Assembly (NCBI GenBank): GCA_031441465.1
Contig: JANOEP010000011.1
Span: 64,001 to 128,000, forward strand
Origin: a bacterium
GTDB lineage: Bacteria; Krumholzibacteriota; Krumholzibacteriia; LZORAL124-64-63
Direction: 5' to 3'
DNA: 64,000 bases
Shown here: piece after piece, positions 1 through 64,000 of the stretch
Numbering within the stretch: position 1 is the first letter of the stretch
Layout of the letters: every line of letters starts with the position of its first letter
The notes under the pieces: generated by a model
Told to the model about the DNA's origin: nothing
What the model saw: only the letters and a program-made list of their open reading frames with translations
Database searches by the model: none
Position numbers and translations under genes: made by a program

Positions 1-238
1 CCATCACCGTCGGGATGCCGCGGATGCCGTACTTCGTCGCCAGGTCCTGGTTGTCGTCCACGTTGATCTTCACGACCTTCGCCTTGCCGTCGTAGTCGCG
101 GGCCAGTTCCTCGATGGTCGGGGTCAGCAGTTTGCAGGGGCCGCACCACGGGGCCCAGAAGTCCACCATCACGGGCAGGGCGCTGTCGAGCACTTCGCCT
201 TGGAACGTCCCGCTCTCGACCTTGATCGCTTCGCTCAC
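1..238 (-). CDS. trxA: Thioredoxin (3' end truncated by window edge)
   Basis: Manual translation from GTG at 238 with GAGGTG RBS gives MSEAIKVESGTFQGEVLDSALPVMVDFWAPWCGPCK...YGIRGIPT, containing the WCGPC active site. Not in the ORF track. Confidence 0.95.
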   Translation of the reverse strand, partial: MSEAIKVESGTFQGEVLDSALPVMVDFWAPWCGPCKLLTPTIEELARDYDGKAKVVKINVDDNQDLATKYGIRGIPTVM

Positions 239-292
239 GTCGTCACCTCGTTGCCGGTGGTTGATTCCGTTCAGAGAACATCAGCAATGAAA

Positions 293-308
293 GGCACGAT
301 ACGTGCCA
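293..308. promoter_or_regulatory. Sigma54 -24/-12 promoter, palindromic (GG-N10-GC on both strands)
   Basis: Minus strand reads TGGCACGTATCGTGC about 55 nt upstream of trxA; plus strand reads AGGCACGATACGTGC. Lies next to a sigma54 activator gene. Confidence 0.7.
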
Positions 309-392
309 ATGCCGACAGCTTGTTGAATGTTTACAAGCCATAATCAACAAACAGGTTAGCCTGGATAGCGGCACAATGTGTAGGCGTTGCTA

Positions 393-438
393 CGTTGCAT
401 GCAACGGTATTGATGCAACAATACCGTTGCGTGCAACG
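393..438. promoter_or_regulatory. Nested inverted repeat, putative enhancer (bEBP binding sites)
   Basis: CGTTGCATGCAACGGTATTG-atgcaa-CAATACCGTTGCGTGCAACG has 19/20 matching arms, each containing a CGTTGC-N2-GCAACG palindrome. Confidence 0.6.
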
Positions 439-474
439 CTGCTGGGGGGCATCTTGGAAGGCAGGGGAGGAACC

Positions 475-1839
475 ATGGACAGACTCGACGCCCTGTGCCG
501 ATTCCGACCGTTGAGCGTGGCCGACATCCTCGACGCCTTGGCCGAAGGGGTCGTCGCCGTCGACGAGAACCTGCGTGTGCTGGGCATGAACGCCAGGGCT
601 CGGGCCTTGTTCGAGACGCCGGCGGACGGGCTCGGCGGCGCCTCGGTGTGTGAGCTGTTCGGAGAGGGAACCTGCCCGCTGGCGTGCCTGCGGGAAACGT
701 TGACCACCGGCCGGCCCATCCGCGACTACCAGACACGGGTGAGGCTGGCGGGCGGCCGTCTCGGCGAGGTGCAGATCAGCACGATCCCGCTGGCGAGCGA
801 GTCGGGCGTGGTGCACGGCGCGGCGATCATCATCAGCGACGTGACCGAGGTGACGATCCTGCGCAAGGAGGTCGACGCCCGGCACCGCCACGGCGCCATC
901 ATCGGTCGCGACCGGCGCATGCTCGACCTGTACCGGCTGATCGAGGATGTCGGGCCGAGCCAGGCCACGGTCCTGATCCGCGGCGAGAGCGGCACCGGCA
1001 AGGAACTGGTGGCGCAGGCCGTCCACTACGCGTCCCATCGCGCCGACGGCCCGTTCGTGATGGTCAACTGCGCCGCTCTTTCCGAGGGGCTGCTCGAGAG
1101 CGAGTTGTTCGGCCACGTGCGCGGCGCCTTCACGGGTGCGATCGCGACGCGGCGGGGCCGCTTCGAGGAGGCGCGCGGCGGCACGCTGTTCCTGGACGAG
1201 ATCGGCGACGTCAGCCCGGTGGTGCAGGTCAAACTGCTGCGCGTGCTCCAGGAGCGCGTCATCGAGCGCGTCGGCGACAACACGCCCGTGCCGGTGGACG
1301 TGCGCATTGTCTCGGCCACGAACCGGGATCTGGAAGACCTGGTCGCGCGCGGGCGGTTGCGCGAGGACTTCTATTACCGCATCAAGGTCGTGGTCCTGGA
1401 CATCCCGCCCCTGCGCGAGCGCCGCGAGGACATCCCGCTGCTGGTCGATCACTTCCTGGCACGCAACCCGCAGGCCTCGCGCGGCGTCTCTACCGAAGCG
1501 CTGCGGGTGCTGATGGCCCATGCCTGGCCCGGGAACGTCCGCGAGCTGGAGAACTCGCTCGAACACGCCTTCGTCCTGTGCCGCGGCGGGATCATCGAAC
1601 CCGCGCACCTGCCGCCGGAAGTGGCGGCGGGAGCGGCGGGCGGGCGCGTCCAGGCCGGGCTGCGCGGCCTGCCCCGCCACGGCGACACCGAGCGCGACGC
1701 GGTGCTGGCGGCGCTGGTGCGCCACGGCTGGCACCGCGTCCGCACCGCCCGCAGCCTGGGGGTTGACAGGACCACGCTGTGGCGCAAGATCCGCGAGTAC
1801 GGCCTGACGCCGCCGGATGCCGGCGCCGTCGGAAACTGA
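475..1839 (+). CDS. Sigma54-dependent transcriptional activator (PAS-AAA+-Fis HTH)
   Basis: GESGTGKE Walker A, GAFTGA loop, [18 protein letters not shown]-terminal HTH, N-terminal PAS-like region. ATG at 475 follows a GGGGAGG RBS. Confidence 0.95.
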
Positions 1840-1853
1840 TCCGAGGGGGGAAC

Positions 1854-2726
1854 ATGGCGGGCAAGAACAACTGGCTGCTGGGCTGCGGGATCGGCTGCCT
1901 CGCGGTGATCGTGATCTCGGTCCTGGGCGGCGTCCTGCTGTTCAACACCGGCAAGAAGGTCGTGGCGCGCTTCGAGGAGCTGGGCGACACCCAGCGCGCG
2001 CTCGCCGACCGCTTCGGCGCAGTCGCGGATTACGTCCCGCCCGCCGCCGGCGCCCTGCCGGCCGAGCGGGTCGAGATCTTCCTGCGCGTCCAGGAGACGC
2101 TCCACGAGACGGGCCAACAACTCGTCGGCCACGGCCGAGCCCTCCAAGAACTCGAACACCAGAAGGGCAAGGGCATCGGCCCGGCCAGCATCCTGCGCGG
2201 GATCCGCGGCGTGGTGGGCATCGGCCGCTACGCCGCCGAGTACCTGCAGGAGCGCAACGAGGCTCTGTTGGCGGCGGGGATGGGCCTGGGCGAGTATTCC
2301 TACCTGTATGTCCTGGGTTACCACAGTTGGCTCGGCCGCGAGTTCGATCCCACGTTCGGCGAACCCTCCACGCGGGTCGATGCCGACCACGGGGCGCGGA
2401 TCGAGATCGGCGACCGTGACGACGAGCGCCGTTCCGAGCGCCTGCAGGGTTTGTTCCGCAACTGGTCGACGAACCAGCACCAGGCCGCGGTCGCGGCCGG
2501 CCTCGACGCTGCATGGTGCGAGCGCCTGGCCGCCGAGGCCCTCGCCGCGGCGTCGGCCGACAGCCTGCGCCTGCCCTGGACCGGCGGCTTGCCGGCGCCC
2601 ATCACGTCCAGCCTCGACCCGTTCCGGTCGCGCTTCGAAGCGACGTACCAGCCCCTGGATCCCCTGGTGGGGGTGGGGGTCGAGCAGGATCATGACGGGC
2701 AGGGGTACGACTTCAAGATTGAGTGA
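1854..2726 (+). CDS. Hypothetical membrane-anchored protein
   Basis: N-terminal GCGIGC plus hydrophobic helix, GAGGGG RBS, host-like codon usage. Confidence 0.75.
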   Translation: MAGKNNWLLGCGIGCLAVIVISVLGGVLLFNTGKKVVARFEELGDTQRALADRFGAVADYVPPAAGALPAERVEIFLRVQETLHETGQQLVGHGRALQELEHQKGKGIGPASILRGIRGVVGIGRYAAEYLQERNEALLAAGMGLGEYSYLYVLGYHSWLGREFDPTFGEPSTRVDADHGARIEIGDRDDERRSERLQGLFRNWSTNQHQAAVAAGLDAAWCERLAAEALAAASADSLRLPWTGGLPAPITSSLDPFRSRFEATYQPLDPLVGVGVEQDHDGQGYDFKIE

Positions 2727-2757
2727 GCCGACGATCGTCGACGGCCGATCCAGCAGG

Positions 2758-2786
2758 GCGCCCTCTCCCTTTCGGGAAGAGGGCGC
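2758..2786. terminator. Hairpin between convergent genes
   Basis: GCGCCCTCT...AGAGGGCGC stem. Confidence 0.45.
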
Positions 2787-2810
2787 TTGCATGTTCAGCC
2801 CTCGCGTTCA

Positions 2811-2984
2811 TCACTCCCGCTCGTCCGGGGGCGGCGGCGCACGTCCGGTCCGCTTGCGCACCGCCTCGCGCAGCAGGTACTCGATCTGGCCGTTCACGCT
2901 GCGGAATTCCTGGTCGGCCCAACGCCGCAGCTCTTCGTAGAGTTCGGGACTCAGGCGCAGCGGGAAGGACTTGCGATCGGCCAC
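2811..2984 (-). CDS. Arc-like ribbon-helix-helix DNA-binding protein (57 aa)
   Basis: Manual translation [42 protein letters not shown] shows the Arc/RHH pattern. Last gene of the SPFH operon; below the ORF-track cutoff. Confidence 0.85.
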
Positions 2985-2988
2985 GAGG

Positions 2989-3447
2989 TCACGCTCCGCT
3001 TCGCTGCGGGAGGTGTGCGCGCGCCTTCTCGACGGCCTTCAGCAGTTCGTCGGGGTCCGGCGCGCTGATGATGACCGGCAGACCGGAATCCAGCGTTACC
3101 ACGACGCCCCGACGGCCGCTCATCCGGAATTCACCCCTCTGGGGGTGCACTCCGGCCTCCAGATTCGCCAACCACCGGCCCTGGAACGTCGCGCAGCTGC
3201 GGATTCGCGAGATCGGGATCCGGCGCCCGGGGAAGCCGAACAGACAGCGGATCTTCAACTCCTCGTAGGTCACGGTGACGGTCATCACGCCGAAGATCAC
3301 CGGCGTGGCGAGCATGACCGTGTAGACCCACCAGGGGGCGCCTTCCCCGGGATCGCCCAGGCTGAGGACCCCGATGAAGACGAGCATGACGATGCAGATG
3401 CCCAGCATGACCCAGCTGATCTGCCGCGACTGGTAGAGGGGTGTCAC
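2989..3447 (-). CDS. Hypothetical membrane protein (2 TM + bacterial PH-like domain)
   Basis: Two hydrophobic helices followed by a beta-rich domain; sits between the SPFH and Arc genes. Confidence 0.7.
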
Positions 3448-3456
3448 CGCCGCCTC

Positions 3457-4332
3457 CTACTGGTAGAGGGTCCCGGTGTTGATCACGGGCTGGGTCGCGT
3501 GGTTGCTGCACAGCACGACCAGGAGGTTCGAGACCATGGCCGCCTTGCGCTCATCGTCCAGCTCGATGATGGATTTCGAGCTGAGTTCCTGCAGGGCGCG
3601 CTCGACCATGCCGACGGCGCCCTCGACGATCAACTGGCGCGCCGCGACTACGGCGCTGGCCTGCTGGCGCTGCAGCATGGCGCCGGCGATCTCGGAGGCG
3701 TACGCCAGGTGGCTCAGCCGCGCTTCGATGACCTCGACGCCGGCCCGGGACAGACGCTCGTGCAGTTCCTTTTCGAGTCGGTGGTTGATCTCCTCGGTGG
3801 TGCCGCGCAGGGTCAGTTCGTTCTCGCCGCCGTCGTAGGGGAAGGCGCTCGCGAGGTGGCGCAGCGCGGCCTCGCTCTGCGTGTGGATGTAGTCCTCGTA
3901 GTGGTCGACCTCGAACAGGGCGCCGGTCGTGTCGACCACGCGCCAGACGACCACCGCGGCGATCTCGATCGGGTTGCCCGTGAGGTCGTTGACCTTGATC
4001 CTCTCGCCGTTGAGGTTGCGCGCCCGCAGCGAGATCTTGATCTTCGTGTAGAAGGGGTTGGCCCAGCAGAAACCGTTCTGCTTCACCGTGCCGCGGTAGT
4101 CGCCGAACAGCAGGACCACGGCCGCCTCGTTCGGATTCACCACGAACAGCCCCGCCAGCAGGAAGATGCTCACGACCATGGCCGAGAGCGCCGTGATCAG
4201 CATCCAGATCACATGGCTGGTGATCGCGTTGACGAACAGCCAGATCGACCCGCCCAGCAAGAGCAGCAGGAAGGGCAGGAAGAACAGGCCCGAAGCGACC
4301 TTCAGCGTCTTCTCGGTGTGCATCGGTGGCAT
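3457..4332 (-). CDS. SPFH/band 7 domain protein
   Basis: [61 protein letters not shown]. Confidence 0.92.
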
Positions 4333-4368
4333 CCTCCGCGTTGGGGCCCCGGCGGGGCCTCGGTTGAG

Positions 4369-4399
4369 TGATGTAGAAATGATATCATAAAGAGATCAT
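4369..4399. promoter_or_regulatory. Putative RHH operator upstream of the SPFH operon
   Basis: ATGATATCAT palindrome (4379-4388) flanked by degenerate copies at 11-bp spacing. Confidence 0.45.
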
Positions 4400-4477
4400 A
4401 CGCGCAAACCGATTCCATGTTGCACCATCAAACGCCGGCCAGGTCGCAACCCCCGCCCCGAGTCAGGTACCGGTGTC

Positions 4478-4618
4478 CCGGATCTGCACATCCTGCGGTA
4501 TCGGGGGCGTCTGAAGGCCTCCGGCGCCAGGAGGGCGCCGGAGGCCGGAAGTCGAGCGGGCCGGGCACAGGATGTTCCCGGCCCGCGTCCCCCGCTACGG
4601 CAGGATGTGCAGATCTGG
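4478..4618. repeat. Structured intergenic element: ~30-bp imperfect terminal inverted repeat enclosing two hairpins
   Basis: Arms 4478-4507 and 4589-4618; inner hairpins 4516-4546 and 4556-4586. Confidence 0.65.
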
Positions 4619-4623
4619 AACTC

Positions 4624-5898
<1,275 letters not shown>

Positions 5899-5999
5899 GC
5901 AGGGGTCTCCTTAGTGGGCGTCGTCCGGGTGGCGGGGGGGGGACCGGGATCGGTGCCAGGAGACAAAGTAGGCCCCTTGTGGGGGGCGGGCAAGTTCCT

Positions 6000-7325
6000 T
6001 CAGAGAGCGATGATTTCTTGGATATCCGCCTGATCGCCTCCGAATACGATGCCGATCTCCCTCAGCAGGGGGAACGGCGGATCGCCGCCGGCGAAGATGA
6101 AGACGAAATCGTTCGGCAGGATGGCGGGACCGGTCGTCGTGGTCAGCGCCACGGTGTCGGCCTGGATCGCGGTCAGCTGCGAGTCGCCCAGGAAGCGCAC
6201 GGCTCCGGAGGCGATCAGGGCCTCGACCTTGTCCGCGTTGCGTTTCTTGATGCGCAGCAGACGGGGCTTGCGGTAGGAAAGCGTCACTTCGATGTCCGGC
6301 TGGCTGGCCAGGGCGACCGCGGCTTCGACGGCGCTGTCGCCCCCGCCGACGACCAGCACCCGGTTACCCCGGTACAGCGAGGCGTCGATGAGGCGGTAGG
6401 CCACCTTCGCGGCGTCTTCGCCGGCGATGCCGAGCTTGCGCGGCGTGCCACGGCGGCCCAGGGCGAGCACCACGTTCCGGGCGCGATGGTCGCCGGCCGT
6501 CGTGTGGACTTTCAGGTCGCCGTGGCTGCCCGTGATGCTCAGCAGGCGCTCGTCGGTGTGGATCTTCAGGTCGTGCTCCGTGTGCAGGCGCAGCCAGATA
6601 TCCAGCAGGTCCTCCTTGCTGTACTCCTTCTGCAGCAACGGGCCGTACAGGGGGATCACGACCGGCTGGACCAGCACCAGCTTGCGACGGGGGTATTGCA
6701 GGATGGTGCCGCCCGGTCCCTGTTGGTCCAGCACCAGGCAGCGCAGGCCGTGCTGGCGCGCCGTCAGCGCCGCGCTCAGGCCGCCGGGTCCCGCGCCCAC
6801 GACGATCGCGTCCCAGCACGCGTCGCCGGCAGGGAAGGGGCCGCGGGCGACGATCGCCTCCATGGCGCGGCGTCCCTGGTCCACGGCGTTGCTCACCAGA
6901 GCGAACCCGCCCAACTCGCCGGCGACGAAGATCCCCGGCCGGCTGGTCTCGAGTTCCGGGCTGAGCACGGGGATGTCGTCGCGGGTCGTGATGTCTCCCA
7001 GACCGACCTTCAGCGCGCCGACGGGGCAGGCTTCGGCGCAGCGGCCGTGGCCGATGCACCGGGCGCCGTTGGTGATCACGGCCTTGCCGCCGACGATGCC
7101 GAGCACGTCGCCTTCCGGGCAGGCCGCCACGCAGGAGCCGCAGCCGATGCAGGCGTTGGCGTCGATGAGCGGGTACTGGCCGACGGGCCGGTTCATGCCG
7201 AGCGCCACGGTCTCGTCCCGCCGGGCGGCGTCCCGGATCCGGGTGGCGCGGAAGCGCAGGAAGTAGGGAACGAACAGGCCGGCGCCCAGCAGGAGGGCAC
7301 AGCCCCAGATCAGCAACGATTCCAT
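6000..7325 (-). CDS. Membrane-anchored 2x[4Fe-4S] ferredoxin fused to a TrxB/YpdA-like FAD/NAD(P)H oxidoreductase
   Basis: Start MESLLIWGC with a TM helix; CIGCGSCVAACP and CIGHGRCAEACP; GAGPGG (FAD) and VGGGDSAVE (NAD(P)H). Confidence 0.85.
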   Translation of the reverse strand: MESLLIWGCALLLGAGLFVPYFLRFRATRIRDAARRDETVALGMNRPVGQYPLIDANACIGCGSCVAACPEGDVLGIVGGKAVITNGARCIGHGRCAEACPVGALKVGLGDITTRDDIPVLSPELETSRPGIFVAGELGGFALVSNAVDQGRRAMEAIVARGPFPAGDACWDAIVVGAGPGGLSAALTARQHGLRCLVLDQQGPGGTILQYPRRKLVLVQPVVIPLYGPLLQKEYSKEDLLDIWLRLHTEHDLKIHTDERLLSITGSHGDLKVHTTAGDHRARNVVLALGRRGTPRKLGIAGEDAAKVAYRLIDASLYRGNRVLVVGGGDSAVEAAVALASQPDIEVTLSYRKPRLLRIKKRNADKVEALIASGAVRFLGDSQLTAIQADTVALTTTTGPAILPNDFVFIFAGGDPPFPLLREIGIVFGGDQADIQEIIAL

Positions 7326-7342
7326 GTCCCCCCCATGCCGAT

Positions 7343-8965
7343 TCAGAAACGCAGCGAGAGATCGGCGCGCAGACGGTCGGCCTGGAGATCGTCGCCGCCG
7401 TCCCGCTCGTACTCCAGGCCCGCCAGCCAGGCCCGATTCAGGACCTTCCGCGCGCCGATCCTGGCCCAGTGCGAGTTGCGCGTCGCGGCGCCGGTGAGGT
7501 CGTAGTTGTAGAGCCCGGCCGCAAACTGCAGGTCCAGCCCGTCGCGCAGAGCATGATCCAGCCGCAGGGAAGGTGTCAATCCGGACACCCGCGGGCCGTC
7601 GAAGCCCCGCAGGTCCAGGGTCAGGTGGTTGCCGGCTCCCAGGATGCCGGCGCGTCCTACGCCGAAGCCCCAGCTCCAGGTGTCGCCGTCGCGGCCGGCG
7701 CCGCCGCGCACGCCGCCGTCGGCGCTCAACGACCAACCGGCGCCTCCGGTCCAGCGCGTCCGCAGTCGCAGGCCCATCCGCTCGGCGTCGCGGAAGAGGC
7801 TGTCGGGGAGCGAACGGTTCGTCCAAGTGCGGTACAGCTCGCGGCGGTCGTGACTCAGCGAGGCGCTCAGGTTCGGCGTGAATCGCGCGGAGAGGCTGGT
7901 GACCGAGTTGCTCAGGGCGAAGCGACGGCCTTCCGTCGCGTACCGCCAGCCCCGGTTGACTTCCAGTTCGGCGCTCTGGTGCAGGCGGAAGGCGCCCGTG
8001 CGGCCGAGGTCGCCGTCCAGCAGGAGGTACTCGCGGCTGGCTTCGCTGCCGTGGTACTCCCCGACCGCGGCCAGGACGAGATTCCAGGACCGGTCGGCGC
8101 CGTCGTCGTCGGTCCAGGCCAGGAAACCGCCACCCTTGCGCTCGTCGCTGCTCGGCTCGCTGGTGCGCGGGTCGGGCGTGAAGCCCGCGAAGGCGCCGAC
8201 CCGCGTGCCGGCGGCCAGGCGCCGGCTGGCCAGGACCCCGTCGAGCTGGCCGAAACCGCTGACGGCCCGGCTGGTGATCCTGCCCAGGCTGTAGTGCCAG
8301 TCGTCGGCTGGAAGCTCGTGCGAAAGGGTGAAGAGGTAGACGCGGTTGCGCCACTCGTTCTCGGCGGCGGACGAGTAGCCGGCGGCGCGGCGGTTCTGGC
8401 GCAGGGTGCCCCGCACCTGCAGTTCGTGGCCGCCGGCGAACGGTTCGCGAGACCGCAGGTCGAAGCGCAGCGCCGGCTGGGTCAAGTCGAGGTCGGCCTC
8501 GCTGCGGTCGTTGCTGTGCAGCCACTGCAGGGCGAGTCGGCCGCGCAGGAAGAAAGGCTGCCGCGGCGCCGTCGCCGCCGGTCGCGGCACGGGCGCGATC
8601 GACCCGGCGCCGGCGGCGGGCTCCGTGACGGCCTCGGTGTCGGCCGGCGCGGGCGCGGGGCCTTGCCGGATCACGGTGGCCGTGTCGCCGGGTTGGACGT
8701 CCGCCGGCGCACCCGTGATCCGGCAAGAGGCCGAATGCTCGGCCAGGTGCTCGAGCGTGATCTCGGTGACGGGCGCGTCGCGGCGCAGGATCTGCAACAC
8801 GTCGCCCGCGCGCAGGCCGTCGGCGCGGCCGGCGTCGAGGTAGACCTGATCGGCGGACACGTAGCTGACCTTGGCGCGCGGCAGGTCGTCCGCCCGCGCC
8901 GCCGGGGACGCGAGACCGAGGATCAAGATCCCGGCCAGCAACCAAGGGTGCTGTCGCTGTGTCAT
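7343..8965 (-). CDS. Putative outer-membrane beta-barrel protein
   Basis: Signal peptide (SPAARA), small N-terminal domain, Pro/Ala linker, then alternating amphipathic beta strands ending ADLSLRF (terminal Phe beta-signal). Confidence 0.75.
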   Translation of the reverse strand: MTQRQHPWLLAGILILGLASPAARADDLPRAKVSYVSADQVYLDAGRADGLRAGDVLQILRRDAPVTEITLEHLAEHSASCRITGAPADVQPGDTATVIRQGPAPAPADTEAVTEPAAGAGSIAPVPRPAATAPRQPFFLRGRLALQWLHSNDRSEADLDLTQPALRFDLRSREPFAGGHELQVRGTLRQNRRAAGYSSAAENEWRNRVYLFTLSHELPADDWHYSLGRITSRAVSGFGQLDGVLASRRLAAGTRVGAFAGFTPDPRTSEPSSDERKGGGFLAWTDDDGADRSWNLVLAAVGEYHGSEASREYLLLDGDLGRTGAFRLHQSAELEVNRGWRYATEGRRFALSNSVTSLSARFTPNLSASLSHDRRELYRTWTNRSLPDSLFRDAERMGLRLRTRWTGGAGWSLSADGGVRGGAGRDGDTWSWGFGVGRAGILGAGNHLTLDLRGFDGPRVSGLTPSLRLDHALRDGLDLQFAAGLYNYDLTGAATRNSHWARIGARKVLNRAWLAGLEYERDGGDDLQADRLRADLSLRF

Positions 8966-9990
8966 CAGTTACCTCGGGGGTGGCACTGGAAGCAGGCGGC
9001 GCTCTGGTAGGCGTAGCCGTTCTCGCCCTGGTGTCGCTGGTCCGTTTCCGTGCGGTTGTGCTCGTGGCAGAAGATGCACTCGAACACGGCATAGTTCGTC
9101 GGCGTCACGTGGCAGTCGACGCAGGCGTTCCACTCGTTGTTGTGCCGGCCCGAGTAGATCGGGAACAGCGTGTCGTGGTTCCAGTTCGACGGCTGCCAGA
9201 CCGAGGTCGTGTGGCAGGAGGCGCACTGGGTGTTGAAGCCGGCGGCGACGTGGCCGGGATCGTTGGCCGCCTCGTAGTCGGGGCGGTGGCAGGCGTAGCA
9301 GTCGGTCGGCGTGCCCGTGTAGCCCGCGGTGTGGCAGGAGGCGCAGGTCGCAGCGGCGTGGGCGCCGGTCAGCGGGAAGGCCGCCGAGTGGATGAAGGAG
9401 CCGGAGCCCCAATCGCTCGCCGTCATCCCGTGGCAGCTGGAGCAGTCCGTGCTGAAGCCGTTGGCCGCGTGGTCGGGATCGCGCGTCGCTTCGTAGTCGG
9501 TGTCGTGGCAACCGAGGCAGTCGGCGGCGATCGCGGTGTGCTCCTCGCCGGGCGATCCCTGGTGGCAGGCGTCGCAGTCCGCGACGGCGTGGGCGCCGAG
9601 CAGGGGGAAGCCGGTGGCGGGGTGGCGGTTGCGGCTCGCGTCGCGGACGTCCCAGCCGGAGGTGTCGTGGCAGTCTTCGCAGTTCGTGCCGAAGCGCCGG
9701 CGGTGCACGTCGAGGTGGCAGTCGGCGCAGGCCGACGCGACCCGGCGGAACTGCAGGTCCTGATGGCACCCGGAGCAGACGGCCTGGGCGTGCCGGCCGG
9801 TCAGGGCGTAGCCGGTCGTCGTGTGGTCGAACGAGGGCGGCGGCCAGGACACGTTCCACGACGAGGCGTCGTGACAGGCCTCGCAGCGCACGTCGATGTC
9901 CCCGTGGGGGCTGAGGTCCGGGGTCTGGGCTGGAGCCCGGACCGCGACGGACAGGAGGAACGACAACGGCAGCAGCCAGCGTCGGGTCAT
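8965..9990 (-). CDS. Multiheme c-type cytochrome, 13 CxxCH
   Basis: Start MTRRWLL with signal peptide; 13 CxxCH motifs counted; overlaps both neighbours (ATGA and TGATG). Confidence 0.92.
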   Translation of the reverse strand: MTRRWLLPLSFLLSVAVRAPAQTPDLSPHGDIDVRCEACHDASSWNVSWPPPSFDHTTTGYALTGRHAQAVCSGCHQDLQFRRVASACADCHLDVHRRRFGTNCEDCHDTSGWDVRDASRNRHPATGFPLLGAHAVADCDACHQGSPGEEHTAIAADCLGCHDTDYEATRDPDHAANGFSTDCSSCHGMTASDWGSGSFIHSAAFPLTGAHAAATCASCHTAGYTGTPTDCYACHRPDYEAANDPGHVAAGFNTQCASCHTTSVWQPSNWNHDTLFPIYSGRHNNEWNACVDCHVTPTNYAVFECIFCHEHNRTETDQRHQGENGYAYQSAACFQCHPRGN

Positions 9991-11714
9991 GGCCGGTCTC
10001 CCTTGGGTTTCGATTCGAGGAACCCCTGCGTGTGGCAGGCCTCGCAGCGCTTGTCGACCGGGCGGTACCGGACCAGGAAGTCGTCGGCGTCGCCCTCGCG
10101 GAGATGGCAGGCCTGGCAGGCCACGTGCTGATGGCCGCCGGCGAGCGGGAAGGTGGTGTCGCGATCGTGGACGAAGCGCTCCGCTTTCCAGCCGGCGGCG
10201 GTGGTGTGGCAGCGGGTGCAGTCGGTGGCGGGCGGGGTCGTCGCCGCGGCGAACTGGCCGCGGTGCGGATCCTGGTGGCACGCGTCGCAGCGTTCCGGGG
10301 TGGGGCTGAAGCGCAGGCTGTCCGAGGCGGCCCGCCGATCCGGCGCGGCCTGCCGATCCAGTGTGGCCTGCCGATCCTGTGGGGCGTGGCAGGCCCGGCA
10401 GGTGGTCGTCGCGTGCTTGCCCGAGAGCGGGAAGCGCGTGCGGCCGTGGTCGTAGGCCACCTGCCGCCACGAGGCGACGTCGTGGCAGAGCCGGCAACCC
10501 GCTTCGGCCTTCTGCGCCGTGCTCGTGCCGGCGTGGGGATCCCGGTGGCAGTCCGTGCACGCCGCCGCCGGCCGCTGCAGGGGCGTCGGCGCCCCCTGGC
10601 GCGGCGGCGCGTGGCAGGCGCTGCAGGCCACGGCGAGGTGGGCGCCCTGCAGGCCGAAACCGGTGGAGTCGTGGCGCGCGACCGTGAACGACGACGGTTT
10701 GAAGCCGTTCACGGTGTGGCAGCGGCTGCAGGCGTCGTAGGTGCGTCCCTCGGCGGCCTCCGGGTGGCGGTCTTGGTGGCAGCCGTCGCAGCGCGCGTAG
10801 ACCAGGGCGCCGCGGGGCGCGTCCGCGCGGTGGCAGGCGTCGCAGCGCAGGGCCGTGTGGCGCCCCCGCAACGGGTAGCGGGTGCGATCGTGGTCGAAGT
10901 CGCCGCCGGCGACCCGCCGCCAGTCCGCGGGATCGTGGCAGCGGGCGCAATCGGCGCCGAGGGAGCCGGCGTGGGGGTCCTTGTGGCAGGCCGCGCAGCT
11001 CGCGTGCTCGACGGGGCGGTAACGGTGCCAGGTGTCGGCAACGCCTTCGACGGTCTCGGTCGTCGCCCGGTGGCAGCGGTCGCAGGCCAGGTCGCGGTGT
11101 TTCCCTGCGAGGACGAAGTCGGCCTTGGCGTGGTCGAACCCGGGAGCGGGCTTCCAGGCGTCCGGCGTGTGGCAGGTCGTGCAGGCGCCTTCGAACTGGC
11201 CACGGTGTTCGTCGCGGTGGCAGTCCAGGCAACCGGCGCCGAGGCCCAGGTAGGTGCGGCCGGGGTTCTTGCCGCGGTCGCGGACGAGGGAGACGTCCTG
11301 GAGCAGATCCGCCCGGTGGCACTTCCGGCAGTCCAGCTTCCGGTGGGCTCCCGCCAGCGGCCACCCAGCCGCAGCGTGGTCGAAGGCGGCCGGGCCGGCC
11401 GGCCAGTGGATCAGGTCGAAGTCGCGACCCTGGTGCTCGACGTGGCAGGTTGTGCAGCGTTCGTGGCCGGCGGTGGCGTGGAGTCCGCGTCCCGCGGCCA
11501 CCCGCGTGGCGATCTCCTGGTGGCAGGCCAGGCACTTCGGGCCGACTTTCTGGTCGCCCAGCTCGTGGCAGGACGTGCACGCACGGACGCCCTCCAGGTG
11601 CTCGTGAACGCGGGAGAGCTTGCCGGGCGACAGCTGCGCCGCGGCGAGGACCGGGAATCCCGCAATCAGGACAATATTGATCGCAAAATGAGACACACGT
11701 CTCAGAACACCCAT
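9987..11714 (-). CDS. Multiheme c-type cytochrome, 20 CxxCH
   Basis: Signal peptide ...PVLAAA-QLSPG; 20 CxxCH motifs in repeated FDH-x4-(F/Y)PLxGxH-x3-CxxCH three-heme modules. Start codon approximate. Confidence 0.92.
   Translation of the reverse strand: MGVLRRVSHFAINIVLIAGFPVLAAAQLSPGKLSRVHEHLEGVRACTSCHELGDQKVGPKCLACHQEIATRVAAGRGLHATAGHERCTTCHVEHQGRDFDLIHWPAGPAAFDHAAAGWPLAGAHRKLDCRKCHRADLLQDVSLVRDRGKNPGRTYLGLGAGCLDCHRDEHRGQFEGACTTCHTPDAWKPAPGFDHAKADFVLAGKHRDLACDRCHRATTETVEGVADTWHRYRPVEHASCAACHKDPHAGSLGADCARCHDPADWRRVAGGDFDHDRTRYPLRGRHTALRCDACHRADAPRGALVYARCDGCHQDRHPEAAEGRTYDACSRCHTVNGFKPSSFTVARHDSTGFGLQGAHLAVACSACHAPPRQGAPTPLQRPAAACTDCHRDPHAGTSTAQKAEAGCRLCHDVASWRQVAYDHGRTRFPLSGKHATTTCRACHAPQDRQATLDRQAAPDRRAASDSLRFSPTPERCDACHQDPHRGQFAAATTPPATDCTRCHTTAAGWKAERFVHDRDTTFPLAGGHQHVACQACHLREGDADDFLVRYRPVDKRCEACHTQGFLESKPKGDRP
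10324..10377. repeat. 18-bp tandem repeat x3 inside the 20-heme cytochrome gene
   Basis: gaggcggcccgccgatcc / ggcgcggcctgccgatcc / agtgtggcctgccgatcc, encoding DRQATL-DRQAAP-DRRAAS. Confidence 0.8.
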
Positions 11715-12535
11715 CGGTACCCCAGGGCCACGGTTACGGCCACGTGGATCACCATGATGACCAACATGAGGTAAGCAAAGGGTTTGTGGATGACGTGCCA
11801 ATAGTGGAACAACTCCCGGATGCGGTTGTGGAACAGGATTCGACGACCGAGCAAGACCCGCGCCTTGGCGGCCGCCAGGACCGTCATGGAGGCCCCGGCC
11901 GGCAACTGCTTTCGTAACCGCATGCCCAGCAACATGTTGCTCAGAGGCAGGCGCCACAGGCTGCCGCTCGCCGTGGTGGCGGTCGCCAGGGTGGACATCG
12001 TGCGCGCGTCCAGCCCGTGAGCCTCGCGCAGCAGACGGTCGGCCTCCTCGAGCTGGAGCTGGATCTGTTCGATGGTCATGGCTTCGCCCAGCACGTTGCG
12101 CGGCAGTTGCAGGTACAGATACCGTCCGAACACGCCGCTGAGCGCCACGGCCATCATGGACCAGTAGCTCACTGCGACCAGGCCCTGGACCTTGAGCGAA
12201 GTGTGCAGCGTCACCAGCAGAGGTCCCGAGATTCCCAGGAAGATGTGCCCGTCGAGCCAGCGCGCGATGTGCCCTTTGCCGGCAAGCCCGTGCCAGCGCT
12301 TGCGCAGGGAGTAGAGCAGCAGCAGCAGGATCTGCAGGCTGCCGACGATGCCCAGGCCGTGGCCCACCGTGCCGGCCGGACGCAGGCTGCGGAAATCCGG
12401 GTGGTGGGGGCGCAGGTCCAACGGCAGGCTGTAGTAGTCGATTCCGACCACGAGCAGCCAGGTGATCGCGGCGGCGAGCAGGAGATAACTGAATCGCAGC
12501 ACGATGCGGAACCCGCGGGTGCTCCCGGCGGCCAT
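11702..12535 (-). CDS. Polytopic membrane protein, putative heme b-binding (ferric reductase/cytochrome b-like)
   Basis: About 5 TM helices with His residues in or near the membrane: WLDGHIFLG, VTLHTS, FHYWHVIHKP, MVIHVAV. Confidence 0.75.
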   Translation of the reverse strand: MAAGSTRGFRIVLRFSYLLLAAAITWLLVVGIDYYSLPLDLRPHHPDFRSLRPAGTVGHGLGIVGSLQILLLLLYSLRKRWHGLAGKGHIARWLDGHIFLGISGPLLVTLHTSLKVQGLVAVSYWSMMAVALSGVFGRYLYLQLPRNVLGEAMTIEQIQLQLEEADRLLREAHGLDARTMSTLATATTASGSLWRLPLSNMLLGMRLRKQLPAGASMTVLAAAKARVLLGRRILFHNRIRELFHYWHVIHKPFAYLMLVIMVIHVAVTVALGYRWVF

Positions 12536-12572
12536 GGCGTCTCCTTGTCGGTCAACGGATTCGGGCGGCATC

Positions 12573-12627
12573 ATTCTAGGCTCTCTTGCTTCCGATACAA
12601 CCAGTATGTCGTGTCGCAAATGGTTGT
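12573..12627 (-). promoter_or_regulatory. Putative sigma70 promoter of the cytochrome operon with overlapping inverted repeat
   Basis: Minus strand TTGTAT-N16-TAGAAT (12600-12573); ACAACCA-N17-TGGTTGT (12597-12627). Confidence 0.4.
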
Positions 12628-12726
12628 CCTGGAGCGGCGGAGGTGATAGTTTTCCCCACATGCCCGGTGCCCCGGCGGAGCGATCCCGGGGCGCCCCTTT
12701 TTCCGCGTGTGATGACGGAGGTGTCC

Positions 12727-14736
12727 ATGGACGTCAGCGGCAAGGCCAAGAGCCTCCCCGAGAACGCCTACCGCAAGCTCAAGCCCGGCGAGGAATACAT
12801 CCCCGTCGTGCCTGCCGGTCGGATCGTACCCGAGCTGACACCCTACTCCCTGATCTGGGGTCTGGTGTTCGCGGTGATCTTCTCGGCGGCGGCCGCCTAC
12901 CTGGGCCTGAAGATCGGCCAGGTGTTCGAAGCGGCCATCCCCATCACGATCCTGGCGATCGGCCTGAGCGCGAAGCGCAAGGACGCCCTGCAGCAGAACG
13001 TGATGATCCAGTCCATCGGCTCCGCCTCGGGCGTGGTCGTGGCCGGCGCCATCTTCACGCTGCCCGGCATCTACATCCTGAACCTGTCGGACAAGACCAA
13101 TTTCATGCAGATGTGCCTGGCCTCCCTGCTGGGCGGCTTCCTGGGCATCCTGTTCCTGATCCCGTTCCGCCGCTTCTTCGTCAAGGAGATGCACGGCGAG
13201 TTCCCGTTCCCCGAGGCCACCGCCAGCACCGAGGTGCTGATGGCGGGCGAGGCCGGCGGCGGCCAGGCGAGCGTGCTGGTCAAGAGCGGTCTGCTGGCCG
13301 GCGGTTTCCAGCTGTTCTCGCAGACGTGCGGCCTGTGGCGCGAGACCTTCGGCACGCCCGCCTTCGCGTGGGGCGAGTCGCTTTCGAGGAAGGTGCGCCT
13401 GGAGTTCCACATGATGACCGAGGCCGCGATCATCGGCCTGGGCTACATCATCGGCCTGCGCTACGCGCTGATCATCGCCTGCGGTTCGTTCCTGTCGTGG
13501 TGGGTCATGACTCCCATGATCGGCATCCTGGGCAAGGGCGTGACGGTCGCCGGCACGCTGTACCGCCTGGAAGCCCTCGACGGTCTGGACACGCTCATGA
13601 TCTTCCGCAACTTCGTGCGGCCGGTGGGCATCGGCGCGATCGCGATGAGCGGTCTGATCGGCGTCTGGAAGAGCCGCAGCATCATCCTGGGCGCCTTCAA
13701 GCTGGCGGCCGGCGGCGCGGCGGCCAAGTCCGCGGCCGGTGGCGTCGTCGAGCGCACGCAGCGCGACCTGCCCATGAACATCGTGACCTCGGGCCTGATC
13801 ATGACCCTGTTGGCGGTGTTCTGCTTCTTCTGGTTCATGGTGCCCGGCGTGGGCATGGGCCAGGCCCTGGCCGGCCTGGCGGTCGTGGCCGGCATCTCGT
13901 TCCTGTTCACGACGGTCGCCGCGCGCGCCATCGCCATCGTGGGCACCAACCCGGTGTCCGGCATGACCCTGATGACCCTGATCATCAGCTCGGTGGTCCT
14001 GAAGGCCGTGGGCCTGCAGGGCCAGGAGGGCATCGTGGCGGCGCTGTTGATCGGCGGCGTGGTCTGCACCGCGCTCTCGATGAGCGGCGGCTTCGTCAGC
14101 GACCTGAAGATCGGCTACTGGCTGGGCACGACGCCCTCCACCCAGGAGAAATGGAAGTTCCTGGGCACGGTCGTGGCGGCCGTCTCGGTGACCGCGGTGA
14201 TCATGATCCTGAACACCAGCTACGGCTTCTCCGGGGAGGGCGCCCTGCCCGCGCCCCAGGCCAACGCGATGGTGGCCGTGATCGAGCCCCTGATGACCGG
14301 CCAGCCGGCCCCTTGGCTGCTGTACATGGCCGGCATCTTCATGGCGCTGATCCTGCAGTGGACGGGCCTGCCGGCGCTCGCCTTCGCCCTGGGCATGTAC
14401 CTGCCCCTGGAGGTCAACACGCCGGTGTTGGCCGGCGGTCTGATCGCCTACTGGGTCGGCAAGGGCGGCAGCGAAGCGGCGCAGACCGCGCGCAAGGATC
14501 GCGGCACGCTGATCGCGAGCGGCTTCGTGGCCGGCGGCGCCATCATGGGCGTCATTGCCTCGATCATCAAGTTCGCGGGGATCCAGTCGTCCGGCGACGC
14601 CAAGTGGAGCGTGGACCGTGTCCTGGGCACGGACGGGTGGCTCGAGAACCCCGCTTCGGCCGTGCTGACGCTGGTGATGTTCTGCCTCCTGGGCTACTAC
14701 CTGTACCGCAGCTCGCGGTCGGCCGCCAAGGACTGA
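12727..14736 (+). CDS. OPT family oligopeptide transporter
   Basis: YLGLKIGQVFEAAIP, PFPEATA, NPVSGMTL, DLKIGYWLG, PAPQA, LGMYLP. Confidence 0.95.
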   Translation: MDVSGKAKSLPENAYRKLKPGEEYIPVVPAGRIVPELTPYSLIWGLVFAVIFSAAAAYLGLKIGQVFEAAIPITILAIGLSAKRKDALQQNVMIQSIGSASGVVVAGAIFTLPGIYILNLSDKTNFMQMCLASLLGGFLGILFLIPFRRFFVKEMHGEFPFPEATASTEVLMAGEAGGGQASVLVKSGLLAGGFQLFSQTCGLWRETFGTPAFAWGESLSRKVRLEFHMMTEAAIIGLGYIIGLRYALIIACGSFLSWWVMTPMIGILGKGVTVAGTLYRLEALDGLDTLMIFRNFVRPVGIGAIAMSGLIGVWKSRSIILGAFKLAAGGAAAKSAAGGVVERTQRDLPMNIVTSGLIMTLLAVFCFFWFMVPGVGMGQALAGLAVVAGISFLFTTVAARAIAIVGTNPVSGMTLMTLIISSVVLKAVGLQGQEGIVAALLIGGVVCTALSMSGGFVSDLKIGYWLGTTPSTQEKWKFLGTVVAAVSVTAVIMILNTSYGFSGEGALPAPQANAMVAVIEPLMTGQPAPWLLYMAGIFMALILQWTGLPALAFALGMYLPLEVNTPVLAGGLIAYWVGKGGSEAAQTARKDRGTLIASGFVAGGAIMGVIASIIKFAGIQSSGDAKWSVDRVLGTDGWLENPASAVLTLVMFCLLGYYLYRSSRSAAKD

Positions 14737-14807
14737 CCCGGGGCCGGCTCGGGCCGAACGGCGATGGGGCGGCCGCGGGGCCGCCCCCTTCCATCCGGGA
14801 GACGACG

Positions 14808-15347
14808 ATGAACGCAACGACGATGCGACGGTCCTGCCTAGCGGCGGCCCTCCTGCTGGGAGTGTGCGCCGGCTGTGGCGGCAAGGGGCCGCAGACGTTG
14901 GCCACCCATGCCTTCGACGACGGGACGGGGTTGCTCGACCTGGGATTCGACGCGGCCCTCGAGACCGGTTCCGATGGCGGCGTGCTGCGGATCGAGGCAG
15001 CGCAGGATCGCGTGCTGGTCAACATCTGCGAATTGGCGGGACCGAAGGGCGACGTCGAGGCGATCGCCGTCGGCTGCCGCATCCGCAGCGAACTGCTCAG
15101 TCACCATGTCTTCCTGGATCTCTGGATCTTCCCGCGCGACGGCGAGCCGCGCCTGACGCGCACCGCCCTGCAGAACATCCGCCGGACCGTGCCCTGGACC
15201 GACATCGCGGTGCGGGTGCCGCTCAAGACGGGGGAGCAGCCCGAAAAGCTGCGCGTCGCCATCTATGCCGACGGCTCCGGCCGCATCTGGCTGGACGACC
15301 TCGTCGTCCGCGCCGGTCTCTCGGCGGATTTCGACGGCGGCCGGTGA
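14808..15347 (+). CDS. Hypothetical lipoprotein (galactose-binding/CBM-like fold possible)
   Basis: Lipobox-like LLLGVCAGC; C-terminal GSGRIWLDDL. Confidence 0.65.
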   Translation: MNATTMRRSCLAAALLLGVCAGCGGKGPQTLATHAFDDGTGLLDLGFDAALETGSDGGVLRIEAAQDRVLVNICELAGPKGDVEAIAVGCRIRSELLSHHVFLDLWIFPRDGEPRLTRTALQNIRRTVPWTDIAVRVPLKTGEQPEKLRVAIYADGSGRIWLDDLVVRAGLSADFDGGR

Positions 15348-15348
15348 C

Positions 15349-16431
15349 GTGAACCGCGTCTGGATTTCCCGCCGTGGCGGTCCCGAAACGCTGGTCCTGC
15401 GCGAGGAACCCGATCCCTCGCCGCGTCCCGGCGAGGTGCGCCTGCGCGTCGACGCCGCCGGCGTCAACTTCGCGGACGTGATGATCCGCATCGGTCTGTA
15501 TCCCGGCGCGCCGCGCTTGCCCATGGTCCCCGGTTACGAGGTCGCGGGCGTCGTGGACGCGCTGGGCGAGGGGGCGCCGGCGGACCTCGCCGGGCGTCGC
15601 GCGCTGGCCTTCTGCGAATTCGGCGGCTATGCCGACGTGGTCTGCGTGCCGGCCGGCGCCGTTTTTCCCCTGCCCGATTCCGTGAGCACGGTCGAAGCCG
15701 CCGCGTTGCCGGTGAACTTCCTGACCGCCTGGCAGATGCTCGAGGTCATGGCTCCGGCCGGACCCGGCGACACGGTGCTGATCCACGGCGCCGCCGGCGG
15801 GGTGGGCACGGCGGCGACGCAGCTGGCGCGCCGCCGCGGCGCCCGCGTGCTGGGCAGCGCCTCGCCGTCGAAGCACGCCTGGCTGCGGGAGCGGGGCGTG
15901 GAGCTGTGCCTGGACTCGCGCCGGCGCAGTTTCGCCGCGGAGGTGCGGGAAGCGACGGGCGGGCGCGGCGCGGACGTGGTGCTCGAGCCGCGCCACGGAC
16001 GCTGGATCCGCGAGAGCTACGAGAGCCTCGCGCCCACGGGCCGACTGGTGCTGTTCGGCTTCGCCGACGCGGCGACGCTCAACGGCTCGCGCCTGGCGCC
16101 GTTGCGGACGCTGATCGGCGTGCCGTGGCTGCTGATGAATCCGCTCCGGCTGGTGAACGACAACCGGGGCGTCCTGGGCGTGAACCTGGGTCGCCTGTGG
16201 GACGACCACGCCCGTGTCGCCGGCTGGATGCGGCGCATCCTCGCGCTGGCGGCGGCGGGCGAGGTGCGTCCGGTGATCGACCGCGCGTACCGTTTTCGCG
16301 ACGCCGACCGCGCCCACCTCGCATTGCAGCTGCGGCACAACCGCGGCAAGATCCTGCTGGTCAGCGACGACGCCGCCGCGCGCGGCGATCTCGGCTGCCC
16401 GGTGGGCGACCAGGAGGAATCCCGATCATGA
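15349..16431 (+). CDS. MDR quinone oxidoreductase (VAT-1-like)
   Basis: GVNFAD, PGYEVAG, LIHGAAGGVG, NRGKILL. Confidence 0.9.
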   Translation: MNRVWISRRGGPETLVLREEPDPSPRPGEVRLRVDAAGVNFADVMIRIGLYPGAPRLPMVPGYEVAGVVDALGEGAPADLAGRRALAFCEFGGYADVVCVPAGAVFPLPDSVSTVEAAALPVNFLTAWQMLEVMAPAGPGDTVLIHGAAGGVGTAATQLARRRGARVLGSASPSKHAWLRERGVELCLDSRRRSFAAEVREATGGRGADVVLEPRHGRWIRESYESLAPTGRLVLFGFADAATLNGSRLAPLRTLIGVPWLLMNPLRLVNDNRGVLGVNLGRLWDDHARVAGWMRRILALAAAGEVRPVIDRAYRFRDADRAHLALQLRHNRGKILLVSDDAAARGDLGCPVGDQEESRS

Positions 16432-17549
16432 GACATTTGCTCCAGCCGCGCCTGCGCGCCGTCGCCCTCACCACCCTCATCTTGGCCACCCTCGTCCTGG
16501 CCGCCCTCGCGGTCGACGCCGGGGCCGCGACACCGGCGCAGCGGGTCGCCGCCGTCGCGGCGACGCTCGCCCAGGCCAGGGAACTCGGCGCCGACAAGCG
16601 CTGCCCCGACGACTACCGCACGGCCGAAGCCGCGAACGACGTGGCGGTCGGCTGCGTGAACGGGGGCGGCGATTGCAACAGCACCCTGACCGCCGCCGAA
16701 CTGGCGGCCGCGCGCGCGCTCAGCCGCATCCGCTTCATCGAGGACCTGCGGTCGGCGCGCCACGACTGGCAGGAGGCGGCCGAGCGCTACGACCGCCTCG
16801 TCGAGCGCGTCGCCACCGTCGCGGGCCTGGTGGTCGACCCGGCGCTCTCGGGCGAAGCGGCCGGCCGGCGCGTGCTCGCGGACCTCGACCGGATGATGAC
16901 CGCGCTGCGCGTCCGGGCGGATTCGCTCGAGGCGGTCAACCGCGGCTTCGGGGCCTGGGTCGAGGGCGGTCGCGCCGTCCAGGACTCGACCATCGCCGAA
17001 TTGAGGCGCGAGCTGACCACGTCGCGGCACGCGCTCTGGGAGATGCAACTGCGGGCGGGCGTGGCCGAGGCCGACCTCTCCGCCGTCGAATCGAGGGAGA
17101 CCCGCGTGCAGGACCGCGAAACGGAGGTGCGCAGCCTCGGGCAGCTCTTCACCCCGGAAGAGGGGCAGGTCTGGCTGACCCCTGAGGGTGACGTGCGGGT
17201 GCGGCTGACGGGTTTGAAGTTCGCTTCGGGCAACGCCTGGCTGAACCCGAAGTACGACGCGCTGCTGGACAAGGCCGCCGAGGCGGTTCGCCGCTTCCCC
17301 GACCTGGTCCCTGGTGTGGAAGGCCACACCGACGACACCGGCCCCCGCGCCGCCAACCAGAAGCTGTCGCTGGCCCGCGCGCAGGCCGTGGCGGCGGCGC
17401 TGGCCAAGCGGCTGGACGCGACGACGGCGTCCCTGGCGGCGGTGGGCATGGGGCCGGACCAGCCGGTCGCCCCGAACAAGACCGACGAGGGCAAGGCCCG
17501 CAACCGGCGTATCGAGCTGGTGCTGAAGGCGGCGCGCGACGGGAATTGA
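16428..17549 (+). CDS. OmpA/MotB-domain protein with coiled coil
   Basis: Signal peptide; EGHTDDTG, NQKLSLARAQAV, GKARNRRIE. Confidence 0.88.
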   Translation: MRHLLQPRLRAVALTTLILATLVLAALAVDAGAATPAQRVAAVAATLAQARELGADKRCPDDYRTAEAANDVAVGCVNGGGDCNSTLTAAELAAARALSRIRFIEDLRSARHDWQEAAERYDRLVERVATVAGLVVDPALSGEAAGRRVLADLDRMMTALRVRADSLEAVNRGFGAWVEGGRAVQDSTIAELRRELTTSRHALWEMQLRAGVAEADLSAVESRETRVQDRETEVRSLGQLFTPEEGQVWLTPEGDVRVRLTGLKFASGNAWLNPKYDALLDKAAEAVRRFPDLVPGVEGHTDDTGPRAANQKLSLARAQAVAAALAKRLDATTASLAAVGMGPDQPVAPNKTDEGKARNRRIELVLKAARDGN

Positions 17550-17555
17550 GCGGAC

Positions 17556-18170
17556 TCAGCGCCGGTTCGCCTCCTGGGGCGCGGCGGTCGCCGGTGCGCC
17601 CGGCAGGGGATTCTCCTTGAGGATGGCGGACACGGCCTGGAAATCCTCGGTCCGCGCCACCTTGAGGATCTCGAACATCACCATCTCGGCGGTCATCACC
17701 TGGGCGCCGATGTCGCGCAGGTAGGCCAGGCCGAGGTTGCGGTTGCTGACCTGCCGCGACGAGACGGCGTCGGCCGCCACCGCCACCTGATATCCCGCCT
17801 CGAGCAGGTCGCGCGCCGTCTGGTAGACGCACACGTGCGCCTCGATCCCGCACAGCACGATCTGGTCGCGGTTCAGGCTCTTGAGCCGGCGGTTGAAGTT
17901 GTGGTCCGCGGCGCAGGAGAAGCTGATCTTCTCGATGGGCTCGTAGCGCCGCGGCAACGCGGCGAGTTCCTCGACGGTGCCGCCCAGACCGCGCGGGTAG
18001 TGCTCGGTGACCAGGACCGGGACGTCCAGCCGGTCGCAGAAGCGGATCAGGCGCGAGCAATTGGCCAGCACCAGGCCCATCTCGTGGATCAGCGGCCGGA
18101 ACTGTTCCTGGACGTCGATGACGACCAGGGCGGTGCGGTTCTTTTCCAGGCGCGGCGGCGGCTTGGGCAT
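17556..18170 (-). CDS. Isochorismatase family hydrolase
   Basis: VVIDVQE, TEHYPRGLG, GIEAHVCVYQT. Confidence 0.92.
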   Translation of the reverse strand: MPKPPPRLEKNRTALVVIDVQEQFRPLIHEMGLVLANCSRLIRFCDRLDVPVLVTEHYPRGLGGTVEELAALPRRYEPIEKISFSCAADHNFNRRLKSLNRDQIVLCGIEAHVCVYQTARDLLEAGYQVAVAADAVSSRQVSNRNLGLAYLRDIGAQVMTAEMVMFEILKVARTEDFQAVSAILKENPLPGAPATAAPQEANRR

Positions 18171-18203
18171 CGGCGGTCCTTTCGTGGCGCGACGGCGCCG
18201 CGT

Positions 18204-19418
18204 TCATTCGCCGCGCGGCGGCGGCGCGTAGTCGGCGCAGGGATCCACGACTTCGGCGTAAGGGCTGTTCCAGCTCGTGTCGAACCAGCGCGCCAGGTCC
18301 CCGGCGACCGGCCCGCCGGCGATGAAGAAGCTCAAGTTGCGGGACTCGTGGAAGTAGTCACGTCCCCAGTTGGCGGTGCCCAGCCAGGCTTCGTCCCCGT
18401 CCTTGACCAGGTACTTCGGGTGCTCCACGCGCGCGAACGGGATGTAGCCGCCGGACCATTCCGGGATGTTCGTGAAGCGGACCTCGACGTTGTCGAGCAC
18501 GGCGAGGCTCTTGATGTGCGGCAGCGCGGCGGCGCGTTTGGCCCAGTTCGACAGGATGACCTTCACCTGCACGCCGCGCGCCGCGGCGCGGCGCAGGGCG
18601 GCGTCCAGGGTCGCGTAGTAGGTCCCGTCGCGTTCGGTGACGCCGTAGCTCAGCAGGTGCAGGCGCACCTCATGCGCGGCGCGGTCGATCAGGTCGACCA
18701 GCAGCGGCTCGTCGTGCGGCACGCCGGGCGGCAGCGCCGGCGGCGGGCTGGCCGCGAAGCGGACCGTCGCCGGCGCGTCGCCGCCCGCTTCCAGGATCCA
18801 GGGGCCGGAGTCGGTGGCGACCGCCGGCGGCGGCTCGCCGCCGGCCAGGGCCCAATCGTGCGCGAAGACGGCACCGACGGCCGTCGCGACCGCGACCGAT
18901 TCGAACCGCGCACCTAGTTCGTGGATGTGCTCGAGGGCCCGGTAATCCCAGTTCTGGCTGCCGACGAAGCAGGCGCGGTCGTCCACAACGAAGAACTTGG
19001 CGTGCTGCACGCCGCCCCACAGGCGGCGCGCGTCGAGCAAGCGCGCCTCGGCCCCGGGCAGCGCCCCGACGGCGTCGACCCATTCGGGGTAGGTCTTGTG
19101 GAAGCCCAGGTCGGCGAGCAACCGGACGCGCACGCCGCGGGCGGCCGCCGCGGACACCGCCGCCAGCACGACGTCCAAGGCGTCGTCCCGCGCGGGATCG
19201 GCGCTGATGTAGAAGACCTCGATGTCCAGGGAGCGGCGCGCCGACGCGATCATCGCAGGCCAGACGTCGCGGGCCTCGGGCAGGACGGGCTGATCCAGAA
19301 CGGTCTCGGCGGGCACGCTTTCGACCAGCTGCATGGTGCCCTGCCGCACGGCCGCCGTCGCGACGGTGAACTGCAGGAGCGCGGCGAGCGCCAGCGTTGC
19401 GAAAAGGGGCGTCTTCAT
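18204..19418 (-). CDS. Secreted phospholipase D superfamily protein
   Basis: Two HxK(x4)D motifs (HAKFFVVD..GSQN; HPKYLVKD..GTAN); signal peptide. Confidence 0.9.
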   Translation of the reverse strand: MKTPLFATLALAALLQFTVATAAVRQGTMQLVESVPAETVLDQPVLPEARDVWPAMIASARRSLDIEVFYISADPARDDALDVVLAAVSAAAARGVRVRLLADLGFHKTYPEWVDAVGALPGAEARLLDARRLWGGVQHAKFFVVDDRACFVGSQNWDYRALEHIHELGARFESVAVATAVGAVFAHDWALAGGEPPPAVATDSGPWILEAGGDAPATVRFAASPPPALPPGVPHDEPLLVDLIDRAAHEVRLHLLSYGVTERDGTYYATLDAALRRAAARGVQVKVILSNWAKRAAALPHIKSLAVLDNVEVRFTNIPEWSGGYIPFARVEHPKYLVKDGDEAWLGTANWGRDYFHESRNLSFFIAGGPVAGDLARWFDTSWNSPYAEVVDPCADYAPPPRGE

Positions 19419-19663
19419 GGTCGGCTCCATCCGGCTGGGATCGCCCCAAACTAGCACGATCCGCCGTGACCCGCGAGGGGGGATCGCCCCGCGGGGTTCG
19501 ACGATCCTGGCGTCGACGCTAGCAAGAACCGCACCCGTGCGCGCCGGGTTCGCCGCCCGCCGCCGGCCTTCACGGATTTCACATTTGACGCGGGGGGGAA
19601 GTTGGTATATCCATGCGGCGTCGCACCGCCGACGGCGCGACGGCTCTGCACAAGGAGGGAAAC

Positions 19664-19972
19664 ATGAGCCTCGAAATCCGTTACCTGAAGTCCCGTCCGA
19701 TCTGCAAGGTGACGTTCCGTCTGCCCGCCGAGGCCGCGCCCGATGCCGAGTCCGTGCACCTGGTCGGCGAGTTCAACGACTGGAACACCACGAACTGCCC
19801 CATGACGCGCCTCAAGGACGGCGCTTTCAAGGTCGCCCTGGATCTGGAGACCGGCCGCTCGTACGGCTTCCGTTACCTCATCGACGGCAAGATCTGGGAA
19901 AACGACTGGGAAGCCCATCGCTACGAGCCGGCGCTGTCCGGCGGCGTCGAGAACTCGATCGTCGAGGTCTGA
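19664..19972 (+). CDS. Isoamylase early-set / CBM48-like glycogen-binding protein
   Basis: KVTFRLP, VHLVGEFNDW, FRYLIDGKIWENDW; AAGGAGG RBS. Confidence 0.88.
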   Translation: MSLEIRYLKSRPICKVTFRLPAEAAPDAESVHLVGEFNDWNTTNCPMTRLKDGAFKVALDLETGRSYGFRYLIDGKIWENDWEAHRYEPALSGGVENSIVEV

Positions 19973-20004
19973 TCGCGCCCGCACCCGAGGGTGCCCGACG
20001 GCAG

Positions 20005-20035
20005 GAAGCCCCCGTCCGGACAGGACGGGGGCTTC
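20005..20035. terminator. Bidirectional terminator-like hairpin
   Basis: GAAGCCCCCGTCC-ggaca-GGACGGGGGCTTC between convergent genes. Confidence 0.6.
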
Positions 20036-20057
20036 TGCGTCCACCGGCGGCCGTGGG

Positions 20058-20558
20058 CTAGAGCAGGGCCTTCAGGACAGCCTCGTAGTCCGGCTCCGCC
20101 GTGGTCTCGGGGCAGAGCTGGCTGTGGGTGATCTTGCCGGCGGCGTCGATCACCAGGACCGAACGGGCCAGCAGTCCGGCCAGGGGGCCGTCGGCGATGC
20201 GCACGCCGTAGGCGCGGCCGAACCCGCCGTTGCGGAAGTCGGACACCGAGACGACGGCGTCGAGACCCTCGGCGCCGCAGAATCGCTTGTGGGCGAACGG
20301 CAGGTCCATCGAGGCGCACAGCACGACGGTGTCGGCGAGCTTGCCGGCCTCGACGTTGAAGCGGCGGACGCTCGCGGCGCACACGTCGGTGTCGATGCTC
20401 GGGAAGACGTTCAGGACGATGCGCTTGCCGCGCAGGTCGTCCAGGGTGACCTCCGAGAGATCGGTCTTGGTGAGCGTGAAGGACGGGGCGGTCGTCCCGA
20501 CGGCCGGCAGCGCGCCGACGGTGTGGAAGGGGTTGCCCTTCAGCTTGAACTCGGCCAT
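20058..20558 (-). CDS. tpx: Thiol peroxidase (atypical 2-Cys peroxiredoxin)
   Basis: FPSIDTDVCA, SMDLPFAHKRFC, EPDY. Confidence 0.95.
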   Translation of the reverse strand: MAEFKLKGNPFHTVGALPAVGTTAPSFTLTKTDLSEVTLDDLRGKRIVLNVFPSIDTDVCAASVRRFNVEAGKLADTVVLCASMDLPFAHKRFCGAEGLDAVVSVSDFRNGGFGRAYGVRIADGPLAGLLARSVLVIDAAGKITHSQLCPETTAEPDYEAVLKALL

Positions 20559-20706
20559 GGCGGTCTCCTTCAAGTGGATGTTCGCGTTCATTCCGCCCCC
20601 AATCTAGTGCCGGGGGCGCGGTTCGCCACCCCGCGACGCCGGGGACGCCGAAACGGCGGGGGCGGATCCCGCGGGATCCGCCCCCCGTCCGTCGCCGGCG
20701 GTCCGG

Positions 20707-23055
20707 TCAGGAACCGGCGGCCGCGCCGAGCATGCGCTGCAGCTCCGCCATGCGCGCCTCGTGGTCCCGCGCGAAGCGGATCACGCCCGCGGCCAGGCTC
20801 GCGGTGTCGATCCTCGCGTCCTCGCAGACGTCGTCCAGGGCGCCGCCCACGCGCCATTCGTCGTCCCAGTCGCTGCACATCGCGTAGCGGCGGGCCAGCG
20901 GGTTGAAGTCCCAGTCGTGCATGAGGCGCCGGGCCCGGTTGGTCACGAAGGTGCTGTTCATCCGGTCGGCCCCGGTGATGGTCCGCTCGCGGTAGGCCTC
21001 GTCCTGCAAGGCGAACAGTTGCGGGCACGGGACGGCCACCAGCTTGATGTTCACGCCGGCCTTGTCGATCTCGGGCAGGGCGCGGATGAGGTTGTAGGTC
21101 GACATCGTGCCCTGCACGAAGAAGCAGCCCTGCCGGGGCCGGCCCTCCCGGTAATCGCGCAGGATGTAGGCGCCGCGCGCCGCTTCGAGGTGCGAGGCGA
21201 GACCCAGCGCCCGGCGGTCCACCGTCTCGATGGAGGGGCGGGTGAGGTGCAGCGCGACGATGGGCGCGTCGGTGAGCAAGGCCGCCGCCAGCAGCACCGG
21301 CACCTCGTTGAACTCGTAGGGGTGCAGGTCCATGACCTTGCCGTCGGGGAAGAGTTGCGTCACGCCGGGCGAGTAGACGCCGAAATGGGTCCGCGAATCC
21401 TCGGCCGTCTCGGGCCCGCTGTGGCCGGCGATCCAGATCGTCTTGCCGATCTTCAGCTCGCAGTCCGCCGCCAGCTGGCTGTACAGGCGCATGGGGCCGT
21501 ACTTCAGGTAGCTGAACGCGCCGTAGGTGGAGCAGGCGGTGTAGAAACCGTTGAACTCCTGTTCGGGCCGGTCGCTGAAGTTGACGCTGGCCGCGCCGAC
21601 GCACAGGCTCGCGTTCTGGAACTCGGTGATCTCCTGGGGCAGGACCACGCCCTCGGGCGCCGAGTCCCGCTCGTACCAGCCGTAGTTCGGTTTGTCCTCG
21701 TAGCTCTCGCCGAAGCCCGCGATGTTGGTCGAGCCGGCGAGGTCCGCCGAGCAGACCAGGAACAGGGGCCGGCCGTACTTCTCGCGGCAGGTGGCGTTGA
21801 TCCAGCTGCCCCAGCGCGACAGCGCGGCGCGGTTGGGCTGGTTCTCGCCGGGCTTGGCCCACATCCCCGCCGGGTACTGGGCGACGTCGAACAGGGCCGG
21901 GTCCCGCAGCGGGTTCTGCGTTATGGGGATCCGGAAGCCCTTCAGCTCGGCGGGCACGCTGTCGCCCAGCTCGACCAGACGGTCGGCGAGCCAGGCCACG
22001 GTGGCGTCGTTCTGGCGCAAGGCGTCGAGGGCGACGTTCAGGTTCGCCGCGAACTGCTCGCGCAGGGCGGTCTTGTCCTTGGGCGCCGGCTGGTCCTGGC
22101 CGGCCCAGGTCACGCCGTACTTCTGGGCGAAATCCGCGCGGCACTGCCAGAACAGATCGCTGTTGAGGGCGTGGGGCGAGCCGTGGCTCTTGTTGTCGAA
22201 CTTGTGATAGCCGCGCCCCTTGCGGGTCCGGCCCCACGTCATGCCCGGCCGCTGCCGCGGGTTGTCGCCTTCGACCATCTCCAGGATGGCGCGCGTGACG
22301 TCGGTCCAGTCGCTGCCGTCGGGCGCCTCGTGGGTGTGCCAGCCGTAGGGGGCGAACCAGTCCTGCGGCGAACCGTGGACCACCGAGGAGATCTTCTGGT
22401 CGTCGATGCCGTAGTCGTTCCAGTCCACCAGCACGAACATGTTGTCCAGGCCCAGGCCGTAGCCGGTGTTCTTCATCTCGTGCCAGCAACCGGCGGTCAG
22501 GCCGCCCTCGCCCTCGATGCCGAAGACCTTGACCCCGTCGGCACCGGCGCGCTTGAGCGCCAGGGCCTCGCCGCACATCACCGGGCCGCCGTGGCCGCTC
22601 GGTCCCGTGTTGAACTTCACGAACAGGTTGTTGCCGGCCATCTCGACGTGTCCCGGCAGCCCGCCGTGATTGCGGAACTCCAGGAGGTTCTCCCAGGTCA
22701 GCTGGCGCTCCGGCGCGCCCGGCACCAGGTACTTCGGGTCGCCGGTGCGGCGGTGCATCTCGCGCAGGGCTTCGTTCAAGACGGCCATGGTGCCGTAGAC
22801 CAGCGGCGCGGTGTGGCCGGCCACCAGGATGAACCGGTCGCCGAAGCGCTTGCCGGGGTTGCGGATGTCCCAGCGCATGGCGCCGCCGAGCAGCAGGCTG
22901 ACGAACATGTGGACCTTCGAGCGGCTGCCACCGGGGTGCCCGCTCTGGCGGTAGTTCAGCATGAGGTCGATCTGCTGATCGATGACGTCCTTGATCAGTT
23001 CCCAGTGCCGGAAATTCGGCTGCTGGGCCTGGAAGAGATGGTCGACCTTGGACAC
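20707..23055 (-). CDS. Transketolase (divergent)
   Basis: SGHPGG, TGPSGHG, SADLAGS, GHSGPETAEDSRTH; GTG start after GAGAGGAG. Confidence 0.85.
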   Translation of the reverse strand: MSKVDHLFQAQQPNFRHWELIKDVIDQQIDLMLNYRQSGHPGGSRSKVHMFVSLLLGGAMRWDIRNPGKRFGDRFILVAGHTAPLVYGTMAVLNEALREMHRRTGDPKYLVPGAPERQLTWENLLEFRNHGGLPGHVEMAGNNLFVKFNTGPSGHGGPVMCGEALALKRAGADGVKVFGIEGEGGLTAGCWHEMKNTGYGLGLDNMFVLVDWNDYGIDDQKISSVVHGSPQDWFAPYGWHTHEAPDGSDWTDVTRAILEMVEGDNPRQRPGMTWGRTRKGRGYHKFDNKSHGSPHALNSDLFWQCRADFAQKYGVTWAGQDQPAPKDKTALREQFAANLNVALDALRQNDATVAWLADRLVELGDSVPAELKGFRIPITQNPLRDPALFDVAQYPAGMWAKPGENQPNRAALSRWGSWINATCREKYGRPLFLVCSADLAGSTNIAGFGESYEDKPNYGWYERDSAPEGVVLPQEITEFQNASLCVGAASVNFSDRPEQEFNGFYTACSTYGAFSYLKYGPMRLYSQLAADCELKIGKTIWIAGHSGPETAEDSRTHFGVYSPGVTQLFPDGKVMDLHPYEFNEVPVLLAAALLTDAPIVALHLTRPSIETVDRRALGLASHLEAARGAYILRDYREGRPRQGCFFVQGTMSTYNLIRALPEIDKAGVNIKLVAVPCPQLFALQDEAYRERTITGADRMNSTFVTNRARRLMHDWDFNPLARRYAMCSDWDDEWRVGGALDDVCEDARIDTASLAAGVIRFARDHEARMAELQRMLGAAAGS

Positions 23056-23173
23056 GCTGGTCTCCTCTCGGGACTGGTCCGGCGGGGTGCGCGGGTCGCC
23101 GCAGGGTAGGGGCGGTGTCGGAAATTTGCCAGTCGCCCGCGACCTCTGCAAGGGAATTCGGCCGCAGCCGGGT

Positions 23174-23758
23174 TCAGGCGCAGGGGTGACCCAGGTGGTA
23201 GGTCTGCAGGATGGCGGCCGCCGCCCGCGCGTCGTCGACGGCCCGGTGCAGCTCGAAACCCCCGCAGATGCCCATCTTCTCGAGGATCGATTCGAGGTTC
23301 TGGCCGCTGGTGCGGTGGTGGTTCGCGGCCAGCCAGGCGGTCGCCACGGCCCGGATGTCGAAGGCGCCGCCGGCGATGTGCGTGCGGTAATCCAGGCCGC
23401 AGGCCTCGCACTCCCGCCGCAGCAGCGGGATGTCGTAGTAGACGCCGAAGGCGGCGATCATCGAGCGGTTGCGCGGTCCGTACCAGTCCAGGAAACGCCG
23501 GCCGACGACCGCGAAATCCGGGCGGTCGGCGACCATTTCCGGCGTGATCGAGGTCAGGCGCGTGATGAAGGGGGTGACCGGGTATTCCCGGGGCCGGACC
23601 AGCTCGCTGAAGACGTCGACGGTCTCGAGACTGCGGCGGTCCAGGCGGACGGCGCCGATCTCGATGATGTTGCTGCGCTCGACGGTGTTGTCGCCCTCGT
23701 CGGATTCGGGACAGGTGGCCTCGAGGTCGATCACGACGATGTCGGCGGAGTAGCGCAA
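23174..23758 (-). CDS. DEDDh 3'-5' exonuclease (ERI1/KapD-like)
   Basis: VIDLEATC, IIEIGAV, LHRAVDDA; TTG start after GGAGGG. Confidence 0.85.
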   Translation of the reverse strand: MRYSADIVVIDLEATCPESDEGDNTVERSNIIEIGAVRLDRRSLETVDVFSELVRPREYPVTPFITRLTSITPEMVADRPDFAVVGRRFLDWYGPRNRSMIAAFGVYYDIPLLRRECEACGLDYRTHIAGGAFDIRAVATAWLAANHHRTSGQNLESILEKMGICGGFELHRAVDDARAAAAILQTYHLGHPCA

Positions 23759-23866
23759 GATTCCCTCCGGGATGCGGGCACGCGGCGGCCGCCACCGTAG
23801 CACGGCCGCGCCCGTCGCGCCAAGTCCGCGATTGACGGCGGATGGCGAGCGATTACTGTAGACCGC

Positions 23867-25768
23867 ATGCAGACCTACCTGCGCGTCTTGCGACTCGTGC
23901 GCCCGTACCTGCCTCAGGTGCTGGTGTCGATGACCTTCATGGCCGTCTTCTCGTTGCTGAGCGGCCTGAGCATCGTCATGCTCGCCCCCTTCCTCGACGC
24001 CCTGTTCGCCCCCGAGAACGCCACCTTCGTCGCCGCGCCGCCCCCCGTGGCGACGACCGCGCCGGCCGACACCCTCGCCGCCGCCGTCGCCGACCTCGGC
24101 GGGCGGGTGCAGCAGTTGCAGGACTCCTTCTCCATGAGCGGCCTGCGCGACCGGTTGCAGGGCGCGCTGAACGGCTGGCTGCTGCGCGGCTCGAAGGCAG
24201 AGTCCCTGTGGCGCATCGTGGTGGTGTTCTTCTGCCTGATGCTGCTGAAGAACGTCGCCGGCTACCTGCAGGCCGTGTTCACCGACTACGTCCAGCTCAG
24301 CCTGATCCGGGACCTGCGCAACCGCCTCTACGAGCGCTTCACCGAGCTGCCGCTGGCGTTCTACCACCGGCACCGCGCCGGCGAGCTGATCAGCCGCGCC
24401 ACCAACGACGTCCTGGTCGTCAACCGCAGCGTCAACGTCAGCTTCACCAACACGGCGCGCGATCCGCTGCTGGTCGTGATGTACCTGGGATTGGCCGTGC
24501 TGCTGAGCTGGAAGCTGACCCTGGTGGCGCTGGTCCTGCTGCCGCTGAGCCTGGTGATCATCGTGCGCATCGGCAAGACCCTGCGGCGGTACAGCCGGCG
24601 CCAGCAGGAGAAGATGGCCGTGCTGACCTCGCGCCTGCAGGAGACCATCGCGGGCATCCGGGTCGTCAAGGCCTTCACCAACGAGCCGGCCGAGAACGCC
24701 CGCTTCCGCGCCGAGTCGCAGATGCTGTTCCGCGACCTGTTCAAGATCGCCCGCGCGCAGCAGATCTCGTCGCCCCTGACCGAGCAGCTCTCGGTGCTGG
24801 TCGGCCTGTTCATCCTCTGGTACGGCGGCCGGCAGGTCCTGGCCGGCGGCGAGCTGCCGCCCCAGCTGTTCATGCTGTTCCTGTTCTGCATCTTCTCCCT
24901 GGGCAAGCCCATCAAGGCGCTCAGCCAGGTCAACAACGCCGTCCAGGAGGGTATCGCCGCCGCCGAGCGCGTGTTCGCGATCCTGGACGAACCCCAGACG
25001 GTGGTCGAGAAGCCGGACGCGCTCGTGCTGGACGCGGTGCGCGGCGAGGTGGAGCTGCGCGGGGTGCGCTTCAGCTACGACACCGGCGAGGAGGTCCTGC
25101 GCGGCGTGGACCTGCACGTGCGGCCGGGGGAGGTGGTGGCCCTGGTCGGCCCCAGCGGGGCGGGCAAGTCGACGCTGATCGACCTGATCCCGCGGTTCTA
25201 CGAGGCCACGGCGGGCGCCGTGCTGGTCGACGGCCACGACGTGCGCGACGTGACCCTGGCCTCGCTGCGCGGCGCCATGGGTCTGGTGACGCAGGAAGTC
25301 ATCCTGTTCAACGACTCCGTGCGCAACAACATCGCCTACGGCATGGCCTCGGCGCGGCAGGAGGAGATCGAGGCGGCGGCGAGCGCGGCCAACGCCCTGG
25401 ACTTCATCCAGCAGCTGCCCCGGGGTTTCGACACGGTCATCGGCGACCGGGGCCTCAAGCTCTCCGGCGGGCAGCGGCAACGGCTCTCGATCGCCCGGGC
25501 CATCCTGAAGAACCCGCCGATCCTGATTCTCGACGAGGCGACCAGCGCGCTGGACACCGAGAGCGAGCTGCTGGTCCAGCAGGCCATCGACCGTCTGGTG
25601 CGCAACCGCACGACCATCGTCATCGCCCACCGGCTCAGCACCATCCAGAACGCCGATCGCATCTGCGTGCTCCAGGCGGGCCGCATCGTCCAGATGGGCT
25701 CCCACGTAGAGCTCCTGGCCCGCGGCGGCCCCTACCGCCAACTGCACGACCTCCAGTTCCGGGCCTGA
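23867..25768 (+). CDS. MsbA-like ABC exporter (permease + ATPase)
   Basis: TM domain plus GPSGAGKST, LSGGQRQR, LDEATSALD. Confidence 0.93.
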   Translation: MQTYLRVLRLVRPYLPQVLVSMTFMAVFSLLSGLSIVMLAPFLDALFAPENATFVAAPPPVATTAPADTLAAAVADLGGRVQQLQDSFSMSGLRDRLQGALNGWLLRGSKAESLWRIVVVFFCLMLLKNVAGYLQAVFTDYVQLSLIRDLRNRLYERFTELPLAFYHRHRAGELISRATNDVLVVNRSVNVSFTNTARDPLLVVMYLGLAVLLSWKLTLVALVLLPLSLVIIVRIGKTLRRYSRRQQEKMAVLTSRLQETIAGIRVVKAFTNEPAENARFRAESQMLFRDLFKIARAQQISSPLTEQLSVLVGLFILWYGGRQVLAGGELPPQLFMLFLFCIFSLGKPIKALSQVNNAVQEGIAAAERVFAILDEPQTVVEKPDALVLDAVRGEVELRGVRFSYDTGEEVLRGVDLHVRPGEVVALVGPSGAGKSTLIDLIPRFYEATAGAVLVDGHDVRDVTLASLRGAMGLVTQEVILFNDSVRNNIAYGMASARQEEIEAAASAANALDFIQQLPRGFDTVIGDRGLKLSGGQRQRLSIARAILKNPPILILDEATSALDTESELLVQQAIDRLVRNRTTIVIAHRLSTIQNADRICVLQAGRIVQMGSHVELLARGGPYRQLHDLQFRA

Positions 25769-25850
25769 GTTTCCGGATTCCCGTGCAACTCCGGGCCGCG
25801 CGGCTGCGTAGCTACGCCACCGATCCAACGCCGCACCCGGAGGTTGAGCC

Positions 25851-26417
25851 ATGACCAGGACCCTACGACCCACCCTGTTCCTGATCGCCCTGCTGCTCGC
25901 CGCCCTCGCCGCGCTGCCCGCGGCGGCCCGCGACCGCGAGCGCGTCGTCACCGTCATCGACGAGGACGGCGAGACCTTCGTCTGCCGCTTCGAGGATGGC
26001 CAGGGCCTGCGCATCTTCGACAAGTCCTCGGGCGAGGAGGTCTTCGCCTTCGACGTCGCCGAGTTCGAGGCGACGCTCGGCGACGCGATGAAGGAGGTGC
26101 AGGCGGTGATGGCCGACCTGGACCTGGACATCCGGGCCACGTCCGGCGGCGACCACGTGGTCTTCGCCTGCGACGGCGAGACGGTCGAACTGGACCTCGA
26201 GGCCGCCATGGAGGGGGTCTTCACGACCCTGGCCGCGCTCGACGACATCGACATCGACGTCGGCGAGATCGTCCGCGAGGCCGGGGAAGAGCACGCTCAC
26301 CGTCACGACGGCGCGGGCGGCGAGATGGGTTCCCTGCAGGAGGAGCTCGACCAGCTGCGCCGCGAGATCCGGGAGTTGAAGCAGGAGATGCAGCAGGAGC
26401 GGGACAGGTCCCGCTAG
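25851..26417 (+). CDS. Hypothetical secreted acidic protein with C-terminal coiled coil
   Basis: Signal peptide LPAAA; LQEELDQLRREIRELKQEM. Confidence 0.7.
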   Translation: MTRTLRPTLFLIALLLAALAALPAAARDRERVVTVIDEDGETFVCRFEDGQGLRIFDKSSGEEVFAFDVAEFEATLGDAMKEVQAVMADLDLDIRATSGGDHVVFACDGETVELDLEAAMEGVFTTLAALDDIDIDVGEIVREAGEEHAHRHDGAGGEMGSLQEELDQLRREIRELKQEMQQERDRSR

Positions 26418-27115
26418 ACGGCGCCGTCGCGGTCGTCCAGCGGCAGCGTCAGCCAACCCAGCGGGCCGTCGACCGTCCAGTCGGCGGCCCGCAGTTCTGC
26501 CGTCGTCCCGAAGCCGTAGAGGCAGCCGACCGTCCGCGCCCCGGCCGCCCGCCCGGCGTCGAGATCGCTGGCGCGGTCCCCGACGACCACCGTGCGCGAC
26601 GGGTCGGCGGCCAGGACGCGCACCATGCCGGTCTTGTCGGTGGCCAGGCCCTGTGCCTCGGCTTCCCCGATGCAGAGCGAGCGCGCGAAGAAGCGGTCCA
26701 GGCCGTGAGCGGCGACGATCCCCCGGAAGTAGGGCGCGTCGGCGTTGGAGAACAGCAGCAATTCGTGGCCGCGGTCCCTCAGCCCGCCGAGGGCGGCTTC
26801 GACGCCGTCGTAGAGGGCGGTGCCGCCCGCCCGGATCGCGACGATTTCCTCTTCCGAAGTGAAGCGGGCGTACGCCGCCGCGAACTCGGCGCGCCGCGGG
26901 CCGGGCACCGTCCGCGGCGGGAAGGCCCGGGCAAAGTACTCCCGGCCGGGCAGGCCCATGCAGTCCTCGATCAGGCCGAGGTCCGGTGCGGCCGGCGGCA
27001 GGCCGCAGTGGGCGTAGGCGCGCCCGAGCGCCGCGGCCACGGCGCCGACGACGGCGCGCCGGCTGTCCAGCAGAGTCCCGTCCATGTCGAACAGGAAGGC
27101 GTAGGGGACCGTCAC
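26414..27115 (-). CDS. HAD-family hydrolase (phosphoglycolate phosphatase-like)
   Basis: FDMDGTLLDS, VVGDRASD, YGFG. Confidence 0.88.
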   Translation of the reverse strand: MTVPYAFLFDMDGTLLDSRRAVVGAVAAALGRAYAHCGLPPAAPDLGLIEDCMGLPGREYFARAFPPRTVPGPRRAEFAAAYARFTSEEEIVAIRAGGTALYDGVEAALGGLRDRGHELLLFSNADAPYFRGIVAAHGLDRFFARSLCIGEAEAQGLATDKTGMVRVLAADPSRTVVVGDRASDLDAGRAAGARTVGCLYGFGTTAELRAADWTVDGPLGWLTLPLDDRDGAV

Positions 27116-27343
27116 TCAGCCACGCTCCCTCAGCAGCCGGGCCACCTCGCCCGGTTCGGCGTGACGTCCGGTCTCCCGCTTGGAATAGACGAGGTCGCCG
27201 TCGGCGACGACCTCGAAGACGCCGCCGCTGGAGGGGATCATCTCGGCCGCGATCCCGAACTCCCGCGCCAGCTCCGCCGCCAGACCGGCGGCGATGGGGT
27301 CGTAGTTTCAGGTCCGGCAGAACTCGATGCTCAGCTTCTTCAC
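27116..27343 (-). CDS. SelW/Rdx-family selenoprotein (CxxU)
   Basis: MKKLSIEFCRT-TGA(27310-27308)-NYDPIAAGLAAELAREFG...GGVFEVVADGDLVYSKRETGRHAEPGEV. The Rdx fold continues across the in-frame TGA; GGAGG RBS. Confidence 0.9.
27275..27293 (-). promoter_or_regulatory. Bacterial SECIS hairpin
   Basis: CGCCGCC-GGUCU-GGCGGCG starting about 14 nt after the UGA, with a G-containing apical loop. Confidence 0.75.
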
Positions 27344-27357
27344 GGTTGGCCTCCGGT

Positions 27358-28530
27358 TCAGAACTCGATCAGCAGCTTCGGCCACTGGGCGAGCTTCGCT
27401 GAAAACGCGTCGGGCTTGAAGTCGTCGATGTGCACGAGGGTCTCGTGGCCGCCGGCGAGGATGTCCTCGAGGATGTGCTTCTGGATGCCGTTGCTGCGGT
27501 CCTCGAGCAGGTTGCGCGTGATGTGCCAGGTCTCGAAGATGCGCCGGCCGACGACGCTGCGCAGGGTCAGGCCGTTGACGATCATGCGGTCGAGGTCCTG
27601 GATGTGGAAGTTGCCCTGCTTCAGGCCGAACAGCACGACCTCGCCGCCGCGGCGCGTCGACTGGATCGCGTTGTTGACGCTGCTGTTGAAGCCGGCCATC
27701 TCCAGCGAGACGTCCGCGCCGATGCCGCGCGAGGCTTCGCGCACGGCCCGCACGACGTCCTTGTCGGCGGCCCAGCCGTGGGCGGCCGCCTTCGCCGCGT
27801 CGAACCCGATCACCTCGTCGGCGCCCAGCGACAGGGCCAGCTCGCGGTTTTTGGCGACCGGCTCGACGCCGATGACGCGCGTGGCGCCCAGGGCCTTGGC
27901 GATCATGATCACGAACAGGCCGATCGTGCCGCAGCCGAACACGGCGACCGTCTTGCCCCGCAGGTCGGCCGCGGTGCAGGCGTGCACGGCGTTGCCGAAG
28001 GGCTCCTGCACGGCGGCCACCTTCAGCTTGATCTTGCGGCGGTCGGTGGGCCACAGCACGCCGGCGGGCAGCTTGATGTACTCGGCGAAGCAGCCGTCGC
28101 GGCTGATGCCGATGATCTGGTCGCGGGCGCAGATGTGGGTCTGGCCGATCTGGCACTGGTAGCACGTGCCGCAGATGATGTGCGACTCGGTCGAGACGAG
28201 GTCCTTGGGGCGGTAGCCGTGGCGCGCCTGCACGCGCGAGCCCGTCTCGACGATCTCGCCGATCATCTCGTGGCCGATGATGCGGGTGGTCGCGTTTTCG
28301 CGCTTGAGGCTCTCGAAGATGTGGCCCTTGAAGGCCGTGCGGTGCCAGATCCCGCGGTCGCTGCCGCAGAAGCCGGCGTAGATGACCTTGACGATCACGC
28401 GGTCGCCGTCGGACGGGTCGTGCGACTCGTCCAGCTCGGGGCGGGGCATTTCCTGCTTGATGAAGCCGCGGGTGGTGTCCCACGGCATGGTGGCCTTGTC
28501 GTAGACCAGGGCCTTCATCGTCTTCGGCAT
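27358..28530 (-). CDS. tdh: L-threonine 3-dehydrogenase-like zinc-binding dehydrogenase
   Basis: CGSD, IGHE, ESHIICGTCYQC...HIC, QEPFGNAVH, GRRIFETW. Confidence 0.75.
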   Translation of the reverse strand: MPKTMKALVYDKATMPWDTTRGFIKQEMPRPELDESHDPSDGDRVIVKVIYAGFCGSDRGIWHRTAFKGHIFESLKRENATTRIIGHEMIGEIVETGSRVQARHGYRPKDLVSTESHIICGTCYQCQIGQTHICARDQIIGISRDGCFAEYIKLPAGVLWPTDRRKIKLKVAAVQEPFGNAVHACTAADLRGKTVAVFGCGTIGLFVIMIAKALGATRVIGVEPVAKNRELALSLGADEVIGFDAAKAAAHGWAADKDVVRAVREASRGIGADVSLEMAGFNSSVNNAIQSTRRGGEVVLFGLKQGNFHIQDLDRMIVNGLTLRSVVGRRIFETWHITRNLLEDRSNGIQKHILEDILAGGHETLVHIDDFKPDAFSAKLAQWPKLLIEF

Positions 28531-28638
28531 GGGGGGGAACCTCCTTGGCGCCCGGAAAGGCGGCGGCCGTCGCGACCGGCGCCGCCCGGACTCCAAGGTA
28601 CGCTCCCTTCGCCGCGCGATCAACCGCCGCGGCGGCTT

Positions 28639-29838
28639 TCAGTTGACGGTCTCGTAATAGTCGTCCCCGTAGCCCCAGCCGCCCTCCTCGTGGCGGCCGC
28701 GGGCGCCGTGCTCCTCCTCCTCGAGCAGGTCGTCGAGGGAGACCAGGTCCGTGGATGCCTCGAGGACCTCGTCCTCGCGATCCAGCAACCCGGCGAAGCC
28801 CCCGGCGAGGTCGTCGCGGCGCAGATCCTCCAGCAGGCGGGCCGGGGAGCGGGGGCGCTCGTCGCTGCCGGCGGCCGACGCCAGGGCGGACAGGCGGGGC
28901 GCCTCGGCCGCGTGGGGCGTGGCGAGCGCGTGCGGGTCCGGGATCGCGGCGACGACGCGGGCGGCGGGTCGCGGGGACGGGGCGGCCGCGTCCCGGCCGC
29001 GGCGTAGGCGGCGCACCAGGATCTCGTCCATGAGGTCGAAGTAGGCGCGACTGCCGCTGGACCGGCGGTCGAAGATCACCGTCGGCCGCCCGTCGACGGC
29101 CATCTCGGAGAGGCGCGTGTTGCGCGGGACGGTGGTCTCCAGGAGGCGGTCGCCGTACTCCTCGCCCAGCATCGCGGCCACGCGCCGGCTCATCCGCGTG
29201 CGGTGGTCGGTCATGGTCAGGAACAGGCCCTCGAGGCCGGCTGCGTCGGGCGACGCCGCGCTGAACTCCCGGACGTGGTCGAGCAGGCGCGCCAGGGAGT
29301 CGCGGCTCAGCTCCTCGGCCTGGACCGGGACCAGGAAGCCGTCGGCCGCCAGCAGCGAGGCGCGCGTCAAGGCCCCGAAGCCGGGCGGGCAGTCGATCAG
29401 GATGGTGTCGTACGACGCGCGCGCGTCGTCCACGGCCGCGACGAACGAGCGGGCCTGGCTGGTCATCAGGTCCTTGTACTGCTCCTCCTCGGACATCGTC
29501 CAGGCATCGGGAGAGACGACCTGCAGCCCGGGCAACACGGTGGCGTGCGCGACGTCGGTCAGCGGCAGCCCCGTCAACAAGACTTCGCGCAGCCCGCCCC
29601 GCAGCTGTTTTGGTCCCAGGCCCAGGCTGCGCGAGAGGCCGCACTGGGGGTCGGTGCCGATCACCAGCACGCGGTGGCCGTTCAGCGCGAAGCAGGCGCC
29701 CAGGTTCACCGTCGAGGTCGTCTTGCCGACGCCCCCCTTCTGGCTGACCAGGGCCAGCACGCGGGAGGCGGAGTCGTCCCAGGGGCGGACGGCTGCGGTC
29801 GCCGACGCTTCGTCGTCGCGGGCGGAGGGGTTCAACAT
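28639..29838 (-). CDS. ParA/Soj family ATPase with long acidic C-terminal extension
   Basis: QKGGVGKTT, DPQ, IDCPP, VPRNTRLSE. Confidence 0.88.
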   Translation of the reverse strand: MLNPSARDDEASATAAVRPWDDSASRVLALVSQKGGVGKTTSTVNLGACFALNGHRVLVIGTDPQCGLSRSLGLGPKQLRGGLREVLLTGLPLTDVAHATVLPGLQVVSPDAWTMSEEEQYKDLMTSQARSFVAAVDDARASYDTILIDCPPGFGALTRASLLAADGFLVPVQAEELSRDSLARLLDHVREFSAASPDAAGLEGLFLTMTDHRTRMSRRVAAMLGEEYGDRLLETTVPRNTRLSEMAVDGRPTVIFDRRSSGSRAYFDLMDEILVRRLRRGRDAAAPSPRPAARVVAAIPDPHALATPHAAEAPRLSALASAAGSDERPRSPARLLEDLRRDDLAGGFAGLLDREDEVLEASTDLVSLDDLLEEEEHGARGRHEEGGWGYGDDYYETVN

Positions 29839-29872
29839 CGTGGTTCCTTCTGGTTGCGAGTCCAAGGATGTT

Positions 29873-30547
29873 TCAGCAGAGGGCGAGCACTTCGTCCACG
29901 AGCCTGCCGATGCCGTCGAACACTACGGAAATCCTGTCGGTGACCATGTAGGCCGGTGTGGTCACGACGCGGTTCACGCCGTCCACCACCACCTCGTCGG
30001 CCGCGGCCGGCACGTGCCGGGCGCCCATCGCCTCCAGCGCCGCCGCCTGGCCGGGGTCGTCGCCGATGGTCAGTTTCACGGGCGGCCGCTCGTCACCCGT
30101 GCGGGTCCCCAGGACGCGGGCGACCAGGACCGGGGCGATGCAGGCCGCGCCGATGACCTTGCCCGCGCCGTGCATGGCGGCGAGGAACGCGGCCACCGAC
30201 GGTTCGACCGTGCACGCTGCGCCCTCGGTGGCGAAGGTGCAGAGGTTCTTGGCGACGCCGAAGCCGCCCGGCAGCACCACCGCATCGAAATCCTCGACGC
30301 ACAGGTCCCTCACCTCGGCGACCGGTCCGCGCGCGATGCGCGCCGACTCGACGCGCATGTCGCGGGTCTCGCCCGCAGCGGGTTCCCGGCGCAGGTGGTC
30401 GATCACGTGCAGTTGCGGTCCCGAGGGGGCGGCGACGGTCACGCGCGCACCGGCCCGGTCGAGCGCGAGCAGCACGGCCGTGGCCTCGTGGATTTCCGAA
30501 CCGTCGAACACGCCGGCGCCGCTCAGGATTACCGCCACGCGTTTCAT
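29873..30547 (-). CDS. elbB: ElbB glyoxalase (DJ-1/PfpI superfamily)
   Basis: ILSGAGVFDGSEIHEA, ESARIARG, PGGFGVAKNL, CIAP, TTPAYM. Confidence 0.92.
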   Translation of the reverse strand: MKRVAVILSGAGVFDGSEIHEATAVLLALDRAGARVTVAAPSGPQLHVIDHLRREPAAGETRDMRVESARIARGPVAEVRDLCVEDFDAVVLPGGFGVAKNLCTFATEGAACTVEPSVAAFLAAMHGAGKVIGAACIAPVLVARVLGTRTGDERPPVKLTIGDDPGQAAALEAMGARHVPAAADEVVVDGVNRVVTTPAYMVTDRISVVFDGIGRLVDEVLALC

Positions 30548-30712
30548 GGCGCCACCTCCCTCCAGGAAGAGTTGGGATTTTCGGGCCATCGGCCCCGGAT
30601 GTCAACCCCCCGCGGTCGGCCGGCAAGAGACTTTTTGGGGGCGTCGCCGGCGAGTACTACCTTGGGCCGTGATGCCGCGCGCAAACGCGCGCCGGCTCGA
30701 CACGGAGGGGCG

Positions 30713-31186
30713 ATGTCGAAAATCGCGATCGGCGGGATGGTCGAAACGCCCGCCCTGGTGCTCCTGAAGGTCCTGGGCGCCCGCAAGGGACCCGGCGTGG
30801 CCGGTCTGGCCCTGTCGACGCTCGGTGCGCACGGGGTCAACGTGCTGTGCGTGGTCTCGTCCTCGGACCGCTACGGCCGCGAGAACATGACCGTGGCCGT
30901 GGGCCGCGACGATCTCGACCAGGCGCTGGGCCTGCTGCAAGCCGTCCGCGAGGAAATCGACTCGGAACGCATCGAAGTGGTGCGCAACTGCTGCCTGATC
31001 TCGGTCTACGGCCCCCACTTCAGCGAACGGCCGTCCATCGCCGGCATGATCTTCGACGCCCTGGCCGCCGGTAAAATCGACATCCATGCCATCAGCACTT
31101 CGGTTTCGACCGTTTCCTGCCTCATCGACCAGGACGACCTGGAACCCGCCCGCCGACAACTCCAGGCCGTCTTCTTAATGCCTTAA
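30713..31186 (+). CDS. Tandem ACT-domain protein (aspartokinase regulatory-like)
   Basis: PGVAG..., ISVYG...PSIAGMIFDALAAGKIDIHAISTS; GGAGGG RBS. Confidence 0.8.
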   Translation: MSKIAIGGMVETPALVLLKVLGARKGPGVAGLALSTLGAHGVNVLCVVSSSDRYGRENMTVAVGRDDLDQALGLLQAVREEIDSERIEVVRNCCLISVYGPHFSERPSIAGMIFDALAAGKIDIHAISTSVSTVSCLIDQDDLEPARRQLQAVFLMP

Positions 31187-32403
31187 GTTGTGCCGTCGAG
31201 ATTGTGTCCGGCCGCGCCATCGGTTAGCGCGGCCGGCTCTCGTTTCATCCTCTCACATCGCGTAGCTCAACTCATGCCGCCGCTGCCGCGGCAACACCCG
31301 CGTGCTGACCGTGCGCCAGTAGTACTCGGTCCAACGCGCCGGCAACTCGATGCGGCTCACGAACAACCGACGTTCCAGCAACTCACTCACCGAGAGCCGC
31401 CTGTCGAACATCCCGCGCGCCTGCGCCGGCGTCGGGCTCCCGCGCTCCTTCTCCCGCCTGCCCTTCATGTAGTTCCGCCACACCAGGAACACCGCCAATC
31501 GCTCCGCGCTCGACTGCCGGCGCTTCGACCACGCGATCGTCTCGCGCTTGTGGTTCGCGCTGCTGTGGCGGATCAACAGGTCCAGCAAGTTGAACGGGAA
31601 CAACGGGTTGCCCGCATCCCGCCGCTCCCGGCTCGACGTCACTAGGTGGGTCGATTCGCAAGGCAACCCCTTCAGGACCCGCGGGTAGATCTGGTGCTCG
31701 TCACTCAAGACGGTCACCCGCCGTTGCCCGCCGGTGACCACCTCCAGCAGATGCTTCACGTCCTTGAACACGGCCTTGGAGTCCGGCCGGCCAAGGCGGG
31801 CTTCCAGCCGCTGGCGCTTGCGCTTCTGCGCCTTGGTCATGCGGCCGCTGCGGCGGACCTCGCTTTCGGTGAAGTAGATCATGAAGTCGGTGTCCGTCTC
31901 TACGGCCAGGTGGTGGTGGAAGGGCCAGTACTGGGAATGCTCGAAAGAGACGAAGCCGTCGATGGCGAACTGGTCGGCCGGCTTGGCGGACTGCATGCGT
32001 TGGGCGTGGTAGAGCAGGCAGTGGCGGCCGAGTCGGCCGAGTTGGCGGTCGATGGTCGAGGGCGCGACGAGCAGGTCCCTGGCGATCTGTCGGTTGGCCA
32101 TGCAGCCGGTGGTCTTGGTCAGCAGTTGTGGGAGGATGTCGGGTCGTTTGAGCCAGTAGGAGGTGGCGAAGGTCTGGGAGCTGAAGGAACGGCGGCAATG
32201 GAGGCAGAGGAACCGCTGGATACGGTTTGGGCTGAGGTGTCTACGGTAGTAGCCGATGCGTTTGAAGCGCCAGCCGGCGATCAACTGCTTGTGGTAGCAG
32301 CAGTTGGGGTTGGGGCAGTGGGGTGGAATGAATCTGGTGCCGATGGTGCGCATGTCCGGCCCGAGGCATCAAGCGGGCCGGACACATTTTCGACGGCACA
32401 ACT
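31186..32403. mobile_element. Insertion sequence (~1.2 kb) with 28-bp terminal inverted repeats
   Basis: Left AGTTGTGCCGTCGAGATTGTGTCCGGCC (31186-31213) vs right reverse complement AGTTGTGCCGTCGAAAATGTGTCCGGCC (32376-32403), 26/28 identical. Encloses a single transposase; no TSD seen. Confidence 0.8.
31253..32353 (-). CDS. Transposase with N-terminal zinc ribbon (IS1-like DDE)
   Basis: CPNPNC...CLHC zinc ribbon, HTH (RQIARDL), acidic motifs FAIDGF, VLSDEH, KRETIAW; atypical codon usage. Confidence 0.78.
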   Translation of the reverse strand: MRTIGTRFIPPHCPNPNCCYHKQLIAGWRFKRIGYYRRHLSPNRIQRFLCLHCRRSFSSQTFATSYWLKRPDILPQLLTKTTGCMANRQIARDLLVAPSTIDRQLGRLGRHCLLYHAQRMQSAKPADQFAIDGFVSFEHSQYWPFHHHLAVETDTDFMIYFTESEVRRSGRMTKAQKRKRQRLEARLGRPDSKAVFKDVKHLLEVVTGGQRRVTVLSDEHQIYPRVLKGLPCESTHLVTSSRERRDAGNPLFPFNLLDLLIRHSSANHKRETIAWSKRRQSSAERLAVFLVWRNYMKGRREKERGSPTPAQARGMFDRRLSVSELLERRLFVSRIELPARWTEYYWRTVSTRVLPRQRRHELSYAM

Positions 32404-34067
32404 CAATATTGGAATCCGCTCTCGCCGATGAATTCCCGCAGCAGCGAGGTCGGCGGCACCAGCCGCGCGTCGATCGGCAAGTGCAACCCCAGGAACTCCA
32501 GCAGCCCCCGCGCCCGCCCGAACGCCGCGTCCTGGGGCGGCACCGCCGCCAGGCGCGGTTCGGCCCACAGCTTCAGCACGCCCAGCTCGTACGGCAGGCC
32601 CGTGTTGAAGAACAGGTCCGCGTTCGACTGCCAGGGGAAGATGTATTTCTTCTCGCCTTCGCGCACGCTGTTCCAGCGCTGCAGGGTCGTCGCCGCCGGG
32701 TAGCCACGGTACTGGGCGTCGCGCACCAGGCGACGGAAGAGCCGCGGCAGGTGGGTGGGCATGTAGGTCAGGTCGTCGATGTTGGTGGGCGTGAGGGCCG
32801 AGACGTAGATGCGCAGCGTGTTGCGGCGCGGCACGTCGGCGGCGAGGCGCGCGTTCAGGGCGTGGATGCCCTCGACGATCAGGGGCGAGCCGGGCGGCAG
32901 GGAGGCGGGGCTCTCTCGCCAGACGCTGCGCCCGGTGTGGAAATCGTAGTGGGGCAGGCGCATGTCGCGGCCGGCCAGCAGCCCGTCGAGCGTTTCGGCC
33001 AGCAGGTCGAGGCGCAGGGCGTCGAGGGTCTCGTAATCGAAGGTGCCGGCGGCGTCGCGGGGCGTGTGCTCGCGGTCGACGAAGAAATCGTCCAGGGAGA
33101 GCGAAAGCGGGCGCAACCCGTGGTCGCGCAGCATCAGGGCGAGCTGCTTGGCGAAGGTCGTCTTGCCGCTGCTCGACGGGCCGGAGATCAGGACCAGACG
33201 GCCGTCGTCGGGCAGGGTGGCGACCCGGTCCGCGGCGCCGACCACCGCCCGCGTGTGCCGAGCCTCGCAGATCGCGATGAGTTCGCCGGCGCACCCCTCG
33301 GCGACCAGGCGGTTGATCGAGCCCAGATCGGGGATGCCCTGGCTCGTGGTCCAGGCGGTGTGATCCCGCAATGCCTGGAGCAGCTTGGGTTGCTGCGCGA
33401 AGGGTTGGACCGAATCCGGAGCGCCGGCCAGGTTGGGCATCAGCACGAAGCCGGGCGGCTCGGGCAGCAGGGCGAAGGCGCCCGCGAGGGCCGTCGAAGG
33501 CAGGTGCAGGCCCTGCAGCAGCAGCCGGCTGCCCTCGGGGCGGCAGAAGACCGCGGTGCCGACCGGGACGTAACGCGCCGCTTCGAGCGTGTGGCGGCGC
33601 GCCGAGTCGCGCAGCGCCCGCTGCAGGGCGCGGGGACCGTACAGCACGGGTTTCAGTTCCCGGTCGGCCGCGATGATCGCCCGCATGCGCGCCTCGAGCG
33701 CGGCGAGTTCGTCGGGCTGCAGGGGAGCGCCGCGGCGCAGCTCGCAGTACATCCCATCGCCGTAGGAGAAGTCCACGACGATCGCGTGTTCGGGATGCAG
33801 CTCCTCGCAGGCCATCGCCATGACCGTCACCAGCGTCCGCTGGACCGTGGAGTGGGATTTGGGATGGCTGCGGCGCATCAAGCCCACCGTCTCGCCGCCC
33901 CACAGCGGTTCGTTCAGGCAGGTGCGCTGGCCGTTGACCACGCCCAGGACGGCCGGGTCGGCGCCGCCGTCGAGTTCGTGGATGGCGAGCACCTCCAGCA
34001 GAGGGGTGCCGGGTACGATCTCGAACGGACGGCCTTCGATCCGGACCGTCGCGCTGCCGTTGGCCAT
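32403..34067 (-). CDS. Nucleoside (uridine) kinase with ThrRS-like N-terminal domains
   Basis: GPSSSGKTTF, LSLDDFF, IVEGIHALN, RRLVRD, SLLREFIG. Confidence 0.88.
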   Translation of the reverse strand: MANGSATVRIEGRPFEIVPGTPLLEVLAIHELDGGADPAVLGVVNGQRTCLNEPLWGGETVGLMRRSHPKSHSTVQRTLVTVMAMACEELHPEHAIVVDFSYGDGMYCELRRGAPLQPDELAALEARMRAIIAADRELKPVLYGPRALQRALRDSARRHTLEAARYVPVGTAVFCRPEGSRLLLQGLHLPSTALAGAFALLPEPPGFVLMPNLAGAPDSVQPFAQQPKLLQALRDHTAWTTSQGIPDLGSINRLVAEGCAGELIAICEARHTRAVVGAADRVATLPDDGRLVLISGPSSSGKTTFAKQLALMLRDHGLRPLSLSLDDFFVDREHTPRDAAGTFDYETLDALRLDLLAETLDGLLAGRDMRLPHYDFHTGRSVWRESPASLPPGSPLIVEGIHALNARLAADVPRRNTLRIYVSALTPTNIDDLTYMPTHLPRLFRRLVRDAQYRGYPAATTLQRWNSVREGEKKYIFPWQSNADLFFNTGLPYELGVLKLWAEPRLAAVPPQDAAFGRARGLLEFLGLHLPIDARLVPPTSLLREFIGESGFQY

Positions 34068-34238
34068 GGTCGTCTCCTTGCCCGATGCGAGGGCGGCCTG
34101 ATGGTAGGACCAGCGCGACGGCTTGTCCATCCCGGCGCCGGGCAGGGGAAAGCTCCGGTTGTACGGAGCCGGGTCGCCGTCTATACTGCTGCCCGCAAGA
34201 GGTCGCCACGAGACGATGCGAGACAAAGGGAGTGCACC

Positions 34239-35264
34239 ATGTCCGTGAAGCTGGGAATCATGGGGTTCGGTCGGCTGGGCCGGAACATGTTCCGGATCGC
34301 CCACGACGTTCCCGACATCACCTTCGCCGCGGTCAGCGACGTGGCCGGCGTCGAGACGCTGGCTTACCTGCTGAAGTACACCACGGTCGAAGGGCCCTTC
34401 AAGGGCGAGCTGCGCCAGAAGGGACACTACCTGGTCACCAAGCACCAGAACACCCGTGTGGTGCACGGCTCGCGTCCGGGCGACGTCCCCTGGGATGTGC
34501 TGGGCGTCGACATCGTGATCGAGGCCACCGGCATGTTCCGCACCCGCGCCGAGCTGCAGAAGCACCTCGACTCCGGGGCCAAGGGGGTCATCCTCTCGAC
34601 GCCGCCGGTGGGTGCGATCGACCGCATGATCGTCAACGGGGTCAACGACGACCAGCTGCAGCCGGGCGACCGCATCGTCTCCTGCGGCAGCAGCTCGTGC
34701 CACGCCCTGGCCGTGATCATGAAGGTCCTGCACGAGAAGATCGGCGTGAAGCGCGCGACGATGACCACCGTCCACGCCTACACCAGCGACCAGCAGCTCA
34801 GCGACAACGCTCGCGGCGGCCTGCGCTGGAGCCGCTCGGCGGCCGAGAACATCATCCCGAACAGCAGCTGGGCGGCCGGCGCGGTCATGGACCTGATCCC
34901 CGAGCTGCGGGGCAAGCTGTCGGGCATGGCCCTGAACGTCCCGGTGTCCGCCGGCTCGAACCTCGACCTGGTCATCGAGCTGAACAAGCCGCTGTCGGCG
35001 GTGGAGTTCAACGCCGTGCTGGCCGAGGCGGCCGCCGGCCCCTACAAGGGCCTGATCGGCTACACCGACGAACCCATCGTCTCCAGCGACGTGATCGGCA
35101 ACTCCTGCTCGGCCGTCGTGGATTCGCAGGCCACCCTGTCGCTGGGCAACGGCCTGGTGAAGTGCATCGTCTGGTACGACAACGGCTGGGCCTACGCCTA
35201 CCGCATGCTCGAGACCGCCCGCAAGCTGGCGGGCCTGATCCGGTCCCAGGAGGTCGCGTCATGA
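34239..35264 (+). CDS. GAPDH-like paralog lacking the catalytic Cys motif
   Basis: GFGRLGR, EATG, TTVHAYT and WYDN are present, but ASCTTNC is replaced by GSSSCHA. Confidence 0.88.
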   Translation: MSVKLGIMGFGRLGRNMFRIAHDVPDITFAAVSDVAGVETLAYLLKYTTVEGPFKGELRQKGHYLVTKHQNTRVVHGSRPGDVPWDVLGVDIVIEATGMFRTRAELQKHLDSGAKGVILSTPPVGAIDRMIVNGVNDDQLQPGDRIVSCGSSSCHALAVIMKVLHEKIGVKRATMTTVHAYTSDQQLSDNARGGLRWSRSAAENIIPNSSWAAGAVMDLIPELRGKLSGMALNVPVSAGSNLDLVIELNKPLSAVEFNAVLAEAAAGPYKGLIGYTDEPIVSSDVIGNSCSAVVDSQATLSLGNGLVKCIVWYDNGWAYAYRMLETARKLAGLIRSQEVAS

Positions 35265-36262
35265 GAATCGCCATCAACGGATTCGGGCGCATCGGGCGCG
35301 CGGTCTTTCGCCTGCTCAACAGCATGCCCGAGGTCGAGGTCGTGGCCATCAACGACCTGGCCGACCCCGCGGCGCTGGCCTACCTGCTGCGCCACGACAC
35401 GGTCATGGGGCCCTTCCAGGGCGTCGCCCAAATGGACGGGGACCTGATGGTCACCAGCAGCCAGCGCGTGAAGATGACCCAGGTGCCCGACCCGAAGCAG
35501 CTGCCCTGGCGCGAACTGGGCATCGACTACGTGGTCGAGGCCACCGGCCGCTTCCGCAAGCGGGCCGAGATCGCCCAGCACATCGAGGCGGGGGCGAGGA
35601 AGGTCCTGCTGACGGTGCCCTCGAAGGACGAGATCGACGCGACCATCGTCCTGGGCGTCAACGACGAGGAGCTCAAGCCCGAACACCAGATCGTCTCGAA
35701 CGCCTCCTGCACGACCAACTGCCTGGCGCCCCTGGCCTACGTGCTGGACAAGGAGTTCGGCATCGAGTACGGGCTGATGACCACCGTCCACGCCTACACC
35801 AACGACCAGCGCCTGGCCGACGTGCCGCACAGCGACTGGCGGCGGTCCCGCGCCGCGGCCGAGAACACCATCCCGACCACCACCGGCGCCGCCCGCGCCG
35901 TCGGCAAGGTCCTGCCCAAGCTCAAGGGGAAGCTCGACGGTCTGGCCATGCGCGTGCCGGTGCCCGACGGCTCGGTCGTCGACCTGGTGACGATCATGTC
36001 GCGCGACGTGACCGCGGCCCAGGTTTGCGACGCCGTGCGGTCCCACGCCGAGAGCGCCCGCTTCCGCAACATCCTGCGCTACGCCGAGGAACCCCTGGTC
36101 TCGAGCGACATCGTGGGCGACCCGCACTCGTCGATCTTCGACGCGGAGTACACCTCGGTGATCGGCGGCAACATGCTCAAGACCCTCAGCTGGTACAACA
36201 ACGAGTGGGGCTACTCCAACCGCGTGTTCGACCTGCTGAAGCTGATGGAAAAGATCGGCTGA
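35261..36262 (+). CDS. gap: Type I glyceraldehyde-3-phosphate dehydrogenase
   Basis: INGFGRIGR, SNASCTTNCLAP, TTTGAA, MRVP. Confidence 0.96.
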   Translation: MRIAINGFGRIGRAVFRLLNSMPEVEVVAINDLADPAALAYLLRHDTVMGPFQGVAQMDGDLMVTSSQRVKMTQVPDPKQLPWRELGIDYVVEATGRFRKRAEIAQHIEAGARKVLLTVPSKDEIDATIVLGVNDEELKPEHQIVSNASCTTNCLAPLAYVLDKEFGIEYGLMTTVHAYTNDQRLADVPHSDWRRSRAAAENTIPTTTGAARAVGKVLPKLKGKLDGLAMRVPVPDGSVVDLVTIMSRDVTAAQVCDAVRSHAESARFRNILRYAEEPLVSSDIVGDPHSSIFDAEYTSVIGGNMLKTLSWYNNEWGYSNRVFDLLKLMEKIG

Positions 36263-36296
36263 CCGGCGCCACCCGCGCGGCCCGACGATCCGGCAG

Positions 36297-36332
36297 ACGA
36301 AGACCCCGGCCCGCCGCGGCCGGGGTCTTCGT
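36297..36332 (+). terminator. Terminator-like hairpin after gap
   Basis: ACGAAGACCCCGGCC-cgccgc-GGCCGGGGTCTTCGT. Confidence 0.6.
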
Positions 36333-36523
36333 GCGCGCCGGGGGGAGGACTGGCGCGGGTTCCCGGGCCTGGCGCCCCGCGACTCGGCCGGTCCCGCCGA
36401 GCGCGTCCCGGGGCGCGGCGACGCGGGTTCGCAGCCCCTCGACCTTCCGGCTGTTGTTCGCCCCTCGATCCGTGTTAGAATGGACGGGTTCCCGCCGTTC
36501 CGCACTCGAATTGGGAGACGACC

Positions 36524-37207
36524 ATGCGCCTGCTCGCGATCGCCGCCCTTGCCTTGGCTTTCTGTGGGACGGCCGCCGCCGAGCGTGCGGCTCCCCTGCC
36601 GACCCCCCTGGTCGCACCGCCGACCCTGGCCGTCACGGACTGCCTGACCGGCAACGTCACGGCGGCGGCGACCTACTCCGGTTGGTGGGGCGGCAACGAG
36701 TCCTACGCCCGCCTGTTGCCCGCCGCGGCCCCCGGCTGCAACTGCAACGTGGGCCTCTCGGTGACCACGGCCCACATGCTGCTGGTCCTGGACGCCGGCA
36801 CAGACATCACCGTCCAGGCGCGCCTGCTCACGGCCGCCGGCACGCCCGCCTGCCGCACGCCCGGCACGACGCTAGCGATGTCGTCGCCGCGCCGCATCCG
36901 CGGTATCACGAGTCCGGGCGTCTACGACGTCGCCGTGCCCTGCGATTTCGTCTGCGCCGAGTCGGGCCAGGACTACTTCCTGGTCGTCGACTTCGTCTCG
37001 GGCGTCGCGCCGGGTCTGGATCTCGTCGGCGGCGGCACGGGACACGACTGCGCGACCTGGAACGACTGGGGCGCCGGCTGGATCGACCTGGTCGGGTCCA
37101 TGGGCTTCCTCAACGACCTCACGATCTGGGCGGATCTGGACTGCTGCTACCAGGCGATCCCCAACGCGTCCAGCACCTGGGGCGGGATCAAGGCCATCTA
37201 CCGCTAG
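36524..37207 (+). CDS. Secreted Cys-rich protein with C-terminal TWGGIKAIYR motif
   Basis: Signal peptide; several Cys; ends SSTWGGIKAIYR. Confidence 0.8.
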   Translation: MRLLAIAALALAFCGTAAAERAAPLPTPLVAPPTLAVTDCLTGNVTAAATYSGWWGGNESYARLLPAAAPGCNCNVGLSVTTAHMLLVLDAGTDITVQARLLTAAGTPACRTPGTTLAMSSPRRIRGITSPGVYDVAVPCDFVCAESGQDYFLVVDFVSGVAPGLDLVGGGTGHDCATWNDWGAGWIDLVGSMGFLNDLTIWADLDCCYQAIPNASSTWGGIKAIYR

Positions 37208-37304
37208 CGCGGCCGCTCGGGCCGACGCGTTGCCGTCCCCCGTGCCGCTGCCGTATCTTGGCGGGGAGGCCCGCTGTTCCGCCCGTCGATGAGGAGTTCG
37301 CCCC

Positions 37305-39323
37305 ATGACACGCTCCACGCGATGCATCCGCCCGTTCACGGGTGTCGCCGGCTCGATCGCCCTGCTGGCCGTCTTGCTGACCTCCCTGCCGGCGCCCGCC
37401 GTCGCCGGCACCGTCGCGCCCGATCCGACCGCCCATCGGCGCCAGGAAGCAGCGACCAAGGCCCGTCTGGCCGCCGCCGCGACCCGCGCCGATGCGCAGA
37501 GGACCGCCGGTCAGGACCTGTACGATGTCCTGCACTACGACCTGGACCTGACGCTGGCGCCCGCGTCGCACCTGCTGACCGGGCAGGTCGCGACCACCGC
37601 CCGCATCGTGGGCTCGCCCCTTTCCACCCTGGACCTGGACCTGAAGTCGACGATGGTGGTGACCGCCGCGACGGCCGGCGGCGCGCCGACCACCTGGACC
37701 CGCATCGGCGACGTGCTGACCGTGGCGTTGGATCGTGCCTACGTCCCGGGCGAAGTCGTCACCGTGTCGGTCGCCTACCGGGGCAATCCCGCCGGCAGCT
37801 ACTTCGGCTGGAGCAGCGTGGGCGGCCAGCCCATGATCTGGACGCTGAGCGAGCCCTACGGTTCCCGGGACTGGTGGCCGTGCAAGGACCTGAACACCGA
37901 CAAGGCCGACTCGGTGGCCGTGCGCGTGACCGTGCCCGACGGGCTGATCGTGGCTTCCAACGGGCTGCTGGCATCGGAAGTCGACAACGGCGCGACCCGC
38001 ACCTTCCAGTGGCGCACCGGTTACCCCATCGTGCCTTACCTGGTCTCGCTGGCGATCTATCCCTACACGCGGTTCTCCCACTGGTACACGCCGCTGGCGG
38101 GCGGCGACCCCATGGAAGTGCAGTACTTCGTGTACCCGAGCCACTACGATGCGGTCCAGGCGAATTACGCCAAGACCGTGCCGATGATCACGGTCTTCGC
38201 CCAGGCGTTCGGGGAGTACCCCTTCGTGCAGGAAAAGTACGGGCACGCGGAATTCGTCTGGGGCGGCGGCATGGAGCACCAGACGCTCACCAGCCTCGGC
38301 GGCTACGGCGAGGACCTGATCTCCCACGAGCTGGCGCACCAGTGGTGGGGCGACATGATCACCTGCGCCGACTTCCAGCACATCTGGCTCAACGAAGGGT
38401 TCGCCACCTGGTGCGAGGCCTACTGGCGGGAACAGACGGCGGGCGTCGCCACCTACCGCGCCTACATGGACGCCGCCGCCTACATGGGCCCCGGCACCAT
38501 CTTCGTCGAGGACCCGAGCGACTTCTGGGGCATCTTCGACGGCAACCTGAGCTACAACAAGGGCTCGTGGGTCGTGCACATGCTGCGCGGGGTGCTCGGC
38601 GACGAGGACTTCTTCGCCGGCCTGGCGGCCTACCGCGACCAGTACGCCTACGGCAGCGCCACCACGGAACAATTCCGCGACGTCATGGAGCAGGTCTCGG
38701 GCCGCGACCTGGACGCGTTCTTCCAGCAGTGGATCTACGGGGAGTACTTCCCCTTCTATTACTACGACTGGGAGACGACCGCCCACGCGGACGGCCTCGT
38801 GCTGAACCTGGCCGTGACCCAGGCGCAGGCCAACACCGGTCTGTTCGCGATGCCGCTGCCGGTGCGCGTGACCACCACGGCCGGTGTCGTGGACACCGTC
38901 GTCTGGAACGACGCCGCGCTGCAGTCCTACCGGATCGCGGTGCCCGGCGCGGTGACCGGCATCGCTCTGGACCCCGACGGCTGGATCCTGTGCGAGAAGG
39001 CGGCTGTCCCGCTCATGGGGACCGCGGCGCCGCAGGTCCCGGTCCCTGGGACGCCCCGATTGACCTGCGCCCCGAACCCGTTCAATCCCGAGACCGAGGT
39101 CGTGGTCTCCACCGCGTCCGCGGGTCGCGTGGACCTCTCCGTGCACGACGCCGCCGGCCGCCTGGTCGGAGTGCTGTGCGCCGGCGACCTGCCCGCCGGC
39201 GAGCACCGCTTTCGTTGGCGGGGTCGCGACGAGGCGGGCCGCGCCGTCGCGTCCGGCGCCTATTACCTGCGCCTGCGCACGCCGGCGGGCGACGTGTTGC
39301 GGCCCGTGGCGTTGGTGCGTTGA
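37305..39323 (+). CDS. Secreted M1 aminopeptidase with FlgD-like C-terminal domain
   Basis: GGMEHQ, HELAHQWWG...WLNEG, YNKG; C-terminal PNPFNP...WRGRDEAG..VASGAY. Confidence 0.92.
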   Translation: MTRSTRCIRPFTGVAGSIALLAVLLTSLPAPAVAGTVAPDPTAHRRQEAATKARLAAAATRADAQRTAGQDLYDVLHYDLDLTLAPASHLLTGQVATTARIVGSPLSTLDLDLKSTMVVTAATAGGAPTTWTRIGDVLTVALDRAYVPGEVVTVSVAYRGNPAGSYFGWSSVGGQPMIWTLSEPYGSRDWWPCKDLNTDKADSVAVRVTVPDGLIVASNGLLASEVDNGATRTFQWRTGYPIVPYLVSLAIYPYTRFSHWYTPLAGGDPMEVQYFVYPSHYDAVQANYAKTVPMITVFAQAFGEYPFVQEKYGHAEFVWGGGMEHQTLTSLGGYGEDLISHELAHQWWGDMITCADFQHIWLNEGFATWCEAYWREQTAGVATYRAYMDAAAYMGPGTIFVEDPSDFWGIFDGNLSYNKGSWVVHMLRGVLGDEDFFAGLAAYRDQYAYGSATTEQFRDVMEQVSGRDLDAFFQQWIYGEYFPFYYYDWETTAHADGLVLNLAVTQAQANTGLFAMPLPVRVTTTAGVVDTVVWNDAALQSYRIAVPGAVTGIALDPDGWILCEKAAVPLMGTAAPQVPVPGTPRLTCAPNPFNPETEVVVSTASAGRVDLSVHDAAGRLVGVLCAGDLPAGEHRFRWRGRDEAGRAVASGAYYLRLRTPAGDVLRPVALVR

Positions 39324-40198
39324 AGAACCGGAGGCTCCTGCTCGCCGCGGTGCTCGTCAGCCTGGCCGCGACGCCCGTTGCGGCCGGCGATCCGCCGCGG
39401 CGTCTGGTCTCGCTCGCCCCGAGCGTGACCGAGTTGCTCTTCGATCTCGGCCTGGGCGACCGCGTGGTCGGCGTGACGGACTGGTGTCATCGCCCGCAGG
39501 CCGCCCTCGCCGTCGCCAAGGTGGGGGGCCACCTCGATCCCAATCTCGAAGCCGTGGTCGCCCTGCGCCCCGACCTGGTGGTGCTCGAGGTCGCCAACGC
39601 GGAAGCCGCCGACGGGCTGCGCCGCCTGGCGTTGCCGTTCCTGGTGGTGGAGCACCGCGACGTGGCCGGGATCCTCGCTTCGGTGACCCTGGCGGGCGAG
39701 GCTTGCGGCGTGCCCGTGCGCGCGGCCGCCCTGCGCGACAGTCTCGAGGCGCGTGTCGCGGCCGTGCACGACGCCCGCTCCGGCAGCCCGCGCCCGCTGG
39801 CCCTGGTCGTGGTGGGGCGCGACGCGACCGGGGGCCTGCTGCGCGACGTGTACGCGGCCGGCGGCGGCACCTTCCTGGGCGAGCTGCTCGAACTGGCCGG
39901 CGGCCGCAACGCGATCGAGAGCGAGGCGCTGAGCTACCCGCTGCTTTCGCAGGAAGGACTGGTGCGCCTGGCCCCGGAGGTGGTCGTTGACCTCGCGCCG
40001 GAATGCGCCGATGATCCGCAGCGCCAGGCTGAGCTGCGCGCCGCCTGGGACCTGCTGCGCGACGTGCCGGCGGTGCGCGACGGCCGCGTGCGCATCGTGC
40101 TGGACGACGCGGCGCTGATCCCCGGCCCGCGATTCGTCGAGACGCTGGACCTGCTGGCGGAGGCGTTGGATCCCACATGGACGCGAACCGGACCCTGA
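39320..40198 (+). CDS. BtuF-like cobalamin/iron-complex binding protein
   Basis: RLVSLAPSVTELLFDLG..VVGVTDWC, PNLEAVVALRPDLV, PGPR; TTG start overlaps the upstream stop. Confidence 0.88.
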   Translation: MKNRRLLLAAVLVSLAATPVAAGDPPRRLVSLAPSVTELLFDLGLGDRVVGVTDWCHRPQAALAVAKVGGHLDPNLEAVVALRPDLVVLEVANAEAADGLRRLALPFLVVEHRDVAGILASVTLAGEACGVPVRAAALRDSLEARVAAVHDARSGSPRPLALVVVGRDATGGLLRDVYAAGGGTFLGELLELAGGRNAIESEALSYPLLSQEGLVRLAPEVVVDLAPECADDPQRQAELRAAWDLLRDVPAVRDGRVRIVLDDAALIPGPRFVETLDLLAEALDPTWTRTGP

Positions 40199-40983
40199 CC
40201 CCCGTCCTCGACCTGCGCCACTTGCGGCTGGAGCTCGACGGCCGCTCCATCCTGGACGACGTGTCGCTGGCCGTGCGCGAGGGCGAGCACCTGGCGATCG
40301 TCGGACCCAACGGCGCCGGCAAGACCTGCCTGCTGAAGTGCGTCAACCGGATCCTGCACGGCTGGCGCGGCATGATCAGCGTGCACGGCGTCAGCATCGC
40401 CGCCTACTCGCAGCGCGAGCTGGGCCGCCTGGTGGCCTACGTGCCCCAGGTCGGCGGCCGGCCGGCCCCGTTCACCGCCCGCGAGACCGTCCTGATGGCC
40501 CGCTACCCCCACCTGACGCCCTTCGCATCGCCCGGCCTGCGCGACCAGCGCTACGTGGAGGACGCGCTGGCCTTGACCGGGATCGGCGCCCTGGCCGACC
40601 GGACCATGGACACCCTCAGCGGCGGCGAGCGGCAGAAGGTGTTCCTGGCGGCCGCCCTGGCCCAGGACGCGCGCCTGCTGCTGCTGGACGAACCGGCGAC
40701 CTTCCTGGACCCGCGCCACCGCGACGACTTCCGGCGCGTGCTGCGCACGGTCAACCGCCGCAAGGGAGTGACGGTGGTCGAGGTGACCCACGACCTCAAC
40801 TGCGCGGTGCTCGACGCCGACCGGATCTTCGCGCTGAAGGACGGCCGCGCCGCGTTCTGCGGCCCGCCGGACCAGTTCATGGTGCGCGACGTGATGCACC
40901 GCGTGTTCGACCGGACGTTCCTGACCGTGAACCATCCGACGACCGGGCAAACCGTGATCCTGCCGGAGGTGGGCGGGCCGTGA
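40177..40983 (+). CDS. ABC ATPase (BtuD/FepC-like)
   Basis: GPNGAGKT, LSGGERQ, LLDEP, HDLN. Confidence 0.92.
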   Translation: MDANRTLTPVLDLRHLRLELDGRSILDDVSLAVREGEHLAIVGPNGAGKTCLLKCVNRILHGWRGMISVHGVSIAAYSQRELGRLVAYVPQVGGRPAPFTARETVLMARYPHLTPFASPGLRDQRYVEDALALTGIGALADRTMDTLSGGERQKVFLAAALAQDARLLLLDEPATFLDPRHRDDFRRVLRTVNRRKGVTVVEVTHDLNCAVLDADRIFALKDGRAAFCGPPDQFMVRDVMHRVFDRTFLTVNHPTTGQTVILPEVGGP

Positions 40984-41975
40984 AGCGGATCACGATCCTC
41001 GGCGTGACGGTGCTGGTGACCGCGGCGGTGCTCGTCGCGGCGCCGCTGCTGGGCCTGGAGACCATCGACCCCCGGCAGGTGATGGGCGGCGCCGAAGCGG
41101 GGCCCGAGGCCCGCATCTTCTGGTCGCTGCGCGTGCCGCGGGTGATGCTGGGTTTCCTGGCTGGCGCGGCGCTGTCGGTGGGCGGCCTGACCTTCCAGGC
41201 GCTCTTCCGCAACGCGCTGGCCACCCCCTACACGCTGGGCGTCTCCAGCGGCGCCGCGCTGGGCGCCACCCTGGCGATCCGCCTCGGGTTGGTCTTCTCG
41301 GTGCTCGGGATCCCGGCCGTCTCGCTCGCCGCGTTCACGGGCGCGCTGCTGGCGGTCGCGCTGGTCTACGGCCTGGCCCGCGCGCGGCGGGTCGGGTCGG
41401 CCAACATCATGTTGCTGGCGGGCGTGGCGGTGAACTTCAGCTTCGCGAGCCTGATCCTGCTGGTCCACTACACATCCGACGCGGCGGCGTCATTCAACAT
41501 CCTGCGCTGGCTGATGGGCCGGCTGGACACCGTGGGTCCCGACGAGGCCCTGCGCCTGCTGCCGCTGGTGGTCGTCGGCGGCTTCGTCGCGCTGGCGCTG
41601 CACCGCGAGCTGAACCTGATGTCGGTGGACGAGGAGCTGGCCGTCAGCCGCGGCGTCGATGTCGACCGCTACCGCGTGATCCTGTTCGTCACCACCTCGG
41701 TGATGGTCGGGGGCGTGGTGGCCGCCTGCGGACCCATCGGTTTCGTGGGGATGATGGTGCCGCACGTCTGCCGCCTGCTGATCGGCCCGGACCACCGTTG
41801 GCTGGGGCCGATGAGCCTGCTGGCCGGCGGCGCCTTCCTGGTCGTCTGCGACGTGCTGGCCCGCATGCTGGCCGCGCCGGCGGAGCTGCCGGTCGGCGTG
41901 CTGACCTCGCTGCTGGGCGGTCCCTTCTTCCTGTGGCTGCTGGTGGGGCGTCGCGGCGCCGTCGCCGGGGCCTGA
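40980..41975 (+). CDS. ABC permease (BtuC/FecCD family)
   Basis: LRVPRV, FRNALATPYTLGVSSGA, GPIGFVGMMVPH, ELPVG..GGPFF. Confidence 0.92.
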   Translation: MKRITILGVTVLVTAAVLVAAPLLGLETIDPRQVMGGAEAGPEARIFWSLRVPRVMLGFLAGAALSVGGLTFQALFRNALATPYTLGVSSGAALGATLAIRLGLVFSVLGIPAVSLAAFTGALLAVALVYGLARARRVGSANIMLLAGVAVNFSFASLILLVHYTSDAAASFNILRWLMGRLDTVGPDEALRLLPLVVVGGFVALALHRELNLMSVDEELAVSRGVDVDRYRVILFVTTSVMVGGVVAACGPIGFVGMMVPHVCRLLIGPDHRWLGPMSLLAGGAFLVVCDVLARMLAAPAELPVGVLTSLLGGPFFLWLLVGRRGAVAGA

Positions 41976-41999
41976 CCCCCGACGCGAGAGGGAGGCCGC

Positions 42000-42869
42000 A
42001 TGGGCGCGCTGCTGCTGGCCTCGGCGATCTGGGCCTTCTCTTTCGGACTGCTCAAGACCGCGCTGGGCGGCTACGATCCGCTGGCCGTCGCCGCGGGCCG
42101 GCTCGTGCTCTGCCTCGCCCTGTTCCTGCCCTGGTTGCGGCGCGGCCCCGCCGCCCGCGGCGTGCGCCTGCGCCTGGCCGGACTGGGCGCCGTGCAGTTC
42201 GGGTTGATGTACGCCCTCTACATCGCGTCCTTCCGCTGGCTGCCCGCCTACGCCGTGGCCTTGTTCACGGTGTTCACGCCGTTGTACGTCGTGCTGCTGG
42301 ACGATCTCGGCCGCCGCTCCCTCCACGCGCGCCACCTGGCGGCCGCCCTGCTGTCGGTCGCGGGCGCGGCGTGGGTCGCCTGGCAGGCGCTGCCGCCGAC
42401 GCCGGCGTGGCCGGGGATCGCGCTGCTGCAGGGCGCGAACCTGTGCTTCGCGGCGGGTCAGCTGGGGTACCGTCGGCTGCGCCGCACCGAGCCCGCGACG
42501 CAGCGCAGCGAGGCCGGCAACCTGGCCTGGATGTACCTGGGCGCGGCCGTGTTCGCCGTCGCCGCGCTGGCCGCCGCCGGACGGCCCGCGGACCTGCTCG
42601 CCCTGTCGCCGACGGCCCGCTGGGCCCTGCTCTACCTGGGGCTGCTGCCCTCGGGCGTCGCCTTCTACCTGTGGAACCGCGGTGCGGCGCGCGTGGGGGC
42701 GGGCGCTTTGGCGGCGGCCAACAACCTCAAGGTCCCGCTGGGGGTTGTGATCGCCTGGACGGTGTTCGGGGAGCCGGCGCCCTACGCGCGCGTGCTGCTG
42801 GGGCTCGCCGTGGTCGTCGGCGCCGTGCTGTGGGCCGTGGCGCAGGAGAAGAGACCGGAACGGTTGTGA
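42000..42869 (+). CDS. EamA/DMT family transporter
   Basis: About 10 TM helices; IWAFSFGL, YLWNRG. Confidence 0.85.
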   Translation: MGALLLASAIWAFSFGLLKTALGGYDPLAVAAGRLVLCLALFLPWLRRGPAARGVRLRLAGLGAVQFGLMYALYIASFRWLPAYAVALFTVFTPLYVVLLDDLGRRSLHARHLAAALLSVAGAAWVAWQALPPTPAWPGIALLQGANLCFAAGQLGYRRLRRTEPATQRSEAGNLAWMYLGAAVFAVAALAAAGRPADLLALSPTARWALLYLGLLPSGVAFYLWNRGAARVGAGALAAANNLKVPLGVVIAWTVFGEPAPYARVLLGLAVVVGAVLWAVAQEKRPERL

Positions 42870-43008
42870 ACAAAACCCGCTTGTCGGGGGCTGGCGGCGG
42901 GGTTAGTTTTGCGGTCCGAGCATGTCGGCTGCGCACCCGTCGCGGCCTGGGCGCGGGCCGCCCGACGTCGAGAACGGGGATGGCCCCACGGACAAGGAGA
43001 CCCAGACG

Positions 43009-44652
43009 ATGAGCTTCCAGGACCGGATCGAGAAGCTGCTCGCCGGCGGCGCCGTCCGCCGCAACATCCCCCGCGCGGACATGATCCAGGCCTGCGTGGA
43101 CCACGGCGAGGCCATCGTCAGCAAGTGCGGCGCCCTGGCCACCTGGACCCGCCCCGAGTCCACCGGCCGCAGCCCCGAGGACACGCTGCTGGTCAAGCGT
43201 CCCGAAAGCGCCGCGTCCATCGACTGGACGGCCGCCAACAACCGGCCGATCGACCCCGAGACCTTCGACATGCTCATGGACGACGCCCTGTCGACCCTCG
43301 GCAAGGGCCGGCTCCATGTCAGCGACCGCGTCGTCGGCGCCGATTCCGCCTACGCCCTGCCGGTGACGACGATCAGCAACCGCTCCCTGCAGGTCCTGTT
43401 CACCGACAACATGTTCCGCCCCGTGCCGAAGGACATCGGCAAGAGCATCTTCGCCCAGCGGCCGTTCACGCTGCTGGTCTGCCCGCAGGAGAAGCTCGAC
43501 CCGAAGCGCTACGAGGGACGCCTGCGCATCGACCCGAAGCTGGGCCACACCTCGACGATGGTCATCGCCATCGACTTCGACCGCCGCTTCGGCGTGGTCT
43601 ACGGTTCGTCCTACTGCGGCAGCTGCAAGAAGCTGCTGTTCACGGTCATGAACTACATGCTGCCGCCCGAGGGCGTCCTGCCCCTGCACTGCTCCGCCAA
43701 CGAGGGACAGCACGGGGACATCGCGCTGCTGCTGGGCCTGTCGGGCACCGGCAAGACGACCCTCTCGGCCGACCCTTCGCGCGCCCTGCTCGGCGACGAC
43801 GAGCACGGCTGGGGCGACCACGGCGTCGCCAACTTCGAGCACGGCTGCTACGCGAAGCTGATCGACCTGAACCCGAAGAAGGAGCCGGAGATCTTCAAGG
43901 CCTGCTTCCACGAGGCCGATTTCCGCCAGCACGGGTCGATCATCGAGAACGCGATGATGTACCCCGGCGGCACCTTCGACCTGTTCGACGACCGGCTCAC
44001 GCCCAACAGCCGCGGCTCCTACCTGCTGAGCGAGCTGACGAACATCAAGCAGAGCTCGGTGGGCGGTCATCCCAAGACGATCCTGTTCCTGACCGCCGAC
44101 GCCAACGGCGTGCTGCCCCCGGTCAGCAGGTTGACCCGCGACCAGGCCATGCTGTGGTTCCTGATGGGCTACACCAGCAAGCTCGCCGGCACCGAGACGG
44201 GCGTCACCGAGCCCAAGAGCGCCTTCTCGCGCTTCTTCGGCGCGCCCTTCATGCCGCGCAACCCGGACGACTACGCCAGCATGCTCGGCAAGAAGCTCGA
44301 CGAGCACGGCACCGTGGTCTACCTGGTCAACACCGGCTGGAGCGGCGGCGCCTACGGGACCGGCAAGCGCATGGACATCACCCTGACGCGGGCGATGTGC
44401 GCCGCCGCCATCGACGGCTCGCTATCGCAGGTGACCTGCGAGACCGACCCCTACTTCAAGGTGCTGGTGCCGACGAGCTGCCCCGGCGTCGACGATCCGG
44501 CGATCCTCAAGCCCGCCAACACCTGGAGCGACAAGGCGGCCTACGCGGACCGCGCGCAGAAGCTCGCCAAGGAGTTCGCCGCGCAGTGGGACAAGGCCTA
44601 CGCCGACAAGGGACTGGCGCCGGCGATCGCGGCGGCCTGCCCGGGCAAGTAG
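43009..44652 (+). CDS. pckA: Phosphoenolpyruvate carboxykinase (ATP)
   Basis: TGRSP, GLSGTGKTTLS, GDDEHGW, FLTADA.GVLPP, YLVNTGW. Confidence 0.95.
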   Translation: MSFQDRIEKLLAGGAVRRNIPRADMIQACVDHGEAIVSKCGALATWTRPESTGRSPEDTLLVKRPESAASIDWTAANNRPIDPETFDMLMDDALSTLGKGRLHVSDRVVGADSAYALPVTTISNRSLQVLFTDNMFRPVPKDIGKSIFAQRPFTLLVCPQEKLDPKRYEGRLRIDPKLGHTSTMVIAIDFDRRFGVVYGSSYCGSCKKLLFTVMNYMLPPEGVLPLHCSANEGQHGDIALLLGLSGTGKTTLSADPSRALLGDDEHGWGDHGVANFEHGCYAKLIDLNPKKEPEIFKACFHEADFRQHGSIIENAMMYPGGTFDLFDDRLTPNSRGSYLLSELTNIKQSSVGGHPKTILFLTADANGVLPPVSRLTRDQAMLWFLMGYTSKLAGTETGVTEPKSAFSRFFGAPFMPRNPDDYASMLGKKLDEHGTVVYLVNTGWSGGAYGTGKRMDITLTRAMCAAAIDGSLSQVTCETDPYFKVLVPTSCPGVDDPAILKPANTWSDKAAYADRAQKLAKEFAAQWDKAYADKGLAPAIAAACPGK

Positions 44653-44729
44653 TCGTATCATGTAGCTCAGACGCTGCGACGGGCGCCCCCGCGGGGGTGC
44701 CCTTCGCATACCCCCCGGGAGGATCCGCC

Positions 44730-45341
44730 GTGCGCCGCCAGGAACTCGCTTCCGACGACCCCGCCCTGTTCCGCGAAGCCGCCGACCTGTGCGAGGTCGG
44801 GTACCTGGGCCTCGTGACCGCCGACGGCACGCCGCGCGTGGTGCCGCTGAACTTCGCGGCTCTCGAGACCACGATCTACTTCCACGGCGCGCTGGCGGGG
44901 GAGAAGCACGAGCTGCTGAAGGGCGGCGCGCGGGTCAGCTTCCTGATGGCCCTGCCCTACAGCCTGATCCCCTCCTACTGGACCGCGCCGGACCACGCCT
45001 GCCCCGCCACCCACTACTTCAAGTCGGTGGACGCGCGCGGCGTCTGTTCGGTGGTGGAGGATCTCGGGGAGAAGGCCCGCGCCCTGCAGGCCCTGATGCA
45101 GAAGTACCAGCCTGAAGGCAGGCACCGCCCCATCGACGCCGCCGACCCTGTCTACGTCAAGCCCCTGCGCGGCGTCGGGGTGTTCCGCGTCGCGGTCGCG
45201 AGCTGGACCGGCAAGGTGAAGTTCGGCGTCAACGAGCCGGAGCGGATCCGGCGGCTGCTGATCGACGGGCTGCGGGAGCGGGGGCGGCCGCTGGACCTCG
45301 CCACGGCGCTGGAGATCGAACGCACGCTGGACGGGATCTGA
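44730..45341 (+). CDS. Pyridoxamine 5'-phosphate oxidase / NimA-like flavin-binding protein
   Basis: PRVVPLNF, IYFHGA..GEK, ALMQKYQPEG, WTGKVKFG. Confidence 0.85.
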   Translation: MRRQELASDDPALFREAADLCEVGYLGLVTADGTPRVVPLNFAALETTIYFHGALAGEKHELLKGGARVSFLMALPYSLIPSYWTAPDHACPATHYFKSVDARGVCSVVEDLGEKARALQALMQKYQPEGRHRPIDAADPVYVKPLRGVGVFRVAVASWTGKVKFGVNEPERIRRLLIDGLRERGRPLDLATALEIERTLDGI

Positions 45342-45436
45342 TCGCCGGGTATGATCTGATTCCCGCTCCCTGCCGGTTTATGGTACTGGAGAGAGTCTGC
45401 CAAGGTGGCGGCGAACATCGTAAAAGGGATGATGTG

Positions 45437-45712
45437 ATGAGCGAGCCTAGGAACTGCTGGGACGTGATGAAATGTGGCCGTTCGCCCGGCGGCGTCAACG
45501 TCGTATCCAGCGGGATCTGCCCTGCGGCGGTCGACCGGTCGAGCCACGGCATCAACCGGGGACAGAACGCCGGCCGGTACTGCTGGCGGATCGCGGGGAC
45601 TTACTGCCGCGGGCAACGTCAGGGGACCTTCGCCCAGAAGGCGGAGGACTGCGGCAAGTGTTTCTTCTTCCAGCTGGTCAGGTACGAGGAGGCCGAGGCG
45701 CTGACCCTCTAG
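45437..45712 (+). CDS. Small Cys-rich protein with two CW motifs
   Basis: NCWDVMKCGR...CPA...AGRYCWRIAGTYC...CGKCFF. Confidence 0.8.
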   Translation: MSEPRNCWDVMKCGRSPGGVNVVSSGICPAAVDRSSHGINRGQNAGRYCWRIAGTYCRGQRQGTFAQKAEDCGKCFFFQLVRYEEAEALTL

Positions 45713-45721
45713 CGGCTGGCG

Positions 45722-47059
45722 CTAGTCCACGATTCCGATCTCGAAGACCCGCGGCCAATCCTTCCCCGTCACGAAGACCCGCCCGCTCGCCGGATCGACG
45801 GCGATCCCGTTGAGCACGTCCGCCGCGAGGTCCTGCTCGCGCGTCAGCAGCCCGGTCAGGTCGAGCCAGTCCACGACCGCGCCGGTGGCGGGATCGATCC
45901 TTACGATGAAGTCGGTGAGCCAGACGTTGGCCCACACCAGCCCGCCGGCGCATTCCAGCTCGTTGAGCCGCTCCAGCTCGGCGCCGCCCGTGGTGACGGT
46001 CACGCGGCCCAGCTCGGCGAAGGTGCCGGGGTCGCGGAAGAACAGCGTCGAGGTGCCGTCGCTCATGACCAGCCGCGCGCCGTCCCAGGCCAGGCCCCAG
46101 CCCTCGGTCGCGTAGTCGAAGGTGTCCAGGGGGGCGAAGGTCGTCAGGTCGCGCGCGTAGGCGCGGTGGTTCTGCCAGGTCAGCTGCAGGACGCGGTCAT
46201 CGACGACCGCCACGCCCTCGCCGAATTCGTTGGCCGCCAGCGCGACCGACTGCAGCACCGTCCCGGTCGCGAGTTCCACCCGCCGCAGCTCCGAATCGCC
46301 GTAGTGGCCCGTGCCCTCGACCAGCGCGCCGCGGTCCCAGACGAGTCCCTGGGTGAAGGCGCCCGGATCGTGGGGGAACGACGCCACGACGCGCACGCCG
46401 CGGGCCGGTTCGGCCGCGACGAAGGAGCGCAGCGTGATCGTGCGCGCGCCGCCGGTGTCCGGCGTGACGACCAGGGCGCAGTAGTGGACGCCGGGCGCGA
46501 GGCCCGCGCGGTCGGCCGTCACCCAGACCGTGTCGGCTTCGGCCGCGGCGGATCCCGCGGCGGGCGCGGCCGAAGCCCAGGTCGAGCCGACGGTCACCGC
46601 CGCCGTCCAACCCAGTGCGCCGCCGCCGCCGTTGCGGATCACGACCGCCAGCCGCGAGCCGACCAGGCCGAAGCTGACCTGCGGCGTCTCGATCGCCGGC
46701 GACGGAGCGGCCACGTTTAGTGGCAGCCTGCCCGTGACCGCGTCGCGCCCGTCGTCCACGCTCACCGAGACGGTGCACGGCCCGGCCTGCGCCGGCGCGA
46801 TCCAGGCGACGGCGGCCGCGGCGGCCCCTTCGGGGAACACGCCACGGGTCGCGCTCCAGGCGTAGGACAGGGGCTGGCCCTCGGGATCCCCCGCCTGCAC
46901 CGACACGGTCAGCGTGTCGCCGGGGCTGGCCGTCGTCGACGGCGCGGCAGTCAGCGCCGCGATCGCCGGCGGTCGGTTCGCGGGATCGGCATCCAGGATG
47001 CAGCCGGCGACCGCCAGAGCCGCGGCGAGCAGGCAGAAGGTCAACGGTCGGGTTCTCAT
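45722..47059 (-). CDS. Lipoprotein glutaminyl-peptide cyclotransferase with N-terminal Ig-like domains
   Basis: Lipobox VAGC; PHDPGAFTQGL, FGEG, EGWGL, LNELE, VLNGIA, TGKDWP. Confidence 0.9.
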   Translation of the reverse strand: MRTRPLTFCLLAAALAVAGCILDADPANRPPAIAALTAAPSTTASPGDTLTVSVQAGDPEGQPLSYAWSATRGVFPEGAAAAAVAWIAPAQAGPCTVSVSVDDGRDAVTGRLPLNVAAPSPAIETPQVSFGLVGSRLAVVIRNGGGGALGWTAAVTVGSTWASAAPAAGSAAAEADTVWVTADRAGLAPGVHYCALVVTPDTGGARTITLRSFVAAEPARGVRVVASFPHDPGAFTQGLVWDRGALVEGTGHYGDSELRRVELATGTVLQSVALAANEFGEGVAVVDDRVLQLTWQNHRAYARDLTTFAPLDTFDYATEGWGLAWDGARLVMSDGTSTLFFRDPGTFAELGRVTVTTGGAELERLNELECAGGLVWANVWLTDFIVRIDPATGAVVDWLDLTGLLTREQDLAADVLNGIAVDPASGRVFVTGKDWPRVFEIGIVD

Positions 47060-47165
47060 CACTCTCCTCGGAGTTGCCCTCATTGTAGGGGGGATCGGCG
47101 CGGCGGACAACCGTCTGGCCCGCGGCCGGTCCCGAGGTTATGATGGCTCCCGAACAGGAGCGTAC

Positions 47166-47252
47166 ATGACTTCGATCCGCCACATCCCCCTGCCCACCCT
47201 CTACCGGGAGACCGACGCCTTCGCGGGTCTCGTGATGCCGGGCCCCGCCTGA
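47166..47252 (+). CDS. Possible 28-aa small ORF
   Basis: AGGAG RBS then MTSIRHIPLPTLYRETDAFAGLVMPGPA. Confidence 0.3.
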   Translation: MTSIRHIPLPTLYRETDAFAGLVMPGPA

Positions 47253-47331
47253 GCCAAGCCGCAGCACCGCCGCATCACGCCACGCCGCCGGCGCCCCGCC
47301 GGCGGCCGGACCCTGTGCGAAGGAGGATGTT

Positions 47332-47697
47332 GTGAACGACCGCAAGGATCTGATCCGCGCCTACAAGGAGACCGTGCAGCCCGCCGGGATCTACGTCGTG
47401 CGCAATATCATCGAGGGCAAGCTGCTGCTGGGCGCCAGCCGCAACCTGCCGGCCAGCCTCAACGGCCAGCGCGCTCAGCTGCGCTTCGGCGGCCACCGTA
47501 GCCGCGCCCTGCAGTCCGACTGGAACCGCCTCGGCGAGGACGCCTTCGTCATCGAGGTGTACGAGGAACTGAAGCCGTCCGAGGGCAACCGCGAGGTGCT
47601 CCAGGCGGACCTCGAAGCCCTGCTTGCCCTGCTGATCGCCGATCTGCGCCCCTGGGACGAGCATGGCTACCATCCACCGCCGCGAGAGGGGAAGTGA
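47332..47697 (+). CDS. Small GIY-YIG superfamily protein
   Basis: YKE...GIYVVRN, LQSDWNRLGEDAF; AAGGAGG RBS. Confidence 0.8.
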   Translation: MNDRKDLIRAYKETVQPAGIYVVRNIIEGKLLLGASRNLPASLNGQRAQLRFGGHRSRALQSDWNRLGEDAFVIEVYEELKPSEGNREVLQADLEALLALLIADLRPWDEHGYHPPPREGK

Positions 47698-47829
47698 AGG
47701 CACCGGCCTTGCAATTGACCACGACCGTCGCAACTGCTTGATTTTTCAATAGCTTGTACAATTCGCCATGATGGGGGGATGCGCGCCGGCTTATTGCACA
47801 TTTGTCAATTATCTTGATACTACAGATTC

Positions 47830-47867
47830 ATTGTGATATAGTCACAATACTGTCAACATACCGACAG
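47830..47867. promoter_or_regulatory. Palindromic operator candidates upstream of the OmcS-like gene
   Basis: ATTGTGA-N5-TCACAAT (47830-47848) and CTGTC-N8-GACAG (47850-47867) in an AT-rich stretch. Confidence 0.5.
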
Positions 47868-47942
47868 AACTGTTTGTCGCTCTGCATGTTCGGCCCAAAA
47901 CGCATGATTCCCGAACACCGCATTCCAACACGGGGGATTTAG

Positions 47943-49061
47943 ATGCGGACTTTTCAACAGGCCATGATCGTCGTCGCCTCGCTGACGTTGGGATGGGCGC
48001 CGGTCCAGGCCTTCCACGATGGCGGCGTCGCTTACTGCGCAGGCTGCCACACCATGCATGTGAGCCAGAACGGCGGCCCCGGCTACCACGGGACACCGGG
48101 CGGCAACCCTGATCTGCTGATGTACGGGAACGCCACCGACACGTGTGTGCGTTGTCACTATTTCCGCGGTCAGATCTCGAACGGCCAAGGCCAGGGGCCG
48201 GGTGGGGATTTCTACTGGCTGACGCGCACGTTCACCTGGACCACGCCGGGGGGAACGACGGGGAGCAGTCCCGGCCACACGCACGGACACAACGTGGCCT
48301 GCAACGTGTTCAACATTCCTGCCGATCCGGTTCTCCAGCAGGCGCCCGGCGGGGAATTCCTCAGCAACGAACTCGGCTGCACCAGCTGCCACGATCCCCA
48401 TGGCAACAGGAATTTCCGCATGCTCTACGATTCGCAGCTCGGCCCCAGGTACGTAGGTGATACGCGATTCGCGTTCACGGCCGACGCACCGCTGGCCCGC
48501 GGCAATGCCGGCACCACGCTGGTCGGCGGCGGCGCCAACGAAACCGACGCCCGGCATACCGTCTACAAGAGCGGTTTCAGCGAGTGGTGCGCCAACTGCC
48601 ATCCGTCGATGTTCGAAACAGCCGGCGGGCAGTACATGCATCCCGCCGGCGTCGGGCTCACGCCCACGATCGCTGACCGTTACAACGGATACGTGAGCAC
48701 CGATGATCCGGATGGCGGCATCCAGGCCGCATCCTACATGGGCCTGGTGCCTTTCGAAGCGGTCGATGTCGATCTGTCCTCGGTCGATCCCGCGAACTCG
48801 ACGTCAGGTCCCGCGGCCGGCGACCAGGTGATGTGCCTGTCCTGCCACCGCGCCCACGCGTCGCCGTTCGCCGACGCCGGGCGCTGGGATTTCGCCGCCA
48901 CGTTCCTGGTTGCGGATTCGCATCCCCGGATAGGTGACGGCGGCGCCTCTGCACAGGACATCGCCAACCGCTATTACGGGTACACCTTCACGCCCAACCA
49001 GCGCTCGTTGTGCAACAAGTGCCACGTCAAGGACTTCGGAGACGCGCCGTACACTCCCTGA
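47943..49061 (+). CDS. OmcS-family hexaheme c-type cytochrome
   Basis: Mature start FHDGGVAYCAGCHTMH; PGGDFYW; GHNV; CTSCHDPHG; SEWCANCH; HPAG; CLSCHRAHAS; QRSLCNKCHVKD. Six CxxCH, collinear with Geobacter OmcS as recalled. Confidence 0.88.
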   Translation: MRTFQQAMIVVASLTLGWAPVQAFHDGGVAYCAGCHTMHVSQNGGPGYHGTPGGNPDLLMYGNATDTCVRCHYFRGQISNGQGQGPGGDFYWLTRTFTWTTPGGTTGSSPGHTHGHNVACNVFNIPADPVLQQAPGGEFLSNELGCTSCHDPHGNRNFRMLYDSQLGPRYVGDTRFAFTADAPLARGNAGTTLVGGGANETDARHTVYKSGFSEWCANCHPSMFETAGGQYMHPAGVGLTPTIADRYNGYVSTDDPDGGIQAASYMGLVPFEAVDVDLSSVDPANSTSGPAAGDQVMCLSCHRAHASPFADAGRWDFAATFLVADSHPRIGDGGASAQDIANRYYGYTFTPNQRSLCNKCHVKDFGDAPYTP

Positions 49062-49072
49062 GTTGTGCGGAG

Positions 49073-49104
49073 GCGGCCGGGAGCCCCATCCGGCTTCCGG
49101 CCGC
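49073..49104. terminator. Hairpin between convergent genes
   Basis: GCGGCCGGGAGCC...GGCTTCCGGCCGC. Confidence 0.5.
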
Positions 49105-49135
49105 TGTCCCGATCGGCAAGTGTGGCCAAGTCCTC

Positions 49136-51268
<2,133 letters not shown>

Positions 51269-51393
51269 GGGGCGGACCTCTCGTTTCGGGTCGGGGTGTG
51301 CGGCGCGGGGTCGGGCCATGATAGGACGGCGCGGCGCCCCTGTCATCCCTCAACGGGCTTCCCAGCCGACCCGGCCGCTGCTACGATACGGGC

Positions 51394-52089
51394 ATGTCCG
51401 GCCACGAGTTGCACATCCTCCACGAGGACAACCACCTGCTGGTGGTGGTCAAACCCGCCGGGCTGCTGGCCCAGGGCGACCGCACCGGCGACGTTTCCTT
51501 GCTGGACCTCTGCAAGGCCGACCTGAAGGCCCGCTTCGGCAAGCCGGGCAACGTCTACCTGGGCCTGGTGCACCGCCTGGACCGGCCGGTCTCCGGCGTG
51601 ATGGTCCTGGCCCGCACCTCGAAGGCCGCGTCGCGGCTCAGCGCGCAGTTCCGCGACGCGCAGGTGCGCAAGACCTACCGGGCCGTCGTCGAGGGCGCGC
51701 CGCCCGCACCCGAGGGGGACCTCGTCGGCCACCTGGCCGCCGAGGGCGACCAGGACGGGCGGACCCGCTGGTCGGCGTCGCCCTTCCCCGGCTCGCGCGA
51801 GGCGGACCTGCGCTACCACGTGCTCGCCGCCGCGCCCGGCCGCTCGCTGCTCGAGGTCCGGCCGCAGACCGGCAGGCGTCACCAGATCCGCGTCCAGCTC
51901 GCCGCGGCCGGCTGTCCCGTGGCCGGTGACGTGAAGTATGGCGCCCCGGCTCCTTTGCCCGACCGCTCCGTGGCCCTGCACGCCTGGCGCCTGGAACTGG
52001 CGCACCCCGTCGGCGGTGGGCTCCTCGTCTTCACCGCCCCCGTCCCCGAGAGCGCGCCCTGGTCCCTGTTCGCCGAGGCCGGCTCGTGA
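51394..52089 (+). CDS. RluA-family pseudouridine synthase
   Basis: VKPAG, VHRLDRPVSG, TGRRHQIR, GDVKYG. Confidence 0.93.
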   Translation: MSGHELHILHEDNHLLVVVKPAGLLAQGDRTGDVSLLDLCKADLKARFGKPGNVYLGLVHRLDRPVSGVMVLARTSKAASRLSAQFRDAQVRKTYRAVVEGAPPAPEGDLVGHLAAEGDQDGRTRWSASPFPGSREADLRYHVLAAAPGRSLLEVRPQTGRRHQIRVQLAAAGCPVAGDVKYGAPAPLPDRSVALHAWRLELAHPVGGGLLVFTAPVPESAPWSLFAEAGS

Positions 52090-53222
52090 TCGCGGTCGAT
52101 GTCACCATCGTCGGCGGCGGCATCGTCGGCTGCGCGGTGGCCGACGCCGCGGCCCGTCCCGGCCGGTCGGTCGTGCTGCTGGAAAAGGAAGCGCGCCTGG
52201 GCGCCGGCACGACCTCGCGCAACAGCGAAGTGGGCCACGGCGGCATGTACTACCCGACGGGTTCTTTGAAGGCCCGCTGTTGCGTCCGCGGGCGACGGCT
52301 GCTGCGCGAGTTCTGCCTCGGGGCGGGTGTCGGCTGGCGCGACGCGGGCAAGCTCATCGTGGCCTGCGACGAGGCCGAAGCGCCCGGCCTGGAGCGGCTG
52401 CACGCTCTGGGGGCCGCCAACGGCGTCGAAGACCTCGCCCTGCTGGGCCGCGATGAAGTGCGCCGCCTCGAACCGCAGATCCGCGCCGCGGCGGCCCTGC
52501 ACTCGCCGCGCACCGCGATCCTCGACGCCGAGGGCGCGGCCCGAGCTCTGGGGTCGCGCGCCGCCGGCCGTGGCGCCGAGGTGATGACCGGCGCCGAGGT
52601 CACGGGCCTCGCGCGGCGCGGGGGCGTCTGGGAAGTGTCGGCCCGCCGCGGCGCCGAGACCTGGACCCACGCGAGCCGGCAGGTCGTCAACTGCGCGGGG
52701 CTGCACGCCGACGAGGTCGCCGCGCTGGCCGGGGTGGACGTCGCCGGCCTCGGCCTGCGCCAGCGCTGGGTCAAGGGCAACTACTTCGCGGTGGACCCCC
52801 GCCACGCCGGGCGCGTGTCCCGCCTGGTCTACCCGGTGCCGCCGCTGGACCGCGACACGCTGGGCGTGCACGTCTGCCTGGACCTGGCCGGCCAGATGCG
52901 CCTGGGTCCCGACTTCGAGACCGTGCCGCGATGCGAGGACTACGGCGTCGATCCCGCCCGCGCCGCCGCCTTCTACACGGGCGCCGCGCGCTTCCTGCCC
53001 TGGCTCGAGCCGCAGGACCTGCAGCCGGCGCTCAGCGGCCTGCGCCCCAAGCTCGACACCGACGCCCCCTTCGCCGACTTCCAGGTGCGCCGCGAAGCTG
53101 GTGACCTCGATGGCCTGATCAACCTGATCGGGATCGATTCGCCGGGGCTGACCTCGGCGCCCGCGCTGGCGGAGATCGTCGCCGCCCTGCTGGACGGGCG
53201 CGACGCGCGGGTGGCATCGTGA
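52086..53222 (+). CDS. FAD-dependent oxidoreductase (LhgO-like)
   Basis: VGGGIVG, TSRNSEV.H.G.YY, KGNYF, GIDSPGLT. Confidence 0.88.
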   Translation: MIAVDVTIVGGGIVGCAVADAAARPGRSVVLLEKEARLGAGTTSRNSEVGHGGMYYPTGSLKARCCVRGRRLLREFCLGAGVGWRDAGKLIVACDEAEAPGLERLHALGAANGVEDLALLGRDEVRRLEPQIRAAAALHSPRTAILDAEGAARALGSRAAGRGAEVMTGAEVTGLARRGGVWEVSARRGAETWTHASRQVVNCAGLHADEVAALAGVDVAGLGLRQRWVKGNYFAVDPRHAGRVSRLVYPVPPLDRDTLGVHVCLDLAGQMRLGPDFETVPRCEDYGVDPARAAAFYTGAARFLPWLEPQDLQPALSGLRPKLDTDAPFADFQVRREAGDLDGLINLIGIDSPGLTSAPALAEIVAALLDGRDARVAS

Positions 53223-54010
53223 CCGCCGCGGCCGTCGCGATCGTGCTGCTGCTGCTGGCCGGCTGGGCCGCGGCCCGCGCCCTGCGCGCCGCCGGCGAAT
53301 GGCGCACGGCACCGCGCGGCCGGCGTCCCTTCGCCGCGACGGGCGCGCATTACCGCCGTTGCTACGACCGGCGCGGGTTCCTGATCCTGGGCGGGGTGGC
53401 GCTGGCCGCCTTCATCATGGCGCACACGGGGATCGACGAGGCGATCGACCGGGCCCACGCGCGCCGCGTCCGCGGCCCGCGCAGCGACGCGGCCGTCGGC
53501 ATCCTGCGCGGGTTCGGCCGGCGGCCGTGGTTCCTGGTCTGGGGGGCTTTCGGGCTGCTCGACGGCTTGGTCGCGACGACACCGCTGCTGCGCTGGGGCC
53601 GGCGCAACTTCGAGGCCATGGTCGTCGGCCTGCCCGCGCTCTGGTCGCTGCAGTTCGCGGGCGGCGCCTCGCGCCCCACCGACCCGCCAGGCGATGCGCA
53701 CTGGCGTCCCTTCCGCGACGACAACACCGCGTCGGGCGACACCTTCGTGGCCGCCGTGCCCTGGCTCAACGCCGGCCGCACCGTCGACGAACCCTGGTTG
53801 CGACGGCTGGCTTGGCTGCTGAGCTGGGGGCCGGGCTGGGGGCGGCTCAACGACCGCAAACATTACGCGAGCCAGGTGATGTTCGGCCACGAGATCGCCG
53901 CGCAGGCGGTCAGGTCGGTCGCCGCCACCGACACCGCCGCCGCCGATTACCGCACGAGCGTCATCCGCCCGCCGCCGCTGCCGCTGCGAGATTCCACGCG
54001 ATACAGGTAA
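53219..54010 (+). CDS. PAP2-like membrane protein
   Basis: RP...SGDT...R..DRKHYASQV pattern with TM helices. 3' end overlaps the convergent gene. Confidence 0.55.
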   Translation: MTAAAVAIVLLLLAGWAAARALRAAGEWRTAPRGRRPFAATGAHYRRCYDRRGFLILGGVALAAFIMAHTGIDEAIDRAHARRVRGPRSDAAVGILRGFGRRPWFLVWGAFGLLDGLVATTPLLRWGRRNFEAMVVGLPALWSLQFAGGASRPTDPPGDAHWRPFRDDNTASGDTFVAAVPWLNAGRTVDEPWLRRLAWLLSWGPGWGRLNDRKHYASQVMFGHEIAAQAVRSVAATDTAAADYRTSVIRPPPLPLRDSTRYR

Positions 54011-55173
54011 ACACCCGAGGGCAGCGCCGCACCCGCGGCGTCCCGCCCCTCCCAGAGCACGGTCTGCGCACCGGTCGGGGCATTCCAGTCGCGCGACCAG
54101 ATCGCGCGGCCGGCGAGGTCGTGCACGGTCAGGCGCACCGCTCCGGGCTCTGCGACCGCGAAGCGGATGGTGGTCGCCGGATTGAACGGGTTCGGGTAGT
54201 TGTCGACCGCCAGCAGCAGGGGCGCGTCGGGCACGGGGGTGCCCTGCTCGTCCATGTCCCAGATCGTGCCGTTGACGGTGTAGGTGACGAAGCCCGTCGT
54301 CGCGACGACGATGTGGCCGTTGGCGATCGTGCGCATGCCGGCGGGGTAGGTGGAGGTGGAGCCTTGGGCGGTCTGGTAGACGTAGGCGCCGGCGGCGGAC
54401 AGGCGATTCAGCGCGTCCTGGCTCGGGTGGCCGTAGCTGCTGCTGGTCGGCACCGAGATGATCGCGACCTCGGGCGTCGTCGAATTCAGGAAAGAGGTGT
54501 TGCTGCTGGTGAACGAACCGTGGTGGTTGACGTGGAGGACCTCGATGTCGCCGGCCTCGAGGCCGACCGACGTCTCGACGTCCTGCTCGCTGCTGTAGCC
54601 GCCGGTCAGATCGCCCGCGACCAGGAAATCGAAATCCCCGCTCTGGATCAGCAGGGCCATGCAGTAGGCGTTTTCCTGGGTCGAACTGGTGAAGGGCGAC
54701 GGCAGCGTGCCGTTGCCGTTCAACGCGATGACCGTGGCGGTCACGCCGTCGCCCAGGTCGATCACTTGGCCGTCGACCGCGGTGTGCCGCTTGGCGGCCA
54801 CCGCGTTGGCGTACGAGGTGTAGGTGGCGGTGGTGTAGGTCCAGCCCCGGTCGTAGACCGCCTGGGCGACGCCGACCGCGTTGTAGACCTCGTCGAGGCC
54901 GCCGATGTGGTCCTCGTGGTAGTGGCTGGCGGCCATGTAGTCGAGGGTCGTGATGCCGTGGCTCTGCAGGTAGGGGACGATCACGCTGTTGCCATCGCCG
55001 TTCTCGCCGCCGTCGAACAGCAGGGTCTTGCCGCTGGAGGAGACGATGAGCGTGGCGTCGGCCTGCCCGACGAAGAGGCAGTGGATCGTCACCCCGGCCA
55101 AGGCCGGCAAGGCGGATAGGCTCACAAGCAGGGCGGTCACCCAAACCCGCGTCCGGATGCTCTGGGAGGTCAT
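53947..55173 (-). CDS. Secreted ComEC/Rec2-type metallo-beta-lactamase fold hydrolase with FlgD-like domain
   Basis: VGQADA, SHYHEDHIGG, AGD, HHGS, YGHP; C-terminal NYPNPFNP...SGVYLY. Confidence 0.88.
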   Translation of the reverse strand: MTSQSIRTRVWVTALLVSLSALPALAGVTIHCLFVGQADATLIVSSSGKTLLFDGGENGDGNSVIVPYLQSHGITTLDYMAASHYHEDHIGGLDEVYNAVGVAQAVYDRGWTYTTATYTSYANAVAAKRHTAVDGQVIDLGDGVTATVIALNGNGTLPSPFTSSTQENAYCMALLIQSGDFDFLVAGDLTGGYSSEQDVETSVGLEAGDIEVLHVNHHGSFTSSNTSFLNSTTPEVAIISVPTSSSYGHPSQDALNRLSAAGAYVYQTAQGSTSTYPAGMRTIANGHIVVATTGFVTYTVNGTIWDMDEQGTPVPDAPLLLAVDNYPNPFNPATTIRFAVAEPGAVRLTVHDLAGRAIWSRDWNAPTGAQTVLWEGRDAAGAALPSGVYLYRVESRSGSGGGRMTLVR

Positions 55174-55279
55174 CGGGCGGCACCTTTGTTGAAAATGTCC
55201 TGCCAGTTGATCCTGGCTCCTCTTAATGATACCAGATTTCGCCGCTTTCCGAAAGCCGCCCTCTCCGAACTGTCAACAA

Positions 55280-55404
55280 GACCCATCCTTTGTGACAGGG
55301 GTGTCCTGCAGGCCCTGAAGCCAGGATGGCGAAAGGGCCGGAAGGCCAAGCGCTCAGGGCACACGAGGTGCCCTGAGCGCGTCCCCTGTCACAAAGGATG
55401 GGTC
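55280..55404. repeat. Structured element: perfect 22-bp inverted repeat enclosing hairpins
   Basis: GACCCATCCTTTGTGACAGGGG (55280-55301) and its exact reverse complement (55383-55404); inner GCGCTCAGGGCAC...GTGCCCTGAGCGC. Confidence 0.7.
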
Positions 55405-56677
55405 AACCCCCTACTTGTTTCTTGATCCAGGTCGTCGTCACCGACTTCGGCCGCTCGATGGGCGTGGCCATGGCCCGGTTGATGACCAGCTGCGAAGCCA
55501 TGCCGAGCGCCCGCGAGACGGCGAAGAACACCGTGTAGAAGGAGAACTCCTTGATCCCGTAGTGGTAGAGCAGGGCGCCCGAGCCCGCGTCCACGTTCGG
55601 CCAGATGTTCTTGGCCTTGCCGTGCTGCTGCAGCACGTCGGGCACGACCTCGAACACGATGTTGACCGTCTTCATGATCGGGTCGTCCGGGAAGTGCTTC
55701 ATGCCGAAGTCGCGGAAGCAGGTGAAGCGGGGGTCGGTCACGCGCAGCACGGCGTGGCCGTAGCCCGGCACGACCTGGCCCGAGTTCAGGGTCTCCCAGG
55801 CGAACTTGCGGATGTTCTCGTGGGTCGGCTGGCCCACGGCCTTCTTCAGGTCCAGGATCCACTTCAGGCATTCCTGGTTGGCCAGTCCGTGCAGCGGGCC
55901 GGCCAGGCCGTTCAGGGCCGCCGACACGCTGTAGTAGGCGTTGCTCAGGGCCGAACCCACCAGATGGCAGGTGTGGGCCGAGACGTTGCCGCCCTCGTGG
56001 TCGCAATGCAGCACCAGGTACAGGCGCATGCAGTCGGCGAACTCCCCGTTCGGGTCCTTGACGCCCAGCATGTGCGCGAAGTTCTCGGACCAGGTGAGGC
56101 TCTTCTTCGGGGCGATCCGCGGGCCCTTGCGGTAGCGCATGCGGTAGATGCCGGCGGCGATGGCCGGCAGTTTCGCGATCAGGTCCAGCGAGTCTTCCAG
56201 CGTGGGCTTCCAGTAATCCAGCTTGTTCATGCCCTCGTAGTAGGCGTCGCGGAACTTCGACTCGCGTTCCATGGCCAGGATCGCGGTGTCGAACATGCAC
56301 ATCGGGTGGGAGTCCTTCGGCATCGCCTCCAGCACCCGCCAGACGTAGGCCGGCACGCGGGCGCGCTCGGCCAGGTCCTGCTGCAGGGCCCGGGTGTCGC
56401 GGGACGACGGCATCTCGCCGGTGCACAGCAGGTAGAAGACGTCCTCGGGGGTGCGGTCGGCCAGCTCGGCGATCGGAGTGCCGCGGATCAACAGGCCCAC
56501 GTCGGGCGGCACCTCGCTGGTGTCGCAGACCATGCCCTTCACGCCGCGCATGCCGCCGTAGGCCTGGGCGACCGTCACGTCGCTGATCTTCGTATCGCCG
56601 TGGGTCTGCACGAGGGTGCGGATTTCCTGGCGCCACTCGGGGATGAGCTGGGCCATGCGCGTCTGGAGCTTAGCCAT
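55403..56677 (-). CDS. gltA: Citrate synthase (eukaryote-type)
   Basis: YGGMRG, HCDHEGGNVSAH, GLAGPLHGLANQE, PGYGHAVLR, WPNVDA. Confidence 0.95.
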   Translation of the reverse strand: MAKLQTRMAQLIPEWRQEIRTLVQTHGDTKISDVTVAQAYGGMRGVKGMVCDTSEVPPDVGLLIRGTPIAELADRTPEDVFYLLCTGEMPSSRDTRALQQDLAERARVPAYVWRVLEAMPKDSHPMCMFDTAILAMERESKFRDAYYEGMNKLDYWKPTLEDSLDLIAKLPAIAAGIYRMRYRKGPRIAPKKSLTWSENFAHMLGVKDPNGEFADCMRLYLVLHCDHEGGNVSAHTCHLVGSALSNAYYSVSAALNGLAGPLHGLANQECLKWILDLKKAVGQPTHENIRKFAWETLNSGQVVPGYGHAVLRVTDPRFTCFRDFGMKHFPDDPIMKTVNIVFEVVPDVLQQHGKAKNIWPNVDAGSGALLYHYGIKEFSFYTVFFAVSRALGMASQLVINRAMATPIERPKSVTTTWIKKQVGG

Positions 56678-56898
56678 GGGGGCCTCCTTGGTCGGTCGGG
56701 ACTCGGCGCAAAGCGGAGTCCGCTACTCGTATAATGCATGCGGATCTGCAACGCTCTGCGACGAAACATAATCGCAACGGCGCGACAAATTCAAGGGGCA
56801 TCGCGTTTGTCATTCCAGGGAGCAGCGATTACCATTGTGGGGGCGTCTGTCTGGGACGCCGAACATCCCCCGGGAAGAGCCGATCTGGAGGCAGGTAC

Positions 56899-57432
56899 AT
56901 GAGCGACGTGACCAAGTGCATCGAGATCCTCGGCGACGCCATCGCTTTCGAGGAAGAGGGTATCCGCTTCTTCACCGAGCACGCCGAGTCGGCCGGCTCG
57001 ACGATCGAGCGCAAGATCTTCCAGTCCCTCGCCAAGGATGAGCAGGGCCACCGCGCCTACCTGATCGGCCTGCGCGACGAATTGATCCGCACGCACAACC
57101 TGTCGCCGTTGAGCGCCGGGACGGACCACCACCACGACCGCTCGCCCCGCCAGATCTTCGAGACCGCCCTCGAGGGGGTCAAGGACCCCTACAAGTACGT
57201 GGAAGAGGACCTCGAGATCCTCAAGGGGGCCATGGAGGTCGAGCGCAAGGGCTACACGATGTACGCCAAGGCCGCCGCGACGGTGGAAACCGCCGAGGCC
57301 AAGGGCCTGTTCGAGCATCTGGCCCTCGAGGAGCAGAACCACTACGACCTGCTGAAGAACACCTACGAATACATCCGCGACCCGCAGGGGTGGCACGAGT
57401 ACGAAGAAGGCGGCATGCTCGACGGCGGTTAG
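56899..57432 (+). CDS. Ferritin/rubrerythrin-like di-iron protein
   Basis: Duplicated E...LAxxExxH motifs (LAKDEQGH; LALEEQNH). Confidence 0.85.
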   Translation: MSDVTKCIEILGDAIAFEEEGIRFFTEHAESAGSTIERKIFQSLAKDEQGHRAYLIGLRDELIRTHNLSPLSAGTDHHHDRSPRQIFETALEGVKDPYKYVEEDLEILKGAMEVERKGYTMYAKAAATVETAEAKGLFEHLALEEQNHYDLLKNTYEYIRDPQGWHEYEEGGMLDGG

Positions 57433-57514
57433 ACCGCCGCGCGCGCACGCCCCGCAAGGACCAGCGGCCGCTCCGCCACGCCGGCGGGGCGGCCGCGTCT
57501 CGAAGGAGACGCCG

Positions 57515-58558
57515 ATGACCGACCGTGCCGCCGCCCGCGACCTCTTCCGCGGCATCACCGCCCTGGCGCCGATGGCCACCGGCGGCAACCTGCCCTACCG
57601 CCGCCTGTGCAAGCAGTTCGGAGCGGACACGACCTGCTGCGAGATGCTGCTCGCGCACAAGCTGGTCAAGGCCAGCCGCCTCGAAGTCGCCCTGATGCGG
57701 CGCCACGCCGAGGAGGGGCCTTTCGGCATCCAGATCGCCGGCAGCAAGCCCGAACTCATGGCCGAGGCTGCGCGCATCGCCCAGGGAGCCGGCGCCGACT
57801 ACCTGGACCTGAACTTCGGCTGCCCGATCGACCTGATGGTCCGCAAGGGGATCGGCGCGGCGGCGTTGCAGCGGCCCACCCGTCTGGCCGCCATGGTGGC
57901 GGCCGCGCGCGCGGCCGTCGAGTTGCCGCTGCTGGTCAAGCTGCGTCTCGGCTGGTCGGAGCAGAAGATCAACGCCCCGGAGCTGGCCCGGCTGGCCGAG
58001 GCCGAAGGCGCCGACGTCCTGGTCGTCCACGGGCGCACGCGCGAGCAACGGTACCGCCGCGACGCGGACTGGGACGCGATCGCCGAGACCGCCCGCGCCG
58101 TCACGATCCCGGTGCTCGGCAACGGCGACATCCTGACGGTCTGGGACCGCGACCGGCGTCTCGCGCAGGCGCCCGTGGCCGGCGTGGTCGTGGCGCGCGG
58201 CGCGTTGATCAAGCCCTGGGTCTTCCGGGAACTGAAGGAGGGGCGGGCGTGGTACCCCACCGTCGCCGAGCGCTGGGCGGTGATGGCGCGTTACGTCGCG
58301 CTCGCGAAGGAGCACTTCGGCGACGACGAGAAGGGCCTGGCCCGGGTCGAGCGCTTCACGCTCTGGCACCTGGCGTTCTGGAACCGCTACCGGCCCTTCA
58401 CGCAGGCGGACTTCCTCGCCGAAGAGACATCGCTGATCCAGCGCCGCGTCGACTGGCCCGGGGACGATCCCGAGGAGTTGCTGCTCGCGAGCGAGCAGGA
58501 GCTGGACCACCGGCGGATCTGGGCGCGCCTGCTTGACAGCGACCACCCGGGCGTCTAA
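57515..58558 (+). CDS. tRNA-dihydrouridine synthase
   Basis: LAPM, DLNFGCP, VHGRTREQRY, GNGDI, ARGAL..PW. Confidence 0.93.
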   Translation: MTDRAAARDLFRGITALAPMATGGNLPYRRLCKQFGADTTCCEMLLAHKLVKASRLEVALMRRHAEEGPFGIQIAGSKPELMAEAARIAQGAGADYLDLNFGCPIDLMVRKGIGAAALQRPTRLAAMVAAARAAVELPLLVKLRLGWSEQKINAPELARLAEAEGADVLVVHGRTREQRYRRDADWDAIAETARAVTIPVLGNGDILTVWDRDRRLAQAPVAGVVVARGALIKPWVFRELKEGRAWYPTVAERWAVMARYVALAKEHFGDDEKGLARVERFTLWHLAFWNRYRPFTQADFLAEETSLIQRRVDWPGDDPEELLLASEQELDHRRIWARLLDSDHPGV

Positions 58559-58561
58559 GCT
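58533..58561 (+). promoter_or_regulatory. Sigma70 promoter of the B12 operon embedded in the dus 3' end
   Basis: TTGACA-N17-TAAGCT; the -10 box overlaps the dus TAA stop. Confidence 0.6.
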
Positions 58562-58597
58562 ACGCGTGCGGCTGTTTCGCGGCCGCGGACATCGTTC

Positions 58598-58748
58598 ATG
58601 TTCCGGTGATCACCCGGAAGCCGGTGCGAATCCGGCGCGGCCCCGCCACTGTGAGCGGCGACGAAACCCGTAAGAAGCCACTGGTCCTCGCGACCGGGAA
58701 GGCACGGGGAGTAGGACGACCCGCGAGCCAGGAGACCGATCCCCGGAC
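58598..58748 (+). ncRNA. Cobalamin riboswitch
   Basis: GGAAGCCGGTGCGAATCCGGCGCGGCCCCGCCACTGTGA, GCCACTG...GGGAAGG, and GAGCCAGGAGACC (B12 box); lies upstream of btuB and pduO. Confidence 0.93.
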
Positions 58749-58783
58749 CCTCTGCCATCACCCTCGCGGGAGGAGTTCGTGGC

Positions 58784-60859
58784 ATGCTCCGCTGGACCTG
58801 TGCGTCCCTGCTTGTCGTTTGTCTGGTTTGCCGGCTCGCCGCCTCGGTCGCGGCGCAGCCGATGGCGGGCGAGGCCGGTTTCCCGGCTGCCGCTCTCGTC
58901 TCTTCTGTCGCCTTCGACCTGGCCGACCCCGAATTCCTGGCCCACACCGACACCATCACGGTCTACGGGCTGGCGGTCTCCGCCTCCCCGTTTCCCGTCG
59001 GCGACGCCACGGTCACCGTCGTGGATCTGGACGCCCCGGGTGCGCCCGGCGACCTGGCCGACCTGCTGGCCGGGGTCGCGGGGCTGCAGGTGCGGCGTTA
59101 CGGGGGACTGGGCGCCGAAGCCGTGCCCACGATTCGCGGCTCGACGTCGGCGCAGATCCAGGTGCTGGTCGACGGGCTGCCCCTGGCCGACGCCCAGGAC
59201 GGCGGCGTCGATCTCTCCCACCTGCCGCTCGCGCGCTACGCGACCGCCGAGATCTACCGCGGCTACGTGCCCGCCCGTTTCGGGGGCGGGGGAGGCGCGG
59301 GCGCCGTCAACTTCGTGACCCGCCGCGGCGCCGCCGGGAGCAGCCTGCGGCTCGGCGCCGGCTCCTTCGGCGAGGCCTCGGCACGCTGGGAACATGTCTT
59401 GGGCCTGCGCGCAGGGGCCGTCGAACTGGGTCTGCTGCTGCACGCGCGCCGCACCGACAACGGCTTCGGCTACCGCGACCACAACCAGACCTTCGCCAAC
59501 CCCGACGACGACCGCGACGCGCAGCGCCGCAACGCCGGCTGGCACGAGCACGGCGGGACCTTGTCCGGCAGCTGGTACGGACCGGACCTGCTCGCCCGCT
59601 GGCGGCTCAACGCCCTGCGGCGCGAAGGCGGCCGGCCGGGTCCGGTCGGCGGGTTCGAAAGCCCGCACGCGGCGCTGCGCCGCGACGGCAGCGACCTGCG
59701 CCTGACCCTGTCCGACCTGCCGGAGCGCCTGGCGCTCGACCTCTTCGTCGGGCGCGAGGACGAGCGCCTCGATGACCGGCTGCGCGAGGTCGGCTGGGAC
59801 CCCGCAGGCGTGACGACGTCCCGCAGCGAGCAGGCTTTCGGCCGACTCAGCTGGCGCGGATCACAGCAGGCGGGCACGGGCGCGGAGCTTCGCTGGCGAG
59901 TGAGCGCCGACGGCCGGCGTCAGTGGTACGACGAGGCGGTCCCCGGCCTGGACGACCCCCTGCGCACGCGCACGACCTTGACCGGGGCGGCCATGCTGGA
60001 GGCCTACTTCCCCGCGCCGCGGTTGACCCTGCGGCCCCAGTGGCGTTGGAGCCGGCTGGAGGACGACTTCCCGGCCCTGCCGGCCCTGCCCTGGCTGCCG
60101 CCGCCCCCGCTGACCGCGCCCCACGTCCAACGGGATGCGGAGCCCATGTTCGGTGTGACCTGGGAGGCGAAGCCCGGCACGCTCTTCTTCGAGGGGCATG
60201 TCGGCTCTTCCCTGCGCGAACCGTCCTGGGTGGAACTCTTCGGGCAACGCGGCGGCGTGCAGGGCAACCGGGAACTGGTGCCCGAGCAGATCCGCAGCCG
60301 CGATCTTTCCGCGCAGTTGCGTCCGAACCCCGACCTGCACCTGCGCCTGGCCTGGTTCCACACCGAAGTGGACCGGGCCATCCTCTGGCGCACGACCTCG
60401 CAGTACACCAGCCAGGCGTTCAACGCCGGCGCCACTTCCGCCTCGGGCGTCGAACTGGAAGTCGCGCTCGGCCGTTCGCGGGGCCCGCGACTGCAGGGCA
60501 ACCTGACGGCCCAGGACACCCGCGACCGCGGCGAGGATCCCGTCTACCAGGGCAAGGATCTGCCCTACCTGCCCGAGTTCGAGGCCGCGCTGGACGCTTC
60601 CTTGCCGCTGGGTGCCTGGCGGCTGGGGCTGAACTGGCAGCACCAGGCCGCGGCCTACCGCGACCGCTACACCGCCGCCGCCGACCGCATCCCCGTGCGC
60701 ACGCTCTGGAACGTGTCGGTGGCGCACGACTGGCGGCGGGCGGGACGCGCGCTGACCGCGTCGTTGGAGATCGTCAATCTGACCGACGCCGACGTCTACG
60801 ATGTCGCCGGTTTTCCCCTGCCGGGCCGCAGCTTCCGTGCGGGCCTCAACCTCGACTGA
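58784..60859 (+). CDS. btuB: TonB-dependent cobalamin receptor
   Basis: Plug motifs IRGS..QIQVLVDG and GAVNFVT; C-terminal NLTD...PLPGRSF; directly under the B12 riboswitch. Confidence 0.85.
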   Translation: MLRWTCASLLVVCLVCRLAASVAAQPMAGEAGFPAAALVSSVAFDLADPEFLAHTDTITVYGLAVSASPFPVGDATVTVVDLDAPGAPGDLADLLAGVAGLQVRRYGGLGAEAVPTIRGSTSAQIQVLVDGLPLADAQDGGVDLSHLPLARYATAEIYRGYVPARFGGGGGAGAVNFVTRRGAAGSSLRLGAGSFGEASARWEHVLGLRAGAVELGLLLHARRTDNGFGYRDHNQTFANPDDDRDAQRRNAGWHEHGGTLSGSWYGPDLLARWRLNALRREGGRPGPVGGFESPHAALRRDGSDLRLTLSDLPERLALDLFVGREDERLDDRLREVGWDPAGVTTSRSEQAFGRLSWRGSQQAGTGAELRWRVSADGRRQWYDEAVPGLDDPLRTRTTLTGAAMLEAYFPAPRLTLRPQWRWSRLEDDFPALPALPWLPPPPLTAPHVQRDAEPMFGVTWEAKPGTLFFEGHVGSSLREPSWVELFGQRGGVQGNRELVPEQIRSRDLSAQLRPNPDLHLRLAWFHTEVDRAILWRTTSQYTSQAFNAGATSASGVELEVALGRSRGPRLQGNLTAQDTRDRGEDPVYQGKDLPYLPEFEAALDASLPLGAWRLGLNWQHQAAAYRDRYTAAADRIPVRTLWNVSVAHDWRRAGRALTASLEIVNLTDADVYDVAGFPLPGRSFRAGLNLD

Positions 60860-60874
60860 CAAGGAGCCACCGCC

Positions 60875-62263
60875 ATGCGCCGCGCCCTCACCCTCGCCGT
60901 CCTGCCCCTGGTCTGCGCCCTGGCCGCGCCCGCCGCCGCCTGGGACGAGTTCATCGTGCTGACCACCGACTTCGCGACCTTCGGCGGCGTCACGCGCGTG
61001 GACCGCGACGCCCCGTGGTCGGCCGAGGTCGACGCGGCGACCATCTCGTCCGACGCCGTGGGCCGCTGGCACGACGGCCGCTACTTCGTCGTCAACCGCA
61101 GCGCGTCCAACATCCAGGTCCTCGACCCCGCGCAGGGCATGGCCACCGTCCTGCAGTTCAGTGTCGGGGTCGGCCGCAATCCCCAGGACATCGCATTTTC
61201 GCCGGACGGACGCGCCTTCGTCTCCTGCTACGACGAGGCCCTGCTGCTGGAAGTGGACCCCGTCGTCGGCGGCGTGGTCGGGTCGTGGTCGACCGCCGGC
61301 TTCGCCGACGCCGACGGCCTGCCCGAGACCGGTTGGATGCTGGCGGTGGGCGATCGCCTGTTCATCGCCTGCCAGCGCCTGGACCGCGACCACTGGTGGG
61401 GTCCGGTGGGACCGGGGCGGCTGCTCGTCTTCGACATGGCGACCGCCTCGTGGGACGCCCCCGTCGTGCTGACGGGAGCCAACCCGTCGCCGCCGCCGTC
61501 GCTGTCGTACGACGGCACGCACCTGCTGGTGCCGACGGTGGGTTGGTACGGCCTGCTGGACGCCGGCCTCGAGACTGTCGACCTGGCGATCCTCGGCAGC
61601 AGCGGCCTGCTGGTCACCGAGCAGAGCCTCGGCGGCGAGATCGTCGACGCCGTCTCGACCGGACCGGGGCGCGCCTGGGCGATCGTGGGCGACACGTCCT
61701 TCCACACGAAATTGAAGACCTTCGATCCCGACGGCGGCGGCACGCCCGTGACTGTTGCATCCTCGAACGGCTACGACTTCGCGGACCTCGCCTGGGACGG
61801 CGCGGACCTGATCTACCTCTGCGACCGCACGACCGGGGCCGCCGGCCTGCGCGTCTTCGACCAGTCGTCGGGCGCCGAGCTGACCACGAGCCGGATCGCC
61901 ACCGGCCGGCCGCCATTCCAGGCCGTCCTGCCCCTGGAGGCCGGCTCGACCGCGGCTCCCGTCCTGCCTCTGGCCGGCGGAGCCGTGCTGGGCGCGCCCT
62001 GGCCGAACCCGGCCAACCCGCGCACCACCTTCGTCGCCGAGACCGCCCCCGGCGATGTTGTCGCCTTCGCGGTGCTGGACCTGCGCGGCCGGCGCCTGCG
62101 CGGGGAGCGCCGTACGGCCGGCGCCAACGGCCGCGCCGTCTGGGAATTCGACGGCTGCGACCGCGACGGGCGGCCCCTGCCCTCGGGCGTCTACCAAGCA
62201 TCCGCGACCGGCGCGAGCAGCCCGGGCGTCGGCGACGCGCGCCTGTTCACCCTGGCGCGCTGA
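60875..62263 (+). CDS. Secreted beta-propeller (BtuG/YncE-like) with FlgD-like C-terminal domain
   Basis: Signal peptide; blade repeats (FVVNR..SNIQVLD, NPQDIAF, LFIACQRLD); PWPNPANP...DGRPLPSGVY. Confidence 0.7.
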   Translation: MRRALTLAVLPLVCALAAPAAAWDEFIVLTTDFATFGGVTRVDRDAPWSAEVDAATISSDAVGRWHDGRYFVVNRSASNIQVLDPAQGMATVLQFSVGVGRNPQDIAFSPDGRAFVSCYDEALLLEVDPVVGGVVGSWSTAGFADADGLPETGWMLAVGDRLFIACQRLDRDHWWGPVGPGRLLVFDMATASWDAPVVLTGANPSPPPSLSYDGTHLLVPTVGWYGLLDAGLETVDLAILGSSGLLVTEQSLGGEIVDAVSTGPGRAWAIVGDTSFHTKLKTFDPDGGGTPVTVASSNGYDFADLAWDGADLIYLCDRTTGAAGLRVFDQSSGAELTTSRIATGRPPFQAVLPLEAGSTAAPVLPLAGGAVLGAPWPNPANPRTTFVAETAPGDVVAFAVLDLRGRRLRGERRTAGANGRAVWEFDGCDRDGRPLPSGVYQASATGASSPGVGDARLFTLAR

Positions 62264-62308
62264 CCGGCCGCGCACTAGGATGGAACTCCACTTCGACCAG
62301 GAGCCGAC

Positions 62309-62932
62309 ATGACCCGCATCTACACCCGAACCGGCGACGACGGCGAGACGTCCCTCATCGGCGACGGCCGCGCGCCCAAGTCGGACGTGCGCGTCGACCT
62401 CTACGGCGAGGTGGACGAACTCAATAGCCACCTCGGACTCGCGGGCGCCCTGCTCGGCGAAGCGACGCCGCCCGCCGCAGCGCGCGACGTCGCGGCGATG
62501 CAGGTGCTGCGGCAAGAACTGGCGACGATCCAGTCGCGGTTGTTCGATCTCGGCGCCCTGCTGGCCGATCCGAAACGCAGCGAAACGCTTGCCCGGGAAG
62601 GTGCGCCGGTGCCCGGACTCGACGAGACGGATCTCGAACAGGCGATCGATCGCCTGGAAGCGGACCTCGCACCGCTGCGCCGCTTCATCCTGCCGGGCGG
62701 GACCCCGGCCGCCGCGGCCCTGCACATCGCGCGCACGGTGTGCCGGCGGGCCGAACGCCGCACCGTCGCCGCGGCGCGCGACATCGCCGTGCCCGCGGCG
62801 GTGATCCGCTACCTGAACCGCCTGAGCGATTACCTGTTCGTCGCCGCGCGCCGTCTCGACGCGGCCCACGGCGCGCCCGAGAACCTCTGGGTCCCGTACG
62901 CGCCGGACGATGAGGGCGGGAGCCGGTCGTGA
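62309..62932 (+). CDS. pduO: ATP:cob(I)alamin adenosyltransferase (PduO type)
   Basis: IYTRTGDDGET, YGEVDELNS, FILPGG, RTVCRRAER, YLNRLSDYLF. Confidence 0.95.
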   Translation: MTRIYTRTGDDGETSLIGDGRAPKSDVRVDLYGEVDELNSHLGLAGALLGEATPPAAARDVAAMQVLRQELATIQSRLFDLGALLADPKRSETLAREGAPVPGLDETDLEQAIDRLEADLAPLRRFILPGGTPAAAALHIARTVCRRAERRTVAAARDIAVPAAVIRYLNRLSDYLFVAARRLDAAHGAPENLWVPYAPDDEGGSRS

Positions 62933-64000
62933 ACGACGCCGTGCGCGAGCGGAACATCCTGCTCGTCACGTCGGTGGCTCACTTCCTGGCCCACTTCGGC
63001 CTGCTGATCTTCCCGTCCCTGGTCCTGTCGATCCAGCAGGACTGGAACCTGCCTTTCGACCGCGCGCTCGCCCTCGGCTTCTGGATGTACCTGCTGTTCG
63101 GTCTGGGCGCCCTGCCCACCGGCGTGCTGACCGACCTGTGGCGCCGTCCTCAGTTGATGATCGTCGTCTGTCTGGCCGGCATGTCCGCCTGCTCGCTGTG
63201 GGCCGGGCTGACGCGCACGGCGTCGCAACTGACCTGGGCGCTGGGCGGCCTGGGCCTGTTCGCCTCGATCTACCACCCCGCGGGCATGGGGCTGATCTCC
63301 ACCGGCGTGAAGCGCCGGGGCTGGGCGCTGGGCGTCAACGGGGTCGCCGGCAACCTCGGCGAAGTCTTCGCACCGGTCGCGGCGGGTCTGCTGGCGGTGG
63401 TGCTGGGCTGGCGCAGCGTCTACCTGATCCTGGCGGTGCCTTCGGCGGCGATGGCCGTGCTCGCCTTGCGCCTGCGGGCCGACGGCCTGTCGGCACCCGC
63501 TTCCCGGGAGGTCGCCGCGCCGCGCGGGCGCCGCCGGACCGTGCTCGTCTTTTCGCTGCTTTGCCTGGCGATGGTGTGTGGCGGGATCGCCTACCGCGGG
63601 CAGACCCTGGTGCTGCCGAAGTGGTTCCAGGAGCAGGGCGGCGCGCTGGTCGACCTCGTCGAGGGGTGGACGTGGCTGCCCCGCGCCGGCGGCCGCGTCG
63701 TGGCGGCCACGGCGCTGACCTCCCTGGCCTACCTCGTCGGCGCCCTGGGACAGGTGGTGGGCGGGCGGCTCTCCGATCGCCATGATCTGCGACGGGTCTA
63801 CTTCGGCTTCCAGGCCTGCGCCCTGCCGCTGCTGGTGCTGATGGGACAGACCTCCGGCCCGGCGTTGCTGCTCACGGCCATGGCCTACTCCTTCTTCGCC
63901 TTCGGCATGCAGCCGGCCGAAAATTCCCTGGTGGCGGCGCTCACCCCGCCGAGGCTGCGCAGCACCGGCTACGGCCTGAAGTTCGTGCTGGTGTTCGGCG
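62929..64000 (+). CDS. MFS transporter (truncated by window end)
   Basis: GTG overlaps the pduO stop; ...AHFLAHF...LFGLGALPTGVLTD...FASIYHPAG; multiple TM helices. Confidence 0.85.
   Translation, partial: MNDAVRERNILLVTSVAHFLAHFGLLIFPSLVLSIQQDWNLPFDRALALGFWMYLLFGLGALPTGVLTDLWRRPQLMIVVCLAGMSACSLWAGLTRTASQLTWALGGLGLFASIYHPAGMGLISTGVKRRGWALGVNGVAGNLGEVFAPVAAGLLAVVLGWRSVYLILAVPSAAMAVLALRLRADGLSAPASREVAAPRGRRRTVLVFSLLCLAMVCGGIAYRGQTLVLPKWFQEQGGALVDLVEGWTWLPRAGGRVVAATALTSLAYLVGALGQVVGGRLSDRHDLRRVYFGFQACALPLLVLMGQTSGPALLLTAMAYSFFAFGMQPAENSLVAALTPPRLRSTGYGLKFVLVFG

Follow-up and report, generated by a model that had tools for sequence, protein, structure and literature searches.

Within the window, the whole 64,000-nucleotide stretch of DNA that was analysed, five adjoining genes encode an inner-membrane protein (IMP), two multihaem cytochromes, an outer-membrane barrel and an Fe-S flavoprotein, which raises the question of whether their products carry electrons across the cell envelope and what would feed them. 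The sequence-only reading had placed five co-oriented genes at 6000-12535, and all five ORFs were found on one strand at the coordinates in Table 1, joined by overlaps of 13 bp (11702-11714), 4 bp (9987-9990) and 1 bp (8965) and by a 17-bp gap (7326-7342). The parts it had listed were also recovered: 20 and 13 CxxCH motifs were counted in P0002 and P0003 (33 together), P0001 is a His-rich polytopic membrane protein with 13 His and five predicted TM helices, and P0005 is a TM-anchored Fe-S/FAD enzyme. A terminator-like hairpin may mark the operon end, with weak support as the scan gave 2 such sites against a mean of 2.0 in shuffles.

Table 1. Coordinates of the operon features in the window
Feature	Coordinates	Strand	Basis
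IMP gene (P0001, 277 aa)	11702..12535	minus	ORF and translation
20-haem cytochrome gene (P0002, 575 aa)	9987..11714	minus	ORF and 20 CxxCH
13-haem cytochrome gene (P0003, 341 aa)	8965..9990	minus	ORF and 13 CxxCH
Outer-membrane barrel gene (P0004, 540 aa)	7343..8965	minus	ORF and AF2 model
Fe-S flavoprotein gene (P0005, 441 aa)	6000..7325	minus	ORF and domain matches
Terminator-like hairpin, possible operon end	5972..5987	minus	13 bases past P0005 stop codon

The IMP carries W93x3H97x13H111 on TM3, S133GxxG137 on TM4 and W246x3H250x13H264 on TM5. Seven of its His are invariant among 30 relatives and the same seven are invariant in a second set of 34 relatives. Its AF2 model is entirely helical (pLDDT 83.9). 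Searches of Pfam and NCBIfam with P0001 returned no match and Foldseek found no solved fold at E<=0.001; the sole match spanning the membrane bundle was the dihaem CybB of E. coli (5oc0_A, Z 7.8, rmsd 3.0, 133 aligned), which was within the background for helical models. The IMP family is large, with 4191 representative clusters at E<=1e-3. We regard P0001 as a putative two-haem-b transmembrane electron carrier.

P0005 has a TM helix at its N-terminus and a basic stretch just after it, suggesting that the bulk of the protein is cytoplasmic. The motifs CxxCxxCxxxCP and CxxHxxCxxxCP follow in that order, the His of the second being invariant, and then a thioredoxin-reductase-like FAD/NAD(P)H module. 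Pfam matches were to Pyr_redox_3 (4.7e-36), Fer4_10 (1.3e-11) and also Pyr_redox_2, while TIGR04018 gave 144.8 bits, below its cut-off of 339.9. The nearest solved proteins were YpdA/Bdr (7a7b, 1.6e-19), thioredoxin reductases and TrxR-like ferredoxin-NADP reductases. C59, C65, C69, C90, C96, C100 and H93 are invariant in 34 orthologues, as are GGGDSA and SYR. The flavin module lacks a redox-active Cys pair, and a role as a disulphide reductase was ruled out as the 34 orthologues share no invariant Cys outside the Fe-S motifs.

Both cytochromes have a signal peptide (Sec-type in P0002), and neither contains CxxxCH, CxxxxCH or CxxCK motifs or a lipobox as read off the sequence. P0002 is made up of c7-like three-haem modules (Cytochrome_C7 8.9e-24, in 5 stretches) and has 27 His besides those of its CxxCH motifs. 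In P0003 the haem modules are arranged as 1 + 4x3 (Cytochrome_C7 3.3e-15). The suggestion that these proteins follow a three-haem pattern and not the decahaem pattern of MtrA is upheld by the spacing of the CxxCH motifs and the Cytochrome_C7 stretches, and the model of the MtrA/DmsE decahaem family (TIGR03508) gave 48 and 20.9 bits, below its cut-off of 192.2. In the 17 of 18 related loci inspected that allowed a haem count, the P0002 counterpart has 20 haems in 10 (11 with one split ORF), 17 in 4, 18 in 1 and 23 in 1. P0003 orthologues range from 16 to 58 CxxCH, with 40 in Emticicia, and P0003 aligned with the C-terminal end of the long ones. A near-constant 20 haems against a variable 13-58 fits a fixed-length periplasmic span and an external part of free length.

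For the 540-aa P0004 a barrel ending in Phe had been proposed, and AF2 predicted a small N-terminal beta domain and a barrel of 22 strands (mean pLDDT 81.2). The protein consists of a signal peptide, a FlgT-C-like periplasmic domain at about 26-100, a low-confidence linker and a plug-less beta-barrel at 139-539 with the C-terminal Phe. The best structural matches were 22-strand TonB-receptor barrels, PirA (5fp2_B, Z 19.4, rmsd 4.8, 328 aligned) and FyuA (4epa_A, Z 18.0), and the N-terminal domain matched FlgT (8z5n_5, Z 12.6, rmsd 1.6, 75 aligned, 28% id). No Pfam family scored above cut-off for P0004, and every one of its 48 sequence relatives is unnamed or 'hypothetical'.

The five genes were found together on one strand in 47 of 80 related loci, clustering that is far beyond chance, and in 31 of the 33 incomplete loci the contig breaks off within 7.5 kb on the downstream side of the IMP gene. 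The complete loci follow the order 1-2-3-4-5 (33 loci), 1-5-2-3-4 (11) or 5-1-2-3-4 (3). Their records, and those of the other related loci, are labelled Krumholzibacteriia, Latescibacterota, Zixibacteria, Calditrichota, KSB1, Neomarinimicrobiota, Ignavibacteria, Eisenbacteria and Thermoanaerobaculia. Among loci with enough flank, the barrel gene is kept beside the cytochrome genes in 47 of 49; the exceptions are a lone IMP gene with about 9 kb on either side (L062) and a locus without a barrel within 9 kb (L054).

The first four genes closely resemble PCC3, the porin-cytochrome c gene cluster described as Slit_1446-1449 in Sideroxydans lithotrophicus ES-1 (He, Barco, Emerson, Roden 2017, Front Microbiol 8:1584) and still called functionally unverified in the 2025-2026 papers available to us. 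As summarised in those sources, PCC3 has the same order of IMP, periplasmic multihaem cytochrome, extracellular multihaem cytochrome and porin, and its IMP of about 300 aa (here 277) has five TM helices with SGXXG on TM4 and WX3HX13H on TM3 and TM5. Its periplasmic cytochrome has about 21 haems (here 20) and its second cytochrome 10-35 in Gallionellaceae (Hoover et al. 2023), compared with 13 in P0003 and 16-58 in its relatives; both systems combine repeats with few residues per haem. P0003 is the counterpart of this variable-length 'extracellular' cytochrome. The likeness is one of gene content, order and IMP motifs, with sequence compared only to a distant alphaproteobacterial IMP (29% id, E 8e-12). 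PCC3 porins differ in having many TM motifs, up to 42 (He et al. 2017), against the 22 predicted strands of P0004, and the reported PCC3 hosts are Alpha-, Beta- and Gammaproteobacteria whereas the present loci belong to FCB-group phyla and Acidobacteriota. What is added is the fifth gene, conserved here and absent from the four-gene PCC3 descriptions consulted; its product joins a ferredoxin-like domain to an NAD(P)H flavoprotein of thioredoxin-reductase type. The idea of a distinct EET system therefore holds in part: four of the five genes match PCC3, while the PCC3 accounts at hand include neither the flavoprotein nor a feed from NAD(P)H. The fifth gene suggests that the chain would be fed by NAD(P)H, not quinol.

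In the model of the PCC3 authors (He et al. 2017) the IMP is quinone-active and electrons from Fe(II) flow inward. Applied here, the IMP would be a quinol dehydrogenase or quinone reductase and P0005 an accessory for redox sensing, cofactor reduction or repair, for example. The HX13H pairs do resemble those of bc1 cytochrome b and hydrogenase cytochrome b (He et al. 2017), a Sphingobium IMP scored 22.1 bits with Ni_hydr_CYTB (under the 30.1 cut-off), and the host has a quinone-linked chain. We consider this very unlikely, as IMP and P0005 co-occur almost perfectly. Among 201 genomes of the phylum, 74 of the 81 with an IMP had a P0005-type match including the Fe-S domain, as against 0 of the 120 without one; related genomes are not independent samples. 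Seven IMP-positive genomes had no such match: the IMP match is fragmentary in two (G104, G176), one is a 790-contig assembly (G123), one has a partial P0005-type match 5 kb from the IMP gene (G137) and three have more divergent IMPs (G022, G028, G056). No quinone-site motif was identified in this analysis. The partner also changes in kind: an NAD(P)H-type flavo-Fe-S gene lies directly up- or downstream in all 5 IMP-family loci examined (4 named plasmids). In Emticicia this is a P0005 orthologue. Two further types of NAD(P)H flavo-Fe-S reductase, unrelated to it, immediately precede IMP relatives on proteobacterial plasmids: Pyr_redox_3 + cNMP-binding + Fer4 in Sphingobium and FAD_binding_6 + NAD_binding_1 + Fer2 in Methylophaga and Legionella; a second Sphingobium locus has a '2Fe-2S' partner, from annotation alone. 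Three unrelated reductase architectures translationally coupled to IMP genes form the pattern expected of donor-subunit replacement.

The plasmid loci also bear on whether the outer membrane is crossed. Short proteobacterial modules of reductase, IMP and 7-haem cytochrome lie within copper/heavy-metal islands with no adjoining barrel gene, suggesting that the core can function with no component in the outer membrane. The IMP and flavoprotein could then reduce the multihaems as a periplasmic reductase or electron store, with the barrel as a substrate porin or anchor, and the missing lipobox in both cytochromes agrees with this. We judge such confinement to the periplasm unlikely given that the barrel gene is so rarely lost from beside the cytochrome genes, that the barrel is large and plug-less, and that a second cytochrome of 40-58 haems, as reached in relatives, is hard to fit into a set periplasm width.

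We favour, with roughly even confidence, the reading of the operon as a PCC3-type trans-envelope electron conduit with an NAD(P)H-oxidising Fe-S flavoprotein as its cytoplasmic entry. NAD(P)H would reduce the FAD of P0005 at the cytoplasmic face, and electrons would pass to its two Fe-S clusters, the second probably held by three Cys and the invariant His, and on to two b-haems that TM3 and TM5 of the IMP would hold between them, thereby crossing the inner membrane. The 20-haem cytochrome, near-fixed in haem number across phyla, would be the wire spanning the periplasm, and the 13-haem cytochrome, variable in length by lineage, would pass electrons through or beyond the barrel to an extracellular acceptor such as metal oxide, humic matter, a partner cell or an electrode. 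Export of the 13-haem protein is putative; the lack of a lipobox in both cytochromes and the missing family and fold matches of the IMP count against this reading. Much of this path had been suggested by the sequence-only reading and is favoured by the comparative evidence; we infer that the IMP binds haem b and touches the flavoprotein, that a cytochrome passes through the barrel, and which way electrons flow.

The same hardware might run inward, for electron uptake or Fe(II)/mineral oxidation, with the quinone pool, or NAD(P)+ via P0005, receiving electrons from the IMP. Inward flow is what has been proposed for PCC3 of iron oxidisers (He et al. 2017; Hoover et al. 2023; later papers), there is evidence for Mto/Mtr-type conduits running either way (Hoover et al. 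2023), and the host terminal oxidases could take such electrons. This is distinctly improbable here. By established bioenergetics, electrons from Fe(II)-type donors would have to go uphill twice on the way in, both against the membrane potential and up to the NAD(P)+/NAD(P)H potential, and no coupling device is visible in the operon. What constantly accompanies the IMP is a reductase of NAD(P)H type rather than a quinone-site protein, none of the labelled host lineages was recorded as an iron oxidiser in this analysis, and even in iron oxidisers the function of PCC3 is only proposed in the 2025-2026 literature consulted.

If electrons are exported, the inner-membrane part would approximate a split NADPH oxidase/ferric reductase bypassing the quinone pool. 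In the eukaryotic enzymes (PF01794 plus an FNR-type domain) electrons likewise pass from cytoplasmic NAD(P)H to flavin, to two bis-His b-haems that are stacked across the membrane and bound by HX13H pairs on two helices, and to an outside acceptor. The same logic applies to bacterial MsrQ, which is fed by a flavin reductase. The partner proteins of Legionella and Methylophaga have weak 'Ferric reductase NAD binding' (PF08030) matches, and the FRD-like His pattern of the PCC3 IMP was pointed out in He et al. 2017. Unlike these enzymes, the IMP has no PF01794 match and has five TM helices rather than six. Its dehydrogenase is encoded apart from it, as a TM-anchored protein with the thioredoxin-reductase fold, two Fe-S clusters lie in between, and electrons would go to a multihaem c wire instead of straight to O2 or Fe(III).

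Two other systems share parts of this arrangement. The Hmc/Tmc transmembrane redox complexes of sulphate reducers also take electrons across the inner membrane, using a multihaem cytochrome of c3 type in the periplasm, a cytochrome b in the membrane and an Fe-S protein in the cytoplasm, all encoded by a single operon. The present operon lacks HdrD-like and NrfD-like subunits and adds the outer-membrane barrel and the NAD(P)H flavoprotein, and P0002 gave 47.2 bits with the HmcA model NF045713 (cut-off 400). The MtrB barrel has 26 strands, whereas the 22 predicted for P0004 are of TonB-receptor size. In MtrCAB/MtoAB, as in the descriptions available to us, a multihaem cytochrome gene also adjoins a large outer-membrane barrel gene and a haem wire through the outer membrane is presumed; in contrast, the present operon has no lipoprotein cytochrome and no CymA-type quinol dehydrogenase, and its cytochromes have c7-type three-haem modules.

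Electron export of this kind would dissipate membrane potential, so that the conduit would drain reducing equivalents with a strong driving force instead of acting as a coupling site. The host genome encodes complex I, two haem-copper oxidases and a bd-like oxidase, a respiratory chain that leaves no obvious need for a non-conserving sink and counts against the reading we favour. The full five-gene set also occurs, annotated and uncharacterised, on plasmid pEMTOL02 of Emticicia oligotrophica DSM 17448 (EMTOL_RS21085-21115) in the order 1-5-2-3-4, with ccsA before it and a GW-domain lipoprotein after it. Its IMP (37% id), flavoprotein (39% id) and 538-aa barrel (21% id, E 7e-17) match those described here, and its cytochromes have 23 and 40 haems, the second being far longer than P0003. 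This plasmid-borne set is carried by a cultured Bacteroidota isolate.

The sequence-only reading had described five co-oriented genes joined by overlaps of 13, 4 and 1 bp and a 17-bp gap, and all five open reading frames, which lie on the minus strand of the window, and all four junctions were found as described. They encode a His-rich inner membrane protein with five transmembrane (TM) helices (IMP, P0001), a 20-haem and a 13-haem cytochrome (P0002 and P0003), a predicted outer-membrane barrel (P0004) and a TM-anchored Fe-S/FAD flavoprotein (P0005). The operon is flanked upstream by a divergent ORF for an OPT-type transporter and downstream by an ORF resembling peptidase T, and its last stop codon is followed by a terminator-like hairpin of a kind that was as frequent in shuffled sequence. 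Each of the five genes is single-copy in the source genome (G000; 3.49 Mb, 74 contigs, ~70% G+C, 96.8% complete). This genome also encodes complex I (two loci), two haem-copper oxidases, a bd-like oxidase and CcsA-type cytochrome c maturation, so that the conduit would be an accessory route in a respiring organism. Other large multihaem ORFs are present in G000, as is a 6-CxxCH ORF in the window, and no IMP or P0005 paralogue was found beside any of them.

Coordinates of the operon genes and of related features. Locations without a handle are positions in the window, which spans C11:64001-128000; C, contig of the source assembly G000; L, related loci in other genomes or plasmids; other G handles, genomes of the phylum.
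Feature	Location	Strand	Details
P0001, IMP	11702-12535	minus	277 aa
P0002, cytochrome	9987-11714	minus	575 aa, 20 CxxCH
P0003, cytochrome	8965-9990	minus	341 aa, 13 CxxCH
P0004, barrel protein	7343-8965	minus	540 aa
P0005, flavoprotein	6000-7325	minus	441 aa
Second Fe-S motif of P0005	7034-7069		CxxHxxCxxxCP, residues 90-101
6-CxxCH ORF	47943-49061 (C11:111943-113061)
Other large multihaem ORFs, G000	C19:12281-15514, C22:33647-38226, C16:178109-180988, C10:92834-93976		42, 28 + 12, 19, 13 CxxCH
Emticicia cluster	L082:8896-21480 = NC_018749.1 78197-90781		ccsA before, GW-domain lipoprotein after
Short three-gene modules	L084:6938-10715, L085:6881-10352, L086:8465-11837		FNR-type 2Fe-2S reductase, IMP-like protein, 7-haem cytochrome
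Long second cytochrome, related loci	L020:11590-15240, L081:11481-15803, L035:13417-16737		40, 49 and 58 CxxCH in relatives
Extra 8-10-haem cytochrome	L030:14361-15179, L035:16716-17531, L040:16284-17090, L069:15767-16594, L060:13647-14477, L061:16134-16937, L081:15828-16613
Extra ORF between flavoprotein and first cytochrome genes	L035:11188-12006, L040:11207-12073		272-288 aa
IMP gene standing alone	L062:9001-9840		Calditrichota
P0005 matches at positions 116-430 only (examples)	G055:C3:43432-44358, G040:C41:17740-18684		no TM/Fe-S part

To assess conservation of the cluster, two peptide patterns from the IMP were run against 185,579 species genomes. This resulted in 363 confirmed stretches, and the five proteins were compared by tblastn with the best 80 of these 363 IMP loci. 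The cluster proved to be conserved as a unit, with all five genes present at 47 of the 80 loci and always on the same strand. Nearly all of the 33 incomplete loci (31) break off within 7.5 kb of the IMP gene on its downstream side, leaving two exceptions: L054, where the barrel gene is absent within 9 kb, and L062, where ~9 kb on each side of the IMP gene hold none of the other four genes. With the genes numbered 1 to 5 as P0001 to P0005, the order at the 47 complete loci was 1-2-3-4-5 (33 loci), 1-5-2-3-4 (11) or 5-1-2-3-4 (3). Record titles assigned the loci to Krumholzibacteriia, Latescibacterota, Zixibacteria, Calditrichota (including a Caldithrix abyssi MAG), KSB1, Neomarinimicrobiota, Ignavibacteria, Eisenbacteria, Thermoanaerobaculia and Vicinamibacteria. 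Within the phylum of the window the IMP was detected in 81 of 201 genomes (53 of the 125 high-quality ones), and it is an accessory trait, as it was present in all seven genomes of the genus and missing from all 42 genomes of one family.

Four of the five genes resemble PCC3, a porin-cytochrome c gene cluster proposed by He et al. 2017 (Front Microbiol 8:1584). The available text of that paper gives PCC3 four components: a porin, two multihaem cytochromes called 'extracellular' and 'periplasmic' (medians of 34 and 21 haems, respectively) and an IMP. This IMP is ~300 aa long and has five TM helices, of which TM4 carries SGXXG while TM3 and TM5 each carry WX3HX13H. The PCC3 order as given in the accessible sources (IMP, periplasmic cytochrome, extracellular cytochrome and porin; Slit_1446, 1447, 1448 and 1449 in Sideroxydans lithotrophicus ES-1) is identical to that of the operon. 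P0001 carries the motifs as W93x3H97x13H111, S133GVFG137 and W246x3H250x13H264 with invariant His, Trp, Ser and Gly positions, and the cytochromes share the PCC3 traits of 20 haems as compared to ~21, a variable second cytochrome (16-58 haems in relatives), a low residue-to-haem ratio and internal repeats. Up to 42 porin strands are predicted for PCC3 in the available text of He et al., with another predictor, as compared to 22 in our AlphaFold2 model of P0004. The likeness is one of content, order and motifs, and the sequence comparison was with the Sphingobium IMP (29% identity to P0001, E 8e-12) rather than with a type member.

The accessible sources, He et al. 2017 among them, report PCC3 in Alpha-, Beta- and Gammaproteobacteria and model it as a conduit for Fe(II) oxidation or electron uptake with a quinone-active IMP. 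In the same accessible literature PCC3 is repeatedly cited as a candidate system for iron oxidation or extracellular electron transfer (EET) and is called functionally unverified or uncharacterised. No mention of a flavoprotein was found in the accessible descriptions of PCC3; a gene for an Fe-S protein (pfam13247) upstream of the IMP gene is described, in the available text of He et al. 2017, for subgroup II of PCC4. The accessible literature on Krumholzibacteriota, Marinimicrobia, Caldithrix, Zixibacteria, bioanode communities and peat EET clusters does not describe the cluster. The suggestion that the operon is a distinct EET system therefore held in part: four-fifths of it is the proposed PCC3 in content, order and IMP motifs, and the conserved NAD(P)H Fe-S flavoprotein exceeds the PCC3 descriptions.

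P0001 matched no Pfam family and no NCBIfam family. More than 1364 relatives were found at 90% clustering, and a profile search for the IMP returned 4191 representative clusters at E<=1e-3 (825 at 1e-30). Seven His are invariant (H59, H97, H111, H244, H247, H250 and H264). The P0001 model (pLDDT 83.9) consisted of helices only, five of them of membrane length, and a helical insert of ~90 residues separated helix 4 from helix 5. Foldseek of this model against the PDB found nothing at E<=0.001, and an IMP-family HMM run against PDB sequences gave chance-level matches only. The one VIA match to span the membrane bundle was the dihaem E. coli CybB (5oc0_A; Z 7.8, rmsd 3.0, 133 of 174 aligned), which is within background. 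The Sphingobium IMP scored 22.1 bits against Ni_hydr_CYTB (PF01292, cut-off 30.1), a family with no match in P0001. The positive-inside rule would put H97 and H250 towards the cytoplasmic face and H111 and H264 towards the periplasmic one, a placement suggesting two stacked bis-His b-haems. NOX/FRE ferric reductases share the two HX13H pairs, but P0001 did not match PF01794 and the dehydrogenase here is a separate protein of the thioredoxin-reductase fold rather than a fused FNR-type FAD/NADPH domain, indicating that the IMP would work alike without being a member of that family.

Apparent fusions were seen in the representative library, joining the IMP to a c7-type cytochrome in P0259 and P0302 (886 and 663 aa) and the IMP N-terminal part to a Pyr_redox_3 C-terminal part in P0291 (418 aa). 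These may be real fusions or, because the genes overlap, frameshift or assembly artefacts; in its topology, a fusion of the IMP to a cytochrome would agree with an IMP C-terminus on the periplasmic side. The three Atlas clusters listed as nearest to the homologue P0171 had no common Pfam family, and one was auto-named 'pyridine nucleotide-disulfide oxidoreductase family protein', which we treat as a lead only.

The 33 CxxCH motifs claimed for the two cytochromes were confirmed with no variant motifs among them, and both motif spacing and five Cytochrome_C7 stretches showed the three-haem modules to be c7-type. There are 27.5 residues per haem in P0002 and 24.3 in P0003. Assignment to the MtrA/DmsE family was rejected, as P0002 and P0003 scored 48 and 20.9 bits against TIGR03508 (cut-off 192.2) and carry 20 and 13 haems as compared to a decahaem, and the HmcA family was rejected on scores far under the cut-offs. 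Cytochrome variation was inspected at 18 of the 47 complete loci. The first cytochrome had 20 CxxCH at 10 of these (11 with one split ORF), 17 at four Marinimicrobia-type loci, and 18 and 23 at one locus each, with one count unresolved. The second ranged from 16 to 58 CxxCH among the 18 loci (13 in the window and 40 in Emticicia), and P0003 aligns with the C-terminal end of the long forms. A haem number nearly constant in the first cytochrome and free to vary in the second would fit a periplasmic span with an external extension, and the same argument is made for PCC3 in the available text of Hoover et al. 2023.

The long second cytochromes (40, 49 and 58 CxxCH in relatives) arise via repeats of the same module. 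At 7 of the 18 loci an extra cytochrome of 261-276 aa with 8-10 haems is encoded directly upstream of the barrel gene; it is not found in the window, its C-terminus resembles that of the long cytochrome, and it may be the piece sitting inside the barrel in those lineages. An extra ORF also separates the flavoprotein and first cytochrome genes at two Marinimicrobia-type loci.

P0004 reached the cut-off of no Pfam or NCBIfam family, and its 48 sequence relatives are all unnamed or 'hypothetical'. An AlphaFold2 model built from an alignment of 30 of the 48 (mean pLDDT 81.2) showed a signal peptide, a small beta domain (~31-100), a low-confidence linker and 22 beta strands over 139-539 ending in a C-terminal Phe, with no plug domain. 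The prediction thus agrees with the barrel originally proposed. VIA-align matched the barrel to the 22-strand TonB-dependent receptors PirA (Z 19.4, rmsd 4.8, 328 aligned) and FyuA (Z 18.0, rmsd 5.2, 347 aligned), and the N-terminal domain to FlgT of the flagellar LPHT ring (Z 12.6, rmsd 1.6, 75 aligned, 28% identity). The matches listed in three barrel structure searches were generic barrels only, and MtrB was absent among the 50 listed in each. P0004 had no BLAST match to the 612-aa protein adjoining the large cytochrome at the Sphingobium locus.

At the N-terminus of P0005 a hydrophobic helix precedes a stretch of Arg residues, so that the bulk of the protein is predicted to be cytoplasmic. 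Two Fe-S motifs (CxxCxxCxxxCP and CxxHxxCxxxCP) are followed by a Pyr_redox_3/Pyr_redox_2 module of the thioredoxin-reductase fold with both dinucleotide-binding motifs. The nearest solved relatives are YpdA/Bdr, thioredoxin reductases and thioredoxin-reductase-like ferredoxin-NADP reductases, and all curated-family scores were far under the cut-offs (TIGR04018, 144.8 as compared to 339.9; TIGR01292, 72.5 as compared to 343.45). Among 34 orthologues C59, C65, C69, C90, C96, C100, the His of the second motif, GGGDSA and SYR were invariant, C62 of the first motif was substituted in some, and no invariant Cys was found outside the Fe-S motifs. A bacillithiol or thioredoxin disulphide reductase was rejected because these orthologues conserve no such redox Cys. 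P0005 instead resembles an NAD(P)H:ferredoxin-type flavoenzyme that carries a fused ferredoxin domain and is anchored to the membrane; basic residues that follow its second Rossmann motif allow a guess at NADPH preference. The invariant His of CxxHxxCxxxCP suggests that the second cluster is 3Cys-1His-ligated. In [NiFe] hydrogenases the distal cluster, the donor to cytochrome b, is 3Cys-1His-ligated. A complex prediction of the IMP and P0005 with two haems and two 4Fe-4S clusters scored 0.08 against a mark of 0.32 in a run without controls, a score that carries no weight for or against the pairing.

P0005 was present at all 47 complete loci and its gene adjoins the IMP gene at 14. Across the 201 genomes of the phylum, a P0005-type match that included the Fe-S domain was detected in 74 of 81 IMP-positive and 0 of 120 IMP-negative genomes; as kin are not independent, this co-occurrence is a pattern and not a statistic. 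The seven misses were G104 and G176 (fragmentary IMP match), G123 (a 790-contig assembly), G137 (a partial match 5 kb from the IMP gene) and G022, G028 and G056 (more divergent IMPs). A second class of matches, covering positions 116-430 only in open frames of 534-994 aa, occurred in phylum genomes with and without the IMP and represents a paralogue.

P0001 was also compared by tblastn with 72,556 plasmids, which returned six records; four of these (five loci) were examined. In the cultured Emticicia oligotrophica DSM 17448 the full cluster is borne on plasmid pEMTOL02, where the gene of the P0005 orthologue adjoins the IMP gene. On pMSHV of Sphingobium herbicidovorans the IMP start is overlapped by the stop of an 825-aa protein with Pyr_redox_3, two cNMP-binding and Fer4 domains. 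Plasmids of Methylophaga pinxianii and Legionella pneumophila encode, in genes that all overlap, a FAD_binding_6, NAD_binding_1 and Fer2 protein, a c7-type cytochrome with 7 haems and, between them, an IMP-like protein, a layout shared, by annotation, with a second Sphingobium locus. That the same genomic position is occupied by three unrelated NAD(P)H flavo-Fe-S architectures points to replacement of an electron-donor subunit and favours NAD(P)H over quinol as the cytoplasmic partner of the IMP.

The short three-gene modules of the Methylophaga, Legionella and Sphingobium plasmids lie within copper/heavy-metal resistance islands and may be a periplasmic metal-reducing circuit. Their reductases have an N-terminal 'HHP' stretch reminiscent of the periplasmic RPHHPDF loop of the IMP, and DUF1622 follows the module at the Methylophaga and Sphingobium loci.

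The operon is real and conserved and represents an FCB-group variant of the proposed PCC3, in which the conserved flavoprotein changes the probable electron source and the probable direction of flow. Electrons would pass from NAD(P)H to FAD, the two Fe-S clusters and two b-haems, and from there through the 20-haem wire to the 13-haem cytochrome and barrel and an outside acceptor. Established bioenergetics holds that the membrane potential favours electron export from its negative side and is dissipated in the process. This would make the path a strongly driven sink that conserves no energy, comparable to NADPH oxidases and ferric reductases. Inward flow would carry electrons from Fe(II)-type donors to NAD(P)+ against the membrane potential; by established bioenergetics this is doubly uphill, in potential and in reaching the level of NAD(P)+, and the operon holds no coupling device.

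Taking export from NAD(P)H further, we consider it possible, with somewhat less than even confidence, that both the PCC3-type conduits and the IMP family at large are NAD(P)H:extracellular-acceptor oxidoreductases that do not depend on quinones, a bacterial counterpart of NADPH oxidases and ferric reductases with a haem wire through the periplasm and outer membrane. In the available text of He et al. 2017 the inner-membrane entry point of PCC3 is quinone-active only by guess. The three reductase architectures paired with the IMP provide a testable hypothesis of electron flow from NAD(P)H to haem b to haem c, and Emticicia oligotrophica DSM 17448 is a cultured carrier in which it can be tested. 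The PCC3-type system is extended here to many uncultured FCB-group phyla and Acidobacteriota. If the quinone-independent reading is true, the iron-oxidation role assumed for PCC3 would need revision, and uncultured FCB heterotrophs (Krumholzibacteriia, Zixibacteria, Marinimicrobia, Calditrichota and KSB1) would have a direct route by which reducing power from the cytoplasm could be passed to minerals, humic matter or partner cells. Such quinone-independent wiring of cytoplasmic redox carriers to the cell surface would bear on carbon turnover in sediment and wastewater and on bioelectrochemistry.

Follow-up and report, generated by a model that had tools for sequence, protein, structure and literature searches.

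A stand-alone, strain-variable OmcS-family hexaheme cytochrome gene in a genome of the Krumholzibacteriota

The window, meaning the whole 64,000-nucleotide stretch of DNA analysed here, contains an intact open reading frame of 372 codons whose product carries six CxxCH heme motifs; this gene, its flanks and the other loci considered below are collected in Table 1. The product begins with a hydrophobic leader of 23 residues that ends in VQA and has no lipobox cysteine, and it would be exported by the Sec pathway and cleaved before Phe24, between VQA and FH. This residue is the counterpart of residue 1 of the mature chain of the Geobacter sulfurreducens nanowire cytochrome OmcS (6ef8_A) in both the phmmer and the structural alignments. 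The original prediction had described an OmcS-type cytochrome with a signal peptide, six CxxCH motifs and a series of further motifs collinear with those of OmcS; the leader and the six heme motifs are present as described, and the whole series is found in the translation (FHDGGVAYCAGCHTMH, PGGDFYW, GHN, CTSCHDPHG, SEWCANCH, HPAG, PFE, CLSCHRAHAS and QRSLCNKCHVKD), each element being aligned by phmmer to its matching OmcS residues.

Table 1. Features of the window and of contig C19 of the same genome (positions are those of the window unless C19 is given)
Feature	Position	Strand	Basis or remark
Membrane protein, 319 aa	within 6000-12661	-	no family match
Cytochrome, 575 aa	within 6000-12661	-	20 CxxCH
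Cytochrome, 341 aa	within 6000-12661	-	13 CxxCH
Secreted protein, 540 aa	within 6000-12661	-	ends in Phe; no family match; candidate barrel
4Fe-4S and FAD oxidoreductase, 441 aa	within 6000-12661	-	
Glutaminyl cyclase	45722-47110	-	neighbour
121-aa protein	47332-47697	+	neighbour
Variable segment (promoter region and gene)	47698..49135	.	in the host (G000) and G003; replaced by a spacer in G001, G002, G004 and G005
Candidate sigma-70-like promoter	47814..47842	+	TTGATA, 17-nt spacer, TATAGT, TG before the -10; 10/12 hexamer matches to consensus, the sole basis
Inverted repeat ATTGTGA-N5-TCACAAT	47830..47848	.	over the -10 hexamer; candidate operator, putative function
GGGGGA, ribosome-binding-site-like purine run	47932..47937	+	5 nt upstream of ATG, read from the sequence
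Open reading frame, 372 aa	47943..49061	+	intact
Signal peptide (MRTFQQAMIVVASLTLGWAPVQA)	47943..48011	+	residues 1-23, hydrophobic, ends VQA; translation and alignment of F24 to OmcS residue 1
Mature hexaheme cytochrome, OmcS family, compact clade	48012..49061	+	349 aa and stop
Heme motif 1, CAGCH	48036..48050	+	residues 32-36; kept in 101/101 family members
His39 codon	48057..48059	+	counterpart of the OmcS CHTMH histidine; phmmer alignment to the TMH histidine
Heme motif 2, CVRCH	48144..48158	+	residues 68-72
Heme motif 3, CTSCH	48378..48392	+	residues 146-150; followed by DPH (His153)
Heme motif 4, CANCH	48588..48602	+	residues 216-220
Heme motif 5, CLSCH	48834..48848	+	residues 298-302; followed by RAH (His305)
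Heme motif 6, CNKCH	49011..49025	+	residues 357-361
Prolyl oligopeptidase	49136-51346	-	neighbour
Second OmcS-like copy	C19:9768-10889		59% identical to the window protein
NHL-repeat protein	C19 11068-12066		adjoins the OmcS-like gene; Pfam NHL match; tblastn with Geomonas 325-aa protein, 1e-11
Very large multiheme cytochrome, 1033 aa	C19 12281-15382		42 CxxCH; tblastn with Geomonas 26-heme protein, 4e-124
PPIase-domain protein	C19 15375-16691		Rotamase_2, 3.4e-12; tblastn with Geobacter 590-aa protein, 3e-9

The gene is preceded by an AT-rich intergenic region of 245 bp that holds the candidate promoter and operator of Table 1. Promoter-like sites of this type number two between 47300 and 49400, against 0.3 expected from shuffled sequence. 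The core of the inverted repeat, TTGTGA-N5-TCACAA, occurs a single time in the 3.49-Mb genome, so that no regulon can be derived from it. A CRP-type site (TGTGA-N6-TCACA) was considered and rejected, as the half-sites here are separated by N5 and the window contains no match to the N6 pattern. At the orthologous locus of another genome of the genus (G003), the block formed by the promoter and the palindrome is kept, and the rest of the spacer is not.

Searches of the Pfam and NCBIfam libraries, neither of which holds an OmcS-specific model, assigned the protein only generic multiheme domains (Paired_CXXCH_1). When all PDB sequences were searched with phmmer, OmcS (6ef8/6nef) was the sole match at E<=1 (E 5.5e-46), aligned in two stretches that together cover query residues 24-364 and OmcS chain residues 1-407 and reach the C-terminal CNKCH.KD. 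An AlphaFold2 (AF2) model built from 116 diverse homologs has a pLDDT of 91.2 and a pTM of 0.87; it replaced a first model from 36 close homologs, which was unusable (pLDDT 38). Foldseek returned 6ef8_A as the one significant PDB match to the later model (E 7.6e-23, TM 0.76; next match E 2.3), and VIA-align superposed model residues 24-364 on chain 1-407 of the OmcS filament subunit with a Z of 33.6, an rmsd of 2.3 A over 326 residues and 39% identity. The AF2 weights are presumably older than the 2019 release of 6EF8, in which case the model owes nothing to that entry. As the lone PDB sequence match and the lone significant structural match, the resemblance to OmcS lies far beyond chance. With homology over the full length, the fold and every heme ligand retained, the assignment to the OmcS type is upheld, and the gene product is almost certainly an extracytoplasmic electron carrier of this family. 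Fold, order of the six CxxCH motifs, six distal histidines and mature N-terminus (FH.GGVA.C.GCHTMH) are shared with OmcS (GSU2504; PDB 6EF8/6NEF); unlike OmcS, the window protein has a mature chain shorter by 58 residues (349 vs 407), falls in a separate clade (99% SH-aLRT) and has an additional clade-invariant histidine, His205.

Six hemes with bis-histidine coordination need 12 axial ligands, a number that the six motif histidines and His25, His39, His116, His153, His233 and His305, each of which aligns to an OmcS histidine in the phmmer alignment, together supply; bis-His ligation of all six hemes is accordingly what the alignment suggests. In an alignment of 101 hexaheme homologs, taken from the genomes of relatives and from public genome contigs, all six CxxCH motifs and His25, His116, His153, His233 and His305 are invariant (101/101), and His39 is kept in all 42 compact-clade rows and in 92% of the 59 long-clade rows. 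Heme motif 5 aligns to what is reportedly, in the OmcS structure paper, the interfacial heme site. The trans-ligating histidine of OmcS is reportedly His16 in CHTMH, which ligates heme 5 of the neighbouring subunit (Wang et al. 2019). Ligation of one OmcS heme by a histidine of the adjacent subunit is reported in two further papers (PMC9473688, PMC12954529). The conservation of the CHTMH histidine claimed originally is seen in His39, aligned and near-invariant in the family, and the axial pattern as a whole, loss of which had been named as grounds for abandoning the proposal, is preserved at all six non-motif positions. Since its counterpart is near-invariant across the family, His39 would be necessary for an OmcS-type filament and does not discriminate wire-formers. 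His205, invariant in the compact clade and otherwise unexplained, is one candidate for an alternative sixth ligand of heme 5, and apart from it no feature supplying such a ligand was identified.

The host genome (3.49 Mb in 74 contigs, 96.8% complete) encodes an RpoB with 86% identity to a record named 'Candidatus Krumholzibacteria' and 78% to several from Krumholzibacteriia; one of the records at 78% bears the title Gemmatimonadales. By this marker the organism belongs to the Krumholzibacteriota, within the FCB group, and not to the Desulfuromonadia, in agreement with the FCB-like, non-Geobacter host that had been expected. Several window proteins bear FlgD_ig-type C-terminal domains, which are typical of secreted proteins of the FCB group. 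Two freshwater-sediment metagenome DNA runs, both of one study, contain the stretch and may be its source; the sequencing-run search found no RNA run containing it.

The family is large. A word-index search yielded 5195 proteins at E<=1e-5 among the 8000 candidates scored, an exhaustive search of 50%-identity representatives gave 696 clusters at E<=1e-3 (113 at E<=1e-30), and at least 149 pattern-matched stretches in one-genome-per-species contigs were confirmed as relatives. Record titles among the 73 loci kept name Krumholzibacteriia, Eisenbacteria, Gemmatimonadota, Fibrobacteria, Ignavibacteria, Calditrichaeota, Acidobacteriota, Nitrospirota, Alphaproteobacteria, Desulfuromonadales, Geobacter/Geomonas, Anaeromyxobacteraceae and others; among named organisms, the window cytochrome has its closest relatives in Krumholzibacteriia and Eisenbacteria MAGs. 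Within the host phylum, evenly sampled, 54 of 201 genomes (39 of the 125 of high quality) give a match at E<=1e-20, chiefly genomes of the host's own family (44/86), and five other families that were searched yielded none. By way of the FeGenie OmcS marker, OmcS was moreover reported in a MAG of the Krumholzibacteria obtained from a Bothnian Sea bioreactor (Dalcin Martins et al. 2021, PMC7914226), a call presented there as the first identification in Krumholzibacteria. That case and the window gene share the phylum and the kind of gene call; the earlier call is an HMM marker match with no structure, ligand, paralog or cluster analysis. Given the 54 genomes, the many phyla and the 2021 report, the emphasis originally placed on novelty outside Geobacter was too strong. 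The window gene is a further member of a known and widespread family already reported in its phylum, and what it adds is an orphan position, a presence/absence polymorphism within the genus and a private candidate promoter. Neither orphan OmcS paralogs nor osc-like clusters in Krumholzibacteriota were described in the literature that a search turned up.

A quick IQ-TREE phylogeny of 101 sequences (excluding those with fewer than six CxxCH, with lengths outside 340-500 aa or representing duplicate own-genome loci) splits, at 99% SH-aLRT, into a compact clade of 42 rows from FCB-group phyla, Acidobacteriota and a few others, and a long clade of 59 rows from Thermodesulfobacteriota, Nitrospirota and others. 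The compactness attributed to the 372-aa protein is real as a length, but it is ordinary for the 42-row clade. The window protein lies in a five-row subclade (99%) with G003 of its own genus (82% identity), G007 of the sister genus and two uncultured-bacterium records, and this subclade is sister to the clade that contains the other copy of the host genome.

The neighbours of the window gene are housekeeping genes, with no electron-transfer-related or osc-like gene among them. The arrangement in G003 is the same. In G001, G002, G004 and G005 the flanking genes are separated by a GC-rich hairpin spacer of 88-184 bp, as established by flank matches at query positions 969-1963 and 3421-5624 in those four genomes; in G006 each flank is on a contig of its own. 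Of the six other genomes in the genus, at least four thus have an empty site, and G003 alone of these six has a window-type gene. With at least 4/6 of the other genomes lacking the gene at the site, it is dispensable. Its presence does not track similarity of the prolyl-oligopeptidase flank, which in G003 is 97% identical to that of G001 and G004, both without the gene, and 93.5% to that of the host, the host flank being about 94% identical to those of all the others. These figures led to the rejection of simple vertical inheritance within the genus; either repeated loss or recombinational transfer of the variable segment may account for the pattern.

The gene might be a redundant duplicate heading for loss and without a function of its own, an explanation with which the empty site in four genomes of the genus would agree, as would a third-position GC content (GC3) under the genome norm (0.81, vs 0.89-0.96 in the neighbours and 0.95 in the second copy on contig C19). 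We hold this to be very improbable, for the reading frame is intact, none of the 12 heme ligands or 12 heme cysteines is missing, the promoter/palindrome block is conserved, and the same type of paralog (64-72% identity) is retained in six of the eight sampled genomes of the sister genus. The dN/dS ratio against the G003 ortholog, 0.25 at a dS of 0.49, speaks against decay as well, and is close to that of the C19 copy against G001 and G002 (0.27 at dS 0.14-0.20); the window gene is under purifying selection. It is a stand-alone, strain-variable accessory paralog of the C19 copy.

This second copy, 59% identical to the window protein, belongs to a type present in all six other genomes of the genus (best matches 59-60% to the window protein), and the 16 N-terminal residues of the mature protein are identical in the two paralogs of the host. 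Upstream of the C19 copy lie, in turn, genes for an NHL-repeat protein, a cytochrome with 42 CxxCH, a PPIase-domain protein, an LpoB-like lipoprotein and a large protein with no family match. Such a setting invites comparison with the omcS-companion (osc) cluster. The osc cluster comprises GSU2504-GSU2493 (Shen et al. 2025, as summarised in PMC13194489 and PMC12977616), and the gene block downstream of omcS is treated in the latter as a nanowire maturation and secretion block. Blocks from Geomonas and Geobacter sp. served for the comparison, G. sulfurreducens being absent from the 73 loci listed, and the queries were proteins whose genes follow an OmcS-like gene in Geomonas silvestris, Geobacter sp. 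AOG1 or Geobacter sp. H2geo. Every query with a tblastn match had its best host-genome match in the C19 cluster, near the 59%-identical paralog, including the 203-aa lipoprotein (8e-25) and the 775-aa protein (5e-8). For the 472/514-aa and 370/390-aa proteins the host genome gave no tblastn match at E<=1e-3; the end of contig C19, at 20125, lies just past the cluster. These two, with the 775-aa and 203-aa proteins, belong to the channel-like components, which number three or four in Geobacter and are encoded there between the propeller and the PPIase; the names OscE, OscF and OscG would apply to them.

The C19 and osc clusters have in common an NHL propeller, a PPIase-domain protein, a giant multiheme cytochrome, a 203-aa lipoprotein and a 775-aa protein beside an OmcS-like gene; they differ in that the order on C19 is permuted, with the OmcS-like and NHL genes last and not first, that the large cytochrome has 42 CxxCH against 26 in the Geomonas/Geobacter block, and that two block members were not found in the host genome. 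Judged from these sequence matches, the C19 cluster is homologous to the Geobacter osc genes. A related genome, also an uncultured-bacterium record (L014), has this cluster in the same arrangement. Downstream on C19 are a heme-biosynthesis pair (HemN-like and amine-oxidase-type) and a cytochrome c assembly gene, PF01578 being detected in the host genome on both C35 and C19. The original prediction had proposed a look for ccm/ccs and OmcS biogenesis genes, and both kinds are present in the genome, but the osc-like genes are beside the C19 copy and not beside the window gene. That the window copy is an orphan paralog, with osc-like genes and a second copy on another contig, had escaped it.

The explanation that we favour, and regard as fairly probable, is that the window gene encodes an exported hexaheme cytochrome of the OmcS family that may form a head-to-tail polymer with the help of osc-like machinery acting in trans. 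The protein, of a compact clade typical of the FCB group and Acidobacteriota, would be exported by Sec as a c-type cytochrome and would receive its six hemes in the periplasm from the cytochrome c assembly proteins of the genome. Its most likely physical form would be a head-to-tail polymer in which, as in OmcS, His39 completes the heme 5 site of the next subunit, with assembly and export relying on the machinery encoded on C19. Its most likely role would be to conduct electrons outside the cytoplasm of a freshwater-sediment Krumholzibacterium during metal or mineral respiration, or during the reverse process. Export, heme loading, polymerisation, the use of trans machinery and the physiological direction are all steps that we infer.

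Filament formation by this particular paralog, as had been proposed, is plausible, with the odds about even. Among the OmcS paralogs of G. sulfurreducens, according to PMC12977616 (2026 mBio), OmcS alone is known to form a wire, and sequence methods could not separate wire-formers from the other paralogs. The window protein may instead be an OmcS paralog that does not polymerise, a monomeric or dimeric hexaheme carrier, either soluble in the periplasm or attached to the surface, whose heme 5 is completed otherwise, comparable by analogy to the uncharacterised OmcT, OmcJ and GSU2501 of G. sulfurreducens. The isolation of the gene from the osc-like cluster and its accessory status within the genus point in this direction, as does the position of omcJ, which also lies apart from the omcS operon (PMC12977616). 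Yet every ligand is kept, including the counterpart of the trans-ligating histidine, the predicted subunit fits the OmcS filament conformation over residues 1 to 407, the cluster-linked paralog has exactly the same mature N-terminal arm, and His205 is the one unexplained candidate for another sixth ligand of heme 5. We consider this a serious contender, though on the whole doubtful. OmcJ (GSU0701) resembles the window gene in being an OmcS-family hexaheme gene apart from the cluster-linked copy (PMC12977616), a parallel of genomic arrangement; the two would be independent duplications, as the window copy groups with Krumholzibacteria paralogs and not with those of Geobacter. Compared with omcS, the window gene has no companion genes beside it, and the polymer form known for OmcS is a prediction for the window protein. 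A complex prediction with two mature copies and four hemes, for which controls were not run, scored 0.00 in both runs and counts neither way.

Under a further, rather unlikely variant of polymerisation, the window protein would be an interchangeable, strain-variable alternative nanowire subunit, with one osc-like machine on C19 polymerising either paralog or mixing them; the identical N-terminal arms of the two paralogs would allow such mixed or alternative use. If this were so, lineages would gain, lose and exchange a subunit gene with its own repressor-controlled promoter, tuning the surface or redox properties of the wire, and OmcS-type wires would be a modular, population-variable trait in FCB-group sediment bacteria, comparable to alternative pilins or flagellins. 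Returning to the favoured reading, were compact OmcS-family proteins to polymerise in general, cytochrome wires would be common in uncultured sediment phyla and not a Geobacter speciality, which would bear on iron and carbon cycling in sediments; to this point, already in the literature, the window locus adds little. What it offers is a natural contrast, with a cluster-linked and an orphan copy in one genome and sister genomes without the orphan, through which one could learn which family members are wire-formers and whether the machinery acts in trans.

The same window contains, 36 kb from the OmcS-family gene and with nothing found that ties the two functionally, the locus that had been put forward as a porin-multiheme operon at 6-12.5 kb and, together with the OmcS-type gene, as a hint of a full long-range EET pathway. 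A multiheme operon is indeed present at 6.0-12.7 kb, as a contiguous minus-strand run of five genes delimited by third-position GC (Table 1), but the porin identity of its 540-aa protein is a tentative lead: a protein-atlas search placed this protein among unnamed clusters, and of the named ones an OMP barrel came nearest, with a score of 0.87.

The window's OmcS-family hexaheme cytochrome carries a histidine, His205, that is additional to the twelve required by six bis-His hemes and is specific to its clade, being invariant among the compact homologs (42 of 42) whereas only 10% of the 59 longer Geobacter/Nitrospirota-type homologs have it; in the alignment, OmcS has arginine at this position. 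Upstream of the gene, an inverted repeat with 7-bp arms overlaps the predicted -10 element, occurs once in the genome and is kept at the ortholog in G003, the only other genome of the genus with a window-type cytochrome gene. This repeat may be the operator of a dedicated regulator.

The same genome harbours, on contig C19 (locus L010), a cluster resembling the omcS-companion (osc) genes of Geobacter, with a permuted gene order compared with Geobacter and Geomonas. HemN-like and amine-oxidase-type genes lie downstream of it, as does a cytochrome c assembly gene. Tandem arrays of OmcS-family genes are frequent elsewhere (loci L074, L012, L014 and L016): L074, in a Nitrospirota MAG, packs at least five full copies, among them a nearly identical pair, together with fragments into 10 kb, and L012 has two adjacent window-like copies with 72% and 69% identity to the window protein.

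The window also holds a run of five genes whose reading frames were set by third-position GC; several frames remain open at 70% GC, which makes table-11 ORF lists misleading there. Its secreted protein, which ends in phenylalanine, is a candidate outer-membrane barrel.

Features of the window and of contig C19 of the same genome
Feature	Location	Strand	Details
Membrane protein	in 6000-12661	-	319 aa; no family match
Cytochrome	in 6000-12661	-	20 CxxCH
Cytochrome	in 6000-12661	-	13 CxxCH
Secreted protein	in 6000-12661	-	540 aa; no family match
4Fe-4S and FAD oxidoreductase	in 6000-12661	-	
M1 peptidase	37305-39323		FlgD_ig-type end
Small Cys-rich protein	45380-45712	+	110 aa; NCBIfam two_CW_domain, E 2.3e-29
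GIY-type N-terminal motif protein	47332-47697	+	121 aa
Inverted repeat	47830-47848		ATTGTGA-N5-TCACAAT
His205 codon	48555-48557		
Metallo-beta-lactamase-fold protein	53947-55173		FlgD_ig-type end
Unknown protein	60875-62263		FlgD_ig-type end
Cytochrome c assembly gene	C19:3768-4361		
OmcS-like gene	in C19:9768-20107		373 aa
NHL propeller gene	in C19:9768-20107		
Multiheme cytochrome gene	in C19:9768-20107		1033 aa; 42 CxxCH
PPIase-domain protein gene	in C19:9768-20107		
LpoB-like lipoprotein gene	in C19:9768-20107		
Large protein gene	in C19:9768-20107		no family match

The 121-aa gene is conserved beside the cytochrome insertion site throughout the genus, whether or not a genome has the cytochrome, and the sole match of its product is a weak, sub-threshold one to a group I intron endonuclease (E 2e-4). 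The gene for the small Cys-rich protein is flanked by those for PEP carboxykinase and glutaminyl cyclase. Three secreted proteins of the window terminate in FlgD_ig-type domains; such domains are sorting tails in the style of type IX secretion and are characteristic of FCB-group bacteria.
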